Below the pieces are notes generated by a model. The model did not search any database and was not told where the DNA came from. It was given only the letters and a program-made list of their open reading frames with translations. From Methanotrichaceae archaeon (lineage in GTDB: Archaea; Halobacteriota; Methanosarcinia; Methanotrichales; Methanotrichaceae): a stretch of 64,000 bases of DNA. Position numbers and translations under genes: made by a program. Of this stretch, positions 1 through 64,000 are shown piece after piece (position 1 is the first letter of the stretch; every line of letters begins with the position of its first letter). The stretch lies in the NCBI GenBank assembly GCA_963803145.1, contig CAWDLW010000018.1, positions 97,383 through 161,382 on the forward strand. Direction: 5' to 3'.

Positions 1-1280
1 TTATCCTCCACAGTGAAACCCTTACAGTAGGCCAATGTCAGATGTGCCAGATCCCTGTGCTGAATAAGCCCGCCAGATTGGCCGTAGATGTAAGCTATAG
101 GCTTTCCGTCTATCTCATTGGACTCATCGATAGAGTTATTGTAGTTTTCAGAGGACTCGCCATCAACATACAATCCATGCCTGATATCCTTAAGCTCATT
201 GTCCTGAAGCTTATTTGCTGATGAATAAGCTATCAGAATGCCTCTTTCGCCTTTCGAAATTTGATTTCCGGCAAATACATTGTCATCCGAGTAACCTATG
301 TTCATGGCAGTATCCTTTACATCCGAGATCGAGTTCCTATCAATGGTATTATTTGAGCTTGAGTCGAGGCTGAAGGCAGTACTACTGTTGCTTACCCGGC
401 ATCCAATGACAGCATTATCCTTTGAGCTTTCGAGAGTTATTCCAGACACTACATCTTTGATGCTGTTGTTAGTTAGTTCCATGCCGGTTGTGTTCATAAG
501 GTAAATACCCCAGTTGCTACGTGCTGCTTTGTTATCCGCCAGCTTGCCAGTACTGCTATTGGTTACCCAAATGCCAAATGTCTTGCTGCTTATATCATTC
601 CCAACAACCTCTGTGCTGGTTGAATTAGTAAACCAGATACCTAAAGTGGCTCCGGTTAAAAAATTACTTAAAACACTGTTGTTATCCACTTTATCCAGGT
701 AAATGGACACAACGCCGCCATCTATCTCATTCTTTGTTATTGTATTCTCCCGGGAGCTATCTTTAAGCGCCACTCCTCCGCGGCAATCTATCATAACATT
801 ATTGCTTATCTGATTTTGATTAGAGTTTTCGAAAAGGAGCGCCGGGTCATCATTCTCGAATTTACAGTTCTTGATGGTATTACCACTCGATAAAACATTT
901 ATCCCAGATTTATTAAAGTTCTTTATAGTCAGCCCTTCTATAGAGCAGCCGTCAGAGGTGATCTTCACTCCGATATCTTTGCCATCGCCCTTTAAAACGA
1001 TATCTCCTTTCTCGCCTACAAGCGGCATGAGACTGAGGCTCTTGTTTAGAGTGAACGATTCGCTATACATACCTGGTTTGACATATATCGTATCGCCGTT
1101 GCTTGCGGCCACTACAGCCTGGCCGATTGTTTTGTAATCCGCAAAGCCGTTATCATCCACCATGTACGTTCTAGATTCTGCTGGCAAGAGACAGATAATT
1201 AGGGCTATGCAGATGAGCATAGATAATCTGAGCATGTCTGCTACTGTAGCAGACGTCCTTTTAAAGTTGATGCAAGACAT
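1..1280 (-). CDS. Secreted NosD/parallel beta-helix (CASH-like) repeat protein; 3' end runs off the window
   Basis: Hand translation of minus strand: MSCINF...MLRLSMLICIALIICLLPAESRTYMVDDNGFADYKTIGQAVVAASNGDTIYVKPGMYSE..., a signal peptide plus the typical beta-helix N-terminal motif, then Asn/Ser-rich repeats. Alternative start at 1235. Not in the ORF track (no stop inside the window). Confidence 0.8.
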   Translation of the reverse strand, partial: MSCINFKRTSATVADMLRLSMLICIALIICLLPAESRTYMVDDNGFADYKTIGQAVVAASNGDTIYVKPGMYSESFTLNKSLSLMPLVGEKGDIVLKGDGKDIGVKITSDGCSIEGLTIKNFNKSGINVLSSGNTIKNCKFENDDPALLFENSNQNQISNNVMIDCRGGVALKDSSRENTITKNEIDGGVVSIYLDKVDNNSVLSNFLTGATLGIWFTNSTSTEVVGNDISSKTFGIWVTNSSTGKLADNKAARSNWGIYLMNTTGMELTNNSIKDVVSGITLESSKDNAVIGCRVSNSSTAFSLDSSSNNTIDRNSISDVKDTAMNIGYSDDNVFAGNQISKGERGILIAYSSANKLQDNELKDIRHGLYVDGESSENYNNSIDESNEIDGKPIAYIYGQSGGLIQHRDLAHLTLAYCKGFTVED

Positions 1281-1787
1281 ACGGCATTCAACCAGTAGCA
1301 CAACCTATCGTACAGCGATCATAGCCAATCACACGACCCCTTTATTTCCAGTGGAAAAATAAACTTAAAATTTTGACTAATATGAGAAATATCTCAGACT
1401 CTTGAGCTGCAACATGTTCGATATCTTTTATAATATTATTTTATAAGTTATAATTGTAAATCGATTGCCCTGAACGCAGAGCACTTATAGAACCGAATTA
1501 GATTAATGAAAAATAATAACACGAACTCGTTACTCTATTTAGCATAGTATAGATGCCACAGAACACTCTAGGGCCGTGTACTAATTGTGATAAAAAATAG
1601 ACTATCGATGCACATAGCCAGTATTAACCAAGACTATCACCGACATCAACAGATATTATCAACACATATAGCCAATATTATCAGCCGGATAACTAATATT
1701 CATCTCACATCAGTGCCCCCCCAGCAAAGCTTTGCCGTGCAAAACCTTATTTACTCACTGGATCAACCATATTCAATGGGTGATCGC

Positions 1788-1979
1788 ATGGCAGGTATAA
1801 CGCCTCATAAGCATTGCATCGTATGCGGCAATGCCATTGGTGAAGGAAGTTTCTGCGATGAGCTCTGCGAATCCAAATACAAATCGACCCAGAGACGTCA
1901 ACAGATCATGTTTGGAGCCTTCGTAGTATTCATGCTGGCAATACTCGTCCTACCTGCACTATTAGGCTTCAAAGGATGA
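1788..1979 (+). CDS. DUF2116-like Zn-ribbon membrane protein
   Basis: MAGITPHKHCIVCG...FCDELC plus a C-terminal TM helix. The ATG at 1788 follows a GGTGAT RBS. Confidence 0.8.
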   Translation: MAGITPHKHCIVCGNAIGEGSFCDELCESKYKSTQRRQQIMFGAFVVFMLAILVLPALLGFKG

Positions 1980-2470
1980 AGGTTGACAATAATATGTACA
2001 TGAAGTCTCTTCTGGCAGCAACAGCGTTTATTGCTATAATAGCACTTACTATCTCCCCTGCGATGTGTGAAAACTACTTCTATGTAAAAGATATTAACAT
2101 GCGTTTGGATGAAGGTAATGCCATTTTTGAGATAAACTATACTTTAGAGACGTTCACTAAGTTTTATGTAATTGCACTGGGCTGTAAATACATTGAGCCT
2201 GACCTCATCTCAGTATTAGGCAATTTCCATAACGTGACAACCATCAGCGCCAACCCAGATAGCGCGAGCTTGATGGCAAGCGGAGCGGGCGAATACAACA
2301 GCGGTTACTATTTGTTTGAATCAAGGCCGCTCGGCATTAAGGTAGATAAGCTTACTGTCGTCTATCCTGAAGGGCGGCCAAAGACGTTCTATAACATGAC
2401 ATCTACGCCAAACGTATTCTGTATTGCCAAGACGCCGCCCAATCAGTCCAGCAATCAGTCTAGCTCCTGA
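1976..2470 (+). CDS. Hypothetical secreted protein
   Basis: 164-aa ORF with an N-terminal hydrophobic signal; overlaps the upstream stop (ATGA). Confidence 0.7.
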   Translation: MKVDNNMYMKSLLAATAFIAIIALTISPAMCENYFYVKDINMRLDEGNAIFEINYTLETFTKFYVIALGCKYIEPDLISVLGNFHNVTTISANPDSASLMASGAGEYNSGYYLFESRPLGIKVDKLTVVYPEGRPKTFYNMTSTPNVFCIAKTPPNQSSNQSSS

Positions 2471-2492
2471 AATCAAATCATTTATATATCTA

Positions 2493-3206
2493 TCATTTAG
2501 CCCGTGTCATATTTTCAAGTTCGGATATCCTTCTTTCCAGGGTATCCACTTTCTCAGATAGAATCGAGACCTCTTGCTGTAGAGAGCTAACATCGCTCAT
2601 GCCAGTCGGCGCATTATTGTATATGCCGGCACCGACAACCGCTACTGCCATATTCATCCTTGTAGCAATCTCGACCTTTTTTTGCGAGATCTTGGTCCAA
2701 TTATATACCGTCCTAGTATCGCCATATACTGCCCTGGTATTATTGAGGTAATCCCCGGCCATCAGGGCACTTCTCAGAGATGAGTTTGCGCTAAGGCTCG
2801 CATCTTCCTTTAGAACCTCAACCCTGGCTTTATCATTCTCGACCTGATCTGCAAATGCAGATGTCTTGTCCAGGAGAACTGCAGTCTCGTTGTAGATGTC
2901 ACTGGACTGATCCCTCAGTGATTGCGACTGGTCTCTGAGCCTTTGGGACTGCGTTACCATGGCTCCAGGGTCCAGCTCCATGGGCTGAGGAACAAGAGGA
3001 GAAGCAAACCCTTTCATTCCAAAAGTTGGAGTTACAGAAGATTGCCTTGATCCCATGTCCAGGTTGATTGCTTTATCTACCCTCCCCTGGCCAAGCGCAA
3101 TAGGCTCTAGCCCAGCCGAGGTTGAGATTATCACTGAAGTGACTAGTAACAGCATAATAATACTATTAATGGTTGAACCTCCTCGAGATCTGATTTGACC
3201 TTTCAC
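2493..3206 (-). CDS. Hypothetical secreted/coiled-coil protein
   Basis: 237-aa ORF with a signal-like N-terminus and a heptad-like C-terminus. Confidence 0.65.
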   Translation of the reverse strand: MKGQIRSRGGSTINSIIMLLLVTSVIISTSAGLEPIALGQGRVDKAINLDMGSRQSSVTPTFGMKGFASPLVPQPMELDPGAMVTQSQRLRDQSQSLRDQSSDIYNETAVLLDKTSAFADQVENDKARVEVLKEDASLSANSSLRSALMAGDYLNNTRAVYGDTRTVYNWTKISQKKVEIATRMNMAVAVVGAGIYNNAPTGMSDVSSLQQEVSILSEKVDTLERRISELENMTRAK

Positions 3207-3553
3207 GCATATAAAATTTTCTGAAAAAATAATAGGTATTTCTTTAGGTTCTTATAGATTATTTTTATTATGATATATATGACGGCATATTGCCTCAGGA
3301 GTATTAGCATAAGCGATGGATTATGAGGTTTCTGTATACTGCTTGGGCCGTGGTGCTCCAGCATTTGTACGGCTTCATCGGAACTGAATCCTTTCATCCC
3401 TAAGCTGTGACGCTTCAATGCCTCATAGCGATTTAAGAAGTCTAAATAAATGAAGAGATTTAATTCATTAGATGAAAGACTTATATCTAAGTTGATAAGT
3501 ATGTTGTTGTAATGTGTGAAAGCTTGCATCCAAGACCTAACTTAGTTAATCCT

Positions 3554-3658
3554 ATGGAAGATCGTAATTGTTCTGATGAGGACCTAACGGCAGATCAGAT
3601 TATAGAAGGTCTTACCAAGTTAACTGCAGAGTGTTTGGCAGATAAACCCGATTATTAG
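3554..3658 (+). CDS. Putative small acidic antitoxin (34 aa) or antitoxin remnant
   Basis: MEDRNCSDEDLTADQIIEGLTKLTAECLADKPDY* ends 11 bp before the MazF-like gene. Confidence 0.4.
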   Translation: MEDRNCSDEDLTADQIIEGLTKLTAECLADKPDY

Positions 3659-3669
3659 ATAGTGATCAT

Positions 3670-4023
3670 ATGTGTATGTGGGAGGATCTGAAGAAAGGAG
3701 ACATAGTAAATATACCTCTTTCTCATTCAGATCTCGTCGAAGGGAAACGCAGACCTGCTTTAGTTCTATATCATGATTTGAATGATAGACAACTTACGGT
3801 TGCATATATTACCTCTCAAACAGATAATATGCAACCTACTGACATACTAATCCCAATTGGTTCACCTATGTGTGATGCAGCCGGATTGCCTAAGACATCA
3901 GTGGTAAAAGTGCATTGGCTGGCGATTGCCAAAAGGATACATGTTAACTTCAAGTACGGGGAGGCAAACGATGAACTCCGTAGACGAGTAAATAAGAATC
4001 TGCCCGAATGCCTAGCGATATAA
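3670..4023 (+). CDS. PemK/MazF family toxin
   Basis: KKGDIVNIPLSHSD...KRRPALVL...AYITSQ...GLPKTSVVK matches PemK/MazF motifs. Confidence 0.85.
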   Translation: MCMWEDLKKGDIVNIPLSHSDLVEGKRRPALVLYHDLNDRQLTVAYITSQTDNMQPTDILIPIGSPMCDAAGLPKTSVVKVHWLAIAKRIHVNFKYGEANDELRRRVNKNLPECLAI

Positions 4024-4069
4024 TTCTGGCATCGATATAAAACTTTTATTAGCGTTTGTGTATAATACG

Positions 4070-4250
4070 CTGCCAAAGGGTCAAGGTAGATGATACGCTT
4101 ATCTTGCCAATGAATCAGATTTATTATAACTTCATTAGAGGGCATCAAGCTCTTAATGGGAAGACACCGGCAGAAATGGCAGGGATCGGGGTGGAAGGGG
4201 AGAATAAGTGGATGGGATTGCTTGAGAAGAGCATAAGAAAAGGAATTTAA
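4070..4250 (+). pseudogene. C-terminal fragment of an archaeal DDE (IS6-like) transposase
   Basis: YYNFIRGHQALNGKTPAEMAGI...NKWMGLL is a typical transposase C-terminus; the rest of the gene is absent. Confidence 0.7.
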
Positions 4251-5170
4251 CTCTGATCTTCTTCCCACATTAGTTCATTATATCGTTTTTTAACAAGAAC
4301 ATCTATCTGATTGATTACATCAATCAACCTTCTCTGGTGATCCCAATGTGCAGTTTTTTCCATATCCTCCGGCTTTGTATGCTCTTCTCTGATCTCGCAA
4401 TATCGACTTAGCAATTTTCGCAATTCCGGTTGTGCTAAATTGCCATATTGTTTTATTTCGCCTAATGCTAAATGCGCCCCTTTGATTGGATTGTCATGGT
4501 TTGAATCTAAAGACAGATATAAGGGCTTGATAAGTTTCTCCAACTCATCGCTTTGGGGTGCTCTATCGATACCCCCTAGAGAACTTTTTAACTGCGCTCC
4601 TGGTTTTTCTGATCCATTAGTCTCATTATATTCTTTTAGCTTCTGAACGGCTTTATCATATCCCATTTTTCTATGTTCGAAGACAACCACACCATAATCA
4701 GTTACTGATCCTCTTTTACCTGTCTTTTTTTGCATTTCCCATTTTTCAATCTCTGGCGCAAGGTGATATTTTAGACCTTCGCATATTTCTGCCCATTCCG
4801 CAATTTCTTTTCTTGATTTTTCCAATTTGAGTTCAAGTTCCTTTACCTTTGAATCATCTTCATCAACATGGCTCATATTCTCGATTTTAGTAGATTCATT
4901 CTCAGTCGCTTTAGTGTATTTCCGTAAAACTAAGGAATTCCAAATAGAATAAGTTATAAATAAAATTATTAGTAAGAAACTCATCACATCTCTTGAAATA
5001 ATGCCTAAAATCGATCCGATATAGCTACCGGCGCTAAGCAAGACGGCGAGGAGCATGCTAATCCACCACGACTCCTCTTTTAGTTTGGCCCGTAGCTCCA
5101 TGATTTGCATGTTTAACGCTGAAAGATATAAGCCTTCTTTCGGAGAGCAATCTATTAAATTTTCTTCCAA
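4247..5170 (-). CDS. Hypothetical 2-TM membrane protein with coiled coil
   Basis: 307-aa ORF, two hydrophobic helices near the N-terminus, AT-rich. Confidence 0.6.
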   Translation of the reverse strand: MEENLIDCSPKEGLYLSALNMQIMELRAKLKEESWWISMLLAVLLSAGSYIGSILGIISRDVMSFLLIILFITYSIWNSLVLRKYTKATENESTKIENMSHVDEDDSKVKELELKLEKSRKEIAEWAEICEGLKYHLAPEIEKWEMQKKTGKRGSVTDYGVVVFEHRKMGYDKAVQKLKEYNETNGSEKPGAQLKSSLGGIDRAPQSDELEKLIKPLYLSLDSNHDNPIKGAHLALGEIKQYGNLAQPELRKLLSRYCEIREEHTKPEDMEKTAHWDHQRRLIDVINQIDVLVKKRYNELMWEEDQS

Positions 5171-5332
5171 TGTCTCTTATCACCCAGTAACACGTATTTA
5201 GGAAGTTATTTGGTGCTAACACCATAGTTGCACCACCATAAACAAACACCAGAGAAAACGACAGTACCTATAAGGAAAAATCTTTTATAGACGAGCAAAT
5301 ACTGTGATCCTGAGATAAGTGGAGGATACCAT

Positions 5333-7018
5333 ATGGCAGGTCAAACGGCAGGATTAGGCGGTATGCCTGTAATCATTTTAAGAGATACCCGCAGAGAGAC
5401 GGGAAAAGATGCTATTTCAAACAACATCATTGCTGCCCGAGCGGTCGCAAATGCAGTTCGAAGCACACTCGGCCCCAAGGGCATGGATAAGCTGCTTGTA
5501 GACTCTATGGGAGATGTGACTGTAACCAATGACGGTGTCACAATCCTGAAGGAGATGGATGTGCAGCATCCTGCTGCCAAGATGATCATCGAAGCCTCCA
5601 AAACACAGGACAAAGAGGTTGGCGATGGAACAACGACCGTCGCCATACTCGCCGGCGAGCTTCTGAAGAAGGCTGAGGACCTGCTCGGCTCTAACGTTCA
5701 TCCCACAGTCATAGTCGAGGGCTACAGATTGGCCGCGGAGAAGGCCCTCAAGATCCTCGATAGCATTGCTATAGATGTATCCGTTAATAACAAGGAAATT
5801 CTTACTCTGATAGCTGAGACGGCGATAACCGGAAAGATGGCAACTCCCCAGGACAGCAAGATCGACAATTTCGCAGTTGACCTCGTCCTCTCGTCAATCG
5901 ATACATATGACGGCAAGAAGAAGGTTGACCTGGACAGGGTCAATGTTGAGAAGAAGGTCGGCGAGAGCATAGGAGACTCTGAGCTTATTGAGGGTGTGGT
6001 TGTCGATAAGCCGATACTTCACAGCAATATGCCCAGGAGGATTGAGAATGCCAAGATTGCTCTCCTCAGCACCGCAATCGAATCAAAGGATACTGAGACA
6101 AAGACGGAGTACCAGATAACCAACTCGGCCCAATTCCAGGCTTTTATGGAGCACGAAAAGGATGCAGTAAAAGCTGTAGCCGATAAAGTCATCGCCAGTG
6201 GCGCAAACGTGGTCTTCTGCCAGAAAGGCATTGATGACATGGCCCAGCATTACCTGGCGAACGCAGGCATCCTGGCCTTACGCCGTGTAATCAAGAGCGA
6301 TATGGATAAGCTCTCAAGGGCTACAGGCGGAAACATAATCACCAGCCTTGAGGAGCTGACTCCCAACGACCTCGGAACTGCAGCAGTTGTCGAGGAAAGG
6401 AGAGTCGGCACCGGAGTCATGACATTTGTCACAGGGACAAAGAACCCTTCATTCACTCTGCTTCTAAGGGCCGGAACTAAGCAGGTTCTTGATGATCTCG
6501 AGAGGTCTCTGGATGATGCCCTCCATGCCGTGGCAGACGTCGTAGAGGACGGAAAGGTGCTGGCAGGCGGCGGCTCTGCTGAAGTAGAGCTCGCACTAAG
6601 GCTGAGGGAGTATGCATCGACCCTCAAAGGGCGCGAGCAACTGGCGGTCATAAAGTTTGCCGAGGCCATGGAGATCATACCCAAGACCCTGGCAGAGAAT
6701 GCTGGATTCAATCCTATCGATAAGCTTGTGGAGCTGAAGAACAGGCACGAGACGGATAAAAATGCCGGCCTAAATGCATATACAGGCCAGATCGCTGACA
6801 TGTACAAGCTCGGAGTAGTCGAGCCATTAAGGGTCAAGATACAGGCAATCCGGTCTGCAACCGATGCTGCAAGCCTGATACTGAGGATCGATGACGTCCT
6901 TGCCTCCACAAAGAAGAAGGAAGAGGGTGCCCCTGGCGGAATGCCACCCGGGATGGGAGGCATGCCGGGAATGGGCATGGGCGGAATGGGCGGAATGGGA
7001 ATGCCCGGGATGATGTAA
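5333..7018 (+). CDS. ths: Thermosome (group II chaperonin) subunit
   Basis: [17 protein letters not shown] and GDGTTT motifs; GGM-repeat tail. Confidence 0.97.
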
Positions 7019-7194
7019 CTTCAATCTCAATACCACTGTATTAAACTTAGCAAAGTAACGGCGACGCATTCAGCCTAAGACGATAGGTTGTTTTGCGCCG
7101 TTTTCAAATCTTATTTTCTCATCCTCATCATCCTCTATGAGATCGTTATTTTCCAATCAACCCAATGAGGACACTTACTCTATTAGCTTCTCTA

Positions 7195-8310
7195 TTAGCC
7201 CTTCAATAGATCATTCCCTTGGCCCAGGCCTATAGTACCATATCCTATATGCCAGTGACGTTTATTATCCGAAGCAGAAATGTAGATCCTGGATCCCACC
7301 ATGCAAGACCTATATACATCTCGCTCTGTCCATCCCTGTTCAGGAGATAGAATTAGAGTAGTCTTTATGGTGGAGTTCAAATCAGGCGCATATCCCAGGT
7401 AAAGCTTTGTATGGGCGTTTTTATCCCCCGGTTGATATGCAGGAACCAAGAACAAATAGCCCTTATTAACTTGTAAAACGCTTACATGCCAAGGAACCAT
7501 ATCCTGCATATCTATATGTACAATCTCAGGATCTGTCCAGGCGAGCCCCTCCTTTGAAGTGGCGTAGCAAAGCTGTAGTGATGTGAGATTGCAATACCAA
7601 GCGATCCAGTTATCTGCACTTTTACGTATTATTGCTGGAGATATAGGATAAAAGTTGGTGCAAGTCTCCTCAGCGCCTACAGACATATCCGGGTACACTA
7701 CCCTGCGGTGACATATGGTGGCGTGTGCTCTTACCCGCCCCTTTGTGAAACTGTCCCTCATCACATCTATATAGTATACCAGCATATTTTTTCCATCGTA
7801 TACTAATTCTGTATCGGCATTATGTCCATGTGGAGGAGCTGGATCAATAGGGTTTGTTAGCCCCGCAGGCACTACCCAATGAATACCATCATTTGATGCC
7901 ACAAGAGATGGGTTCTCGTGGTTAGAATTTCCATCTGGATAAGGCGTGAAGGCCATCCACCACTCATAACCTGCCCATCCTCCATGAATATATCTGACTG
8001 AGGGGTGAACACATTGACCCTCGTCATCATATGTAGGTATTTCTAATTCCCTAACATCTGAAACACCTACATTCAGCAGAGAGGCATTCGAAATATTATC
8101 AATGATAGGGAGAAAATTGTTCCTGGCGGCTATCGTATCGATAATATTATCGGCTGAAATCTCAGGGAACAAAGAAAAAATATGATTAGATCGGTTCATG
8201 TCATCTTGGGATAATGCCCCAGGCCTAGCAATGATCATTCCTGAGAGAGATTCAGCACAGGATATCGAAACTAGGATAATCCCCAGGATGATGAACGCCA
8301 GCAGCTTCAT
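7195..8310 (-). CDS. Secreted beta-propeller glycoside-hydrolase-like protein
   Basis: Signal peptide; HPSV...WWMAFTPYP...ENPSLVASNDGIHW motifs resemble five-bladed propeller GH-like proteins. Confidence 0.6.
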   Translation of the reverse strand: MKLLAFIILGIILVSISCAESLSGMIIARPGALSQDDMNRSNHIFSLFPEISADNIIDTIAARNNFLPIIDNISNASLLNVGVSDVRELEIPTYDDEGQCVHPSVRYIHGGWAGYEWWMAFTPYPDGNSNHENPSLVASNDGIHWVVPAGLTNPIDPAPPHGHNADTELVYDGKNMLVYYIDVMRDSFTKGRVRAHATICHRRVVYPDMSVGAEETCTNFYPISPAIIRKSADNWIAWYCNLTSLQLCYATSKEGLAWTDPEIVHIDMQDMVPWHVSVLQVNKGYLFLVPAYQPGDKNAHTKLYLGYAPDLNSTIKTTLILSPEQGWTERDVYRSCMVGSRIYISASDNKRHWHIGYGTIGLGQGNDLLKG

Positions 8311-8533
8311 ATATCGCTAAACCACGAGTTCCTAAATAGACGAAGCCCGTATATATAAACTATGGCATAGAAACGCTAGTCCTGGCTGGCAGCGCTATCA
8401 GTCTTTGTTGTGCTGTCCGTATATTTAGACCAATTCGCTGCGATAGCAAACGAGAAACAGCCAATATATACCTTGCCGGTTAGACCCTGAAAAAGGTTAT
8501 GGGGTCATAATTTCGTGGACTGCCTAGACCATC

Positions 8534-9175
8534 CTAGTACATCCCCGTGCCGCCATACTCAGTCCCACCGCCGCTATTATAGTTATAATATGAAGACGTG
8601 TCAGTGTTGGGATTACCATATACATCACTAACATCACTGCCGTCGGGACCGTACGGCGTGCCGAGCCATGAAGCATCCGGTGTATAACCGGATGGGTTCG
8701 ATATCCATGGAGGCACATTATTGGCAGAAACGCCATTGTCGGACCCCCAAGCAGATCCTGAATTAACATAGACTGGACCGCCGGTTTTCGGATCCATATA
8801 GAAGTAATCCGGACTTCCTGTGTAGGGATCTACGAAGGCAAATACTGGATATCCCGTTTTATTATCCACATAAGCCTGTCCTAACCAGCCATAGGATAAG
8901 TTTAGAGATTGCCAGTAATAATATGGATTGTTCATCAGTTGTCCATTTATAACCGATCTTCCCTTGGGAGCGCCGCCCCAGCTCCAGAGACCATTGCTTT
9001 TGCTAACGTTCTCAGCAGGCGCTGGGTTCTGGGCCTGGAAGTTATTCAACCAGGTTCTCCCGAAATCCCCGCCTACGCTCTGGAAACTGCCTCCAGACTG
9101 TGCATTGCAGACAACCAGCAGAGCGCTCATTACCAATAATATCATTATTATGAGACTTATGAGACTGCTTTTCAC
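8534..9175 (-). CDS. Hypothetical secreted Gly/Tyr/Asn-rich protein
   Basis: 213 aa, signal peptide, repeated DPxTG motifs. Confidence 0.75.
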   Translation of the reverse strand: MKSSLISLIIMILLVMSALLVVCNAQSGGSFQSVGGDFGRTWLNNFQAQNPAPAENVSKSNGLWSWGGAPKGRSVINGQLMNNPYYYWQSLNLSYGWLGQAYVDNKTGYPVFAFVDPYTGSPDYFYMDPKTGGPVYVNSGSAWGSDNGVSANNVPPWISNPSGYTPDASWLGTPYGPDGSDVSDVYGNPNTDTSSYYNYNSGGGTEYGGTGMY

Positions 9176-9509
9176 CGAAACCCCACCATCAGGCGATATG
9201 ATCTGGATCGATAAAAGCGTTTCGCGTCAGAGGTTCGGTATCCGTGGGATGCTAGTTTCTGAACGCTCCCCCTTGATCTTCAACGCCGTCATGATGCTGC
9301 CTCATAATACAATAGTAGCATATGCTATTCATCCTAAAGGAAAGGTTATGTCATCCCAGAAACGCTAGAGTGATTTGTGACGCCAGTAGGGTTATTTAAC
9401 TCTGACAACCCGCTGATATAATAAGACGCATAAAGAGAATAAAAACTGGAAAATATGAGTTGTCTAGATGGCGAAACCATAAAAGTAATAGGATTTTTTA
9501 TGATATCTT

Positions 9510-10175
9510 TCAGAGCCATCCCAATTTCAACCAGTGCTCATACTCATGAGGCCACTCCTCTTTATTTGCCGTCACTAGATTCTTGAAGCGCTCCCGGATC
9601 TCTTTATGTAATGCTTCCTGGTCTTTGTACACTTTCTTGCTGGCTATTGCATCTACGAGAGCCGCGCCCAGCTCTTTCGCCTTCTTTTCAGCATCCTGCA
9701 TGGCCTGCGGTCCCTCTGCCATAGAGGCTCCTACGCTTCCTACCGCATTTGCACCCAAAGTAATGAGAACACCGTTAAGGTAGCTTGTGACTTCATCAGT
9801 GGCTTTGCCTCCGGCTGTTGCTACAGTGCAACAGTACTTTCCCGTAAAGCGCTGGCAGTGTATGGCATCGGCCATGCGATCGAGGAGCGCCTTCATCTGT
9901 GCAGTGACGCCCCTGATGTAGTTGGGGGAGCCCCAGACAAGCCCGTCGCTGGCAAGCATCTTTTCAAAGAGGCTCTTAAAGTCGTCCTCGAATGTGCACT
10001 CGCCTTCCTTGTAGCAGACGTGACAGCCATTGCAGTACTTTATATCGAGCTTACACACATCGATCAGCTCAACATCCGCACCATTCTCCTTGGCGCCTTC
10101 AAGAACAGCCTTAACTAACTTCAGAGTATTGCTTCTTGAGCCCCGAGGGCTTGCATTTATTCCTAAAACTTTCAT
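9510..10175 (-). CDS. Iron-sulfur flavoprotein / NADPH-dependent FMN reductase family
   Basis: MKVLGINASPR..SNT N-terminus, CxxCxxCx5C motif and GSPNY..VTAQMK. Confidence 0.9.
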   Translation of the reverse strand: MKVLGINASPRGSRSNTLKLVKAVLEGAKENGADVELIDVCKLDIKYCNGCHVCYKEGECTFEDDFKSLFEKMLASDGLVWGSPNYIRGVTAQMKALLDRMADAIHCQRFTGKYCCTVATAGGKATDEVTSYLNGVLITLGANAVGSVGASMAEGPQAMQDAEKKAKELGAALVDAIASKKVYKDQEALHKEIRERFKNLVTANKEEWPHEYEHWLKLGWL

Positions 10176-10260
10176 TTCTGTTCATCTCGATGCAGTCTTT
10201 ATGAACCTAATATAGGTAAAGGGTAAATTTATGTGTTTCTTTTCGCTTACTATCAAATTA

Positions 10261-11341
10261 TAGTCCAAAACCAAACATTTATTACCTACATCAACAATAG
10301 AACTCTTGTGTCCCATCCAGAACAAATTCATATTAAAAAGCATATGATCGTCGAAGAGCTTGATAGAAGGATAAAGACTTTAGAGATTAGTACAAGAGTG
10401 CTAAAACGTTTATACTTCATTAAACATAGATACAACGGAAAAAGCGTAGAAGAAGCATGCGATTTAGTCGGAGCAAAAAAGCCTGTTGGATATATTTGGC
10501 AAGATCGTTGGAATAATGAAGGATATAACGGACTGATTCCACGATTTGCTGGTGGTAGGCCATCAAAACTCTCAAAAGATCAAAAGGATAGACTACTTGA
10601 GCTTCTTGAACAAAAAGACAATTGGGCTTCTGAAGAGGTTAGAGATCTCATCTATAGAGAGTTTAATGTAGAATATACTTTGAAGCAAATAAGAATTATT
10701 TTAAAGAAATATGGAATGAAATGCGCTAAGCCTTATCCTCATGACTACCGCAGGCCAGAAAATGCAGAAGAAATTTTAAAAAAAGATTACCTGCTATAGA
10801 GGAAAATATAATAATTGGTTTCATAGATGAGGCATCTCCTCAGACGACTTCTAACACGCAAAAGTTATGGTCGTTCTATAAGCCAGAAATAGCTAAAAAT
10901 ACCAGTAAATATAAAGCAAATGCTTTTGGTTTTTATCCTCTTAATGGATCACCTGTAATAGAATTCAAAGAGGAATCAAAAACTTGGGATTTTTGCGACT
11001 TTCTCAGAGATATAAGAATTGCAAACCCTGAAAAGACAATAATCGGACTTGCTGATAACTCTAGGCCACATAAAACACAAGATACATTAGTGTTCGCTGA
11101 AGAATGCGATATCAAATTGGTATTTTTGCCGCCATATTCTCCTGATTTGAATCCTATTGAGTTTATCTGGAAAAGCATTAAGCGAATTATTTCCCGCAAT
11201 TTTATCAAAGATGCTAATCATTTGAAGGAGATAATAGAAAGTGCTTTCCTTAAATACGCTGCAAAGCTGAGCTTTGCACGAGGATGGATCGAGCGCTTTC
11301 TTAGTTCTGAAGATAAGTCTAAAGTGTTTGGTTCTTAACTA
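10261..11341 (+). mobile_element. IS630-family insertion sequence with TA duplication
   Basis: Imperfect TIRs: TAGTCCAAAACCAAACA at left, reverse complement TAGTTAAGAACCAAACA at right. TA flanks both ends (10259-60 and 11342-43). Confidence 0.88.
10308..11338 (+). CDS. IS630 transposase in two frames joined by a predicted -1 frameshift
   Basis: The HTH ORF ends just after the A7G run at 10778-10785. The -1 frame continues GFIDEASPQ...DNSRPH...LPPYSPDLNPIE (DDE triad). Confidence 0.85.
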
Positions 11342-11434
11342 TAGTCCATCATTCCTCGGACTACTTTCGCCCTATTCTTAGTAATCCCTTGGTCCTGTAA
11401 GCGCGAAGCCAATATATCTCACTATGCTCGGCGT

Positions 11435-12478
11435 TTACTGTTCCTGTTTGTAGTAGAGATAGTACCTCAGAGGATTGTCTGCAGATGTTTCATCCTGGTC
11501 GGCGGTTCTGATGTGGATGTCATCCATAAGCGTGATATCTTTGTCCTTGCTAAGGGTTATCGGATTGTCCTTGTTATCCATCACGATAGTCATCGTAGCC
11601 GGATCAACCGATCTGATGGACATCTTGTCATATTGCTGGCCCGTTGTGATTGATGTGGACGTATCGGATATCTGGAATACTCCATCGACAGTAGCGATAT
11701 TGCTGTTAGCGTTACCGAACACATTCTTGAAGTGGACTGCAATATTGACCATGCCTTTGGTGTTTCCGAGGTCTTTTTTGTAGTAGTATGTCTCATCGCC
11801 GATATTGGCATTTTCTATGGAAGGCTGAATGACCTTGGAATCAACGACTTGACTGTTCTTGCTCAGCTCGACGTAGACCTTATTGCTGTCAGCATCTATA
11901 TTCTTGATGGAGAGGTTATAGCCCTCCTCCAGCTCCAGAGGATTCGAAGAGTTGAATGTCTGCTCAGTATCGTCATCGATCAGGATCTCACTGATTTGTC
12001 CATTGGCCATTAGGTTTCTATTATCAGATTTATCATATAGGAATGGAACCGACCGGCCAGTAGCATTCATATCCTCAGTTGCATTGCTGTCATACGCGGC
12101 AAAGTAGTCTCCTCCTAGAAATCCAATCTCCTCATACTGACCCCACTGCCCAAAGCTAAAATCAACCGGCAGGGCCTCTGTAGTATAGACTGCGCCTCTG
12201 TTGCCGTTAACATCAGGTTGATCACTCAGCACAGCGCTTGCCCAATCTTGGCTAATATCGGACAGCCTGAAGGTAAGTGTCTCAGTTCCGATATCGTTAT
12301 CTATATCGTAGTAGAAGCCGGGAAATGTGTAGCTGTCCCATGTGACCTCGCTCTCGCTAAGATCATGAATGTCGCTCGGTATGTCCACCTCCTGAGCCCG
12401 AACTTCCCTGACCACTGCGAATAAAATAACTATTGCTAAGATACAAATTAGAGCTGTATTCTTCATTTCCAATCTCAT
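11435..12478 (-). CDS. S-layer domain protein (Methanosarcinales S-layer family, single domain)
   Basis: Signal peptide; TWDSYTFPGFYYDIDNDIGTETL and LELEEGYNLSIK..D..KVYVELSKN motifs. Confidence 0.88.
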   Translation of the reverse strand: MRLEMKNTALICILAIVILFAVVREVRAQEVDIPSDIHDLSESEVTWDSYTFPGFYYDIDNDIGTETLTFRLSDISQDWASAVLSDQPDVNGNRGAVYTTEALPVDFSFGQWGQYEEIGFLGGDYFAAYDSNATEDMNATGRSVPFLYDKSDNRNLMANGQISEILIDDDTEQTFNSSNPLELEEGYNLSIKNIDADSNKVYVELSKNSQVVDSKVIQPSIENANIGDETYYYKKDLGNTKGMVNIAVHFKNVFGNANSNIATVDGVFQISDTSTSITTGQQYDKMSIRSVDPATMTIVMDNKDNPITLSKDKDITLMDDIHIRTADQDETSADNPLRYYLYYKQEQ

Positions 12479-12733
12479 TATATAAGAATATCTTCAGTGT
12501 GATTGGTTATAAAACCATGGTACTACTTTTAATTCCGATTTCAATTGCTTATACAGACTATTCCTGGGCAGCGTATCGGTATGCATTTCTTTTTTATCAT
12601 CTCATCCAAATTAGCTTGCCAACTGCGTATAGATATATATCACTAATCAACCAATTGGTAATATACTAAGGTAGAAAATAAATAGTACCAGGTCTTTATA
12701 TTACAGGTACCTATTATACTTTAACGGATCATA

Positions 12734-15700
12734 GTGACTATAATACAAGAATCTCACGCAGTACTTGCAAGAGAAATTCCGTCTGTCTTGTATCAAGACA
12801 CTCAAGTTACGCCTGCAATGCTACAGCAGTTGTTCGAAAGAACTGCAGATGCAACGCCCGATCATATAGCAGTCGTCTGCGAAGGAAAAGAATACTCCTA
12901 TCGAGAGCTGGAGAGCTACGCAAATCGCATTGCTAACCATTTGCTCACAAGAGATGTCCAAGCTGGGGATCGTGTCGGCATATTACTTAAGCGTTCAATC
13001 GAGACCTACGCCGCAATTATCGCCGTGCTGAAGATCGGCGCAGCTTATGTTCCTCTGGACACAAGCTTTCCCATTGAACGCATTGCGTATATCGCTGATG
13101 ATGCTGAGTTTAGGGTTCTAATTTCAACCGAGTTGATATCAACCCGTAGTTCCGTGGTCAACTGTCCACAGGTACTGTTGGATATTGAAAGAACTGAAAT
13201 TGAGAAACAGCCGGATACCCGCCCTGAAATTCTATTGGATGATCCTGAAAGGGAGCTGGCTTACATCATTTACACCTCTGGCTCCACTGGCAGGCCAAAG
13301 GGCGTTGAAGTCGAACATCGAAGCGTTGTCAATTTGATCAATGTCGTCACCGATGTGTACGGCATTCGCCCTGAGGACCGCGTTTTTCAGGGAATCACCG
13401 TCGCCTTTGATTTTTCTATCGAAGAGATCTGGACGACATTTAACGCAGGTGCGACACTGGTGGCCGGCCCGGCAGACGGAGGCAGCCGTGTTGGAAATGA
13501 ACTCGCGCGTTTCCTCATAGAGCAGCGTGTGACTGTACTTGGCGCCGTGCCGACAATGCTCTCATCAATCGATCAGGATATCCCGAGCCTGCGGCTGATC
13601 GATGTCGGCGGCGAGCCGTGTCCTCCCTATCTGGTCGAACGCTGGGCACGCCCAGGTCTGAGATTCCTCAATACCTATGGCCCAACTGAGACCACGATCA
13701 CAGCTACCTGGGCAGAGCTTGAGCCAGGAAGGCCTGTGACAATTGGTCGACCTCTGCCGAGCTATAAGGCCATCATCGTCGACGATGAAGGAAGGCGAGT
13801 ACTCGATGGCGAGATCGGTGAGATCTATATCGGTGGAGTCGGCGTGGCGCGGGGCTACGTCAAACGGCCCGATCTGACTGCTGAACGTTTCATACCCGAT
13901 CCAGATGCCGAGCCGGGATCAGACGCCAGGCTCTATCGCACCGGCGACCTCGGCCGCTATACAAAGACTGGTGAGATCGAATACCATGGACGTGCTGATC
14001 TTCAGGTCAAGTTGCGTGGCTACAGGATTGAATTATCGGAAATAGAATCGGTGATCCTGAAATCGGCGGACGTTCAGGCCGCTGCAGTGTCAATAGTGAC
14101 TTTGCCTGATGGGATCGAGGAGCTCGTGGCCTACGTCACCCCTAGGCCTGGGCATAGCATAGATCCTTCACGGCTGCACGATCTCCTGCACAACTATCTT
14201 CCGCCCTATATGGTGCCAGCTTACATAGAGCTTATCGCTGCACTTCCGGTTCTTCCTAGCGGCAAGATCGATCGCAAAGCACTACCGAAGCCAGGTTTAA
14301 ACCGCCTCGGCTCCAACAAACCCTTTGTTGCGCCATCGGGAGAGATTGAGAATATAATATCGGAGATCTGGCGAAGTGTTCTGAAGCTGCCGCAGATCTC
14401 TTCGACTGACGATTTCTTCCGTGATCTTGGTGGCCACTCACTCTTTGCCGCCTTTGCTGTATCGAAGTTGCGAGAGCATTCTGCGTTCACCCATTTGAGC
14501 ATGGCCGACTTCTACTCCAACCCGACTGTGCAAAAGCTCGCACGTCTGGCTGACAGAGCTACAGCTCCCGGTGGAATAACAACTAACAATCAGCCAAAAA
14601 CAGCTTCGTTCAAGCCACACATATCATGGAAGCTCATAATCACCCAGCCCTTGGCTCTGTATACGATGTTTGGCTTGCCCGGCTTAATGCTAATCCTTTG
14701 GCTGTATCTATCGCAGAGACTTGTCGTGGGGAGCACTGGCCTACTGCACAATATGCTCATTGATGAAGTGCTCGTTGGGCTGCTTTTGTACTTGATTTAT
14801 ACTCCAGCCTCGATCATATTCGCAGTTGCGCTGAAACGCTTGCTGATTGGGCGGTTCAAGCCGGGACAGCACCCACTGTGGGGCGATGCTTATCTGCGCT
14901 GGTGGCTCGTAAATCTAGCCCAAGGCTTAGTGCCTCTGTTCCTATTCACTGGTACGCCGCTGATGATCTGGTATTGTCGTCTCATGGGCGCGAAAGTTGG
15001 CAAGGACTGCTATATCGGCACTAGCCTCATCTCGGGTCATGATCTGATCAGCATTGGTGATGGCACCAGCATAGGCAGTGGTTCGTACATGCTCGGCTAC
15101 TCCGTCGAGCGCGGGATTATTGAATTCGGTAGAATCGATATAGGACAGGACTGCTTCATCGGGGCAAACAGTCTGCTCGGAATCAATACAGTAATGAACG
15201 ATGGCTCTATGCTTCTCGAACAGTCTCAGCTCGCTCCTGGAAGTGTGCTGTCACCCCAGCACGCAGCAAACGGTTCGCCAGCACAGGCTTGGCCGGTCGA
15301 TCAGAAACCTCCGTTCTCGATGCCCGGGAAGTCGGACGAGCAGCACGAGATGGGGCTTGGGCTGATTGCTGGATTCATGGCTTCGAGCCTTCTATTCCTG
15401 CCGCTTGTACCACTCTTAGCTTCACTTCCAGGGATACTCCTCGTGTGGTGGCTAAATACAGTCTATGCGAACAGCGCCTTGACCTGGATCGTAGGCCTTG
15501 TTTTGGCTGGCGCACTCTTCGTCGTAGCTCTATGCATTCTAGTGGCTGCTTGCAAGCACATGATATTGCCGAACGTCCTGCCTGGAGAATATCCCTTACA
15601 ATCTACGTTCTTCCTGCGCAAATGGACAGTCGATAAGCTGATCGAACTCAGCCTGATGCTTAATAATGCGCAGTATGGGACGCTCTACATAGCTCACTTC

Positions 15701-16795
15701 CTGCGAATGCTCGGCGCCAAGATTGGCAATCGAGGTGAGATATCGACTGTTTCCAATATTACGCCAGAGCTGCTCACAATCAAAGATGAAGCATTTGTCG
15801 CTGATATGGCATCGATCGGTCCAGCTCGAGTATACCGAGGTAAGCTGATGGTCGCTCCAATTACAATCGGAGTTCGTACCTTCATCGGCAATGCTGCGCT
15901 AATACCTGTGGGCTCAAATGTTCCCGATGGCTGCCTTATAGGCGTTCAGTCAACTCCTCCTCAAGCTACGATTGACCCTGGCAGTTCCTGGCTGGGCCTG
16001 CCTCCAATGTACCTGCCACGCAGACAGGTCGTCAAGGACTACCACGAAGAGCAGACATTCAAGCCGCGTCTTAGCGCCTATGCACTGCGCTACGCATACG
16101 AATTCTTCCGTATCACGCTTCCGCCAGCCTTTGCATTTGGCATTCTATGGACCGTATTTCTGCTATCTCGTGCAGACCTCGCAACACGGGGGCTGGACTC
16201 ATCGCTGCCACTGCTGCCATTATTCTACATTGCACCTGCACTGGCAGCAACGTTCTCAGTCGCAGCGCTCAAGTGGCTGCTGATCGGGCACTATAGGCCA
16301 CGATTCGAGCCATTGTGGAGCCATTTTGTACGTCGCACCGAACTCATCACCGGACTGTACGAAAACGTCACTGCGCCACAGCTCCTCGGGTTCTTGCTGG
16401 GCACTCCGTTCGTCTGGCCGATGCTGCGCTTGTTCGGCGTAAAGCTTGGTAGAAGAGTGCTCCTCCTGACGACTTACATGAGCGAGTTCGATCTTGTTGA
16501 GATCGGGGATGACAGCGCAATTAGCTCCGGCGTCTCGCTGCAGACCCATCTGTTCGAAGATCGTGTGATGAAAATGTCGCATGTCCGCATAGGTCCCTCA
16601 TGCACCATCGGCGAGCGAAGCATAGTGCTCTATGACAGCGAGATGAAAGCAGGAGCACGCCTTGGCAACCTGTCGCTGCTGATGAAGGGTGAGACGCTCG
16701 CAGAAGGCAGTGACTGGGAGGGCTCTCCGGCACAACCGATGATCAGGATCGAGCCATTGTTGTCTCACGAGTTCATGCTTAAGAAAGCTGCATGA
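12734..16795 (+). CDS. Pls/PosA-family single-module NRPS-like enzyme (poly-amino-acid synthetase type)
   Basis: A domain (YTSGSTGRPKG, NTYGPTETT, YRTGDL, SGKIDRKAL), T domain (DFFRDLGGHSL), then TM helices alternating with three hexapeptide-repeat domains (LQTHLFEDRVMKM). No C or TE domain. Confidence 0.92.
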   Translation: MTIIQESHAVLAREIPSVLYQDTQVTPAMLQQLFERTADATPDHIAVVCEGKEYSYRELESYANRIANHLLTRDVQAGDRVGILLKRSIETYAAIIAVLKIGAAYVPLDTSFPIERIAYIADDAEFRVLISTELISTRSSVVNCPQVLLDIERTEIEKQPDTRPEILLDDPERELAYIIYTSGSTGRPKGVEVEHRSVVNLINVVTDVYGIRPEDRVFQGITVAFDFSIEEIWTTFNAGATLVAGPADGGSRVGNELARFLIEQRVTVLGAVPTMLSSIDQDIPSLRLIDVGGEPCPPYLVERWARPGLRFLNTYGPTETTITATWAELEPGRPVTIGRPLPSYKAIIVDDEGRRVLDGEIGEIYIGGVGVARGYVKRPDLTAERFIPDPDAEPGSDARLYRTGDLGRYTKTGEIEYHGRADLQVKLRGYRIELSEIESVILKSADVQAAAVSIVTLPDGIEELVAYVTPRPGHSIDPSRLHDLLHNYLPPYMVPAYIELIAALPVLPSGKIDRKALPKPGLNRLGSNKPFVAPSGEIENIISEIWRSVLKLPQISSTDDFFRDLGGHSLFAAFAVSKLREHSAFTHLSMADFYSNPTVQKLARLADRATAPGGITTNNQPKTASFKPHISWKLIITQPLALYTMFGLPGLMLILWLYLSQRLVVGSTGLLHNMLIDEVLVGLLLYLIYTPASIIFAVALKRLLIGRFKPGQHPLWGDAYLRWWLVNLAQGLVPLFLFTGTPLMIWYCRLMGAKVGKDCYIGTSLISGHDLISIGDGTSIGSGSYMLGYSVERGIIEFGRIDIGQDCFIGANSLLGINTVMNDGSMLLEQSQLAPGSVLSPQHAANGSPAQAWPVDQKPPFSMPGKSDEQHEMGLGLIAGFMASSLLFLPLVPLLASLPGILLVWWLNTVYANSALTWIVGLVLAGALFVVALCILVAACKHMILPNVLPGEYPLQSTFFLRKWTVDKLIELSLMLNNAQYGTLYIAHFLRMLGAKIGNRGEISTVSNITPELLTIKDEAFVADMASIGPARVYRGKLMVAPITIGVRTFIGNAALIPVGSNVPDGCLIGVQSTPPQATIDPGSSWLGLPPMYLPRRQVVKDYHEEQTFKPRLSAYALRYAYEFFRITLPPAFAFGILWTVFLLSRADLATRGLDSSLPLLPLFYIAPALAATFSVAALKWLLIGHYRPRFEPLWSHFVRRTELITGLYENVTAPQLLGFLLGTPFVWPMLRLFGVKLGRRVLLLTTYMSEFDLVEIGDDSAISSGVSLQTHLFEDRVMKMSHVRIGPSCTIGERSIVLYDSEMKAGARLGNLSLLMKGETLAEGSDWEGSPAQPMIRIEPLLSHEFMLKKAA

Positions 16796-17484
16796 TGTCC
16801 AAGACTTTAACTGAGCTATGGCGAACCTGCGGCGTTTCCCCGCCTGAATTCATGACCGATGTTGAGGTTGGACAGATCATAGTACATGTGCTGCGGCTAA
16901 ATCGTGGATCAATTCAAGCTGTTTGGCCCTTCCTTTCAAATGATGAGAAGGCCAGAGCTATCAGTTATGGCCGTGAACTCGACGGCTTACACTTTGCCGT
17001 CTCACGAGCCTTTTTGAGGAGCATCCTGGGACTACATACCGGCATTAATCCGAACAAACTTGTCTTTTGCTATGAACCTCATGGGCGTCCTTATCTACCA
17101 CAGTGGCAATCCAATGGCCTGGATTTCAACTTAGCACGCAGGTACAACTGCTGTGTGATCGGACTTGCACTAGATCATCGCATTGGGATAGATATCGAGT
17201 CTTGCTGCTCTGCAGCTCTTGTTGAATCGATGCTGACTATGCTACCAGCGGAAGATCGGGCTGTGATAGATTCAGCTCAAGGGCTTGACCGCAGCAGATG
17301 TTTGATCACCGCATGGACTAAACTTGAGGCCAGAGCGAAAGCAATTGGCATAGGGCTTGATAGCATGGACATATCTACCGATGCACTTCCGTGCCAGCAC
17401 TTTGCACTAGGTCATGAATGGATTGGCTGCGTTGCCTCTGAAGACCATAACTGGCAGATGAAGCTGATTCAATGGAATAAATAG
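16792..17484 (+). CDS. Sfp-type 4'-phosphopantetheinyl transferase
   Basis: GRPYL, FNL, IGIDIE and WTKLEARAKAIGIGL motifs; overlaps the NRPS stop. Confidence 0.88.
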   Translation: MMSKTLTELWRTCGVSPPEFMTDVEVGQIIVHVLRLNRGSIQAVWPFLSNDEKARAISYGRELDGLHFAVSRAFLRSILGLHTGINPNKLVFCYEPHGRPYLPQWQSNGLDFNLARRYNCCVIGLALDHRIGIDIESCCSAALVESMLTMLPAEDRAVIDSAQGLDRSRCLITAWTKLEARAKAIGIGLDSMDISTDALPCQHFALGHEWIGCVASEDHNWQMKLIQWNK

Positions 17485-17496
17485 GATATCCGATCA

Positions 17497-17970
17497 ATGA
17501 CTGCAAAAAATGACAACCTGAAGAGCGATAATGAGGACCGAACTATGGGAGACATTGATAGTATCAACATCCAGCGGGTAACCGATTGGGATCAAGAGCA
17601 GATAATTGAGCTTTGCCGGGCAGGCGGCTGGTGGAAAGATGATATGGACCCAAGCCTTATTCCCGATATGATCGGCGGAAGCTATCTATTCGCCGTGGCA
17701 GTCGATGTTACTACTGGCAAGTCTGTGGGAATGGGTCGGGTGATATCTGACGGAATCGCTGATGCATATATTCAGGATCTTGTTGTGCTTCCCAGGTGGA
17801 GAAATCGAGGGATTGGCAGTAGGATTGTATCTATGCTTCTCGATGGATGCAAATCCGGCGGCATTACATGGATAGGTCTGATTGCACAGCCGGGAACAGA
17901 TAGTTTCTACAGATCTCTGGGATTTGAGTCTTTGAAAGGCCATAAACCAATGCTGTTTCACGACGAATAG
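17497..17970 (+). CDS. GNAT family N-acetyltransferase
   Basis: VGMGRVISDG...YIQDLVVLPRWRNRGIG...FYRSLGF. Confidence 0.9.
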   Translation: MTAKNDNLKSDNEDRTMGDIDSINIQRVTDWDQEQIIELCRAGGWWKDDMDPSLIPDMIGGSYLFAVAVDVTTGKSVGMGRVISDGIADAYIQDLVVLPRWRNRGIGSRIVSMLLDGCKSGGITWIGLIAQPGTDSFYRSLGFESLKGHKPMLFHDE

Positions 17971-18049
17971 AAAATGCTATACTATTGCTTCACTGTTTTC
18001 GATAATTGTTAATTATCTGATAAATAAGAATTGGCTGCCAGGCGTAAGC

Positions 18050-18874
18050 CTAGCAGTCTATACCAGCACAGGGTGCTTGTTCATTTTCAGGAACTGGATT
18101 TTCATGGAACTTGATTGACTTTTCTGCCTCGAATTGTCCTGTGAACATTTCATGGGCTTTAATATCCTTGTAGAATATCTGGTGCCAAGTTGCGTCGGTG
18201 CCCCATGTACCATTGAAGGTGACCTTAGTATCCATTCCAACCAGGTGCGCCGGATTTGAAACAGTGCCGTCGCCGAAGTTGCTCATGAGCTGGCCTACTG
18301 CGTTCTGATCTCGCCCAGCAGACTTCAGTGCCTGCACAGTTTGCTCTGGTGTTGTGACATATGGATTTGTTACACCATTTGGATTATATGGCGTTGTTGA
18401 ACTGAAGTATGTGGTCTGATCCTTCTCCATTTGATTGACGGAGTACATCTCCTGAACCTGAGCGCCTATGCCTCCATAGAAGGCATCTGATTTCAGAGAC
18501 TTTCCGCCGGTCAGAGGAGTATCGCCTTGATAGGTGAGCTTCTCACTCTCAAAAAGGTTCAGAGCAGAGTTATTGCCGCCATTAACTGAAGATACATTCC
18601 TCTTAAGCTTATCGGCATCCTGCGAGTATGCATGTTCCTGGTCGAGTTCAATATCGCCATCGCCTGACATGGTGTTATCGTAATCCAGGGCGATTTTCTT
18701 ATCAACAATCGATGTGCTCACATCGACAACGCCGGTTCCTGAGACTTTCTGGCTATCACAGTACTGTTCGAACTGTGTCGGCGGTATAATTGGCGATGTG
18801 GCCACAACAACACCGCAACAAGCCAGAAATGCTAGGATGAGAATTAAAGCTACTGCTACTCCCTTCATTTTCAT
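18050..18874 (-). CDS. Hypothetical secreted protein
   Basis: 274 aa, signal peptide, Cys-containing C-terminus. Confidence 0.75.
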   Translation of the reverse strand: MKMKGVAVALILILAFLACCGVVVATSPIIPPTQFEQYCDSQKVSGTGVVDVSTSIVDKKIALDYDNTMSGDGDIELDQEHAYSQDADKLKRNVSSVNGGNNSALNLFESEKLTYQGDTPLTGGKSLKSDAFYGGIGAQVQEMYSVNQMEKDQTTYFSSTTPYNPNGVTNPYVTTPEQTVQALKSAGRDQNAVGQLMSNFGDGTVSNPAHLVGMDTKVTFNGTWGTDATWHQIFYKDIKAHEMFTGQFEAEKSIKFHENPVPENEQAPCAGIDC

Positions 18875-19302
18875 TACTCCCTATATGTTATTTACCCAGC
18901 TTGTATCTGCTGTTTACAAATATAAAGACGTGGTATTGTGAGGCCATTAGACTTGAAAATGATTAAAAATGAAGGGAGCAAAGGGGCAAAGCCGATGGGT
19001 GTAGAAGAGTTAGCCTAGGAGAAGAAATGAGTAGCCCCTCGCTTTTACCCCCTGATCGCCAATTGGTTTTTTAATATATATAGACGTGGTACGGGATCTC
19101 AAAGCTTGTATGGTAGAGGAGGATAGATTAACCTAACCTTAGAAGGGCATTACCCTTCTGCACGAGAAACGGTCGTGCCTGTGAGTTATTGAAAATCGCT
19201 AACGAATTTGAGATAAGAAGAGTCTATCAGCTTTTATCAGTTCAGCATATAGTCTTTAAGGATATAAGGAGTTGCGCAGTCCATAACGGACTGTGGACTG
19301 GT

Positions 19303-19554
19303 TCACTTTGCAGCAGCTTCTTTGATATCTTCTTTCATCTGCATGTACTGCTCTTTGGTCAGCTCGCCTCTCGCATATCTCTCAGCCAGAATATCCTCTG
19401 CGCTTTTGTTAACGGGCTTGTTAGGTACGAGGATTTTCTCGTTTTTAATGAGCCTATAGATGAGATAAGCTATTACAAGTATGGCGATCAGCCCAATTAT
19501 ATGCATCCCAAAACCCATAAAGGGATGCCAGATCATCATATGGTAGTATGGCAA
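19303..19554 (-). CDS. SHOCT domain membrane protein
   Basis: TM helix followed by SAEDILAERYARGELTKEQY. Confidence 0.85.
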   Translation of the reverse strand: MPYYHMMIWHPFMGFGMHIIGLIAILVIAYLIYRLIKNEKILVPNKPVNKSAEDILAERYARGELTKEQYMQMKEDIKEAAAK

Positions 19555-20242
19555 CTTTGCACACCTCTTAGACTGAAGATGGGTAACTGTTCATCGACTT
19601 TCGACGATATAGTATTAGACGTTCGACGATATAAAGATATGGTTTGCTGGCGAGAATTACGGCTAAAGTTAAGGCTAGAAGTGCATACCAGAGATCATAT
19701 CTGATCCCGAAATCCTATGTTCGTCCTTGAGCACATTTCAAGTTGCCAGGCCCCGTAAAGAATGGTTTCACGACTCGCGTTCTGCAGCCTTATGCTCATC
19801 TGGGAGTATGCTGCAAGCGGAGGTGCAGGCAAAGAGCAAACGCTGACTTCGAAATAGGATATCATGTTTATCGAAACAGTTTTAATGGATCGTGACCTTT
19901 TTAAAACACATGGCTATCGAGAAAGATATAAGAAATCTGTTCCTGCTAGTTCTTGCTATTATAATTGTAATCCTTATTTGGAAAGCTATTTGGTTCTTAG
20001 CTGGAATACTTGTGTTCGCAGTTATAGTCTACATTGTTTACCAACTACTCAAAGGAGCACTCTAGAAAGTCCATATCAGGGCTAGGAGGAAGTATGATCA
20101 AGATTTCCTCCTCATCATATCTTAAGCCATGAATTTTAAAGGAAAAGCAAAGTTTTAACGATACCGGGATCCGTATTCAAACCCAATTATCTATTACGTT
20201 ATCTTTATATAATACTTGCCCTTAAAATCTACTACAGAGAAG

Positions 20243-21025
20243 ATGGATGATTACCTTGCCGGTCTGACATTTGTGGCTACTCTGGTTGCCGCCTCCACCA
20301 TCATCCAGCTCAAAAACAGCCGCTACAGGCAACTTCAGATGGAGCATCAAAGGATTCTGATGAGATTGCAGGCAGCCCAGAATCGGCTCAAAGAAAGAGA
20401 AAATGATCTTGACAAGCTCCAAAGGAGCACTGCGAAACTCCTCAAGTGGAGAGACCGTGCTTATGGTCTTGAGGAAGAGCTGAAGGCAACAAAGAGCACT
20501 CAAGAGTATGCATCCGCAAAAAGGCTTGAATACCTCGAGGGTTTTATTGGATCTATTCCCCAAGAAAAGCCGGATGCCCTTTTCCTTATGACCTTCATGC
20601 CCAAAGGCAGACGCACATTCGAGGACAAACTTGATCAGATGCTCGAATCAGCAAAGTTCGAGATAATAATAGTATCCCCCTGGATCAAGAGACAGATGTG
20701 GGACAGGATCAGGGGGTCAATTGAGAGGTTTGTCCGCAAGGGAGGGTCTTTAAGGGTATTTATGAGGGGGGCCAAATCAGATTTCACCTTTGGTCTGAGC
20801 GATGACATCGGTGAGGAGATAGAACGCCTCGGTGGGGTGATCATCTTTATCAGTCAGCTCCATGCGAAGCTATATTTGGTCGATAGAAAAGAGGCGATAG
20901 TTGCATCCGCTAACCTCACTAAGGGCGGAATAGAAAGCAACTATGAAGCTGGCGTCTGGTTAAATGATCCAAAAATTGTAGAAGATATATGCGAGTTTAC
21001 AGATGATCTGTACAACTTGAGATAA
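20243..21025 (+). CDS. Phospholipase D/Nuc-like domain protein with N-terminal TM and coiled coil
   Basis: IIIVSPWI and LHAKLYLVD...SANLT...NYEAG (single HxKxxxxD motif). Confidence 0.85.
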   Translation: MDDYLAGLTFVATLVAASTIIQLKNSRYRQLQMEHQRILMRLQAAQNRLKERENDLDKLQRSTAKLLKWRDRAYGLEEELKATKSTQEYASAKRLEYLEGFIGSIPQEKPDALFLMTFMPKGRRTFEDKLDQMLESAKFEIIIVSPWIKRQMWDRIRGSIERFVRKGGSLRVFMRGAKSDFTFGLSDDIGEEIERLGGVIIFISQLHAKLYLVDRKEAIVASANLTKGGIESNYEAGVWLNDPKIVEDICEFTDDLYNLR

Positions 21026-21652
21026 TTGAGGGCCGAGGAGATCGTGCAGAAAGGTTCGCCAAATAAAGACGTACATCCTTCGATATGCAAAGACGCAGCT
21101 CCAGGGATTATATTTGAGGAAACTTACGAGCCTGCCGAAGATACAATGCTATTGCTCAAAGCTGCGCTAGATGAGGCCAAGCCGGAAGATAGGGCGATTG
21201 AGATCGGCTGTGGGCGTGGGCTCATATCGAGGGAGCTGTCCAAGAAAGTACGAAGCATTATTGCCACAGATATAAATCCTCATGCAGTTAGATTTGTAAG
21301 AAGCTATGGACTTGATGTCGTCAGGGCAGATATTTTTGGGGGCATTAAGGCTAAATTCGACCTAGTGATATTTAATCCACCCTACTTACCCACAAAAGAG
21401 GAAGAAAGGATCAGTGGATGGATCAACTATGCCTTAGACGGCGGGGAGAACGGCAGAGAGACAATAAATAGATTCATAGAGGATCTAAAAGATCATCTCG
21501 ACCCAAATGGCCGATGCTTGTTGCTGCTGTCAAGCCTAAGCGGTCAGGAAGAGGTGAAGGAAAAGGCACAAGTTGAGGGATTTAAAACCATTGAGGTCGC
21601 GAACGAAAGATGCTTTTTCGAACAACTTCATGTACTTAAATTAGAACGATAA
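21026..21652 (+). CDS. HemK2/MTQ2-family protein methyltransferase
   Basis: YEPAEDT, EIGCGRG, FNPPYLP and ALDGG motifs. Confidence 0.9.
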   Translation: MRAEEIVQKGSPNKDVHPSICKDAAPGIIFEETYEPAEDTMLLLKAALDEAKPEDRAIEIGCGRGLISRELSKKVRSIIATDINPHAVRFVRSYGLDVVRADIFGGIKAKFDLVIFNPPYLPTKEEERISGWINYALDGGENGRETINRFIEDLKDHLDPNGRCLLLLSSLSGQEEVKEKAQVEGFKTIEVANERCFFEQLHVLKLER

Positions 21653-22046
21653 ATAAGGATATGTCAGGTTAGCGAAATATATACAAAGAAGATAATAGAT
21701 CGCTAGCTTGAGAGCGCACTTAATCTAAATAATTATTTTTGACGTTGTGATAAGAAGAAATAACGATTAATCATCTGCAAAAACAAATATTAATGATATA
21801 ATTTTAGAATAAACTCACAGAGCAAGTGTATTTCTTTTGTGTAGAGGAACTGCTCCGAAACTTAACTGCAATTTTATAATTCAATGCGAATCGATAATCT
21901 CAGAATATGTATCTGAATTGACCGATAGATTATAAGTCGAACCTATTGCTGAGTTCGAGCAAAATTGTTCTAAAACAATAAACTTATATGTAAGGAGCTA
22001 CAAGCCGACTTTGGAGACTGTAATACTATCTATAGGTTGATTTACT

Positions 22047-22448
22047 TTGATGCTTAGGGTAGTGAGTTCAAGAGGCGAGATAGAAGAATTGAACAGGAAT
22101 GAGCAGATCATTCATCTAGCCTTTAGGGCATCCAATACAGATATCTTTAAATTACTTCAGAATTGTCCTAGGCTAAGGGTAATTCAGGTGCCAACATCTT
22201 ACCGCAGGACTCTATCAAGGGCAAGCGAGATGTTCATTGTAATGCAAGGCATAGAGCTGATAGAAGGGGATGTTTGGGGCCATAGGAAAGATATCAGCGA
22301 GTATTACATAATCGACGAGCGTATCTTCGATAGAATAAGTCAGCTTCGTGCCAACGGGACAGATACAAACGATATTGTATTCACAATATCAAAGGAGATG
22401 AAGATATCTCCTGAGCTAGTACGATATGTAATCAGGCAGAATTCTTAG
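22047..22448 (+). CDS. DUF1699 family protein
   Basis: RVVSSR...IHLAFRASNTDI...EGDVWGHRKDISEY, a Methanomicrobia family signature. Confidence 0.85.
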   Translation: MMLRVVSSRGEIEELNRNEQIIHLAFRASNTDIFKLLQNCPRLRVIQVPTSYRRTLSRASEMFIVMQGIELIEGDVWGHRKDISEYYIIDERIFDRISQLRANGTDTNDIVFTISKEMKISPELVRYVIRQNS

Positions 22449-23361
22449 CATTCAGCATGGATATCAGCTTTTCCAAAATTTCAGGAACCCCAGCGCCTGT
22501 CAAAGTAGACATTTTTGGAACATCCTCATAGTTAGTCAGGTCAGATTTGTTGGCGACAACTAGAACAGGAAGATTTACCCATTCTTTCAAATCCTCCGCA
22601 ACTCTAAGCTGAGATTCCAGCGGATAGCCGGAATGCTCACTCGGATCGATTATGAAGAGCACAACGCCCTGCAGGTGGCGCAAGACTGCTACGGCCTGGC
22701 GCTCTATCTCATTACGCTCAGATAAAGGTCTATCTAGAAGCCCGGGAGTATCTACAACTTGGTATTTCTGATTGTCCCGTATAAAGTGCCCAACGTAAAC
22801 TCCTCTTGTCGTAAAAGGATAGCTTGCTATCTCAGGTCTCGCACCTGTGACACTCACAATAAAGCTTGATTTGCCGACATTCGGATAGCCGGCGATCAGT
22901 ATCGTGGGAAGTTCAGGATCTATCATCGGCATCCTTCGAAGCTTATTTCGGGCAACATTTAGGAAGAGCAAATCTTTCTCAATCGACTTGATGACAGATG
23001 ACATTCGCCCAAATGCTCCTCTTCTAATAGCAGGCCCTGTTCCCATCTTATCTCGCTTTATCCTGGCAATATGCTCCTTTGTGATATCCTTTATTTGCTT
23101 TGAGGCCCATCGCAACCTAGAGAGGCTGATGCGGATGGCATCAACGCCAACTATGATATCTACCATCTCCCGATAGAATGGCGGAAGGTTTTCAAATGAT
23201 GGAAATTTCCTTATCAAATTTGATAAATTATCGGATAGGATATTACCTGCAGTCTGTATCTTGGATTCATCCGTTTCTGAACGGATTGATGCACGCCTGA
23301 ATGCCTTATCCAATAATTCCTGTGAGGTAGGTACTGTCGGGAGTCGTTCAAACATCCTCAA
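22432..23361 (-). CDS. NOG1-family GTP-binding protein
   Basis: GYPNVGKSS, YPFTT, DTPGLLDRP and NKSD motifs. Confidence 0.93.
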   Translation of the reverse strand: MRMFERLPTVPTSQELLDKAFRRASIRSETDESKIQTAGNILSDNLSNLIRKFPSFENLPPFYREMVDIIVGVDAIRISLSRLRWASKQIKDITKEHIARIKRDKMGTGPAIRRGAFGRMSSVIKSIEKDLLFLNVARNKLRRMPMIDPELPTILIAGYPNVGKSSFIVSVTGARPEIASYPFTTRGVYVGHFIRDNQKYQVVDTPGLLDRPLSERNEIERQAVAVLRHLQGVVLFIIDPSEHSGYPLESQLRVAEDLKEWVNLPVLVVANKSDLTNYEDVPKMSTLTGAGVPEILEKLISMLNAKNSA

Positions 23362-23478
23362 TTACTAGCCGGCGGGAGCAGATAAACCTTTAGGAGGGGG
23401 GGCGGAAGTGGTAGTTTAATAAAATGTTTTCGATAGGTTTAAATATAACCTATAGCACTATATAGATGAGGTGACCAT

Positions 23479-23754
23479 TTGAAAAGGTTGGGCACCGCGC
23501 TTCATGTAGTACAGAAGAGACTAATTGTGCGTGGCGAGCTGTTGGAAGGAAGCGAGGTTATTGCTCCCAGGGTTAATTCTTTGGTAGTCGATCAGAAGAA
23601 GACCAAGATCGGGAGAGTTTTTGATATATTCGGCCCTGTGAAACATCCGTACATTATCGTCAGACCAAACAAAGGAATTGACGCTGCAGCCCACGTCGGG
23701 AAAAAGCTCTATGTAGAGGAGACGTCGGGGAGAGATGGTAAGTGGAAGAGATAG
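23479..23754 (+). CDS. gar1: H/ACA RNP protein Gar1/Naf1
   Basis: [15 protein letters not shown] motif; conserved position upstream of tfb. Confidence 0.9.
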
Positions 23755-24755
23755 AGAAGATTCGTGAGATTGAGAGGACTGAGCAAGAGAAGATCCGGGA
23801 AAAAACCCGGCTGAAGCGAGAGAAGGAGAAGGTAGACGAGTTCGAGAAGTTCACTGTGGAGTGTCCCGAGTGCAAGAGCCATACTCTTGTACGCGATTAT
23901 GAAAGGGCGGAGCTTGTCTGCGCGGAATGCGGCCTGGTCATAGACGAGAACTTCATAGATCAAGGGCCTGAATGGAGAGCCTTCGATCATGATCAGCGTA
24001 TGAAGAGATCGAGGGTTGGAGCGCCCATGACCTACACTATTCACGATAAGGGCCTCTCGACTATGATAGATTGGAGGAATAGAGACTCTTATGGAAAGAC
24101 CATATCCTCCAAAAACAGAGCGCAGCTTTATAGACTCAGGAAGTGGCAGAGGCGCATCAGAGTCAGCAACGCCACTGAGAGAAACCTGGCGTTTGCTCTG
24201 TCTGAGCTGGATAGGATGGCTTCTGCCTTAGGTCTCTCGAGGAACGTCCGAGAAACTGCAGCTGTAGTTTATAGAAAGGCTGTTGATAAGAACCTGATCC
24301 GCGGAAGATCCATTGAGGGTGTGGCAGCAGCTGCGCTTTATGCAGCCTGCAGGCAGTGCAATGTTCCGCGAACTCTGGATGAGATAGCTGAGGTCTCAAG
24401 AGTCTCCAGAAAAGAGATCGGACGGACTTATAGATTCGTATCCCGTGAACTCGCACTGAAGCTCATGCCTACAAGCCCCATAGACTATATTCCCAGGTTT
24501 TGCTCAGGTCTGAACCTCAAGGGAGAGGTGCAGGCGAAGGGAATTGAGATCCTGAGGCAGGCAGCAGAGAAGGAGCTAACCTCCGGCCGAGGCCCAACTG
24601 GAGTAGCAGCAGCAGCAATTTACATTGCGTCCATCCTCTGCGGAGACCGCAGGACTCAGCGTGAAGTGGCCGATGTTGCAGGCGTGACAGAGGTCACAAT
24701 AAGGAACAGATACAAAGAACTGGCCGAAGAGCTGGATATAGAGATAATCCTTTAA
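23742..24755 (+). CDS. tfb: Transcription initiation factor IIB
   Basis: CPEC..C..CG Zn ribbon, [10 protein letters not shown], two cyclin repeats and [14 protein letters not shown]. Confidence 0.97.
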
Positions 24756-24886
24756 ATCTCTATTTCTACTCTATTCTATTTTGTCTTTATTTTAATAGAT
24801 GTAGAGACTAAAACCTAAACCAAAAGCCAAGGACATAAGCCCTATGCTTTTGGCCGAATGTTTATTTATTCTTTTTATAAAGAGTT

Positions 24887-25603
24887 TCACCAGACGTAAA
24901 TCCACAGCACGTTACTCCAACCTGATTGGCTTCCCCAGACTGCAATCTGGTGCCAGCCGGATGCATCTCCTACGAATAATCTGTTGATGTATCCAGGGTA
25001 CAAGTAGCCCCAGTTGTGCCAATCTACATATCCATTGGGATAAAGCTCATAAGACCAGAGGTACTGGCCCTGATCATTGTTTACAACAATGTTCATCCTG
25101 CCGTTGTAATTTACGGCTGTTGCGTCCTTGGTCCATTGTCCGTTGTAGTAAGCCCACTGCTCTAGTCCGGTAAGAACAAGGTATGCCTTAACCTGGCCGC
25201 CTGTGGAGGCCTTCGAGCTTTGAGGCGCTCCGCCGAGCTGCGCCAATTGATTATTGGTCAAAGCCTGCCCCTGGGGAAGGCTTTCTGCTACCGTGCCTGT
25301 GGATGCTGATGGTGTATACTGCGGCTGCTGACCTGCTGAAGGGCCAGAAGAAGGATGGTCGACAAAATTTTGCTGATTATTCCCCTGGTTGCCCTGTCCC
25401 TGTTGATTTCCTTGTCCAGAGGGATATTGCCCCTGCTGGCCAGGCGGACTTGGCGGATAGGGCTGATTTCCTGAGCCAGAATATCCAGGTGGATAAGGCG
25501 GATTCGAATAGCCGCCGTCAGGTGGTGGCTGTGCGATAACACAAACTGCTAACGATGTTATGATTACGACTATCATCGCAATCAAAAGCATTGACCTACT
25601 CAT
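24887..25603 (-). CDS. Secreted Pro/Gln/Gly-rich hypothetical protein
   Basis: Signal peptide, low-complexity linker and a Trp-rich C-terminal domain. Confidence 0.75.
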   Translation of the reverse strand: MSRSMLLIAMIVVIITSLAVCVIAQPPPDGGYSNPPYPPGYSGSGNQPYPPSPPGQQGQYPSGQGNQQGQGNQGNNQQNFVDHPSSGPSAGQQPQYTPSASTGTVAESLPQGQALTNNQLAQLGGAPQSSKASTGGQVKAYLVLTGLEQWAYYNGQWTKDATAVNYNGRMNIVVNNDQGQYLWSYELYPNGYVDWHNWGYLYPGYINRLFVGDASGWHQIAVWGSQSGWSNVLWIYVW

Positions 25604-25951
25604 TATATCTCAATCCTCCACCTACCCAGAAAAGACCGTATTGTAGCATTAAACAGACTAAAGTATTTCGTATACTTCTTGAAATAAATTGCCTTCTGGG
25701 TATGTATTAAGATATCCATCTTCTGATAATATAAACTTATGCTATAGATTTACATAGACTTAAATTTTTAATATTCGTGCAAGCTAATATCAATAATCTC
25801 TTGATTCACATAGCAAAGGATGACGAAACTCGATAGGCTAATTAATGCTGGTTATAAGCTAGTATTCACTAAACAGGAATGTTACATATGGAAAAGGTTA
25901 AAAACTAAGAGATATAAAATATATTATTCTATAATCGCTTTATACTCACAT

Positions 25952-26255
25952 CGCTTTATACTCACCGTAGGTTCAGGCGAGAATCTGAACGAGCATATTC
26001 TAGGAGACCGCTGGCCTCCTGCGCCAATAAGAACAGAGATGCTTGAAGAGGCTGTCGATATCATCAGGCAACTCTTACAGGGAGGCACACAGAGTATCAT
26101 GGAATCTTTTATACAGTAGAGAACGCCCGCATCTATACGCTCCCTAAGGAGCCTCCAACCATTCTTATGGCTGCTACAGGAGAGATTACTGCAGAGGCCG
26201 CATGCAGAACAGGCGATGACCTGGTTAACTCAGCAGCGGATAAAGAGGTATTTCA
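25952..26255 (+). pseudogene. Fragment of an F420-dependent LLM-class oxidoreductase (G6PDH-like)
   Basis: RFILTVGSGENLNEHILGDRWPP...MLEEAVDIIRQL, a frameshift near 26093, then YHGIFYTVENARIYTLP..PPTILMAA. Both termini are missing. Confidence 0.75.
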
Positions 26256-26969
26256 AAGAGATGTTTTATCTCCTATCTTTCTGCAGAAATAAGCACATAT
26301 AAAGCCATCTTGATACTCTGCTCTCTCCACATTGAACCCGGCCCGTTCTATCATTCCCTTCATGATCCAATCAAATGTTGAATATTCGTTCTTGATGTGA
26401 GCTGCGATGCGATCGGAGAACTCTGGACCCATGGTCTTAGATGCTTTCGATATATAATTCTCGAAGAAGCTTTCGTACTCCCGAATGTCAAAGGAGTAAA
26501 TCATATCCCTCAGGCATAACTTGCCGCCATCCTTAAGCATATCCGCCACGCGGATCAAAGCAACCTGCTTCCAGAAGTCAGGCAGGTGATGAAGAGCAAT
26601 CTGGGTGACTACAGCATCCAAAGGACTGCCATGATGCTGGTATGTCAGGAAACCTCCCTGGATGAACTCTATGTTGTTTATACCCTGCGATTTTGCTTTT
26701 TTATCGGCATACATCAGCATGCCTGACGATAGGTCCACAGCATAAACTTTGGCGCAATGGCGGGCCGCAGCCAATGCGAACTCTCCTGTGCCTGTGCCTA
26801 TCTCCAGAACCATCTGGTCGGGCTGCAGATCGAGGAAGTCTAGAATCTCGCCGATTTCTCCCTGAATATCTCGGAATTTCTGCATATTCCTGTCGTAGGT
26901 TTCAGCCAATGCATCAAAGTCGGCTCCGGGATGACTTGGCTCATTGTATTGCCAACTTGGAATTTTCAC
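26253..26969 (-). CDS. Class I SAM-dependent methyltransferase
   Basis: VLEIGTGTG, AVDLS and ALHHLPDFWKQ motifs. Likely GTG start at 26969, just after the truA stop. Confidence 0.88.
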   Translation of the reverse strand: MKIPSWQYNEPSHPGADFDALAETYDRNMQKFRDIQGEIGEILDFLDLQPDQMVLEIGTGTGEFALAAARHCAKVYAVDLSSGMLMYADKKAKSQGINNIEFIQGGFLTYQHHGSPLDAVVTQIALHHLPDFWKQVALIRVADMLKDGGKLCLRDMIYSFDIREYESFFENYISKASKTMGPEFSDRIAAHIKNEYSTFDWIMKGMIERAGFNVERAEYQDGFICAYFCRKIGDKTSL

Positions 26970-26971
26970 TT

Positions 26972-27769
26972 TTATTTCTCCATCGCCCTCTGCATCGCCC
27001 TTGCCACCTGTGCCGATGCCATTCGCCTTTGCACCGTCGCCGTCAGCATCTTCGCCGCCCTTTTCATCGAGTATTCGTCCACATGCCACTCAATTCCCTC
27101 ATAGCCCACATCCATGAGGATCAGTCCTTCCGCCGGAGCCATAGGTGCGCCGCAGTTCAGACCAGAGTTTAGAAGATCGTAAATCCATTCGGGCTTTTTC
27201 TCTCCAGCGCCGATCATCTCCAAAGTGCAGACGATCTTTCGAACCATGTTCCAGAGAAAACCATCAGCTCGAACATCGAACACGAAAAGGCCGTCCTGCT
27301 CGGCGACATCCAATCGTAGAATTCTTCGAACTGTGTCTTCCTTGCATGATGAGAAATTCCTGAAATCGTGCTCTCCAAGAAGCTGCTTTGCGGCTGAACG
27401 CATCAGCTCAAGATCTAAGCCGGGATACCATAAAATATAGCGGTACTCCCGCCAGACTGCGCTCCGCCTTGAATCAAAGCTTTTGGGCACAGTAGCGGAG
27501 GCCCATGCCCAGATGTCACGCGGCATGCGGCCATTGATGCATCTTGGCCTGGCAAGATTTGCTTTATCCTCATCTATTTTGAAGTCGATGACTTGCCCTA
27601 GTGCAGAGACTCCTCTGTCAGTCCTGCCGGCGTAGTCAAAATAGCCATCTGCAACCCCGATATTTGCCAGCGCCTTTCTGACCTCCGAATCTATTGTCAC
27701 AAGGTTGGGCTGTCGCTGGAAGCCGTAATAGTTGTCTCCTAAATAAGCCAGCTTCAATGCGACTTTCAT
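26972..27769 (-). CDS. truA: tRNA pseudouridine(38-40) synthase
   Basis: GFQRQP, AGRTDRGVSALGQV, GEHDFRNF and FLWNMVR motifs. Confidence 0.95.
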   Translation of the reverse strand: MKVALKLAYLGDNYYGFQRQPNLVTIDSEVRKALANIGVADGYFDYAGRTDRGVSALGQVIDFKIDEDKANLARPRCINGRMPRDIWAWASATVPKSFDSRRSAVWREYRYILWYPGLDLELMRSAAKQLLGEHDFRNFSSCKEDTVRRILRLDVAEQDGLFVFDVRADGFLWNMVRKIVCTLEMIGAGEKKPEWIYDLLNSGLNCGAPMAPAEGLILMDVGYEGIEWHVDEYSMKRAAKMLTATVQRRMASAQVARAMQRAMEK

Positions 27770-27794
27770 CTTGACCTTGCCAAAAATCCTCGTT

Positions 27795-27883
27795 CTTTGT
27801 GTCCTTTGTGCTCTTTGTGGTTGATTCTTGTTCGTTTGGCAGCAACAAAACTAAATTCACCACGAAGGCACGAAGATACAAAG
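27795..27883. repeat. REP-like palindrome made of 9-bp periodic units
   Basis: Left arm CTTTGTGTCCTTTGTGCTCTTTGTGGT is an imperfect inverted repeat of right arm ACCACGAAGGCACGAAGATACAAAG. Confidence 0.7.
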
Positions 27884-27904
27884 ACGCCAGATGATAGAGA
27901 GCAT

Positions 27905-29197
27905 TTAGATCTCTCTAGGATCTGTAATATATCCAGTGATTGCGCTTGCTCCAGCTGTTGCAGGCGAAGCCAGGTAGACGAAGCCCTTCGGGCTGCCCTG
28001 TCTGCCCAGGAAGTTGCGGTTTGATGTAGAAAGGCTGACCTCTCCGGGACCGATCAGTCCAAAGCTTCCGCCCATGCACGGACCGCAGCATGGCGACTCG
28101 ACCATTGCCCCGGCCTCCATGAACTTTTCCACAAGCCCTGCCTTGAGAACCTTCATATACTCCTCACGGCTTGCGGGCACCACTATCATCCTCACGCCTT
28201 TTGCCAGCGGCTCTCCATGCATCAGATCACATGCGAGCTTGATATCCTCGAACCTTCCATTGGTACAGGAGCCGAGGAAGACCTGGTCGATCTTTGTCTC
28301 AGGGACCTCGCTGATAGGGAGCACATTATCTACTTTGTGAGGAAGCGCAATCTGCGGCTCAAGATTGCTTACATCCCAATGTTTCTTTAAGGCATCTGCA
28401 TCCTCATCGCCATAGACTAAGTTCTGCCGTATGGCTGCTTCATCCTTGACACGGTCCCTGAGATAGCTGATAGTAGTATCATCAGGCTCGATGATGCCAG
28501 CTTTTCCCCCCATCTCTATAGCCATATTGCTCATGGTCATTCTCTCAGGAACACTCATCCTTGATACGGCCCCGCCCCTGAACTCACAGGCCATGTAATT
28601 TGCCCCGTCTGCTCCGACATCTCCAATTATCCTGAGAATTACATCCTTCGATGTCACATTTCTGGGGAGCATGCCCTCGATCATGAGCTGCAATGTTTTG
28701 GGCACCATGAACCAGAGCTTGCCGATGGCAAAGACTGCGGACATATCAGTCGAGCCTATGCCTGTTGCAAAAGCACCCAAAGCTCCATAGGTGCAGGTAT
28801 GAGAATCCGTTCCAACGATAATGTCGCCCGGAAGAACGTGCCCTCTCTCAGGCATCACCTGGTGGCATACACCACAGAATATATCATAATTCAATATCCC
28901 CTGCTCGTTCGCGAACTTGCGCAGCATGATGTGGTTCTCAGCCGCCTTCAAGCTATCAGCAGGAACCTGATGATCGAATAATACTACTATTTTAGTTGGG
29001 TCCCAAACTTTGGCATCCCCGCCTGCAATCTCGTAAAATCCCTTTACCGCCAGTGGGCCGGTGATGTCGTGGATCATCGCACGATCTATCTCAGCCATCA
29101 CAAACTCGCCTGCTCGTGCAGTCTTGTTTGCCGCTCTGGAAAATATCTTCTCAGACAGGGTTTGGCCAGTCATGGAGTTGGGCATCTCAGCCATCAT
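27905..29197 (-). CDS. 3-isopropylmalate dehydratase / homoaconitase large subunit
   Basis: [24 protein letters not shown] and STSNRNF motifs. leuC versus hacA cannot be resolved by eye. Confidence 0.93.
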
Positions 29198-29318
29198 AAA
29201 TAAATCTTCACATTCCTTAGTTAGAGCTGCTCTTCGGCAATCGAAAAGGGTTTAAATAAGATCGTTATAATCAACGATGTACATAAGATGGCATTATAGC
29301 AGAAAGTTGGAGATTTTT

Positions 29319-30671
29319 ATGAAGGTCAAGTTCTTGCTGGATGAAGAAGAGATACCGAAGAGATGGTATAACGTAGCTGCAGATCTGCTGACACCCCTTG
29401 ATCCGCCTTTGAATCCCCAGACGGGAGAGATATTGAAGCCGGAGGATGCTGAGGTCATCTTTCCAAAGGAACTCATTAGGCAGGAGATGTCTACCGATAG
29501 GTGGATAGATATCCCTGATGAGGTGCGCGAGATCTACAAGCTATGGAGGCCGACCCCTCTCTACCGTGCAGCGCGACTTGAGAAGGCACTCAAAACACCG
29601 GCGAAGATCTACTACAAGTACGAGGGTGTCTCGCCTGCGGGCAGCCATAAGCCGAACACATCTGTTCCCCAGGCCTACTATAACATGAAGGAGGGCATAG
29701 AACGCCTTGCAACTGAAACAGGTGCAGGACAATGGGGCTCTGCGCTGAGCATGGCCACATGCCTTTTCGGCATGAAGTGTACAGTCTATATGGTACGTTC
29801 GAGCTATGATAGCAAGCCCTATAGAAGGAGCGCCATGCGCGTATGGGGTGCCGAATGTCTACCGAGCCCGTCCGATAGGACCAACTACGGAAGGAAAGTA
29901 CTTGCAGAGATGCCGGACACTCCAGGATCCTTGGGAATCGCTATCTCCGAGGCAGTCGAGGATGCCGCTACACATGATGATACCAACTATGCCCTCGGAT
30001 CTGTCCTAAACCATGTGCTTATCCATCAAACTGTTGAAGGTCAGGAGCTGAAGAAGCAGTTCGAGATGGCAGATGATTATCCTGATGTGATGTTTGGCTG
30101 CTGCGGAGGAGGAAGCAACTTCCCGGGCATGTGCCTGCCCTTCATACCGGACAAGCTAAAGGATAAAAAGGACCTGCGCATGGTGGCCTGTGAGCCGACC
30201 GCTTGTCCAACATTGACAAAAGGCATCTATGCCTACGACTTCGGCGATACTGCAGGAATGGCCCCGATATTAAAGATGTACACACTCGGTCACGACTTCG
30301 TCCCGCCGGGGATTCACGCAGGGGGCTTACGCTATCATGGAGATGCTCCGGTGCTCTGTAATCTTGTCCATGACCGCCTGATCGAGGCAACCGCTTTACA
30401 ACAAAATGAGGTCTTCCAGGCTGCGACCATATTTGCACGCAGCGAAGCCATCATCCCGGCGCCTGAATCAGCACATGCCATCAAGCCCGCGATAGATGAG
30501 GCTCTCAAGTGCAGGCAGACGGGAGAGGCCAAGACCATCTTCATATCGCTCTCAGGCCACGGCCACTTCGATATGTCAGCCTACGATGCGTTCAATGATG
30601 GGCTGCTGGTGGACTACGAGTATCCTGCAGATCTGGTGAAGCAGTCCCTTGCAAAGCTGCCAAAGGTCTAA
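29319..30671 (+). CDS. trpB2: TrpB2-type tryptophan synthase beta-like PLP enzyme
   Basis: [19 protein letters not shown] and [10 protein letters not shown] motifs. Confidence 0.93.
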
Positions 30672-31782
30672 AATCGGCTTTCTGATAAATCCCGTGGCAG
30701 GCATGGGCGGGGCTGTGGGCCTGAAGGGCACTGACGGCCTCGCCCTTGAAGCTTTAGCTAGGGGCGCCCAGCCTCTGGCGCCCGAGAGGGCAAAAGCATG
30801 CCTGAGACTGATGGCGCTGCAGGCCGAAAACATTCTTTTTTTAACTGCCAGCGGCGAGATGGGCGAGAGGGCGCTCGATGAATGCTGCCTGAGATTCTCA
30901 GTTGTCTATAAAGCGCATGAACATTCCAGCGCCGAGGATACAAAATCAGCGTGCAATGCATTTTTGGAGCAGGACGTTAACATGATCCTGTTCTGTGGCG
31001 GCGATGGAACCGCAAGAGATGTGGCATCCGTTTCTAGAAGTGTACCTCTGCTCGGCATCCCGGCAGGAGTCAAGATGCATTCAGGGGTGTTTGCCATCAG
31101 TCCTGAGGCTGCAGCGGAGCTAAGCCTGGGATACCTTCGAGGCGAGCTAAAGACGAGAGAAACTGAGATCGTAGACGTGGACGAGGAACTTTATCGAGGA
31201 GGGGAGCTTCAGACAAAGCTCTACTCAACCTCAATGACTCCATACAAGCCTGTTTTAGTCCAGGAGAGGAAGAGAATCTACAGCTCGAGGAGCGAGGAGG
31301 AGTTCAAGGATCAGATCGCCCTATTTGCAAAAGAGTTCATGCGAGACGGCTCTGCTTATATCCTGGGTGCAGGCACCACTACTGCCAGAATAGCTGATAT
31401 GCTAGGGCTGGAGAAGACACTGCTGGGTGTGGATGTGGTCCAAGACGGCCATCTCATTTTGAAGGATGCATCTGAGCAGGACCTTCTGAGGCTACTCGAC
31501 CGTGAGAAGAACGTTAAGATTATTGTCAGTCCAATTGGCGCTCAGGGATTCATCCTGGGCCGAGGCAGCCAGCAGATCAGCGCCAAAGTACTTCAGCGTG
31601 TTGGAGTCGAGAATTTGATAATAGTATCGACTCCACATAAGCTGGCAGAGCTGAAAAGGCTTCTTGTGGATACAGGCGATGCCAAGCTGGATAAGATGCT
31701 GTCTGGGCGATTGCTGGTGGTGACTGGCTACAGGATGGCTCAAAGGAAGGATGTGATGGCTGCATCGGATTTGAACCAATAA
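30649..31782 (+). CDS. ATP-NAD kinase (AcoX-like) family protein
   Basis: [37 protein letters not shown] and GRGSQQIS motifs. Confidence 0.88.
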
Positions 31783-31953
31783 TCTTAAAATTCTAAGAGG
31801 AAAATCTTGATCATAAGAAGGAGGGAGGCAAAAGTCTTGAAAAATGGAAAGATTCGACTTTTGCCTTATACTATATACGTCAATAGCCGAGATATATAGT
31901 TTTTGGTTAAAGCAAATAGATCAAGATAAGCCAAAGAAATAATCAGAGAATAA

Positions 31954-32442
31954 GTAATCGAGCCACGGGCAGACCAACGCTGAATTCACAACGCCCTTAT
32001 CAGAGGAGCCTATCACCGTAGTGTAGGCCGGTCCCGCCCAGAGCCTCGACATTAAAGCCTTGGCTCAAGGCAGCACAGCACTGGAATTTGACACAGCGTC
32101 CGTTTTAATGGATTCCAGCATCTTCAGGATGCTGAATCTGCGCCTGCCTTTGCCTCAGCTTATGCCGCGTCATGCCCCGGTCGTGTATTAGCGCGAGGCC
32201 TGCCGGCAGATTGCTATGCCAGTTATAGCATGCAACTTTCAGCCCGCCGACATTTCAGCCTCACAGGCTCATAGCCGAATGCATTACCACGACGGAATGC
32301 ATCTCCTGGAACAGGGAAGCGATCCTCCTAGGAGCGACCGCATGTTGCCCTTGGTAGGGCAAGCAATGTCACCTTGCCAAACAGAGCGTTATCGGATACG
32401 TTAAGCCCACGACACACCCGCCACCCCTTTGCATGGCGCGGC
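31954..32442 (-). ncRNA. Unidentified large structured ncRNA candidate (copy 1, ~490 nt)
   Basis: TATA box at 32461-32467, nested stems favouring the minus strand, a C(UACG)G loop and a T-rich 3' end. The 3' ~200 nt are homologous to 33396-33610. Confidence 0.65.
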
Positions 32443-32460
32443 AAACTAATCATATTAACA

Positions 32461-32473
32461 TTATAAATATTTG
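32461..32473 (-). promoter_or_regulatory. BRE/TATA promoter for ncRNA copy 1
   Basis: Minus strand CAAATATTTATAA lies about 25 nt upstream of the GCCGCG closing stem. Confidence 0.55.
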
Positions 32474-32589
32474 TAGTTTGCGGTTGAGAGCGGAGTTGAG
32501 AGGAAGGCTATTACTTCACCACGGGTCACAGATAGATGGCTTTGCCTAAGAGATATATTCTAAGCAAGCCAAGAGTAAAGGGGGAATGA

Positions 32590-32766
32590 GTGGTTAAGAA
32601 AGCAAAGAAGAAGAACGATGCTGTTATGACAGGCATCCTCGTTACCAAGTTCAAAATGGGGCTAATTACAGTTGAGGACCTGGGGGAGATGGCAAAGGAT
32701 ATAACAGGATCTGAGAGGGCATCGGCTGCAAAGAAGGTGCTCGCAGCGATTGAAGATTCTGCCTGA
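32590..32766 (+). CDS. Small basic hypothetical protein (58 aa)
   Basis: GTG start after a purine-rich RBS: MVKKAKKKNDAVMTGILVTKFKMGLITVEDLGEMAKDITGSERASAAKKVLAAIEDSA. Below the ORF-track size cutoff. Confidence 0.6.
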   Translation: MVKKAKKKNDAVMTGILVTKFKMGLITVEDLGEMAKDITGSERASAAKKVLAAIEDSA

Positions 32767-32822
32767 CCCCCTTGTAGGAAGGAGGCCCTCCAGTTACCAG
32801 ATCCTCCAGAGAGGCTTCAGAG

Positions 32823-33104
32823 CTACTCCAACTTTTCGGTGCCTACCTTCTTGACCTTCGGCTTCCAGATCTTGTCTGGCATCCAGGCTGGGGCATTGGC
32901 TGGCTTATCCACCTGCACGCGCTCTCCCTGGAATATGTGTAGCTTCTGCGTGCCACGCTCACGAAGCCTGATATCTGTAAAGCCTCTATTTGCTGCTTTT
33001 AGAGCTGCTTGCCTGGGCGATTTTCCCGTGAAGACTGCATTCTCTTCGCCCTTCTGATCTCTGAGGGCGAAGTTTCTGGGCTTCTTTTCTTCTTTCTCGG
33101 CCAT
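32823..33104 (-). CDS. Non-histone chromosomal protein MC1
   Basis: RNFALRD...VFTGKSPRQAALKAANRG..IRLRERGT..LHIF.G...PAWMP..IWKP.VKK. Confidence 0.95.
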   Translation of the reverse strand: MAEKEEKKPRNFALRDQKGEENAVFTGKSPRQAALKAANRGFTDIRLRERGTQKLHIFQGERVQVDKPANAPAWMPDKIWKPKVKKVGTEKLE

Positions 33105-33395
33105 GGTGATACCTTCCACACAAGGATGGATGTCTTAGAGAGCAAGAGTAATATTAATTTAATCCAGAAATAAGTGGTGCTGAGATTTAAGCTGCAATCA
33201 ATTATGAAGCATTACTCCTGGCTTGAAAGCTCCAAAGTGCGGAATATCCATTTAGGGAGCTGCAGAAAGATATAGGTTGAGGCTGCCAGACGGAAGCCCA
33301 GGAAGATGAAGACAGAGGCATTAGGGATAACAGGGGATGCACGAAGCCTATGAAATCGATAGCATGTTCCCATACTAGAAATAACCAGATAATAG

Positions 33396-33610
33396 GTAAT
33401 CGAGCCGCAGGCGGGCCAGCGCCGATCCACAGCGCCCCTCCGAGGAGCCTATCACCGCAGTGTTGGCCGGTCCCGCCCAGAGCCTCGATGTGCAGCCCGG
33501 CCCAAGGCAGCACCGCACTGGTATTTAGCTGGTATTTAGCTGTTATTTATCACAGCTTCCGTTTTACGGGAACTTAACATCTTAGATGCTGAGCCTGCTA
33601 CCGCCTTTCC
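33396..33610 (-). ncRNA. Unidentified structured ncRNA candidate (copy 2, ~215-235 nt)
   Basis: Homologous to 31954-32154 with stem-compatible substitutions and a C(UGCG)G loop. It has its own upstream TATA-like element. Confidence 0.65.
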
Positions 33611-33612
33611 GG

Positions 33613-33681
33613 TTCTGTTGCATATTGGGGTGCTACGCCAAAAGTGATAGTTAAAGGATAGTGATTTTTCTAGCCACCACC
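33613..33681. repeat. 69-bp direct repeat copy A (contains minus-strand TATA-like CTTTAACT)
   Basis: Matches 34489-34557 with 2 mismatches. Confidence 0.9.
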
Positions 33682-33707
33682 ACCTTAATGCAACACTACA
33701 GATTCTT

Positions 33708-34457
33708 CTACTGCTCTATCGACGCATTATTCGTCGCCCCTATCTGGGTGGCACTCTCTGGGAAGATATAGCTCACCCAGCAAAGAGCCACCAGCGATGT
33801 GCCGTAATTCTTCTGCACCTGCAAGTAGTCAATGGCGTAGGCTGGCTTGGAGAAATTATATTGGCTGGCGTTGTACCTCCTATTCACCTCTCCCATCAGG
33901 GAGGAGTTCAGACCATTCTCGGCATTATCTTTAGCCTTCTCTTCGGACACTATCTGATTTTCATACCTTTTCTTGTACTCAGCCGCAAGCCCGCCGATGA
34001 GCTCTCCCTCTTGGTTTCTCACCCAGATTCTGCCTACGCCTGTGCAAAGAGTATCACCCATCACGCCGTTGAGATCTGACATGATGGTCTCAATAACTGC
34101 CCCATGGTGGAAGTACTTCCTTGCCGTCTCCAAAGGTATCTCTTTCGATTCTGGTGGAAGCACCGAGGTATACTTGAGAACATTAAAGTTCTCAATGCTG
34201 GCATTCATCAGTGCCAGGTCGTAAGATCCTGTCTCCCAAGGATCGTCGCCGGGGCCAATATCGGTATCGCTGTGGCCGGAGGTGACGAAGTACTCATAGG
34301 GTATTCTATTTCCGAGGACTTGACCATACACTGTGCTCGTGTTATCCTCGGACTGCAACCCTTTAGCCAAGGCCATGCCTGCCAGGGAGGAGGCAAGGAT
34401 GGCCATCGAACAGATCAATGATATGAATGCTGCTCTTCTCATAAGATACTGTCCCAT
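33708..34457 (-). CDS. Pyruvoyl-dependent arginine decarboxylase family protein with N-terminal signal peptide
   Basis: YFVTSG...SYDLALMNASIENFNVLKYT/SVLPP (Thr-Ser self-cleavage site)...YGTSLVALCW; hydrophobic N-terminal extension. Confidence 0.82.
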   Translation of the reverse strand: MGQYLMRRAAFISLICSMAILASSLAGMALAKGLQSEDNTSTVYGQVLGNRIPYEYFVTSGHSDTDIGPGDDPWETGSYDLALMNASIENFNVLKYTSVLPPESKEIPLETARKYFHHGAVIETIMSDLNGVMGDTLCTGVGRIWVRNQEGELIGGLAAEYKKRYENQIVSEEKAKDNAENGLNSSLMGEVNRRYNASQYNFSKPAYAIDYLQVQKNYGTSLVALCWVSYIFPESATQIGATNNASIEQ

Positions 34458-34488
34458 CGTTCAAGATTAAATATGTATATCCGACTGA

Positions 34489-34557
34489 TTCTGTTGCATA
34501 TTGGGGTGTTACGCCAAAAGTGATAGTTAAAGGATAGTGATTTTTCTAGTCACCACC
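34489..34557. repeat. 69-bp direct repeat copy B
   Basis: Matches 33613-33681. Confidence 0.9.
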
Positions 34558-34699
34558 CCCAGATCAAAGAATGGTCTTTGATCCGAGGGCAATAAACGGG
34601 AAAATGAAGAAGTGAAAAGCTGCGATATATCTTGGGATTTGGCCATAATTTCATGCTGCGAGAGAATGCTCGAACTCACAGAAATTCGCAAAGTTGAGA

Positions 34700-34982
34700 T
34701 TACTCCAGCTTCTCGATACCTACCTTCTTGACCTTCGGCTTCCAGATCTTATCCGGCTATCCAGGCTGGGACGTTTGCGGGCTTGGCGATCTGCACACGC
34801 TCTCCCTGGAATATGTGCAGCTTCTGCGTGCCACGCTCACGGAGCTTGATATCCGTAAAGCCCCTATTGGCTGCTTTCAGTGCTGCCTGCCTGGGCGATT
34901 TTCCGGTGAAGACTGCATTCTCTTCGCCCTTCTGATCTCTGAGGGCGAAGTTTCTGGGCTTCTTTTCTTCCTTATCGGCTAT
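34700..34982 (-). pseudogene. MC1 paralog, apparently inactivated
   Basis: Near-identical to 32823-33104, but the start ATG reads ATA and a 1-bp insertion near 34758 gives PAWIAG* instead of PAWMPDKIWKP. Confidence 0.8.
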
Positions 34983-35185
34983 GATGATTCCTCCCACACA
35001 ATGATTGAGGTCTTAGAGGGTTAGCGTGATATTAATTTAATCCAGAGATTGCTAGCTTTTTGGTTTAAGCTGCCATAGATTATGGATATTTACTCAAAAA
35101 TTAAGTGCAATATAGTAAAACACTATTGTTATATATTGAATGGGACTCAGGGGTAATTGAATAACGGATTAGGGGAGTAAACCAG

Positions 35186-36271
35186 ATGCAGTTGGTGATC
35201 AACACATATGGATCATATCTCAGGAAGAGCGGAAACTGTTTTTTAGTAAAGAAAGAGGATAAAAGCTTCGAGGTGGCGGTCGGCAAAGTCAACAGCATAT
35301 TGATTACCACTGCGGCGTACATAACAACAGATGCAATAAAGCTGGCAGTTGACAATAACATAGACATAGTTTTTCTTGATGCTCATGGAGACCCTTATGG
35401 GAGGGTGTGGCATCCCAAGCTCGGAAGCACCAACCTGATCAGGAGAATGCAGCTTGAGATCTATGATACATCTGAAGGATTGAATCTGGCAAAGGAATGG
35501 GGAACCAAGAAGCTGAAAAATCAGATAGACCTTCTGAGCAGGCTCAAAAAGGCTAGGGAAGAACAAAGAGACGAGATCGAGAATTACATCCAGGAGATGG
35601 AGCACTCCAAAGAGCAGATGCAGAAGCTTAGAGGCAACATCGAGGCGAGGAGGCAGGACATCCTGGGCCTGGAGGGCAATGCATCGAGGGCCTACTTCGA
35701 GGCCATCTCCTCAATCATGCCTGAGCGGTACAAGTTTCATGGCCGGAGCAGAAACCCTGCGAAGGATGAGTTCAACGCTCTGCTGAACTACGGCTACGGC
35801 ATCCTCTACTCTTTAGTCGAAAAAGCCTGCATCATCGCTGGCCTTGATCCATATGTCGGATTTCTTCACACAGACAGCTACAACAAAAAGTCGCTGGTCT
35901 TCGACATCATAGAGATGTTCAGGATCTATGTGGATGAGACCGTTGTTTATCTTTTCACAAGAAGGATGGTGAAGGAGGAATACTTCGAGAAGCTGGAGCA
36001 GGGCCTCGGACTCAGCAAGGAGGGAAAGGCAGTTTTGATCGAGGCCATCAACAAAGCTCTGGATGAGCCGATTGAGTACCGGGGAAGAAACATAAAGAGA
36101 CGGAATACCATCCAGATGGAGTGCCACAGGATAGCCAACAATCTTATCAGGCCCAACCAGGAGCTTCCTGAGGATTTCGATCTTGAGATCTCCGAAGATT
36201 TATTGACTGACAGGCCAGAGCCCAAAGGGAACGAGAGCGGGAAAGGTGATAGAGGATGCTCGTCTGGGTGA
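35186..36271 (+). CDS. cas1: CRISPR-associated Cas1
   Basis: LGLEGNASRAYF, NALLNYGYGILY, GLDPYVGFLH and SLVFDIIEMFR motifs. Confidence 0.97.
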   Translation: MQLVINTYGSYLRKSGNCFLVKKEDKSFEVAVGKVNSILITTAAYITTDAIKLAVDNNIDIVFLDAHGDPYGRVWHPKLGSTNLIRRMQLEIYDTSEGLNLAKEWGTKKLKNQIDLLSRLKKAREEQRDEIENYIQEMEHSKEQMQKLRGNIEARRQDILGLEGNASRAYFEAISSIMPERYKFHGRSRNPAKDEFNALLNYGYGILYSLVEKACIIAGLDPYVGFLHTDSYNKKSLVFDIIEMFRIYVDETVVYLFTRRMVKEEYFEKLEQGLGLSKEGKAVLIEAINKALDEPIEYRGRNIKRRNTIQMECHRIANNLIRPNQELPEDFDLEISEDLLTDRPEPKGNESGKGDRGCSSG

Positions 36272-36543
36272 TCTACGACATATCGGAGAACAGGATAAGA
36301 AGCCGCGTGGCGAAGATCTGCAAGGGCTACGGCCTGTTCCGTGTCCAGAAGAGCGCTTTCCTTGGAGACCTGAACAAGAACGAGGCCGATTCCCTTACCC
36401 TGGAGTGCGAAGCATCCATAAAAGAGTCTGATTCTGTCTATGTCTTTCCCATGTGTGAGGATTGCTTCGGCAAGATTAAGCTGATCGGCGCAGGGTTTGA
36501 TAGAGAGCTGGTGAGCGGAATGACGATCACGAAGGTTTTCTGA
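36256..36543 (+). CDS. cas2: CRISPR-associated Cas2
   Basis: VIYDISENRIRSRVAKICKGYGLFRVQKSAF. Confidence 0.96.
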   Translation: MLVWVIYDISENRIRSRVAKICKGYGLFRVQKSAFLGDLNKNEADSLTLECEASIKESDSVYVFPMCEDCFGKIKLIGAGFDRELVSGMTITKVF

Positions 36544-36556
36544 GCGGTGGGCGAGA

Positions 36557-37201
36557 ATGGAAGCAGATGCCAAAGAACCGGAGACTAAGCTGGAACCGGA
36601 GCCTGAGCCGGTGGCGGAATCTGAGGTATTCGTTACGGTTTCAGATGCTTTGGAATACTTATTCTGCCCCAGGTTCATTTTCTTCATGCACTGCCTTAGA
36701 ATTGCTCAGAGAGAAGAGCGCAGATACAAAGTCCTGAAGGGCAGAGAGCTTCATGAGAGCCGAGAGAAGGTAAACCGGGATTATGTAAGAAAGAGGCTCA
36801 ACTGCATCAGGAAAGATATCTCTGTTTATCTCACCTCAAAGAGCCTGCACCTCAAGGGAGAGGTCGATGAAGTTCTTTTCTTAGAAGATGGGACGGCTGC
36901 GCCGATCGACTACAAATACGCCGAGTTCAAGGAGACGCTCTACAGGACGCACAAGTATCAGGCGGCCCTTTATGCCCTGCTGATCATGAGCCACTATGGA
37001 GTCGATGTGAAGCGAGGCTTTGTGTGCTATACCAGGAGCAACCACCATGTGGAGGAGATAACCTTCAGCCAAAAGGATTTTGAACGTGCACGATTAATGG
37101 TGGCCGAGATATTAGCCATAATACAGAGAGGGTACTATCCTGAGGGGACGAAGCAGAGGGCGAGGTGCGTGGATTGCACGTATAGGAATATTTGTGTTTG
37201 A
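36557..37201 (+). CDS. cas4: CRISPR-associated Cas4
   Basis: YLFCPR, GEVDEV..PIDYK, QAALYA and C-terminal C..C.Y...C motifs. Confidence 0.95.
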   Translation: MEADAKEPETKLEPEPEPVAESEVFVTVSDALEYLFCPRFIFFMHCLRIAQREERRYKVLKGRELHESREKVNRDYVRKRLNCIRKDISVYLTSKSLHLKGEVDEVLFLEDGTAAPIDYKYAEFKETLYRTHKYQAALYALLIMSHYGVDVKRGFVCYTRSNHHVEEITFSQKDFERARLMVAEILAIIQRGYYPEGTKQRARCVDCTYRNICV

Positions 37202-37274
37202 TTGATTTGAGGAGATCCAAGGTGAGCATGTACGGAAATGCCTATATCCCTTGTAGCGAAAATAAAGAGATAGA

Positions 37275-37388
37275 TAGGAGAATAATTTCCCTTGTAACAA
37301 GGATTGAAACAGTATTAAGGCAGTATGCTGCAGCTCAATTGGTTTCGCCTTTTCTGAAAATTGATTCCATCATAACAAGGATGAAGTC
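37275..37388 (+). CRISPR. Degenerate mini-array (repeat-spacer-repeat), crRNA-like regulatory RNA candidate
   Basis: Pseudo-repeat 37275-37310 ends AACAAGGATTGAAAC. Spacer is 37311-37352. Second pseudo-repeat 37353-37388 contains ATTCCATCATAACAAGGAT. Confidence 0.8.
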
Positions 37389-37415
37389 GATTAGAGGTTT
37401 GTTGCATTTAATCAT

Positions 37416-37442
37416 GGAAAGTTTTAAGTATTAAGGCGGTAT
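37416..37442 (+). promoter_or_regulatory. cas8b operon promoter (BRE GGAAAG + TATA TTTTAAGT) overlapping the mini-array spacer target
   Basis: About 45 bp upstream of the cas8b TTG start; 37427-37442 matches spacer 37311-37326 at 15 of 16 positions. Confidence 0.75.
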
Positions 37443-37466
37443 AATCTACACTCTGGTGGTGTCTAA

Positions 37467-39344
37467 TTGATTGAAGCGGTAAGCAAAATCGGTGACTATG
37501 TCCTTCAAAAAAATAGCGGTGGCGGAGATTCACTTTCCACATATATAGAAAATCCCAATAGCAACGGAAAATATAAATCAGCGTTGATAATTTTACTAAA
37601 AGAGAACAATGGGACGTATTCTTTTAGCCGTGTAGTGCTCGATGAATTTAAAAGTGATTTTAGTCTATATTTATACAAAAAAGGCGCTCCGAATGGCACC
37701 GATGCGACACCTACTAGTAAATTAGCAGGCAATTTAGAGAAGACCTTCCAGAACAGGTTCTTAAAATGGTTCGAGAATTATGATAGCTATGACATATCTA
37801 ATGAAGAGAAAGATGCCCTTAAAAAGATGAATACGGCAATCAGTGATCAAAAAGATAGAATATTGGCAGAACTACAAGAAAAGTACTCTCAAAAAGATCC
37901 TAAAAATAACGCTATCATCACATTGGGATTTGAAAAAAATGAGAATTATTCTTATCTCAATGAGTGTCCGATTTTCAAGAAGATCTTGCTTCGAATGGGC
38001 AAGGACAAGTATTTTCTCAAGAAATCTCAAGGTGAGTCAATAGGAAAAGAGGCTGCTTGTTCAGTTTGCAAAATGACAAAAGATGAGGTCTACGGCTTCG
38101 CAATTCCCTGGACATTCCACACTTTTGATAAGCCCGGATTTATTGCAGGAGGGTTCAATGTTAGTGAATCCTGGAAGAACACTCCGGTTTGCTTTGACTG
38201 CGCCACTCGCTTGGAGGTGGGCAAGAAGTTCATCGAAGAACGACTCGATTTTGGCTTTTACGGCTTCAGATATTTGCTCGTGCCAAAGCTGGCGAAAGGT
38301 GGCGATTTTCAAGATGTTCTGAGCATCTTGGGCGGAAAGGATCAAAAAAGGAAGCTAAAAATAAACAAAGAAATTAGGAGCAACATAACTTCAGATGAAG
38401 AGGAGATTCTCGACCTCGTCAAAGATAAAAAAGACTTTATCAGCAACAGCCTGATGTTTTATAAAAAGGAACAATCATCATACAGAATCTTGCTTCTCAT
38501 CGAGGAAATTCTGCCATCTCGTCTGAAAGCCCTTTTCGATACCAAAGACAAAGTGGACGAGAGGTTTAAGACCTATAACGATCTACTCTTGAATGAATCG
38601 CAGAAAGAGAAGAACCATCTCGAATTCAATTTTGGTGTCCTGAGGAGATTCTTCCCGCAAGAGTCCAAGAATAGAACATTTGATAAAATTTTCTTAGAGA
38701 TAGTCAATAAGATCTTTGTTGGAGATCAAATTGATTATTATCTATTGATAGATTTTATAATGAGAAGAGCTAGAGAAGCGTTCATCGAAGGCTACCCCAC
38801 AAATATTGCCACATTGAATGGCTTCCTGTTATTGCATTACCTAAGAGAGCTTAATCTTTTCAGAGATTCAAAGGAGGATATGAAAGAAATGGATGATAAG
38901 GGAAGTGGAATGAGATCTATCGAAAATCTTGAAGGTCTCCAGATTGAGGAAAAAGTCGAAAGATTCTTTGAGGCTAATCAGTCGTTCTTTACGAGCGAAT
39001 CAAAGAAAGCAACATTCCTGGAAGGAGTTCTCGCTCAAAATCTGCTCAATATTCAGTGGACGGACAAAAAGGCTACGCCATTCCGCACCAAATTGCATGG
39101 CTTGAAAATGAATGAAGCGCTCATCAAAAGACTTCTCCCAGATATCCAGAACAAGCTGGAGGAATATGGGAAGAATTACTACCGAGATTTGGAATCAATC
39201 ATTGCATATCACTTTGTCTTGGCGGGAGTCAATTGGAAAGAAGCGGATGATGAGCTAAGCTTTTATTTTGTTCTGGGTATGGATATGCACAGACTGTTCA
39301 AGAATGCAAAAGAGGATGAAGAAAAAATCGGTGGGGAGGCATAA
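37467..39344 (+). CDS. cas8b: Type I-B Cas8b (Csh1-like)
   Basis: CSVC..FHTFDKPGFIAGGF..PVCFDC motifs and C-terminal FYFVLGM; sits before cas7. Confidence 0.9.
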   Translation: MIEAVSKIGDYVLQKNSGGGDSLSTYIENPNSNGKYKSALIILLKENNGTYSFSRVVLDEFKSDFSLYLYKKGAPNGTDATPTSKLAGNLEKTFQNRFLKWFENYDSYDISNEEKDALKKMNTAISDQKDRILAELQEKYSQKDPKNNAIITLGFEKNENYSYLNECPIFKKILLRMGKDKYFLKKSQGESIGKEAACSVCKMTKDEVYGFAIPWTFHTFDKPGFIAGGFNVSESWKNTPVCFDCATRLEVGKKFIEERLDFGFYGFRYLLVPKLAKGGDFQDVLSILGGKDQKRKLKINKEIRSNITSDEEEILDLVKDKKDFISNSLMFYKKEQSSYRILLLIEEILPSRLKALFDTKDKVDERFKTYNDLLLNESQKEKNHLEFNFGVLRRFFPQESKNRTFDKIFLEIVNKIFVGDQIDYYLLIDFIMRRAREAFIEGYPTNIATLNGFLLLHYLRELNLFRDSKEDMKEMDDKGSGMRSIENLEGLQIEEKVERFFEANQSFFTSESKKATFLEGVLAQNLLNIQWTDKKATPFRTKLHGLKMNEALIKRLLPDIQNKLEEYGKNYYRDLESIIAYHFVLAGVNWKEADDELSFYFVLGMDMHRLFKNAKEDEEKIGGEA

Positions 39345-39346
39345 AA

Positions 39347-40267
39347 ATGAGTGAAGGAGTTAAGAACAGATCAGAGATTCTTTTTCTCTACGACATAAGA
39401 GACGGAAATCCAAACGGTGATCCTTTGGACGAGAACAAACCGCGTATAGATGAAGAGACGGGCATTAACCTCGTAACTGATGTCAGGTTGAAAAGGACTA
39501 TTAGGGACTATCTTCACAATTTTAAGGGTCAAGAGATCTTTGTAAGAGAAGTGGTCTACGACCAAGAGAAAGGTCTTATCCAAGATGGAAAGATGAGAGC
39601 TGGCAACTTTGGCAATGATCCCAAGAAAATTTTGAGTGAGTGTATCGATATCCGTCTCTTTGGCGGAGTAATTCCCCTAAAAGAAGACTCTATAACTTAC
39701 ACCGGCCCAGTGCAGTTCAAGATGGGCCGATCGCTTCATCGCGTTACCATGAAGCACATCAAGGGCACGGGAGCCTTTGCTTCAAAAGAGGGCTCAAAGC
39801 AGGCGACCTTCCGTGAAGAAGATATCTTGCCTTATTCGCTCATTCTCTTTTACGGAATCATAAACGAGAACGCGGCCAAGCATACTCATCTTACTGAAGA
39901 TGACGTGAAGCTCTTGCTGGAAGGAACTTGGAATGGAACCAAGAGCCTGATCTCAAGAACCAAGGCAGGCCAGGTCCCGAGGCTTCTTCTCAAAGTCAAT
40001 TACAGCAAGGAAAACTATCACATTGGTGATCTGGATAAAATGCTCAAGCTGACAACAGAGATGCCGCACGAAAATATCCGAGGAACCGAGGACTTCAAGA
40101 TCGATATCTCGAATCTGATTGGCAAACTAGCAGCCGAGAAGAACTCTATAAGGGACATCGAGATCTGCGCCGATGATCGAATGACATTCTGCAAAGACGG
40201 CGCAAGTTTCTCTGTTGACGGGCTGGCAGCGGCAACTGGCATTGTCGTGAAGACGATAGCGTTCTGA
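39347..40267 (+). CDS. cas7: Type I-B Cas7 (Csh2)
   Basis: NPNGDPLDENKPRID, TDVRLKRTIRDY, DIRLFG and TGPVQF motifs. Confidence 0.95.
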   Translation: MSEGVKNRSEILFLYDIRDGNPNGDPLDENKPRIDEETGINLVTDVRLKRTIRDYLHNFKGQEIFVREVVYDQEKGLIQDGKMRAGNFGNDPKKILSECIDIRLFGGVIPLKEDSITYTGPVQFKMGRSLHRVTMKHIKGTGAFASKEGSKQATFREEDILPYSLILFYGIINENAAKHTHLTEDDVKLLLEGTWNGTKSLISRTKAGQVPRLLLKVNYSKENYHIGDLDKMLKLTTEMPHENIRGTEDFKIDISNLIGKLAAEKNSIRDIEICADDRMTFCKDGASFSVDGLAAATGIVVKTIAF

Positions 40268-40274
40268 GGTCCAG

Positions 40275-40988
40275 ATGGCGGAGCGAGTAATAGTATTCGA
40301 TGTGTGGGGAGACTATGCCCACTTCAGGAAGAATTACTCTACGAGCTCACCCCTCACTTATTCCTTCCCTCCCCGCACAGCCCTTTCGGGATTGATTGGA
40401 GCCATTGCGGGCCTTGATAAAGCGGATTATTTCAAGCAATTCTTTAGAGATGGTGCAAAGATAGGCTGCAAAATCATGAAGCCTGTTAAAAAGGTGAGGA
40501 TAGGCGAGAACCTGATCGATACCAAAAGCGCAGTGAAGATGCATCTGATCAAGAACCGGACACAGATCCGATTTGAGTTTGTGAAAGATCCTAAGTACAG
40601 GATTTATTTCTCGCACTCAGACGAGCAATTTTATAAAAAGCTAAAAGACCTGCTCTCAAGTCATCAATCAGTTTACACACCATGTCTAGGGCTAAGCCAA
40701 CTCATCTGCAACTTCGAGTTCGTGGGCGAATTCGAGCTTAAGGCGTCTGGAGAAGACGTCCAGATCATTGATAGCGTTGTGCCCGGAAAATTCATTCAGG
40801 AACCGGTGTTCGAGGAAGGCAAAGAGTACTTCTCCGAGGTGATGCCGTGCGAGATGGGCGAGGCAAGAGAAGTAACCGATTATCGAGAGATTCTGTTTGA
40901 GCGGAATGGAGATGGCATCAAAGCAAAGGCCAAAGAGTTGTGGGAGTTGAATAATGGCGAACGAATCGAGCGAATCGTCTTCCTTTAG
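40275..40988 (+). CDS. cas5: Type I-B Cas5
   Basis: FDVWGDYAHFRK..TSSPLTYSFPPRTALSGLIGAIAG. Confidence 0.95.
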   Translation: MAERVIVFDVWGDYAHFRKNYSTSSPLTYSFPPRTALSGLIGAIAGLDKADYFKQFFRDGAKIGCKIMKPVKKVRIGENLIDTKSAVKMHLIKNRTQIRFEFVKDPKYRIYFSHSDEQFYKKLKDLLSSHQSVYTPCLGLSQLICNFEFVGEFELKASGEDVQIIDSVVPGKFIQEPVFEEGKEYFSEVMPCEMGEAREVTDYREILFERNGDGIKAKAKELWELNNGERIERIVFL

Positions 40989-43404
40989 GTTAAAATCCCA
41001 TCCGGATAAACTCCTGGTGGACCATCTTCATCGAGTCGGAGAGTTAAGCAAAAAAACCGTAGCGGATAAGTCTCTGAACATAGATGATGCAGACCTTTTG
41101 AAAGATGCGGCATACCTTATAGGAATCACTCATGATCTCGGAAAGGCCACACGTTTTTTCCAGGATTACATCACGGAGACGGATGAAAAGAAGAAAAAAT
41201 CGCTCAAAGCTAAGGATACCACTCATCATGGTCTGCTTTCGGCATTTTTTACCTATGCAGTGATTAAGGAATATTTGAGCCAGACGGAACGGAAAGGCGG
41301 ACTCGCTGAGTATTTGCCCATCTTATCTTTCCTGGCCGTGAAGAGACACCACGGAAATCTGCAAAATGCAATGGATGAAATCAAGGATACAGACACTGAT
41401 AAAGAAAAAATCTTGAAGATCGCCGATGAGCAGATTAAATCGATTGACAGAGCTGAGATGGGTGAAATTCTGTCGCATCTCCTGTCCCTAGAAAACATCA
41501 ACTTAAAAATCGATGTGGATAATGTCACCAATTATATCCTAAAGGATTCCATAAAAGATATTCGCAGAAAGGAGAAATCCTTAGTTAGAGGCTTGAGCGA
41601 AAAAAGCGATCTTTACCCGTATTTTATATCTCAGTTTCTTTACTCCGCTCTCTTAGATGCTGACAAGATGGATGCGGGATTAGACGGAATCAATCTGGAC
41701 CGCTTGGACCTTTCATCGAAGCTCGTGGATGAATACAGAGATTCGAAAGGCTTCTCATCCAACAAGAACAATATCAACAGCCTCAGGAATCAGATCTACG
41801 AAGAAGCTGTGGAGAGGATCAAAAACTGGAACTTGGACGATAAGATCCTCTCCCTGAATGTTCCCACAGGCACGGGCAAGACTCTAACGGCTCTTTCCAT
41901 ATCGCTGAAGCTGAGAGATCGATTGGAGAACGAGCGAAAAATAAAGCCCAGAATTATCTATGCACTACCGTTCCTGAGCATAATTGATCAAAATTATGGA
42001 GTCTTTGAGGATGTTGTATCTCCAAATGGAGAAGATCCCAAGGATTCCAGACTCCTACTCAAACACCACCATCTTGCGGATGTGAAATACGAGATTGAAG
42101 ATAACGAGTTCGATGTGGATAAGAGCAAACTGCTCCTGGAGGGCTGGAATGCGGAGATAATAGTAACCACCTTCTGGCAGCTCTTTAATACGCTCTTCTC
42201 AAACAGAAACAAGCAGCTTCGCAAGTTCAACAAGCTTGCAAACTCCATTATCATTCTAGACGAAGTCCAGGCCGTACCTCACCAATACTGGCAGTTGATA
42301 CACGACGCACTAAATCTGCTTCGCGAGAAGTTCAATAGCTACGTTGTATTCATGACTGCAACCCAGCCGCTCATCTTCGAAGAGGACAAAGGAGAAATTA
42401 AGGAGATAGCCCAAAGAAAAGAGGATTACTTCCGGGGCTTGAATAGAATTGAGCTAATACCAAGAATCGATAGGACACTAACATTGGACGAATTCAAAGC
42501 CTTGCTGAATAATGATTTAGCCCAAAAGAAAGAAAAGGATTTCCTGATCGTTCTCAACACGATAGGCTCGGCTCAAGAGATTTACAGATTCATTCAAGGC
42601 TTGCAGCTGGAGAACACTAAAAAGATGTTCCTCTCTACAAATGTAATACCTAAAGTGAGGCTGAACCGGATAAATGAGATAAGAGAATCCAATGAATCGC
42701 CAAGAAAGAGGAGAGTCATTATCAGTACCCAGCTAATCGAAGCTGGTGTGGATATTGATGCGGATGTAGTTTATAGGGACTTTGCTCCCTTGGATTCCAT
42801 CAACCAGGTGGCGGGCAGATGTAATAGAAACTCTGCCAAAGATGACAAAGGCACGGTATCGATTTTCATTTTGAAGGATGATAAAAAGGAATTTTATAAA
42901 TATATCTATGATCCCTTCTTGATTAGCAAGACTCTGGCCATTCTGAGGCCAAATGAGCCAATCAAAGAATCAGAATTCTTGGAACTAAATAATAGATATT
43001 TCAAAGCCGTGAAGAGGGGAATGGGCGAGAAGGAGTCGAAGGATAATTTAGATTGCATTGCAGGTTTAGCATTTAAGGATTTGAGTGAGAACTTCAAGCT
43101 GATCGAACAAGATTATTCCAAAGTTGATGTTTTTGTAGAAATAGATGATAAAGCTTCAGAGATCTGGAAGCAATACCAAGATATGCAGATGGAGAAAAAT
43201 AACATCGAGAGAACGAAAAAATATCTGAGAATAAAGAAAGATATCAGCGAGTATGTAATTTCTGTTCCTGAGAAATATGCACATTCCCTGGTCGACGAAA
43301 ATTCCGATATCGGTTACATCTCAAGGCTTGAGCTTCCCAATTACTATGATACTGAGACTGGTTTCATGCGTGCAGGCGCCGGTGAAGGCTCTATGATTTT
43401 CTGA
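40954..43404 (+). CDS. cas3: Cas3 HD nuclease-helicase
   Basis: HL..V, HDLGK, PTGTGKT, LDEVQ, MTAT, STQLIEAGVDID and QVAGRCNR motifs. Confidence 0.96.
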   Translation: MANESSESSSFRLKSHPDKLLVDHLHRVGELSKKTVADKSLNIDDADLLKDAAYLIGITHDLGKATRFFQDYITETDEKKKKSLKAKDTTHHGLLSAFFTYAVIKEYLSQTERKGGLAEYLPILSFLAVKRHHGNLQNAMDEIKDTDTDKEKILKIADEQIKSIDRAEMGEILSHLLSLENINLKIDVDNVTNYILKDSIKDIRRKEKSLVRGLSEKSDLYPYFISQFLYSALLDADKMDAGLDGINLDRLDLSSKLVDEYRDSKGFSSNKNNINSLRNQIYEEAVERIKNWNLDDKILSLNVPTGTGKTLTALSISLKLRDRLENERKIKPRIIYALPFLSIIDQNYGVFEDVVSPNGEDPKDSRLLLKHHHLADVKYEIEDNEFDVDKSKLLLEGWNAEIIVTTFWQLFNTLFSNRNKQLRKFNKLANSIIILDEVQAVPHQYWQLIHDALNLLREKFNSYVVFMTATQPLIFEEDKGEIKEIAQRKEDYFRGLNRIELIPRIDRTLTLDEFKALLNNDLAQKKEKDFLIVLNTIGSAQEIYRFIQGLQLENTKKMFLSTNVIPKVRLNRINEIRESNESPRKRRVIISTQLIEAGVDIDADVVYRDFAPLDSINQVAGRCNRNSAKDDKGTVSIFILKDDKKEFYKYIYDPFLISKTLAILRPNEPIKESEFLELNNRYFKAVKRGMGEKESKDNLDCIAGLAFKDLSENFKLIEQDYSKVDVFVEIDDKASEIWKQYQDMQMEKNNIERTKKYLRIKKDISEYVISVPEKYAHSLVDENSDIGYISRLELPNYYDTETGFMRAGAGEGSMIF

Positions 43405-43415
43405 CCAGGAGGTTC

Positions 43416-44108
43416 ATGAAACTTAAGCTACTTCGTCTCACCCTCCAATCCGCCACTCCAATGCACGGCGACGCCTCGAAGCTTCGCGGCTTCTTCGCCA
43501 CCAGATTCAACGAATATGCCCTATTGCATCAGCACACAGCGGATAAGCTGATCTACAAGTACCCTCTAATCCAATACAAGATGCTTCAGGGCAAGCCCCT
43601 GGTGCTGGGGATCGATGAGGGCGCCGAGGTTCTAAAGGAGATCTACGACAAATTCGATGAGATAAAGATCGGTGAGAGCGAATATACAATCATGGAGCGC
43701 GGCGTGACCCTCAAATCAGAGGAGTTCGGCTGCTCCCAGGAGATCCTCAGCTACAGGTTTGTGACGCCCTGGCTTGCACTGAGCCAGGAGAATTACCCGA
43801 AATATTTGGAGGCATCCTGGGAGGAGAGAAAGGATCTGCTGAGGAGAATCCTGGTAGGAAACCTACTCTCAGCCTCTAAGGGACTAGGATACGTGGCCAC
43901 AGAGCAGATCAAGTTAGAGCTTGGAAGAATCCATGAGGAGATCTGCATGCTCAAAGGGACGAAGGTTACAGGAATACGAGGGGAGTTCACAACGAACTTT
44001 GCGGTACCGGACTTTATGGGTCTGGGGAAGTCTGTCTCAAGAGGCTTTGGAGCTGTTATACGGTTGAATAAAGAAGCGAGTGCTGTTTTTACGCCAAAAG
44101 ATCATTAG
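43416..44108 (+). CDS. cas6: Cas6 (Cas6b-like) endoribonuclease, copy 1
   Basis: LRGFFA..LLHQH..YKYPLIQYK and the G-rich loop GLGKSVSRGFG. Confidence 0.92.
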   Translation: MKLKLLRLTLQSATPMHGDASKLRGFFATRFNEYALLHQHTADKLIYKYPLIQYKMLQGKPLVLGIDEGAEVLKEIYDKFDEIKIGESEYTIMERGVTLKSEEFGCSQEILSYRFVTPWLALSQENYPKYLEASWEERKDLLRRILVGNLLSASKGLGYVATEQIKLELGRIHEEICMLKGTKVTGIRGEFTTNFAVPDFMGLGKSVSRGFGAVIRLNKEASAVFTPKDH

Positions 44109-44230
44109 CTCGGCCACTCGGCAGGAATGAATTTATAAGAGATTTGATAAATTCCACTCATGCCGGAAGGAGGGTGAGATAAGGCCGGTTTGAGACCCAG
44201 AAACAGGGAAAAGGACGAAAATTCGGCGCT
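44109..44230 (+). promoter_or_regulatory. CRISPR leader 1
   Basis: Lies between cas6 and the first repeat; TTTATAAG TATA near 44132; near-identical to 57276-57397. Confidence 0.85.
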
Positions 44231-47200
44231 CATCGAGAGCTAATTCCACGAAAACAAGGATTGAAACACAGTCCATCCTTCAAATCCATTCAGCTCGGAT
44301 AGGCATCGAGAGCTAATTCCACGAAAACAAGGATTGAAACTAGAAAGATGGGATACCAGAATTGCACAAACTGTAATCATCGAGAGCTAATTCCACGAAA
44401 ACAAGGATTGAAACCGCTTCATCACTTTATAAACGTTTTGGTATATTCCACATCGAGAGCTAATTCCACGAAAACAAGGATTGAAACGCGAGCTTACGGG
44501 GCCATATATCTTGCGCAGATATACATCGAGAGCTAATTCCACGAAAACAAGGATTGAAACTTCAGATGCTCATATCCATGCAGCCAACTATATCAGCATC
44601 GAGAGCTAATTCCACGAAAACAAGGATTGAAACAAGTCCATAGGCAAGAGGCCTGAAGAGCCTGAGGCATCGAGAGCTAATTCCACGAAAACAAGGATTG
44701 AAACTAAGCTATACGGCCCGAATCCCACGCTCGATAATCATCGAGAGCTAATTCCACGAAAACAAGGATTGAAACTGAGGTGTTTATGAGAGGCTATCCA
44801 CGAGGTCCCCTCATCGAGAGCTAATTCCACGAAAACAAGGATTGAAACCTACAAAGCTTCTGATAGCCGCAGGTCAGATGATAGGCCATCGAGAGCTAAT
44901 TCCACGAAAACAAGGATTGAAACACAAGCATGTGAGAGGGGGAAATTAAGGTTCTGCGATCATCGAGAGCTAATTCCACGAAAACAAGGATTGAAACACA
45001 TTGGCTCGATCACAGGGCATCTTGATCACCTTGCATCGAGAGCTAATTCCACGAAAACAAGGATTGAAACTAGTTATCTGAAGTGGGTGTACCGCGAAAG
45101 TAATACTCATCGAGAGCTAATTCCACGAAAACAAGGATTGAAACTAGATCCTGCCTATAAGAGGATAGATAGCAATGGAACATCGAGAGCTAATTCCACG
45201 AAAACAAGGATTGAAACTCCAAAATTCCCTGCCTGACATGAAAGTCAAATGCACATCGAGAGCTAATTCCACGAAAACAAGGATTGAAACTGTAGAAATA
45301 TGAAAATCTGAGGGAGTGGCATGGGAGCATCGAGAGCTAATTCCACGAAAACAAGGATTGAAACGATAAAGCATCAATGCTGCTAACAGCAGCTGTGTAT
45401 GCATCGAGAGCTAATTCCACGAAAACAAGGATTGAAACTTCAATGCAGCTGTCCAAGGATAATTGAATCCCCCATCATCGAGAGCTAATTCCACGAAAAC
45501 AAGGATTGAAACTAGGGTCCATCGGCATAGCGGCATCAAACGATTTCCATCGAGAGCTAATTCCACGAAAACAAGGATTGAAACATGATATGCGCTGCAT
45601 TGATGGCCTTCAATAGGAAGCATCGAGAGCTAATTCCACGAAAACAAGGATTGAAACCCAGTTATGTTGATCCCAATACGACAACTTATAATGCATCGAG
45701 AGCTAATTCCACGAAAACAAGGATTGAAACTAATAGGTAGGATTCAATCGAACGGTTTTTCCGCATCGAGAGCTAATTCCACGAAAACAAGGATTGAAAC
45801 ACTATTATACTCGCAAAGGCCAACATGCTTATCTTTCCATCGAGAGCTAATTCCACGAAAACAAGGATTGAAACATATTGTAGCTGGTAGTAATCCTCCG
45901 GCATGGCGTTCATCGAGAGCTAATTCCACGAAAACAAGGATTGAAACGAGGATGTGAATTGAGATGGAGGCAGTTATATTTCTCATCGAGAGCTAATTCC
46001 ACGAAAACAAGGATTGAAACCAATAGTCGAAAACGATATAATAATATTTGATATAGACATCGAGAGCTAATTCCACGAAAACAAGGATTGAAACATGGGG
46101 GTAGGAAAACGGAGAACGACTCAAAATATCCATCGAGAGCTAATTCCACGAAAACAAGGATTGAAACTGAACCTGGCGCTTTCGAGCGGTCCTATTAGCC
46201 TCAGTCATCGAGAGCTAATTCCACGAAAACAAGGATTGAAACTGCTATATAAACCGCCAAGCACCACAATGTATCCTTCATCGAGAGCTAATTCCACGAA
46301 AACAAGGATTGAAACGCTCTCTTATCATGATTCCACGTCCCCACCTTAAACATCGAGAGCTAATTCCACGAAAACAAGGATTGAAACAAGGTGATCATCA
46401 AAGATGTATCAGAGCATCTATAAGCATCGAGAGCTAATTCCACGAAAACAAGGATTGAAACTGAGAATCCTGAAGACATAGAAACTGATATTCGACATCG
46501 AGAGCTAATTCCACGAAAACAAGGATTGAAACTTGGTACTATCAGCAAATCTCCATGTCTGTACATCTTATTCATCGAGAGCTAATTCCACGAAAACAAG
46601 GATTGAAACCTCTTACAAATCCATCGGAGATTGAAACTGGTGTATTCATCGAGAGCTAATTCCACGAAAACAAGGATTGAAACTCGACTTCCTCTAGGCG
46701 ATCCATCAAATCGCATAAGCATCGAGAGCTAATTCCACGAAAACAAGGATTGAAACTAGAAATGGCCTCTTTGCCCAAAAGGCGTGCTAGCCATCGAGAG
46801 CTAATTCCACGAAAACAAGGATTGAAACGTTCCCATATACAACGAATAATATAGAAGTGAAAATCATCGAGAGCTAATTCCACGAAAACAAGGATTGAAA
46901 CGTGAACGTGATCGCGTGATGCCTCGCACCCTTGGCCTTGACATCGAGAGCTAATTCCACGAAAACAAGGATTGAAACTCGGTTTAAGTCCGCTCGCCTG
47001 CCGGGCGGAACGAAACATCGAGAGCTAATTCCACGAAAACAAGGATTGAAACTATATCTGTAGAAACTGAACTTGATGTGAACATTGCCGCACATCGAGA
47101 GCTAATTCCACGAAAACAAGGATTGAAACAGGGATCAAATACTTCTTTAGCTGCTCCGCTCGAAGGGATCGAGAGCTACTTCCACGAAAACAAGGATTGA

Positions 47201-47497
47201 AACCACATGAACCTTGCAGATATCGTAGATGTGACTTGGTCCGAGTGCAACTTTCAGGAAAACAAGAATTGAAATCCAAGAGTGCCTACGGCTGAGGAAT
47301 GGACGATAGCCAGATCCGTGAGCAAATTCCATGAAAACAAGGATTGAAACATTACGTTCCCATTCTTTACCCCTATCCTTGCCATATGTTTGAGAGCTGC
47401 TTCCAGGAAAACAAGGATTGAAACTAATCTAGAGGTGCGGATTGAGTCACGCCGATGAGAAGATTGCGAGCTACTTCCACAAAAGAGGGAGTAAAAC
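44231..47497 (+). CRISPR. CRISPR array 1: 41 intact 37-bp repeats plus 4 degenerate trailer repeats
   Basis: Repeat CATCGAGAGCTAATTCCACGAAAACAAGGATTGAAAC occurs 40 times, with one variant at 47167. Degenerate copies at 47239, 47314, 47388 and 47461. The ATTGAAAC 3' end fixes the + orientation. Counted by hand. Confidence 0.97.
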
Positions 47498-47611
47498 AGC
47501 CTAAAGGCTAAATATGATGCAGCCATAGGTAAAAACCTTTAACCTTAAATCTATAGTTTAGGCCATCAAATGATCAAAGCTGAGATGAGCAAAGGTTATT
47601 GAGCCGAGGAT

Positions 47612-47893
47612 ATGCCATATATCATTATTTACCTACCAAAGGCTGAGAAATACCTAGTTGGCCTTGATGATAAGAACTATGCCCGCATAAAGGAAAGCGT
47701 TGCAGAGATTAAGAAAAATCCATATCGTCCAAGGCCCAAAGCTGATATCATAAAACTAGGCGGCTTTAGCTATGCTCCGATGTATCGACTTAGGGTCGGA
47801 AGACATAGGCTAGAATACTTCGTTGATAATAAGGATAAAACAATAACAGTAACAGATGCATTCTTGAGATCGAGCGATTCAGATTACCGATGA
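47612..47893 (+). CDS. RelE/ParE family toxin
   Basis: AEKYL..LD...RI...NPYRPRPKADIIKL...YRLRVGRHR. Confidence 0.85.
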   Translation: MPYIIIYLPKAEKYLVGLDDKNYARIKESVAEIKKNPYRPRPKADIIKLGGFSYAPMYRLRVGRHRLEYFVDNKDKTITVTDAFLRSSDSDYR

Positions 47894-47936
47894 GAGTAAA
47901 TATCAATACAGTTAAAATAGGAATGGTGGTTATTAA

Positions 47937-48089
47937 ATGGCTGCTACTGAAGCTACAAAAGAGCAGATAGAGGAAATAGACTATTCTGAGGCGGCCTATG
48001 TTGATTCCCAATACGAGTACTATCTAAAGAACAAGGATAAGGGAATCACCGAGGAAGAATTGGAGAGAAAGCGAGCCGCTAAGCATTGA
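47937..48089 (+). CDS. Putative antitoxin (50 aa, acidic)
   Basis: MAATEATKEQIEEIDYSEAAYVDSQYEYYLKNKDKGITEEELERKRAAKH*, directly after relE with a GGTGGT RBS. Confidence 0.6.
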   Translation: MAATEATKEQIEEIDYSEAAYVDSQYEYYLKNKDKGITEEELERKRAAKH

Positions 48090-48130
48090 ATTTTTTAATC
48101 TAAACAGAACTTTCCGGTCATTCTACAGTT

Positions 48131-48340
48131 ATGTATGCCATCGAGATCTTTTACAGCGAGGAGGATGAAGGATTTATCGCTACTATGCCGGAACTGCCAG
48201 GTTGCTCTGCATTTGGCAAGACTGCTGAGGATTCCTTGAAGGAGGTTAAGATTGCCATGCAGCTATGGCTTGAGACTGCCAAAGAGATAGGTTGGGAAAT
48301 ACCCGTCCCTCAAAAACGCCGCCTTGTGGCAGAGATATAA
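48131..48340 (+). CDS. HicB family antitoxin (orphan)
   Basis: YSEEDEGFIATMPELPGCSAFGKT. Confidence 0.88.
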   Translation: MYAIEIFYSEEDEGFIATMPELPGCSAFGKTAEDSLKEVKIAMQLWLETAKEIGWEIPVPQKRRLVAEI

Positions 48341-48384
48341 AGGGAAACAGGGGGCTTCATAGCTTATATGATTGAGCGCAGTGG

Positions 48385-48432
48385 CCTGATGAAGAACTCT
48401 GGGACGATGATTATGCCAGGAGGTTAAGATGA
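48385..48432 (+). pseudogene. C-terminal remnant of a DUF4258-like toxin
   Basis: PDEELWDDDYARRLR* overlaps the start of the YgiT-type gene. Confidence 0.5.
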
Positions 48433-48680
48433 CCGAAATATGCCCTTGCTGCGGCGGCAAAACACGCGCAGGCTATATGGAAACGGAGTACCGTTTAGAG
48501 AATAATTCCATCCTAGTTGTAAAGCAAGTTCCTGCTGATATATGCGATATTTGCGGCGAAGCTCTGCTATCACCTGATACGGTGGAAAGGATCGATAAAA
48601 TTATAGAGAAGTACCGAGCTGGAACACTTGCCGTAAAACCTTTGATGGCTGGCGAAATAGCATTGGAATCAAACGCTTAA
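48429..48680 (+). CDS. YgiT/MqsA-type zinc finger antitoxin
   Basis: CPCCGG...VKQVPADICDICGE. Confidence 0.85.
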   Translation: MTEICPCCGGKTRAGYMETEYRLENNSILVVKQVPADICDICGEALLSPDTVERIDKIIEKYRAGTLAVKPLMAGEIALESNA

Positions 48681-48807
48681 ACTATTTTTTCTGGCATTAT
48701 ATGCCGCCAGCCGATGCGCAGGGATACATAAAGGCTCGAATCCGCTTTGGTTTGGCAAATATTTAACGACAAGGTCGGATTATTATTTAACTCTTTAATT
48801 TAATAAT

Positions 48808-48839
48808 ATCCGAGAGCTAATTCCACGAAAACAAGGATT
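48808..48839 (+). repeat. Solitary CRISPR repeat (3' truncated)
   Basis: ATCCGAGAGCTAATTCCACGAAAACAAGGATT, lacking the final GAAAC. Confidence 0.88.
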
Positions 48840-48956
48840 CCAATTGATATCTTTACTATGGCGCCCATCAGTGTTTCGACGTTGGAACCAGCACGACGAT
48901 AACTGAATATATTCCTATGTACATAATTTTACCGTAAGGCTCTAACCGTCTTCCTT

Positions 48957-49850
48957 CTAAATCCCCGCCTCCTCGCCCATCAGCCTCTCCGCCATCTCAT
49001 ACTCCTCCGACAGATCTATCCCCAAGTCCATCCCCGGCTCGAACTGCTTGAACCCAGCGTACATTATGCAGACGAGCTGCAGAGCCGTAAAGGCTCCAGG
49101 CAACGATCTAAGGATATGTCTGGCTGAATGGTCGTTGATATCCAGCCCGTGCCTTCCAAGCATACCGATCTCGAAAGATATGTCCTTAATCTCCTCCAGG
49201 GACTTACCTTTAAAGATCCGCAAGGCATCCAATAGGTAAAAGACGGCATCCATCCTCGGCCCAGTGGACTTGAACTCCTTGGCAGCGATCTCACGAAGCC
49301 CGTCCCTGGCCAGGCGGAGGAGGCTCTCTGGGACATCCATCTCTAGAAGCTTATTGAAGTAGCTCCCTGCCTGCTCAAAGTCGCCTAGCGCCTTGTAGGC
49401 AAAGGCGAGACCGTAAACGGTTTGAGGGTCTTTCGGATTGATCTCGTAGGACCGGCGCAGATAGTAAAGAGCCTTCAGGCTGTCACCCTCCCTGCCGAAG
49501 ATGGCTCCGAGGTTCTTGAGGGCCACGGGGTTCTCGGGATCGGCGGCCAGAGCCATCATTGTGTACTCCTTGGCCTTCTTAAGATCGCTCATTTTCAGAT
49601 ATGCAACCCCAAGGGCTGTGTAGGCATGAGTATGCTTAGGAGCGAGCTGGATGCATCGGTACAGCAGTTCGACGCCCTTTTCGAGCTGGCCCAGATCGAC
49701 ATAGCAAAGGCCGAGGTTGTAAATGAGATCGATGTTACTGGGGTCTTCCTCCAGAAGCTCCTCTAGGTATATCCTGGCTTCATCGAGCCTGCCGGACTGT
49801 ATGAGCTGCAGGGCTTCATCGAAGTGGTCTGCCATCCGCAAGTAGATCAA
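48957..49850 (-). CDS. TPR repeat protein
   Basis: About five TPR units (YNLGLCY, AYTALGVAY, ALKNLGAI) plus a C-terminal domain. Confidence 0.85.
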   Translation of the reverse strand: MIYLRMADHFDEALQLIQSGRLDEARIYLEELLEEDPSNIDLIYNLGLCYVDLGQLEKGVELLYRCIQLAPKHTHAYTALGVAYLKMSDLKKAKEYTMMALAADPENPVALKNLGAIFGREGDSLKALYYLRRSYEINPKDPQTVYGLAFAYKALGDFEQAGSYFNKLLEMDVPESLLRLARDGLREIAAKEFKSTGPRMDAVFYLLDALRIFKGKSLEEIKDISFEIGMLGRHGLDINDHSARHILRSLPGAFTALQLVCIMYAGFKQFEPGMDLGIDLSEEYEMAERLMGEEAGI

Positions 49851-49921
49851 TCCGCAATTATTAAAATGATTGCTCCCCTCATTAGTGATAAGTAGCCAAC
49901 GAATCTAGAGCGCTCTATAAA

Positions 49922-51025
49922 CTAGGGCTCCATACCCTCCAGATCTCTCCTCGCCTCCACCTGCCCCCTCGCCAGCCGTATAGCCTCATGCAGCTTAGCC
50001 TCCAGAAGCTTCTTGGGAAGCATCTTCACCAGGTATTCAGCCACCCTGATCTCCCCCTGGTCCAGCTGCAGAAGCTCAATTTGCTCCTGGTCCTTTTCGC
50101 TGCACAATATAAGCCCTATAGGCTGCTCCTCTCCCTGGCGCCGTTCATACTTATCCAGCCATCTTAGGTATAGCTCCATCTGACCCTTGTAGCTCGCATC
50201 GAAGCTGCCCAGCTTTAACTCAATGGCCACCAGGCGGCGCAATCCCCTATGATAGAAGAGCAGATCGAGGTAAAAGTCCCTGTCCCCGATGGACATGCGC
50301 TTCTGCCTGGCTATGAAAGAAAAGTCTGTGCCCAGCTCCAGCAGGAAGCGCTCCAACTCACGCAAAATGGCAGCCTCAAGATCGCTCTCACTGTAAGTAT
50401 CTTCCAATCCTAGAAAATCCAGCAGATAAGGATCTCTGAAGACGAGATCTGGAGTCATGCGGTCCTCATCCTGCAGGGCCTCGAGCTCCTGCCTGGCCAG
50501 CTCCTCAGGCTTGCGAGAAATGGCCGTCCTCTCGTATAGCATGCCCTGGATCTTCTTTCTAAGAGTCCGCACACTCCAGCGCTCCAACCTGGCCATCTCG
50601 GCGTAAAATTGACGTTGGAGAGGGTCCTCCATATGGATTATTTCAATGAAATGTGACCACGACAACAGTCCAGACAGTGTCTGGACTGTTTTGTAATCGA
50701 AAACATCAGAGAATAGAAGCATGTTAAATAGATTGCTGCGGCTAAATCCTCGCCCGTACTCGGCGGTCAGCTCATCGCTAACCAGCTCTACTACCTTAGC
50801 CCCGTATTCAGATCTGATTTCCTCCGGCAGCTCCTGTCCAATACGGCTCCCTATTCGCCAATATAGCAGGACCATCTCGGTGTTTACAGCCTGGGCAAGG
50901 CTGTAGCGTGACTTTTCGACCAAGGAGCGGACATCAGCGAGTAGCCGCTCAGAATCGATATTGCCAACAGATGGCAGTCCTTCCCTTTCTTGAAGATCTT
51001 TAGCCGTGGCATCACCGCCTGCCAA
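49922..51025 (-). CDS. YhcG/DUF1016 PD-(D/E)XK nuclease family protein
   Basis: LSWSHF, WSVRTL, DPYLLDFLGL, DLLFYHR..LVAIELK and YKGQMELYL motifs. Confidence 0.92.
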   Translation of the reverse strand: MAGGDATAKDLQEREGLPSVGNIDSERLLADVRSLVEKSRYSLAQAVNTEMVLLYWRIGSRIGQELPEEIRSEYGAKVVELVSDELTAEYGRGFSRSNLFNMLLFSDVFDYKTVQTLSGLLSWSHFIEIIHMEDPLQRQFYAEMARLERWSVRTLRKKIQGMLYERTAISRKPEELARQELEALQDEDRMTPDLVFRDPYLLDFLGLEDTYSESDLEAAILRELERFLLELGTDFSFIARQKRMSIGDRDFYLDLLFYHRGLRRLVAIELKLGSFDASYKGQMELYLRWLDKYERRQGEEQPIGLILCSEKDQEQIELLQLDQGEIRVAEYLVKMLPKKLLEAKLHEAIRLARGQVEARRDLEGMEP

Positions 51026-51501
51026 AGTCTGGTATCAATCCGAAGGCTTCTCTAGGGCGGTCCATCGTAAGTAAATAGACTGCTATTATTAAAATCGTTG
51101 TACTTGCGGCTTTTCAATCACCATATACACGAAAGTGGAGCTGCAAGCCTGGCCAGCCTTCAAGCCTCATCACTCCATACCCTTCTAATTTACATGGCTG
51201 GCGATCTTAATAGAAGGAGATTTACGGCTGCAGCAATAAGGCTTGCCCACAGAAGCATAGGGTCTACATATTATCTCACATGCTTTTTATTAAGCCAAAT
51301 CACTATGTAGCTCCTTTCTTGCCTCCAATGACATCTAGCCAGCCGTTTAGCCTCAATCAGTTAAGCCTACAGAAGCCACATAATGATAGATCTCAGCTCT
51401 TCCTTGGAGCATTATTTGCTGTGTTGCATAACTCAGGAACCATGATGGCGATTGGTATCGATTTCATTTATTTTACCCACAGCGCTACTAAGCTCCGTAG
51501 C

Positions 51502-51780
51502 CTATCGATTTCGGCGAGTTATGCAACACAGCATATCGAAGTGGAGTACAAGATCTAAGTAACCATTTCCATCTATAGGCGAAATGCTCAACCCATGCCT
51601 CAGTCTTATTGCTATCCACTCCTCGATAGCTTCTATGAGCGCCTTTCTGCACTCCTCAAAGGATTTACCTGTTGCCCATACACCCTCTAATCCTGGCACA
51701 TGAGCATAATAGGGCTCTGGGTTCTCAATAACCTCATATTCAGCCCTCGCTAAGGCGGCTGTGATATACTCCGTGAACAT
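51502..51780 (-). CDS. HicB family antitoxin (orphan, C-terminus possibly altered)
   Basis: YITAALARAEYE...YYAHVPGLEGVWATGKSFEECR. Confidence 0.8.
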   Translation of the reverse strand: MFTEYITAALARAEYEVIENPEPYYAHVPGLEGVWATGKSFEECRKALIEAIEEWIAIRLRHGLSISPIDGNGYLDLVLHFDMLCCITRRNR

Positions 51781-51945
51781 ATCACGATTTCATAGCGTTC
51801 TAAATGAATTTAACTTTATCCCCGGCATGAAGGCGCAGGATCTTCTCGCCTCAGAACTCAAGAGGATGAATTGGCTCAGATGTTGACGGAAAAGAAACCT
51901 AAGAAGGATCATTATGAGATGCCCCCATGCGAATCGAAGATTCAT

Positions 51946-51982
51946 ATCCGAGAGCTACTTCCATGAAAACAAGGATTGAAAC
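51946..51982 (+). repeat. Solitary full-length CRISPR repeat
   Basis: ATCCGAGAGCTACTTCCATGAAAACAAGGATTGAAAC (37 bp). Confidence 0.9.
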
Positions 51983-52064
51983 AAGCATTACGAAGGAACT
52001 ATGCAAAGATTGACTAAAAATGAATCAAGCGAAAAGAGCATAAGCATTTAACTTTTAGGAGTAT

Positions 52065-52534
52065 ATGCGCATGAATTACAAGATCACAATCGAAGGCCAA
52101 AAGGTTCACGATGTTGGCTATAGGCCCTTTTTAATTTCATTAGCCAATGACTTCGATATCCAAAGGTTTGCAGTAAAAAACGCTATGGTGGAAGATAACA
52201 GGTAGTGATCGCCAAAATTGAAGCTGAAGAGAATCAATTCAACGAATTCATGGATGCAGTGAGATTTGAAAGGCCCCAAAAGGCCGAGGTTTCAAATATT
52301 ACATACGAGCCTTTCGGAGGCCAGGTGCCATCCATAGTAAAAACTTCAATGCTAAACATGAATACACAACTTGCAAAGGGTATAGCCGCCATGGGAACAA
52401 TGATCGAGAAGCAGGATATAACCGCAATGGAAATTAGGGGACTGCGCCAGGATTTAGCGGAAAATACCAACGCGCGCTTGGAAAGAGTCGAAGCGGATAT
52501 ATGAAAAGTGAAAACAAAATTGAGGATCAGGTGA
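52065..52534 (+). pseudogene. Acylphosphatase-domain protein with coiled-coil tail, disrupted
   Basis: KITIEGQKVHDVGYRPFL...; frameshift near 52197; in-frame TGA at 52502-52504 followed by KVKTKLRIR. Confidence 0.75.
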
Positions 52535-52570
52535 AAGGATAGCTGTTTGCTTCATTTTTACTATGACCTT

Positions 52571-52603
52571 GTCCAAGAGCTAATTTCATGAAAACAATGA
52601 TTG
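52571..52603 (+). repeat. Solitary degenerate CRISPR repeat
   Basis: GTCCAAGAGCTAATTTCATGAAAACAATGATTG. Confidence 0.75.
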
Positions 52604-52632
52604 TGGCCTTAAACAAACCATCGTGGTTCATC

Positions 52633-54227
52633 AACCTTATGGCCTATGTTTCAAGAACTTTCCCCCGAAGAGGGGTTAGGGGCAGCCCGCGCGGCGACTG
52701 AGCGCGCTAGGAAAACCATTAGTTTCCCATGAAAAACCTTCATCAATTAAAAGAAATGGGGTGCTATCCACCCCCTACCGAATGTCTATTCTTCAAGTGA
52801 TAAAAGGCGTCTACGATAGCAGCCACTCCATCCTTTAATCGGTCATCTTTTGATAGATAGAGGAGGTCCCTTTTGACTGGTTTTGATGCAGCTGTAGTGC
52901 AGTTGTTCTCTTGATATAGCTCTTGATTGATCAGCAGATGATAAATTATTGTGATTAATTTCCGTGCTAAAGCAGTGATCGCTACATTGTAACTCTTTCT
53001 GGCCGATAATCTATGGAAGTACCTTGAGAGCTTGTTCTTGTTATTTCTCATCTTAGCTATCACTTGAGCTATCTCGACAAGCATAGTTCTGAGACTCTTG
53101 GACCCCTGTTTCGTAATACCACATTGCTTCTTTTTCCCTGCAGATTCGTGTAGTCCAGGAACCAATCCACACCATTTAGCGATTTGTTCTGGGGTTTGGA
53201 AATCGTGATAGTCACCGATTTCTGCCAAGATGGTCGACCCTGATCTAAAACTTATTCCTGGAATTGACATAACTATTGCCAGATCTTTAGCGCTTTTCTG
53301 AAATTTGCTAAGCACTTCAAGACTTGTTTTATCTATCTTCTTTTTCAGAAGATCAAGGAGCTCTAGATTATCCTTAACAAGCATTCTCGAAGTATCATCA
53401 AGACCGTTTGCAAGAGCCGCTTTGATGACGTCTCGCTTTTTCTTGATCTTCTTTGAAGTGATGCTGTCCAGGATCGAGTCTGCATCCTTGCCTTCAACCA
53501 GGCCGTCCAAGATAATCCTGCCTGATTTACCAAAGATGTCTGAAATACAAGAACTCAGCTTTATGCCGCAAAGTGCTAGATACTTATGAACTCTGTTTCT
53601 AAGTTGAGTTTGAGTCTTTATATATCCTGATCTGGCACGGGTCATCATTCTGAGGGCTCTATCCTCATTGGAAAAGACTCTTGATCTCTTGATTTTGCCA
53701 TCCAAGCAGTTACCTGCAATCCTCTTAGCGTCATGAGAATCCGACTTATCCCCTACAAGTCCTTTGACCATCCATGGATTTGCTACAATTGTATCAATAG
53801 AGGGACTCAGGCAATCGTATACTGGAAACCAGTAAACACCTGTAGCTTCGAATGCTACTTGCTCGCAATTATTGGCTATGAGCCAATTCCTGAATCTCTC
53901 TAGCTCAGAACGAGTCGTGCCAAACTGTTCCTGGATTTCAGTCCCATCTGCATCTTCGATCGTGGCTACTATGAGATCTTTATGGACATCTGCTCCGCAA
54001 ACTCTATCTCTTCGTTTGCCCATATATGTCGCTATCCTGATATGGGCAGATGATTAAGATTAAACCCTCATAAGGGGCAATTTCCCATACGCGTTCAACG
54101 ACGCAGCCCCGTATTCGCGGGATTATTGGCCAGTTTTAGCCGCGAGATCATGATCTCAAAATTAAAGCTGCCTTCACTGCCCATATCAGACTAAACATAG
54201 TTGGCCATGAATGTGAGGTTTTTCATC
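52633..54227 (-). mobile_element. IS110-family element
   Basis: TTCATC core at 52627-32 and 54222-27; imperfect subterminal inverted matches (ATGGCC..TATGTTT / AAACATAG..GGCCAT); about 200-bp non-coding end upstream of the transposase. Boundaries are inferred. Confidence 0.7.
52764..54023 (-). CDS. IS110 transposase (DEDD RuvC-like)
   Basis: CGADVHKD, FEATGVYW, KSDSHDA, SIPGIS, WCGLVP..HESAG and ALARKL motifs. Confidence 0.95.
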   Translation of the reverse strand: MGKRRDRVCGADVHKDLIVATIEDADGTEIQEQFGTTRSELERFRNWLIANNCEQVAFEATGVYWFPVYDCLSPSIDTIVANPWMVKGLVGDKSDSHDAKRIAGNCLDGKIKRSRVFSNEDRALRMMTRARSGYIKTQTQLRNRVHKYLALCGIKLSSCISDIFGKSGRIILDGLVEGKDADSILDSITSKKIKKKRDVIKAALANGLDDTSRMLVKDNLELLDLLKKKIDKTSLEVLSKFQKSAKDLAIVMSIPGISFRSGSTILAEIGDYHDFQTPEQIAKWCGLVPGLHESAGKKKQCGITKQGSKSLRTMLVEIAQVIAKMRNNKNKLSRYFHRLSARKSYNVAITALARKLITIIYHLLINQELYQENNCTTAASKPVKRDLLYLSKDDRLKDGVAAIVDAFYHLKNRHSVGGG

Positions 54228-54450
54228 CGCCACGTATGACCCTTAAGGATCATGGGCGTTTTAGCCCCAGAAGGAAGTATGATGCCCTTAAACTATAATT
54301 TCAGACCTAAATGCCAAATCAATTATTCGATGATCGATCGGATGATGAGGTCATCAAGGAGAGATTCTCCTGGTAAATTAATGCTGTGTCTCGATCTGCT
54401 TACATAGAGTCTGACCTTTGCTTGATTCTTCGTGATCGATAGAGTACTTA

Positions 54451-54606
54451 TCACTCTTGCGGGACCGACATATCTATTTTTGATACTATCAGCTCTACGA
54501 AATCACCGTCTTTAACATCAAGGTACTGGCGAACTTCTTTAGGCAACGTCACTTTGCCATTAGCGAACACCCTCGCGAGCACTTTGTATTTCTTCACGTC
54601 TGCCAT
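54451..54606 (-). CDS. AbrB/MazE/SpoVT DNA-binding protein (51 aa)
   Basis: Hand translation: MADVKKYKVLARVFANGKVTLPKEVRQYLDVKDGDFVELIVSKIDMSVPQE. Confidence 0.8.
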   Translation of the reverse strand: MADVKKYKVLARVFANGKVTLPKEVRQYLDVKDGDFVELIVSKIDMSVPQE

Positions 54607-54732
54607 GGTACATTGAGTACGCATACTACTATTTAATGCCTATTAATATATTAGGTTATTTAGGTATCAAAATCATATCCTAGTAACTAGAAATAACTAT
54701 AAGTACAAATAGTAACTAATAGAAGGCTTGAG

Positions 54733-54963
54733 GTGCGGGAGATGTGCGGCATGGTTCGTATCGGCGGAAAAGTCCTGACAATCCAGGAAGCAGCTGAGAA
54801 GTTGAATAACATAAGCTTGAATGTTGGCGATTTCTCCGATGCCATGCATTTATTCAACACGAAGTTTCCCTTCGTAGTCGCCATAATGAGCAGTGATGGC
54901 CACGAAAGCTCTATCCGAGGCTCCTCTAAGGAAATCACAGAAGCAGAATCAGAGGCGATCTAA
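54733..54963 (+). CDS. Hypothetical protein
   Basis: 76-aa ORF, first of three tightly packed ORFs divergent from the AbrB gene. Confidence 0.5.
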   Translation: MREMCGMVRIGGKVLTIQEAAEKLNNISLNVGDFSDAMHLFNTKFPFVVAIMSSDGHESSIRGSSKEITEAESEAI

Positions 54964-55176
54964 ATGGCCGCCCCAAACCAGTCCGAAAACGCCTCGCTGA
55001 TAGCGACGGATTCAGCAACCACAGACATGTTATCCGAGCTGAGCACAACACTAGAGGAGCTCAAGCCTCTGGCCTCTAAGATCGCCGATCTGAAAAAGGA
55101 AACCCTGGAAAGAGAGGCAGCAGTCCTGAAAGCTAATTCTAGAGAAGGCCACGCCCCTGGTGCCTCTCCTGAGTGA
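54964..55176 (+). CDS. Hypothetical coiled-coil protein
   Basis: 70 aa; abuts the previous stop. May be frameshift-linked to the next ORF. Confidence 0.45.
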   Translation: MAAPNQSENASLIATDSATTDMLSELSTTLEELKPLASKIADLKKETLEREAAVLKANSREGHAPGASPE

Positions 55177-55528
55177 AGACTATGAGCAATGTTACCGCCG
55201 TGAGATTGTCATTCTGTCCAGAGAGGAGAGGGTGCAGCTTGAGGACGGTCTGGGCTTTTTCAGCGAGCACAGGCTGATTCTCTATGAGAACGGCCTACTC
55301 GCAAGGACACATTGCTATGGCGAATGGTCGGAAGGTTCACGAATCGGATGGGAGAATACCGATGAGGATGTGCTTACACCTGAGGCGGCTATAACCACAT
55401 TCGGCCTCACGGCCATTTCAAAGGGCTTGATAAATGTTTTTGGTGAGGCATCATCGATGGTCATCCTCAAGGGGAAGCTTGAAGGCAGGATCGCTGCGTT
55501 AACTCAGGCGCTGGAAGTTCTACAATAA
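55160..55528 (+). CDS. Hypothetical protein
   Basis: 122-aa ORF overlapping the previous one. Confidence 0.5.
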   Translation: MPLLSEDYEQCYRREIVILSREERVQLEDGLGFFSEHRLILYENGLLARTHCYGEWSEGSRIGWENTDEDVLTPEAAITTFGLTAISKGLINVFGEASSMVILKGKLEGRIAALTQALEVLQ

Positions 55529-55694
55529 GACATCAGCGGGCCTGCTAGCTGTAATGTTGCAAGCGTCCGCATGAGAACGTAAGTGCAGACTTCTAAAATA
55601 TATAATATCTTGAATCTATTTGGCGATTAGTCAAAGAAGAGTTACATATCGATGCTAAATACTGGAGCTGTGAAGAATAACAATAGATGGCTAC

Positions 55695-55840
55695 ATGAAC
55701 CTTAAAATCCTCCGCCTCACCCTGGAATCCGCCACCCCAATGCACGGCGACGCGACAAAGCTTCGCGGCTTCTTCGCCACCAGCTTCAACGAGTATGCCC
55801 TATTGCATCAGCACACAGCCGACAAGCGGATCTATAAGTT
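55695..55840 (+). pseudogene. cas6: Truncated cas6 5' fragment
   Basis: The first ~48 codons are nearly identical to the cas6 copies, then diverge into unrelated sequence. Confidence 0.88.
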
Positions 55841-55970
55841 TCCTCGGCTGAGGAGATGTTCCAAACCGATAGTTAGCGATGACCTTTGCAGGATGATCAA
55901 AACATGTGAATTGCGTGAACTGCCACAATGGCAGAAATCAAATACCAATATAGCTTAAAGAGATATCACA

Positions 55971-56174
55971 ATGAAGACCTTACATTACAAAATTTTGCTT
56001 CGAAAAGAGGAGGATGGAACATATACGGTGATCGTACCTTCGCTACCAGGCTGCTTAACATTCGGGCGAACAGTCGAGGAGGCGTTAGCGATGGCAAAAG
56101 AGGCCATCGAAGGTTTCATAGCTAGCATGAATAGACGTGGCGACAAAGTGCCCCTCGAATATAATGAGAGTTAG
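55971..56174 (+). CDS. HicB family antitoxin
   Basis: EEDGTYTVIVPSLPGCLTFGRTVEEALAMAKEAI. Confidence 0.9.
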   Translation: MKTLHYKILLRKEEDGTYTVIVPSLPGCLTFGRTVEEALAMAKEAIEGFIASMNRRGDKVPLEYNES

Positions 56175-56364
56175 AGATGTCATCCGGCTTGTAGAAGCTG
56201 ATGGCTGGCGATTGGTAGGCATCAAAGGCAGCCACAGGCAGTTTAAGCACCCATACAAGCCCGGACGAGTAACCATTTCCGGCAGACCTGATATGGACTT
56301 GCACCCAAAGACCTTGAAAAGTATATTTAAACAAGCAGGTATAGAGGATGTATCAGATGGCTAA
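56164..56364 (+). CDS. HicA family toxin
   Basis: DGWRLVGIKGSHRQFKHPYKPGRVTISG...KTLKSIFKQAG. Confidence 0.92.
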   Translation: MRVRDVIRLVEADGWRLVGIKGSHRQFKHPYKPGRVTISGRPDMDLHPKTLKSIFKQAGIEDVSDG

Positions 56365-56572
56365 ATACGCAATAATCATCGAAAAGGGCGAAGGAAATTA
56401 TTCTGCATATGTCCCCGACCTCCCTGGCGTGGTTGCGGCAGCTGAAACCGAAGAAGAAACAATAGACCTGATGAGAGCGGCTATAGAATTTCACATTCAG
56501 GGACTGAAGGAAGATAAGCTGCCCATACCAGAACCCACAACTACTGCAAAATGCGTTGAAGTTGTTGTATGA
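56357..56572 (+). CDS. HicB family antitoxin
   Basis: YAIIIEKGEGNYSAYVPDLPGVVAAAET. Confidence 0.9.
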   Translation: MAKYAIIIEKGEGNYSAYVPDLPGVVAAAETEEETIDLMRAAIEFHIQGLKEDKLPIPEPTTTAKCVEVVV

Positions 56573-56582
56573 ATGCAGATGT

Positions 56583-57275
56583 ATGAACCTCAAAATCCTC
56601 CGCCTCACCTTAGAGTCCGCCACCCCAATGCACGGCGACGCCTCGAAGCTCCGCGGCTTCTTCGCCACCAGCTTCAATGAATATGCCCTGCTGCACCAGC
56701 ACACAGCGGACAAGCTGATCTACAAGTATCCTCTGATCCAGTACAAGATGCTTCAGGGCAAGCCCCTGGTGCTGGGAATCAACGAAGGTGCAGAGGTCCT
56801 GAAGGAGATCTACGATAAGTTCGATGAGATAAAGATCGGTGAGAGCAAATATACAATCATGGAGCGCGGCGTGACCCTCAAGTCTGAGGAGTTCGGCTGC
56901 TCCCAGGAGATCCTGAGCTACAGGTTTGTGACCCCCTGGCTGGCACTGAGTCAGGAGAATTACCCGAAATATTTGGAGGCATCCTGGGAGGATAGAAAGG
57001 ATCTGCTGAGAAGAATCCTTGTGGGGAATATACTCTCAGCCTCTAAGGGACTAGAGTACGTGGCCATAGAGCAGATCAAGCTGGAGCTTGGAAGAATCCA
57101 TGAGGAGATCTGCATGCTCAAAGGGACGAAGGTTACAGGAATACGAGGAGAGTTTACAACGAACTTTGCGATACCGGACTTTATGGGGCTGGGGAAGTCT
57201 GTTTCAAGAGGCTTTGGAGCTGTTATACGGCTGAATAAAGATGCTAGTGCTGTTTTTCCGCTAAAAGATCATTAG
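56583..57275 (+). CDS. cas6: Cas6 endoribonuclease, copy 2
   Basis: Near-identical to 43416-44108. Confidence 0.92.
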   Translation: MNLKILRLTLESATPMHGDASKLRGFFATSFNEYALLHQHTADKLIYKYPLIQYKMLQGKPLVLGINEGAEVLKEIYDKFDEIKIGESKYTIMERGVTLKSEEFGCSQEILSYRFVTPWLALSQENYPKYLEASWEDRKDLLRRILVGNILSASKGLEYVAIEQIKLELGRIHEEICMLKGTKVTGIRGEFTTNFAIPDFMGLGKSVSRGFGAVIRLNKDASAVFPLKDH

Positions 57276-57397
57276 CTCGGCCACTCGGCAGGAATGAATT
57301 TATAAGAGATTTGATAAATTCCATTCATGCCGGAAGGAGGGTGAGATAAGGCCGGTTTGAGACATAGAAACAGGAAAAAGGACGAAAATTCGGCGCC
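57276..57397 (+). promoter_or_regulatory. CRISPR leader 2
   Basis: Near-identical to leader 1. Confidence 0.85.
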
Positions 57398-59130
57398 GAT
57401 CGAGAGCTACTTCCACGAAAACAAGGATTGAAACATTTTTTCGAGGAGGATTGAATAAATATGATCTATCGATCGAGAGCTACTTCCACGAAAACAAGGA
57501 TTGAAACGAATTGAAATTATAAAGAGAGATTCCTATACATGTCAGGATCGAGAGCTACTTCCACGAAAACAAGGATTGAAACTTCTTTTACAATAGTGGG
57601 ATAATTATTTAACGGATTGAAGATCGAGAGCTACTTCCACGAAAACAAGGATTGAAACACTGCATTTGCGCCTTCATCTGCACCCATCCCGGCAGGATCG
57701 AGAGCTACTTCCACGAAAACAAGGATTGAAACTGGTTCGCGTTGAGGTTCCGATAAAGATAGCCCATGATCGAGAGCTACTTCCACGAAAACAAGGATTG
57801 AAACTCAAATCTCAGAACTTCATTCGCTATCTGATCGGGCGATCGAGAGCTACTTCCACGAAAACAAGGATTGAAACCCGATATGAAGAATTCTATGGCC
57901 AAGACTGCTGAAGATCGAGAGCTACTTCCACGAAAACAAGGATTGAAACACTATTGTCGGCCTTCTTGATCACCAGACCCTTTAAGATCGAGAGCTACTT
58001 CCACGAAAACAAGGATTGAAACCTAACCCTTCCAGTGGGATTGGGCTCTGCTTCTCTCGGATCGAGAGCTACTTCCACGAAAACAAGGATTGAAACTCTA
58101 CCGTGATCAGCCCGATTGATTCTAGCCGCTTGAGGATCGAGAGCTACTTCCACGAAAACAAGGATTGAAACCCGTTATCTGGTGGGATGACGAGCGATTG
58201 CTCCATGGATCGAGAGCTACTTCCACGAAAACAAGGATTGAAACATTTTCTACCAGCTTGATACCTCAAAATGGTTCTATGATCGAGAGCTACTTCCACG
58301 AAAACAAGGATTGAAACTACAAATCCGGTGAACCCGTATATCTCGAAGAATGCCCCTTGATCGAGAGCTACTTCCACGAAAACAAGGATTGAAACCAGTC
58401 TTCCGGTATAGGTTCAGATAGCTCGATGGTGATCGAGAGCTACTTCCACGAAAACAAGGATTGAAACTTGTGGTCTCAAACAGATGAGTATCAAGAGCGT
58501 ATTGATCGAGAGCTACTTCCACGAAAACAAGGATTGAAACTAGACCGTTGATAATGTTCCCGAATATGTATGGCTGTGGATCGAGAGCTACTTCCACGAA
58601 AACAAGGATTGAAACGGAACAGATATACAATGGTAATAGGGAGATGTCTGAGATCGAGAGCTACTTCCACGAAAACAAGGATTGAAACAGCTGAATCCTC
58701 CAAAATCTCGTCTATCGACACTTTGATCGAGAGCTACTTCCACGAAAACAAGGATTGAAACTGATAATCCAGATCCGGAGCAATATGCTTAATCTCTCGA
58801 AGATCGAGAGCTACTTCCACGAAAACAAGGATTGAAACGAAATTCGCTGGAAAGGGGTTGCGTCACGATTTTAAGATCGAGAGCTACTTCCACGAAAACA
58901 AGGATTGAAACACATTGGCTCGATCACAGGGCATCTTGATCACCTTGATCGAGAGCTACTTCCACGAAAACAAGGATTGAAACTCATTTGATTGTCATCC
59001 CAGGAGCCGTAAATCTTTGTCGATCGAGAGCTACTTCCACGAAAACAAGGATTGAAACTACCTTTAAGCTTATCTCCCAATCGGTGAGGGATTGATCGAG
59101 AGCTACTTCCACGAAAACAAGGATTGAAAC
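57398..59130 (+). CRISPR. CRISPR array 2: 24 repeats, 23 spacers
   Basis: Repeat GATCGAGAGCTACTTCCACGAAAACAAGGATTGAAAC (2 differences from array 1). A possible truncated 25th repeat (GATCG) lies near 59172. Counted by hand. Confidence 0.97.
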
Positions 59131-59276
59131 GCCTATTTGGGCCGCCTTGTTCTACCTGAACTCTCATGCATGATCGTGGTGGTGAGTCTCTTATTTGTAT
59201 AAATTCTTTTCCATAAGCCATCAATTATTAAGAATGATATATCAAAAGATATCAAATAATTGTTCCGGTTAGAGTA

Positions 59277-59312
59277 GTCCTAGGCAAGTCCCATGAAAAC
59301 AACTATTGAATG
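59277..59312 (+). repeat. Highly degenerate solitary CRISPR repeat
   Basis: GTCCTAGGCAAGTCCCATGAAAACAACTATTGAATG. Confidence 0.5.
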
Positions 59313-59423
59313 ATCATAAGCTCAAGTAAGCTCGATTTTAATGTGCTTTCCGTAAGATCTTGGCGAACACCTAGTGCCACCCTTAAATGATGTTCCCGAT
59401 CCCTATCGCATCCTTAATATCAG

Positions 59424-60887
59424 ATGAGCCTTCATAGCCTCCATTCCTTTATGGCTTCAGATCTTGTTCGAACCAGTGAAACCGATGCAAGAGAGCCCGT
59501 GGATAATCATGGCCACGCCAACCGCAGCATCATCATGCTGCTTATCTTAATAGGCATAATCATGTTTGTTCTGGACGGGAATGTTGTCTCGATAGCTCTT
59601 CCTACGATAACACGCTACTTCAATACCGATGTCACTCAGGCTCAATGGGTGATCACATCCTATTTGCTGACCCAGACGAGTCTGCTCATGGTCTTCGGCA
59701 AGCTCTCCGAGTATACAGGCAGGATCAGGCTTTTCCTGGTAGGCTTTGCCATCTTTACAATGGCATCGTTAGCCTGCGGCCTCTCTACAAATCTTGAAAT
59801 GTTAATCCTATTCAGGGTTATTCAGGCTATTGGAGCAGCAATGGCCTTCTCTATAAGCACTGCACTGATCTTCGAGATCTACCCTATCAGTGAGCAGGGC
59901 AGGGCCATGGGCTACATAGGCACAGCAGTCTCCTTGGGCAGCATCGCAGGACCAATGATCGGAGGCTACCTAGTGAGCTACTTCGGCTGGCAGTATATAT
60001 TCCTCATAAACCTGCCCATCGGAATAGTGCTTCTGGCGCTTGCCTCGAAGTATATGAGAATAGAGGAGTCGAGGTCTGATAAGCTGGAGGTTGATTGGAT
60101 AGGCGCACTCACTATGGTCCTGTTTGTGGTGTCTCTGATGATGCTTCTTGATGAGCTTGCCAAAGGCCTGAGCCAATACAGCGCAGCCTGGCTGCTGGCG
60201 TTCATTGTAACTCTTGCAGCATTCATCATCAATGAATCAAAGTCAAGTGCACCCCTGCTGGATCTGTCTGTATTGAAGGTCTGGAAGTTCGTTCTGCCCA
60301 ACATCACAATGGCGCTCTTCATCATATCGGTCTTCACTGTCTTCATCCTCGGGCCATTCTACTTCCAGGGCGTTATGGGATATACGCCAGCCCAGATTGG
60401 CACGATCTTTCTGATCGTTCCGTTAATAATGTCTATCGGGTCCCCTATCGGCGGCTGGATGTACGACAAATATCATTATAGATATAGCTCTGCGCTTGGA
60501 ATGATAATAGTAGCAATATCCTTAGCGCTCGTAGGCTACGCCTCAAGAAGATTTGAGTTACACTACATACTCCTGGCGTTTGCGCTTTTGGGAATAGGAA
60601 ATGCCCTGTTCCAGAGCCCAATAAATACAGAGATCATGAATGCTCTCCCTAGAAGCAAGATCGGCACCGCATCCAGTCTATCCTCAGCATTACGAAATTT
60701 GGCCATGGCCATAGGAGTTTCAATATCCGGCATACTGCTTACGTTGCAGCTGAACCGGGCAGGCTACTATGGCCCAGTCCTCGATGCAGGACCATATCTG
60801 CTATCTACAACAATAAGCAATGTGATTATAGCATCAGCGGCAATCTGCCTGCTGGGCACAGTGGCAGCTCTGCTCAGGAATATTTAA
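59424..60887 (+). CDS. MFS drug:H+ antiporter (EmrB/QacA, DHA2)
   Basis: LDGNVVSIALPTI, GKLSEYTGR and WQYIFLINLPIG motifs; multiple TM helices. Confidence 0.92.
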   Translation: MSLHSLHSFMASDLVRTSETDAREPVDNHGHANRSIIMLLILIGIIMFVLDGNVVSIALPTITRYFNTDVTQAQWVITSYLLTQTSLLMVFGKLSEYTGRIRLFLVGFAIFTMASLACGLSTNLEMLILFRVIQAIGAAMAFSISTALIFEIYPISEQGRAMGYIGTAVSLGSIAGPMIGGYLVSYFGWQYIFLINLPIGIVLLALASKYMRIEESRSDKLEVDWIGALTMVLFVVSLMMLLDELAKGLSQYSAAWLLAFIVTLAAFIINESKSSAPLLDLSVLKVWKFVLPNITMALFIISVFTVFILGPFYFQGVMGYTPAQIGTIFLIVPLIMSIGSPIGGWMYDKYHYRYSSALGMIIVAISLALVGYASRRFELHYILLAFALLGIGNALFQSPINTEIMNALPRSKIGTASSLSSALRNLAMAIGVSISGILLTLQLNRAGYYGPVLDAGPYLLSTTISNVIIASAAICLLGTVAALLRNI

Positions 60888-61101
60888 GAGTTAGGCGTTT
60901 CGAACGCCATAAATTCAGTAGTTTGTTATAATGTCCGAATGATACAGGGAAAGTAATTCATGCTGCTTGTTTAGTATGGCTTCGATTAAAAACGTGACTT
61001 CTGCCAGGACAAAGCTTATGCATGTTCATAGTAATATATACATTAAGAGATAGTGCTACATATCTTTCTACCTGCAATCCAGAAAATAAAAAGGAATATC
61101 G

Positions 61102-61995
61102 ATGAGAGATAAGCTTGTAATTCTTCTGATAGCCATAATTGTAATATCTTCTGGAGGCTGCATAGGGCAAATTACGGCAGTCTATTGGGTCAACCAAGGG
61201 AATAATTTATACAAAACAGGATCTTATGATCAGGCCATTGATGCATATAATAAAGCCATCGAAATGAATCCAAATGATTCAGAAGCCTGGGGAAATAAAG
61301 GCGCTGCCCTCTACAGCCTGGAGAGATATAATGATGCAATCAATGCATCCGACAAGGCAGTCGAGATAAATCCGAAATATGCATCGGCCTGGTACAATAA
61401 GGGTCTTGCACTTACCGCAGAGGGAAAGTACGATGAGGCCCTTCAATCTTATGACAGAGTCATAGAGCTGAACCCCAATGATGCGAAAGCATGGTATAAC
61501 AAAGGCACGCTATTGCTGGATTTAAGCAGGTATAATGATTCCATCGAGAGCCTCAATAACACCGTTTCGATCGATCCGAATATGGCTGAGGCATGGTCGA
61601 ATGAAGGCTTTGCGCTAACATACTTGGGCAGGTATAATGAATCAATAAAGTTTTATGACAGAGCTATAGAACTCAACGCAAATCTGCCAGATCCATGGAT
61701 CGGAAAGGGAATAGCTTTTGGAAAACTGAGAATACACAACGAATCCATTAATGCTTACAATAAGGCCATTAGCCTGAATCCAAACGATGCCGATGCTTGG
61801 AAGGGCAAAGGCGATGATCTGGCTAAGCTCGGCAGATATGATGATTCATTGGCCAGCTATGATAAGGCAACCAGCTTAAATCCTCAAAACGCAAAGGCCT
61901 GGTATGGCAAAGGTACGATCTTAAAAATGCTCTCTCGCGATACTGAGGCAAAGGCTGCATTCTCTAAGGCTGAGGCGTCTGGGTATAAAGGATAA
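61102..61995 (+). CDS. TPR repeat protein with lipoprotein-like signal
   Basis: SSGGC after a hydrophobic stretch; about eight AWxNKG TPR units. Confidence 0.9.
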   Translation: MRDKLVILLIAIIVISSGGCIGQITAVYWVNQGNNLYKTGSYDQAIDAYNKAIEMNPNDSEAWGNKGAALYSLERYNDAINASDKAVEINPKYASAWYNKGLALTAEGKYDEALQSYDRVIELNPNDAKAWYNKGTLLLDLSRYNDSIESLNNTVSIDPNMAEAWSNEGFALTYLGRYNESIKFYDRAIELNANLPDPWIGKGIAFGKLRIHNESINAYNKAISLNPNDADAWKGKGDDLAKLGRYDDSLASYDKATSLNPQNAKAWYGKGTILKMLSRDTEAKAAFSKAEASGYKG

Positions 61996-62569
61996 GAATG
62001 TAAATGTAATATAATCAATTATCAGCTAATATTGAAGGTTTTATCGCGCATTAAGATATCGAAGAAAAGCGAGAGTTGAAGAATTTCAGCTTTCTAAAGT
62101 CATCATCCTATAATGTAACGGAATCGTCCTTCAAATTCTCCCTAGCGAGACATATTAGGTACTTGCCATAGCGTCTCAATAGGTAAGGATCGACCAATTT
62201 ATCGGAAAGATCCGTTAAATGCATTATACCATCAGGTTCAGATGATCTATTTGCCTGCGCTTTTGCTGACTTGTCCTTAGACTCATTGCTGAATGAATTT
62301 AGTAGATTAGCCTTACTCTTACCGATCGAAACCATTAATTACTCTCCGTGACGTATCACACGATGCAGGCATAGACAACTATCCAAGTACTTAAATGTTT
62401 CTGTTTTCGTAATTCTCTAATCCCAAGGGTATTTAATTTTGGGTACCCAAGTACCTGTGTGTAAATTTGAAGATACAACCGCACTAATTTATATTATCCT
62501 AATCCATTAATTTTGGTTTAACTATTTAGATCCTGTACGCTTTTATACTTGAATGTTTAGGTATCGACT

Positions 62570-62833
62570 ATGACAACTGAAGATTCTATTGGAATTAGAA
62601 AGACGACAATAACAATCCCAGAAACCATTCTAGATGGGCTGCAGCTATTCATAGCAAAAAATAGAGGTTTTACACTCCGCGATCAAAGCAAAATCATAGT
62701 GACAGCATTGGTCGAGTTCCTTGTAAACCGCGGCATAGATTCCCAGAAAGATCTACACATTGATGATGAGCTAGTCAAAAAATACTTGATAGAATCTGAA
62801 ATGCTGATGCTGAAAAAACCCAAAGTTTCGTAA
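62570..62833 (+). CDS. Small ribbon-helix-helix-like protein
   Basis: RKTTITIPE..L..L...QSKIIVTALVEFL pattern. Confidence 0.55.
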   Translation: MTTEDSIGIRKTTITIPETILDGLQLFIAKNRGFTLRDQSKIIVTALVEFLVNRGIDSQKDLHIDDELVKKYLIESEMLMLKKPKVS

Positions 62834-63164
62834 TAAATGTTCCAAATTGATAGATCCACTTATCGGATTATAAAGGCACCTACGGCTCTCGGAAGCATAT
62901 ACAACTTGCAGGCTCAACTCACTTATTTTCTATCAGCAAAAATAGAGAGCTATTATAAGTTTTAGGATTGAGCACGTTTTAACGGGGTCGCAGTCTTAGG
63001 TGCACAACTCTAGGGTAAAGCCGTGGGTATGGAGACTAGGCATGTAATGGCGACCGCGACCCCGCTGGGGGTATAAGCCTGAATGAAGTAATAGTAGTAT
63101 TATCGTTAAACAAGCATATAAATTTTTAGATATTTGATATAAGGATTTCAAAAAATCTGTAAAT

Positions 63165-63452
63165 TTAGGCATGTGCATATAGATCATTCATCATATTCCT
63201 ATATTGCACCAATCTCTCCTTCAGATCCATTCCTTTAGGCGTTGTTTTATAAATGAACCGAGCACCATCAGGGATTGCTTCCAATAGCCCGCTTTTTACC
63301 ATATTATCTAAATATTGCCGTCCTATTGACGAATTCAGATTTGCTTGGTATACAACCCGCGTCTTGCTTGCGCCTCTGGCACATATATCGAGAATTTTCG
63401 ATGCAATTAAGTTAGGACTCCTCCTTCTTGGTGTCATTTCATAATCCTCCAA
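63165..63452 (-). CDS. Winged helix-turn-helix regulator (archaeal DUF4364-like)
   Basis: RRSPNLIASKILDIC..GASKTRVVYQANLN...YKTTPKG. Confidence 0.85.
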   Translation of the reverse strand: MEDYEMTPRRRSPNLIASKILDICARGASKTRVVYQANLNSSIGRQYLDNMVKSGLLEAIPDGARFIYKTTPKGMDLKERLVQYRNMMNDLYAHA

Positions 63453-64000
63453 TGGATTTATCTTGAGAACTCATTTGAGAATCATCGTTGGCTGGAATAA
63501 GTCCTCTCAGATCTGAGATATCTTCATTCAGATCTAATGCCTCGCCTAAAAATGGCATTACAATGCTCATTACTAGAATTGAACTAAGATATCGTACCTC
63601 CCTTGCCATAGAAACGATTAATGTTCTTAGGGGACCATATAGACGATTCTGCCTATTACTATTACTAGAACTGTACAGATGTGAATAGAGGACTTGGCCA
63701 TATTATATTTCGGCGCCGAAGATAGTGCAATTTTCAGTTACTTGCTGGTTTCTTTCTATCTTTTATCCTTTTCAGGATGAGTTGTAAATACAGTGTATCA
63801 AGATGTTAATATCAAAGTAGTAGCTAAGGAAGCTATTTCATAAAATGGTTCCACATAATGATGAGTTGGTTATGGTATAGAATCCAGATCAGAACGAATA
63901 TCCCAAAAATAACATAGAGGTTGGTGATATACACCAACCACTGAAGAAGACGCATCTTCTTCTCGGGCGTCCCGAACCACTTTTCGGCCTTTCGCTCAAT

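Follow-up and report, generated by a model that had tools for sequence, protein, structure and literature searches.

The DNA analysed here (the window) is a stretch of 64,000 nucleotides from a methanogen of the Methanothrix family (Methanotrichaceae) with a genome of 4.1 Mb, and it carries a complete type I-B CRISPR-Cas locus. The genes are arranged in the order cas1-2-4-8-7-5-3-6, and the identities of cas1, cas2, cas4, cas8b, cas7, cas5, cas3 and cas6b were confirmed by profile matches. The locus has the features of a type I-B system of the Cas8b1 (TM1802) kind, namely a TM1802-family cas8b, cas7, cas5, cas3, cas6b, cas1, cas2 and cas4, and repeats ending in ATTGAAAC. The I-B effector genes are all there, along with cas6b and two arrays that together hold 66 true spacers. 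In the window the start codon of cas8b is TTG. A degenerate repeat-spacer-repeat unit, psiR1-psiS-psiR2 (37274-37388), sits between cas4 and cas8b (Table 1).

Table 1. Features of the type I-B locus and of the unit between cas4 and cas8b (positions in the window).
Feature	Position	Strand	Remarks
cas4	36557..37201	+	last gene of adaptation module cas1-cas2-cas4; TIGR00372, E 3.3e-41
Open frame, cas4 stop to cas8b start	37192-37434	+	ATG at 37228, 68 aa
Possible mini-array promoter, GGAAAT then TATAT-containing box	37234..37249	+	inferred; ~25 nt before psiR1
psiR1, degenerate repeat	37274..37310	+	24/37 identity to array repeat
psiS, spacer-like segment	37311..37351	+	41 nt; nt 1-16 (37311-37326) are the guide portion
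psiR2, degenerate repeat	37352..37388	+	22/37 identity overall; 5' part 18/29; last 8 nt 4/8
TATA-like box TTTTAAGT of presumed cas8b promoter	37422..37429	+	inferred by eye from sequence
TTA, presumed PAM	37424..37426	+	directly 5' of target
Target (protospacer-like) site	37427..37442	+	pairs with psiS nt 1-16 at 15/16 bases; position 12 differs
Shine-Dalgarno-like GGTGGTG of cas8b	37455..37461	+	read from sequence; 6 nt before TTG start
cas8b (Cas8b1/TM1802 type)	37467..39344	+	first effector-operon gene; TIGR02556 E 7.4e-83, TIGR02591 E 9.4e-48
cas7	39347-40267	+	profile match; within 39347..44108 block
cas5	40275-40988	+	profile match
cas3	40954-43404	+	profile match
cas6b	43416-44108	+	Pfam Cas6b_N + Cas6b_C
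CRISPR array 1	44231..47424	+	44 repeats of 37 nt; its crRNAs would compete with the mini-array RNA
Second cas6b	56556-57275		precedes array 2
CRISPR array 2	57398..59130	+	24 repeats

The unit had been described as a repeat at 37275-37310, a 42-nt spacer and a second repeat at 37353-37388. The unit is present and its first repeat does keep the exact repeat end, but the register had to be shifted: since the repeat unit is 37 nt and not 36, psiR1 begins one base earlier (37274), the spacer is 41 nt long and psiR2 starts at 37352. The starts of the two repeats are 78 nt apart on the plus strand, in the same orientation as both arrays. The last 8 nt of psiR1 (37303-37310, ATTGAAAC) are identical to the array repeat at all eight positions and constitute the predicted 5' tag of a crRNA; I-B systems with 37-nt repeats are known to give crRNAs with the 5' tag AUUGAAAC (PMC3479195). 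Copies of a 15-mer of the repeat, AACAAGGATTGAAAC, with no more than 2 mismatches number 70 in the window, against 0.14 expected; 68 of them are in the two arrays, one is in psiR1 and one in an orphan repeat at 51946-51982. psiR2 taken by itself is near chance, as each shuffle of the window contains 5-9 windows with at least 21/37 identity, and it is identified by its register, 78 nt after psiR1, and its conservation in two relatives rather than by likeness alone. Its core, TTCC..ATAACAAGGAT, is invariant in all three loci that carry the unit. In creR genes, psiR1 is defined as conserving the bases of the 5'-handle and psiR2 the 3'-handle part (10.1101/2023.03.10.532045, section 8). The same division is found here: psiR1 keeps the 5'-handle, while psiR2 keeps the 5' part of the repeat, including the predicted Cas6b site (...AACAAGG, with the cut before AT), and not the 8-nt tag.

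The putative promoter block ahead of psiR1 is partly conserved in both relatives, and a similar arrangement, GGAATG followed by AATTTATAAG, is seen in the leader of array 1 at 44124-44139. A sigma-70-type promoter scan gave 0 matches, a model that does not apply to archaea. Special structure in the predicted mini-array RNA was considered and rejected: the RNA is no more structured than its shuffles (z-scores 1.27, 0.40 and -1.34), like an ordinary crRNA of array 1. Other solitary or degenerate repeats lie at 48808-48844, 51946-51982 and 52571-52607 in the window. The one at 51946-51982 was examined as a second regulator and rejected, since the genome holds no partner for the 16 nt downstream of it.

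The first 16 nt of psiS match the site at 37427-37442, as had been proposed, at 15 of 16 positions and with a TTA immediately 5' of the match. The target ends 24 nt before the start codon of cas8b and overlaps a TATA-like box; this putative promoter element, T(T/C/A)TTAAGT preceded by AAAG or AAAT, is conserved in the three loci. Besides the spacer itself, the target is the only site on either strand of the whole genome without a mismatch at the 14 paired positions, against 0.042 such sites expected from base composition, and the next-best genome site has one mismatch and a TCG flank. When the first 16 nt of each of the 66 array spacers were compared with the interval 37389-37466, the best alignments had 4-7 mismatches each; among 20,000 shuffles of that interval, none reached 0 mismatches and one reached 1. 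Pairing is limited to the PAM-proximal 16 nt of psiS and is lost beyond nt 16, likewise in both relatives.

Orthologous loci were expected to keep the match and to show covariation of spacer and promoter, and this is what was found. Two other Methanotrichaceae species, G049 and G072, carry the same unit as the window's own genome, G000. In G049 the guide is the same as in G000 and the target has a mismatch at position 6. In G072, guide and target are both changed at position 4 (A to G) and position 11 (C to G), compensatory changes that retain the pairing; both have T at position 12, and the sole mismatch is at position 6. Only the first 16 nt of psiS are conserved in G072, the 3' part being unrelated. 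As G000 and G049 are 83% identical across the region, the independent evidence amounts to about two lineages. Across nt 1-16, the unmatched bases in the three carriers are exclusively at position 6 or 12, in agreement with the claim that type I Cascade skips every sixth base. In the I-B Cascade of T. maritima, a mismatch at position 6 is without effect on binding and the seed comprises positions 1-5 and 7 (PMC13199841). The comparison was extended to nine spacer-target pairs (3 sense and 6 antisense mini-arrays) from loci of the same Cas8b family; in these, the first 16 nt contain 17 mismatches, of which 11 are at position 6 or 12 (binomial P 7e-7 against an expectation of 2/16, a value that overstates the case because the nine loci are kin).

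All nine of these targets, which were located without using the flank, have TTA on their 5' side. Among I-B1 systems whose repeats end in AAC, the three in Table 1 of PMC13199841 have the PAMs YYD, TTN/TNA and TTA; PAMs of such systems are also covered in PMC6926293. TTA, a PAM defined by experiment for Cas8b1-type I-B systems with this repeat end, is a plausible PAM here. Searches with the array spacers found no protospacer from which to derive the PAM. None of the window's 66 spacers had a full match in the genome of the window (the closest, on C23, was 28/36 with the 3' 26 nt identical), and 891 spacers from 20 array stretches of 18 relatives gave a single 19-nt match when compared with that same genome. 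No spacer was common to different genomes. Array 1 gave only repeat-driven matches to arrays in 105 genomes of the family and, against plasmids, only a CRISPR array in a Runella plasmid. Neither array matched the phage collection, and two of the 66 spacers, searched as 24-mers, had 0 matches in IMG/VR.

The distribution of the unit was determined by a gapped pattern scan, which detected it in 3 of 105 genomes of the family and order (G000, G049 and G072). Among the distinct cas4-cas8b junctions, 10 of 22 are only 11-16 nt long and are without such an element, and in a Cas8b tree the three carriers do not form one clade. Being rare and patchy among relatives, the circuit must be dispensable. 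The same gapped pattern in metagenome contigs returned, among the matches listed, true arrays of other organisms; 120 loci (L053-L172) were examined, and on strands with at most 3 repeat ends no guide was found, nor any downstream match except one repeated array spacer. The mini-array signature was absent from IMG/VR and no viral mimic was seen there. One metagenomic homologue, P0006, known as a called protein only, has N where the others have K over target positions 1-2. Judged from the protein, its locus has a seed mismatch, because target position 2 is not G while the guide encodes G.

The anatomy of the unit, its unique target, its covariation with the promoter and the TTA flank argue that the mini-CRISPR is probably a creR-type gene, whose RNA would turn the organism's own I-B Cascade into a repressor of the cas8b-cas7-cas5-cas3-cas6b operon. 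Such repression of its own operon by Cascade had been put forward in the original prediction, and every consequence of it that is testable in sequence was borne out. Transcription of the unit would start at a promoter-like box of its own or continue into it from cas4. Cas6b would cut psiR1 8 nt from its end and psiR2 at the corresponding position, to give an RNA with the standard 5' tag followed by the guide, on which Cas8b, Cas7 and Cas5 may assemble as on a crRNA. The complex would recognise the TTA and pair through guide bases 1-5, 7-11 and 13-16 with the target, so that the bound site would fall within or just past the TATA-like box. A pairing of 16 nt is presumably too short to license Cas3; the complex would stay in place and block TBP, TFB and RNA polymerase. 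That partial PAM-proximal pairing can repress without cleavage agrees with work on the I-B system of Parageobacillus thermoglucosidasius, where complementarity of at most 26 nt, including 11 and 15 nt, represses without Cas3 cleavage (PMC10551041). Since the repressor would be built from the operon's own products and would compete for them with the 66 array crRNAs, repression should weaken whenever Cascade is in short supply, is titrated by crRNAs or has been inactivated. A role as a sensor of crRNA load or of anti-CRISPR attack may be suggested by analogy, carried over from the work on CreR in other organisms (10.1101/2023.03.10.532045).

Most likely, the unit extends a known mechanism and is not a new one (Liu et al. 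2023; Shmakov et al. 2023); mechanism and architecture have been described as widespread, including in archaeal I-B loci (10.1101/2023.03.10.532045; PMC10120712). As in CreR, a degenerate repeat-spacer-repeat lies within the cas locus, some 15 bases at the PAM-proximal end match a site that is flanked by a PAM and lies at the effector-operon promoter (here with TTA as presumed PAM and a putative promoter) and a partner toxin is not evident (10.1101/2023.03.10.532045). The cases described there as tested are Salmonella I-E, Cas12a V-A and the Haloarcula I-B CreA, whereas the present unit comes from Methanotrichaceae and from a type I-B system of the Cas8b1 kind; it is located between cas4 and cas8b, is known from sequence and is spanned by an open frame. 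The mini-arrays of Shmakov et al., reported in about 17% of archaeal I-B loci, likewise have two repeats and a spacer partly matching a cas promoter, with a cognate PAM and adjacent seed; those of I-B, however, are mostly described around cas6 and as targeting the cas6 promoter (PMC10120712). The main text of that study names no methanogen, and its supplement of 1,499 mini-arrays may include the loci described here. In the literature on Methanothrix and Methanosaeta no description of such an element was found; the lists of Shmakov et al. and Figures S6 and S7 of Liu et al. may bear on priority.

Similarity also extends to CreA of the Haloarcula hispanica I-B system, a crRNA-like RNA of limited complementarity with which Cascade represses without cleavage (10.1101/2023.03.10.532045, 10.1101/2024.01.05.574328, PMC12737573). 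CreA also represses cas8, as proposed here for cas8b; unlike the present unit, for which there is no conserved toxin candidate, it is paired with a toxin RNA gene, creT, in a module between cas6 and cas8. The P. thermoglucosidasius system shares the Cas8b1-type I-B effector and the repeat end AAC, and its PAM is TTA, the presumed PAM here (PMC10551041), but it is artificial and bacterial and uses fully matching short spacers, whereas here a natural 41-nt spacer is predicted to pair over 16 nt. With tracr-L of Cas9, the unit has in common a natural guide-like RNA that makes the effector repress its own promoter; tracr-L belongs to type II, with a single protein and another RNA architecture (10.1101/2020.05.21.102756).

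The likeness to CreA raises the alternative that the unit is the antitoxin half of a CreTA-type addiction module. The Cascade site would then serve mainly to shut off a small toxin gene located in that intergenic region, and repression of cas8b would be a side effect. In Haloarcula hispanica, divergent promoters of creT and cas8 lie on either side of the CreA site and both are repressed (10.1101/2023.03.10.532045), CreT toxins have little sequence conservation (10.1101/2024.01.05.574328), and a 26-codon ORF does begin on the minus strand of the window 12 nt left of the target. This ORF has no counterpart in G049 or G072. The three loci share no ORF in which a strong ribosome site precedes repeated rare codons, the homologues do not keep the Arg-Arg-Ile codons that the window has in its plus frame, and downstream of the target site there is nothing but cas8b. 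A search beside the target revealed no small ORF or element except cas8b common to the three loci, a result with which a non-coding toxin is still compatible. On this evidence the toxin-antitoxin explanation is very unlikely.

In every locus, a frame without stops runs across the entire unit; it is unexplained by the CreR model. The main product of the region could be a small protein encoded by this frame, or the frame could serve as a translated bridge that keeps ribosomes on a read-through cas1-2-4 mRNA and couples them to cas8b, with the likeness to repeats being secondary. The frame is free of stops for 80, 91 and 97 codons in G000, G049 and G072, lengths reached by 14, 16 and 6 of 2000 dinucleotide shuffles respectively. 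Its start overlaps the stop codon of cas4. The frame closes with a TGA directly adjoining the TTG of cas8b in G049 and 5 nt short of the GTG in G072, whereas in the window it stops 32 nt before cas8b. A protein search found the frame called as a gene in 5 further metagenomic contigs, which are known as proteins only. Against a coding role, the substitutions between G000 and G049 are flat over the codon positions (12/8/13), with 7 synonymous and 20 non-synonymous codon changes; the peptide similarity between G000 and G072 is confined to the end of psiR1 with the seed and to the core of psiR2, and the product has no match in Pfam or NCBIfam. An ORF also fails to account for the exactness of the crRNA tag, for a unique target flanked by TTA, for the covariation and for the pattern of mismatches at positions 6 and 12. 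As the principal function of the unit, translation is very unlikely, though a translated frame can coexist with CreR-type repression.

An inert relic, either what remains of an array that decayed at its end or promoter sequence duplicated by chance, is highly improbable and already disfavoured: although solitary and degenerate repeats exist elsewhere in the window, the orphan at 51946 among them without a genome target, and most related loci are without the unit, a relic would not keep the 8-nt tag exactly, restrict mismatches to positions 6 and 12 or keep TTA at the target in every locus, nor would it retain 16 guide bases, compensatory changes included, when the remainder of the spacer has diverged fully.

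In sister loci the mini-array is antisense and is aimed at the promoter of a tRNA gene specific to the cas locus. This tRNA is of class II with the anticodon UAA (UAU in one locus), and its discriminator is G, as against A in the tRNA-Leu genes of the host. A tentative and rather speculative generalisation is that the cas4-cas8b junction is an exchangeable slot for a Cascade-guiding mini-CRISPR, either self-repressing and frame-embedded or antisense and tRNA-controlling. If true, one stretch of RNA would be either cut into a repressor or translated through, coupling cas8b to the upstream genes, and the tRNA would represent a cargo of a new kind repressed by Cascade, perhaps a tRNA toxin that causes mistranslation and guards the locus.

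Autorepression of the CreR type, as read at the cas8b promoter, leaves the understanding of the mechanism itself unchanged. The three loci provide a natural data set in which spacer and promoter have changed together and the mismatches of the carriers fall only at the unpaired sixth bases, and thereby give comparative support for a mechanism hitherto shown mainly by reporter assays in other hosts. Less expected are two neighbouring observations, a crRNA-like guide aimed at a tRNA gene and a mini-array crossed by an open frame. Methanothrix and its relatives are major producers of methane from acetate, and to our knowledge little is known about the control of CRISPR in them. If the CreR reading is true, the locus would extend RNA-guided autorepression of Cas to the Methanothrix group.

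A complete type I-B CRISPR-Cas locus lies on the + strand of the window, with two arrays of a 37-nt repeat that ends 3′ in ATTGAAAC. All 69 copies of this repeat end in the 4.13-Mb genome (45% G+C) fall inside the window. In I-B systems with 37-nt repeats, Cas6b-made crRNAs are described as carrying the 5′ tag AUUGAAAC (PMC3479195). The cas4–cas8b gap, 265 nt in length, holds two degenerate repeats (psiR1 and psiR2) with a spacer-like segment between them. The original prediction had placed a hidden mini-CRISPR here, and its coordinates were correct to within one base. The likeness of psiR2 to the array repeat is by itself near chance level; it was accepted as a repeat because of its register and conservation.

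Features of the type I-B locus and of the mini-array between cas4 and cas8b
Feature	Position in window	Strand	Remarks
cas1	35186-36271	+	
cas2	36256-36543	+	
cas4	36557-37201	+	
psiR1	37274-37310		degenerate repeat; 24/37 to array repeat; last 8 nt 8/8
Spacer-like segment	between psiR1 and psiR2		41 nt
psiR2	37352-37388		degenerate repeat; 22/37; 5′ part 18/29; last 8 nt 4/8
TATA-like box TTTTAAGT	37422-37429		conserved; overlapped by TTA and target site
cas8b	37467-39344	+	TTG start; TM1802 family
cas7, cas5, cas3	downstream of cas8b	+	
cas6b	43416-44108	+	
CRISPR array 1	44231-47424		44 repeats
Second cas6b	56556-57275		Cas6b_N and Cas6b_C; directly upstream of array 2
CRISPR array 2	57398-59130		24 repeats

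The repeat of array 2 differs from that of array 1 at two positions, the first base being G and not C and ..CTACTT.. replacing ..CTAATT... Solitary repeats are present between the arrays at 48808-48844 (31/37), 51946-51982 (32/37) and 52571-52607 (27/37), in surroundings that include a TPR protein, a YhcG-type nuclease gene and an IS110-family transposase (52764-54023). No partner exists in the genome for the sequence that follows the 51946 copy. These repeats look like an array disrupted by insertions. In the third spacer of array 1 (44415-44450), the 3′ 26 nt are identical to positions 77913-77938 of another contig of the same genome (C23), and the 5′ 10 nt match at 2/10. Two further spacers have weaker matches on C23, 14 kb away, and the matching region may be a mobile-element remnant.

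The first 16 nt of the spacer-like segment, the guide, match 37427-37442 upstream of cas8b with a sole mismatch at position 12, and TTA, the presumed PAM, is directly 5′ of the site. Over the 14 positions taken as paired (1–16 without 6 and 12), this is the only site on either strand of the genome with no mismatch, where 0.042 were expected. When the 66 real array spacers were compared with the 78-nt stretch around the site (37389-37466), the best had at least 4 mismatches, and none of 20,000 shuffles of the stretch reached zero. The mini-CRISPR and its match at the presumed cas8b promoter were confirmed, and the match is not a chance one.

A 411-nt query around the unit gave a full-length match only in one other Methanotrichaceae genome, G049 (83% identity); in a second, G072, the match extended through the mini-array at 71% identity. 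The same three carriers were returned when 105 genomes were searched with a unit-specific pattern. In G049 the guide is identical to that of the window, and only position 6 of the target is unmatched. Guide and target of G072 share G at 4, G at 11 and T at 12, which leaves position 6 as the sole mismatch. The psiR1 end and psiR2 core are invariant, while the remaining 25 nt of the G072 spacer are unrelated to those of the window. In none of the three loci does pairing extend beyond base 16. The spacer–target match, whose covariation had been proposed earlier as a check in orthologous loci, is kept in both relatives, and guide and target changed jointly in G072. Judged from these sequence comparisons, the tag, the guide of 16 nt, the core of psiR2 and the target have been under joint selection, a pattern that fits a Cascade-bound guide and not a relic.

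The unit is rare and patchy in distribution. Among 22 distinct cas4–cas8b junctions, 10 are of 11–16 nt, 3 carry the unit and 6 have a different mini-array on the opposite strand; other sequence fills the remaining 3. On a tree built from residues 1–260 of Cas8b, in which many forks are weakly supported, the three carriers do not group together as one clade, and the branch nearest to the window is without the unit. A 14-nt direct repeat, 86% identical, flanks the 265-nt gap (37194-37207 and 37459-37472). Its position is the point at which cas4 and cas8b join in relatives with 11–16-nt junctions, and it may be a trace of cassette insertion.

The antisense mini-arrays, which form an independent second set, occur in gaps of 554–716 nt at L013 (G050), L018 (G004), L023 (G021), L030 (G054), L048 and L051 (G039). 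Their spacers match, from nt 1 to 14–18, a site at a distance of a few hundred bases. TTA is 5′ of the target in all six, and in 9/9 when all pairs are considered; this flank played no part in locating the nine sites. The first 16 nt of the nine pairs contain 17 mismatches, of which 11 fall on position 6 or 12 (P = 7e-7, an upper bound on significance since the loci are kin).

At these antisense junctions the mini-array adjoins cas4 and its TTA-flanked target is further along the gap. In five of six (not L048) this target has a ATATATTA-like box on one side and, on the other, a class II tRNA gene (Rfam tRNA, 49–58 bits). Six of the 105 family genomes have the gene, each as a single copy, and in five of these it is between cas4 and cas8b. 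The sixth copy (G005) begins at a contig end, with its mini-array out of view; Cas8b and a CRISPR array are on the same contig. The cloverleaf is preserved through three compensatory pairs. Five copies have the anticodon UAA and one (G050) has UAU, and the discriminator base is G, as in the host tRNA-Ser; the host's long-arm tRNA-Leu genes have A. A further copy (78% identity) belongs to another family; its contig is short, and neither cas4 nor cas8b was found there. IMG/VR yielded no copy. The tRNA of these sister loci may be Cascade-repressed; the available text of the CreTA/CreR literature mentions no tRNA gene as such cargo. L036 (G034) and L051 are nearly identical over the first 260 Cas8b residues (branch lengths about 0.008). 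L051 has a 562-nt antisense mini-array and tRNA cassette and L036 just 113 nt with a TATAAAG box, which suggests recent cassette loss or gain. L048 is a 3.3-kb contig with a Methanotrichaceae-like cas4–cas8b junction (73% Cas8b identity); titled as a Verrucomicrobiota bin, it is probably mis-binned.

The three premises of the original prediction hold against published reports on seed, PAMs and short-guide repression. An unpaired sixth guide base agrees with purified T. maritima I-B Cascade, in which the seed comprises positions 1–5 and 7 and mismatching position 6 has no consequence (PMC13199841); its Cas8b and that of the window belong to the same TM1802 family. TTA is among I-B PAMs: for the three I-B1 systems with AAC at the repeat end, the PAMs are YYD, TTN/TNA and TTA (PMC13199841 Table 1; PMC6926293). 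Short pairing binds without cleavage in P. thermoglucosidasius (TTA PAM), where complementarity of up to 26 nt represses transcription and 11- and 15-nt guides are effective (PMC10551041). CreR is described by Liu et al. as a stand-alone creA-like mini-CRISPR with a target adjoining the effector promoter; they give the same psiR1/psiR2 asymmetry, and for Salmonella a 15-nt PAM-flanked match (10.1101/2023.03.10.532045). The present unit shares with this class the repeat asymmetry, the short PAM-proximal match and the conservation of spacer and target, next to a presumed PAM and a presumed promoter, and differs from published examples in host and in Cas8b variant context. About 17% of I-B loci in archaea are reported to contain mini-arrays, for the most part close to cas6 (Shmakov et al., PMC10120712), whereas this one is between cas4 and cas8b. 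No description of the element was found in the available Methanothrix/Methanosaeta literature, although supplementary mini-array lists might contain it.

A stop-free frame (37192-37434, +) begins at the cas4 stop, covers the whole unit and ends at or close to the start of cas8b. It is present in all three carriers (including L010 and L011) with 80, 91 and 97 codons, lengths attained by 14, 16 and 6 of 2000 shuffles, and gene callers predicted it in five further metagenomic contigs. Substitutions show no bias among codon positions, the peptide resembles that of G072 only within the RNA elements, and a protein-family profile search gave no family match. The frame could be a translated bridge coupling cas8b to a read-through mRNA, or the RNA could be of dual use. 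A metagenomic homologue, P0006, reads N-Y-K-G-C over the target where G049 reads K-Y-K-G-S. With N at the target, target position 2 cannot be G, and the guide still encodes G; judged by its protein only, this carrier would have a mismatch in the seed.

The unit is probably a CreR-type regulatory RNA gene, and the proposed RNA-guided cas autorepression is supported on the points that sequence can address, with TTA as a plausible PAM. Some 25 nt ahead of psiR1, GGAAAT with a TATAT box, which resembles the leader box of array 1, is on our reading a putative promoter. Transcription and Cas6b cleavage would yield an RNA starting at 37303, which Cas8b/7/5 would take up, and the complex would occupy TTA and the 16 nt at 37424-37442. 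The target site is 25 nt upstream of the cas8b start codon and 13 nt upstream of a Shine-Dalgarno-like GGTGGTG. The bound complex would stop transcription initiation of cas8b-cas7-cas5-cas3-cas6b, and Cas3 would not be licensed. By analogy with the CreR study (10.1101/2023.03.10.532045), repression would ease as free Cascade becomes scarce through crRNAs or anti-CRISPRs. This CreR reading leaves the stop-free frame unexplained, and the patchy distribution of the unit and the apparent seed mismatch of P0006 also sit less easily with it. The locus adds a new instance to a mechanism described before; the neighbouring tRNA and the open frame add to the interest of the locus.
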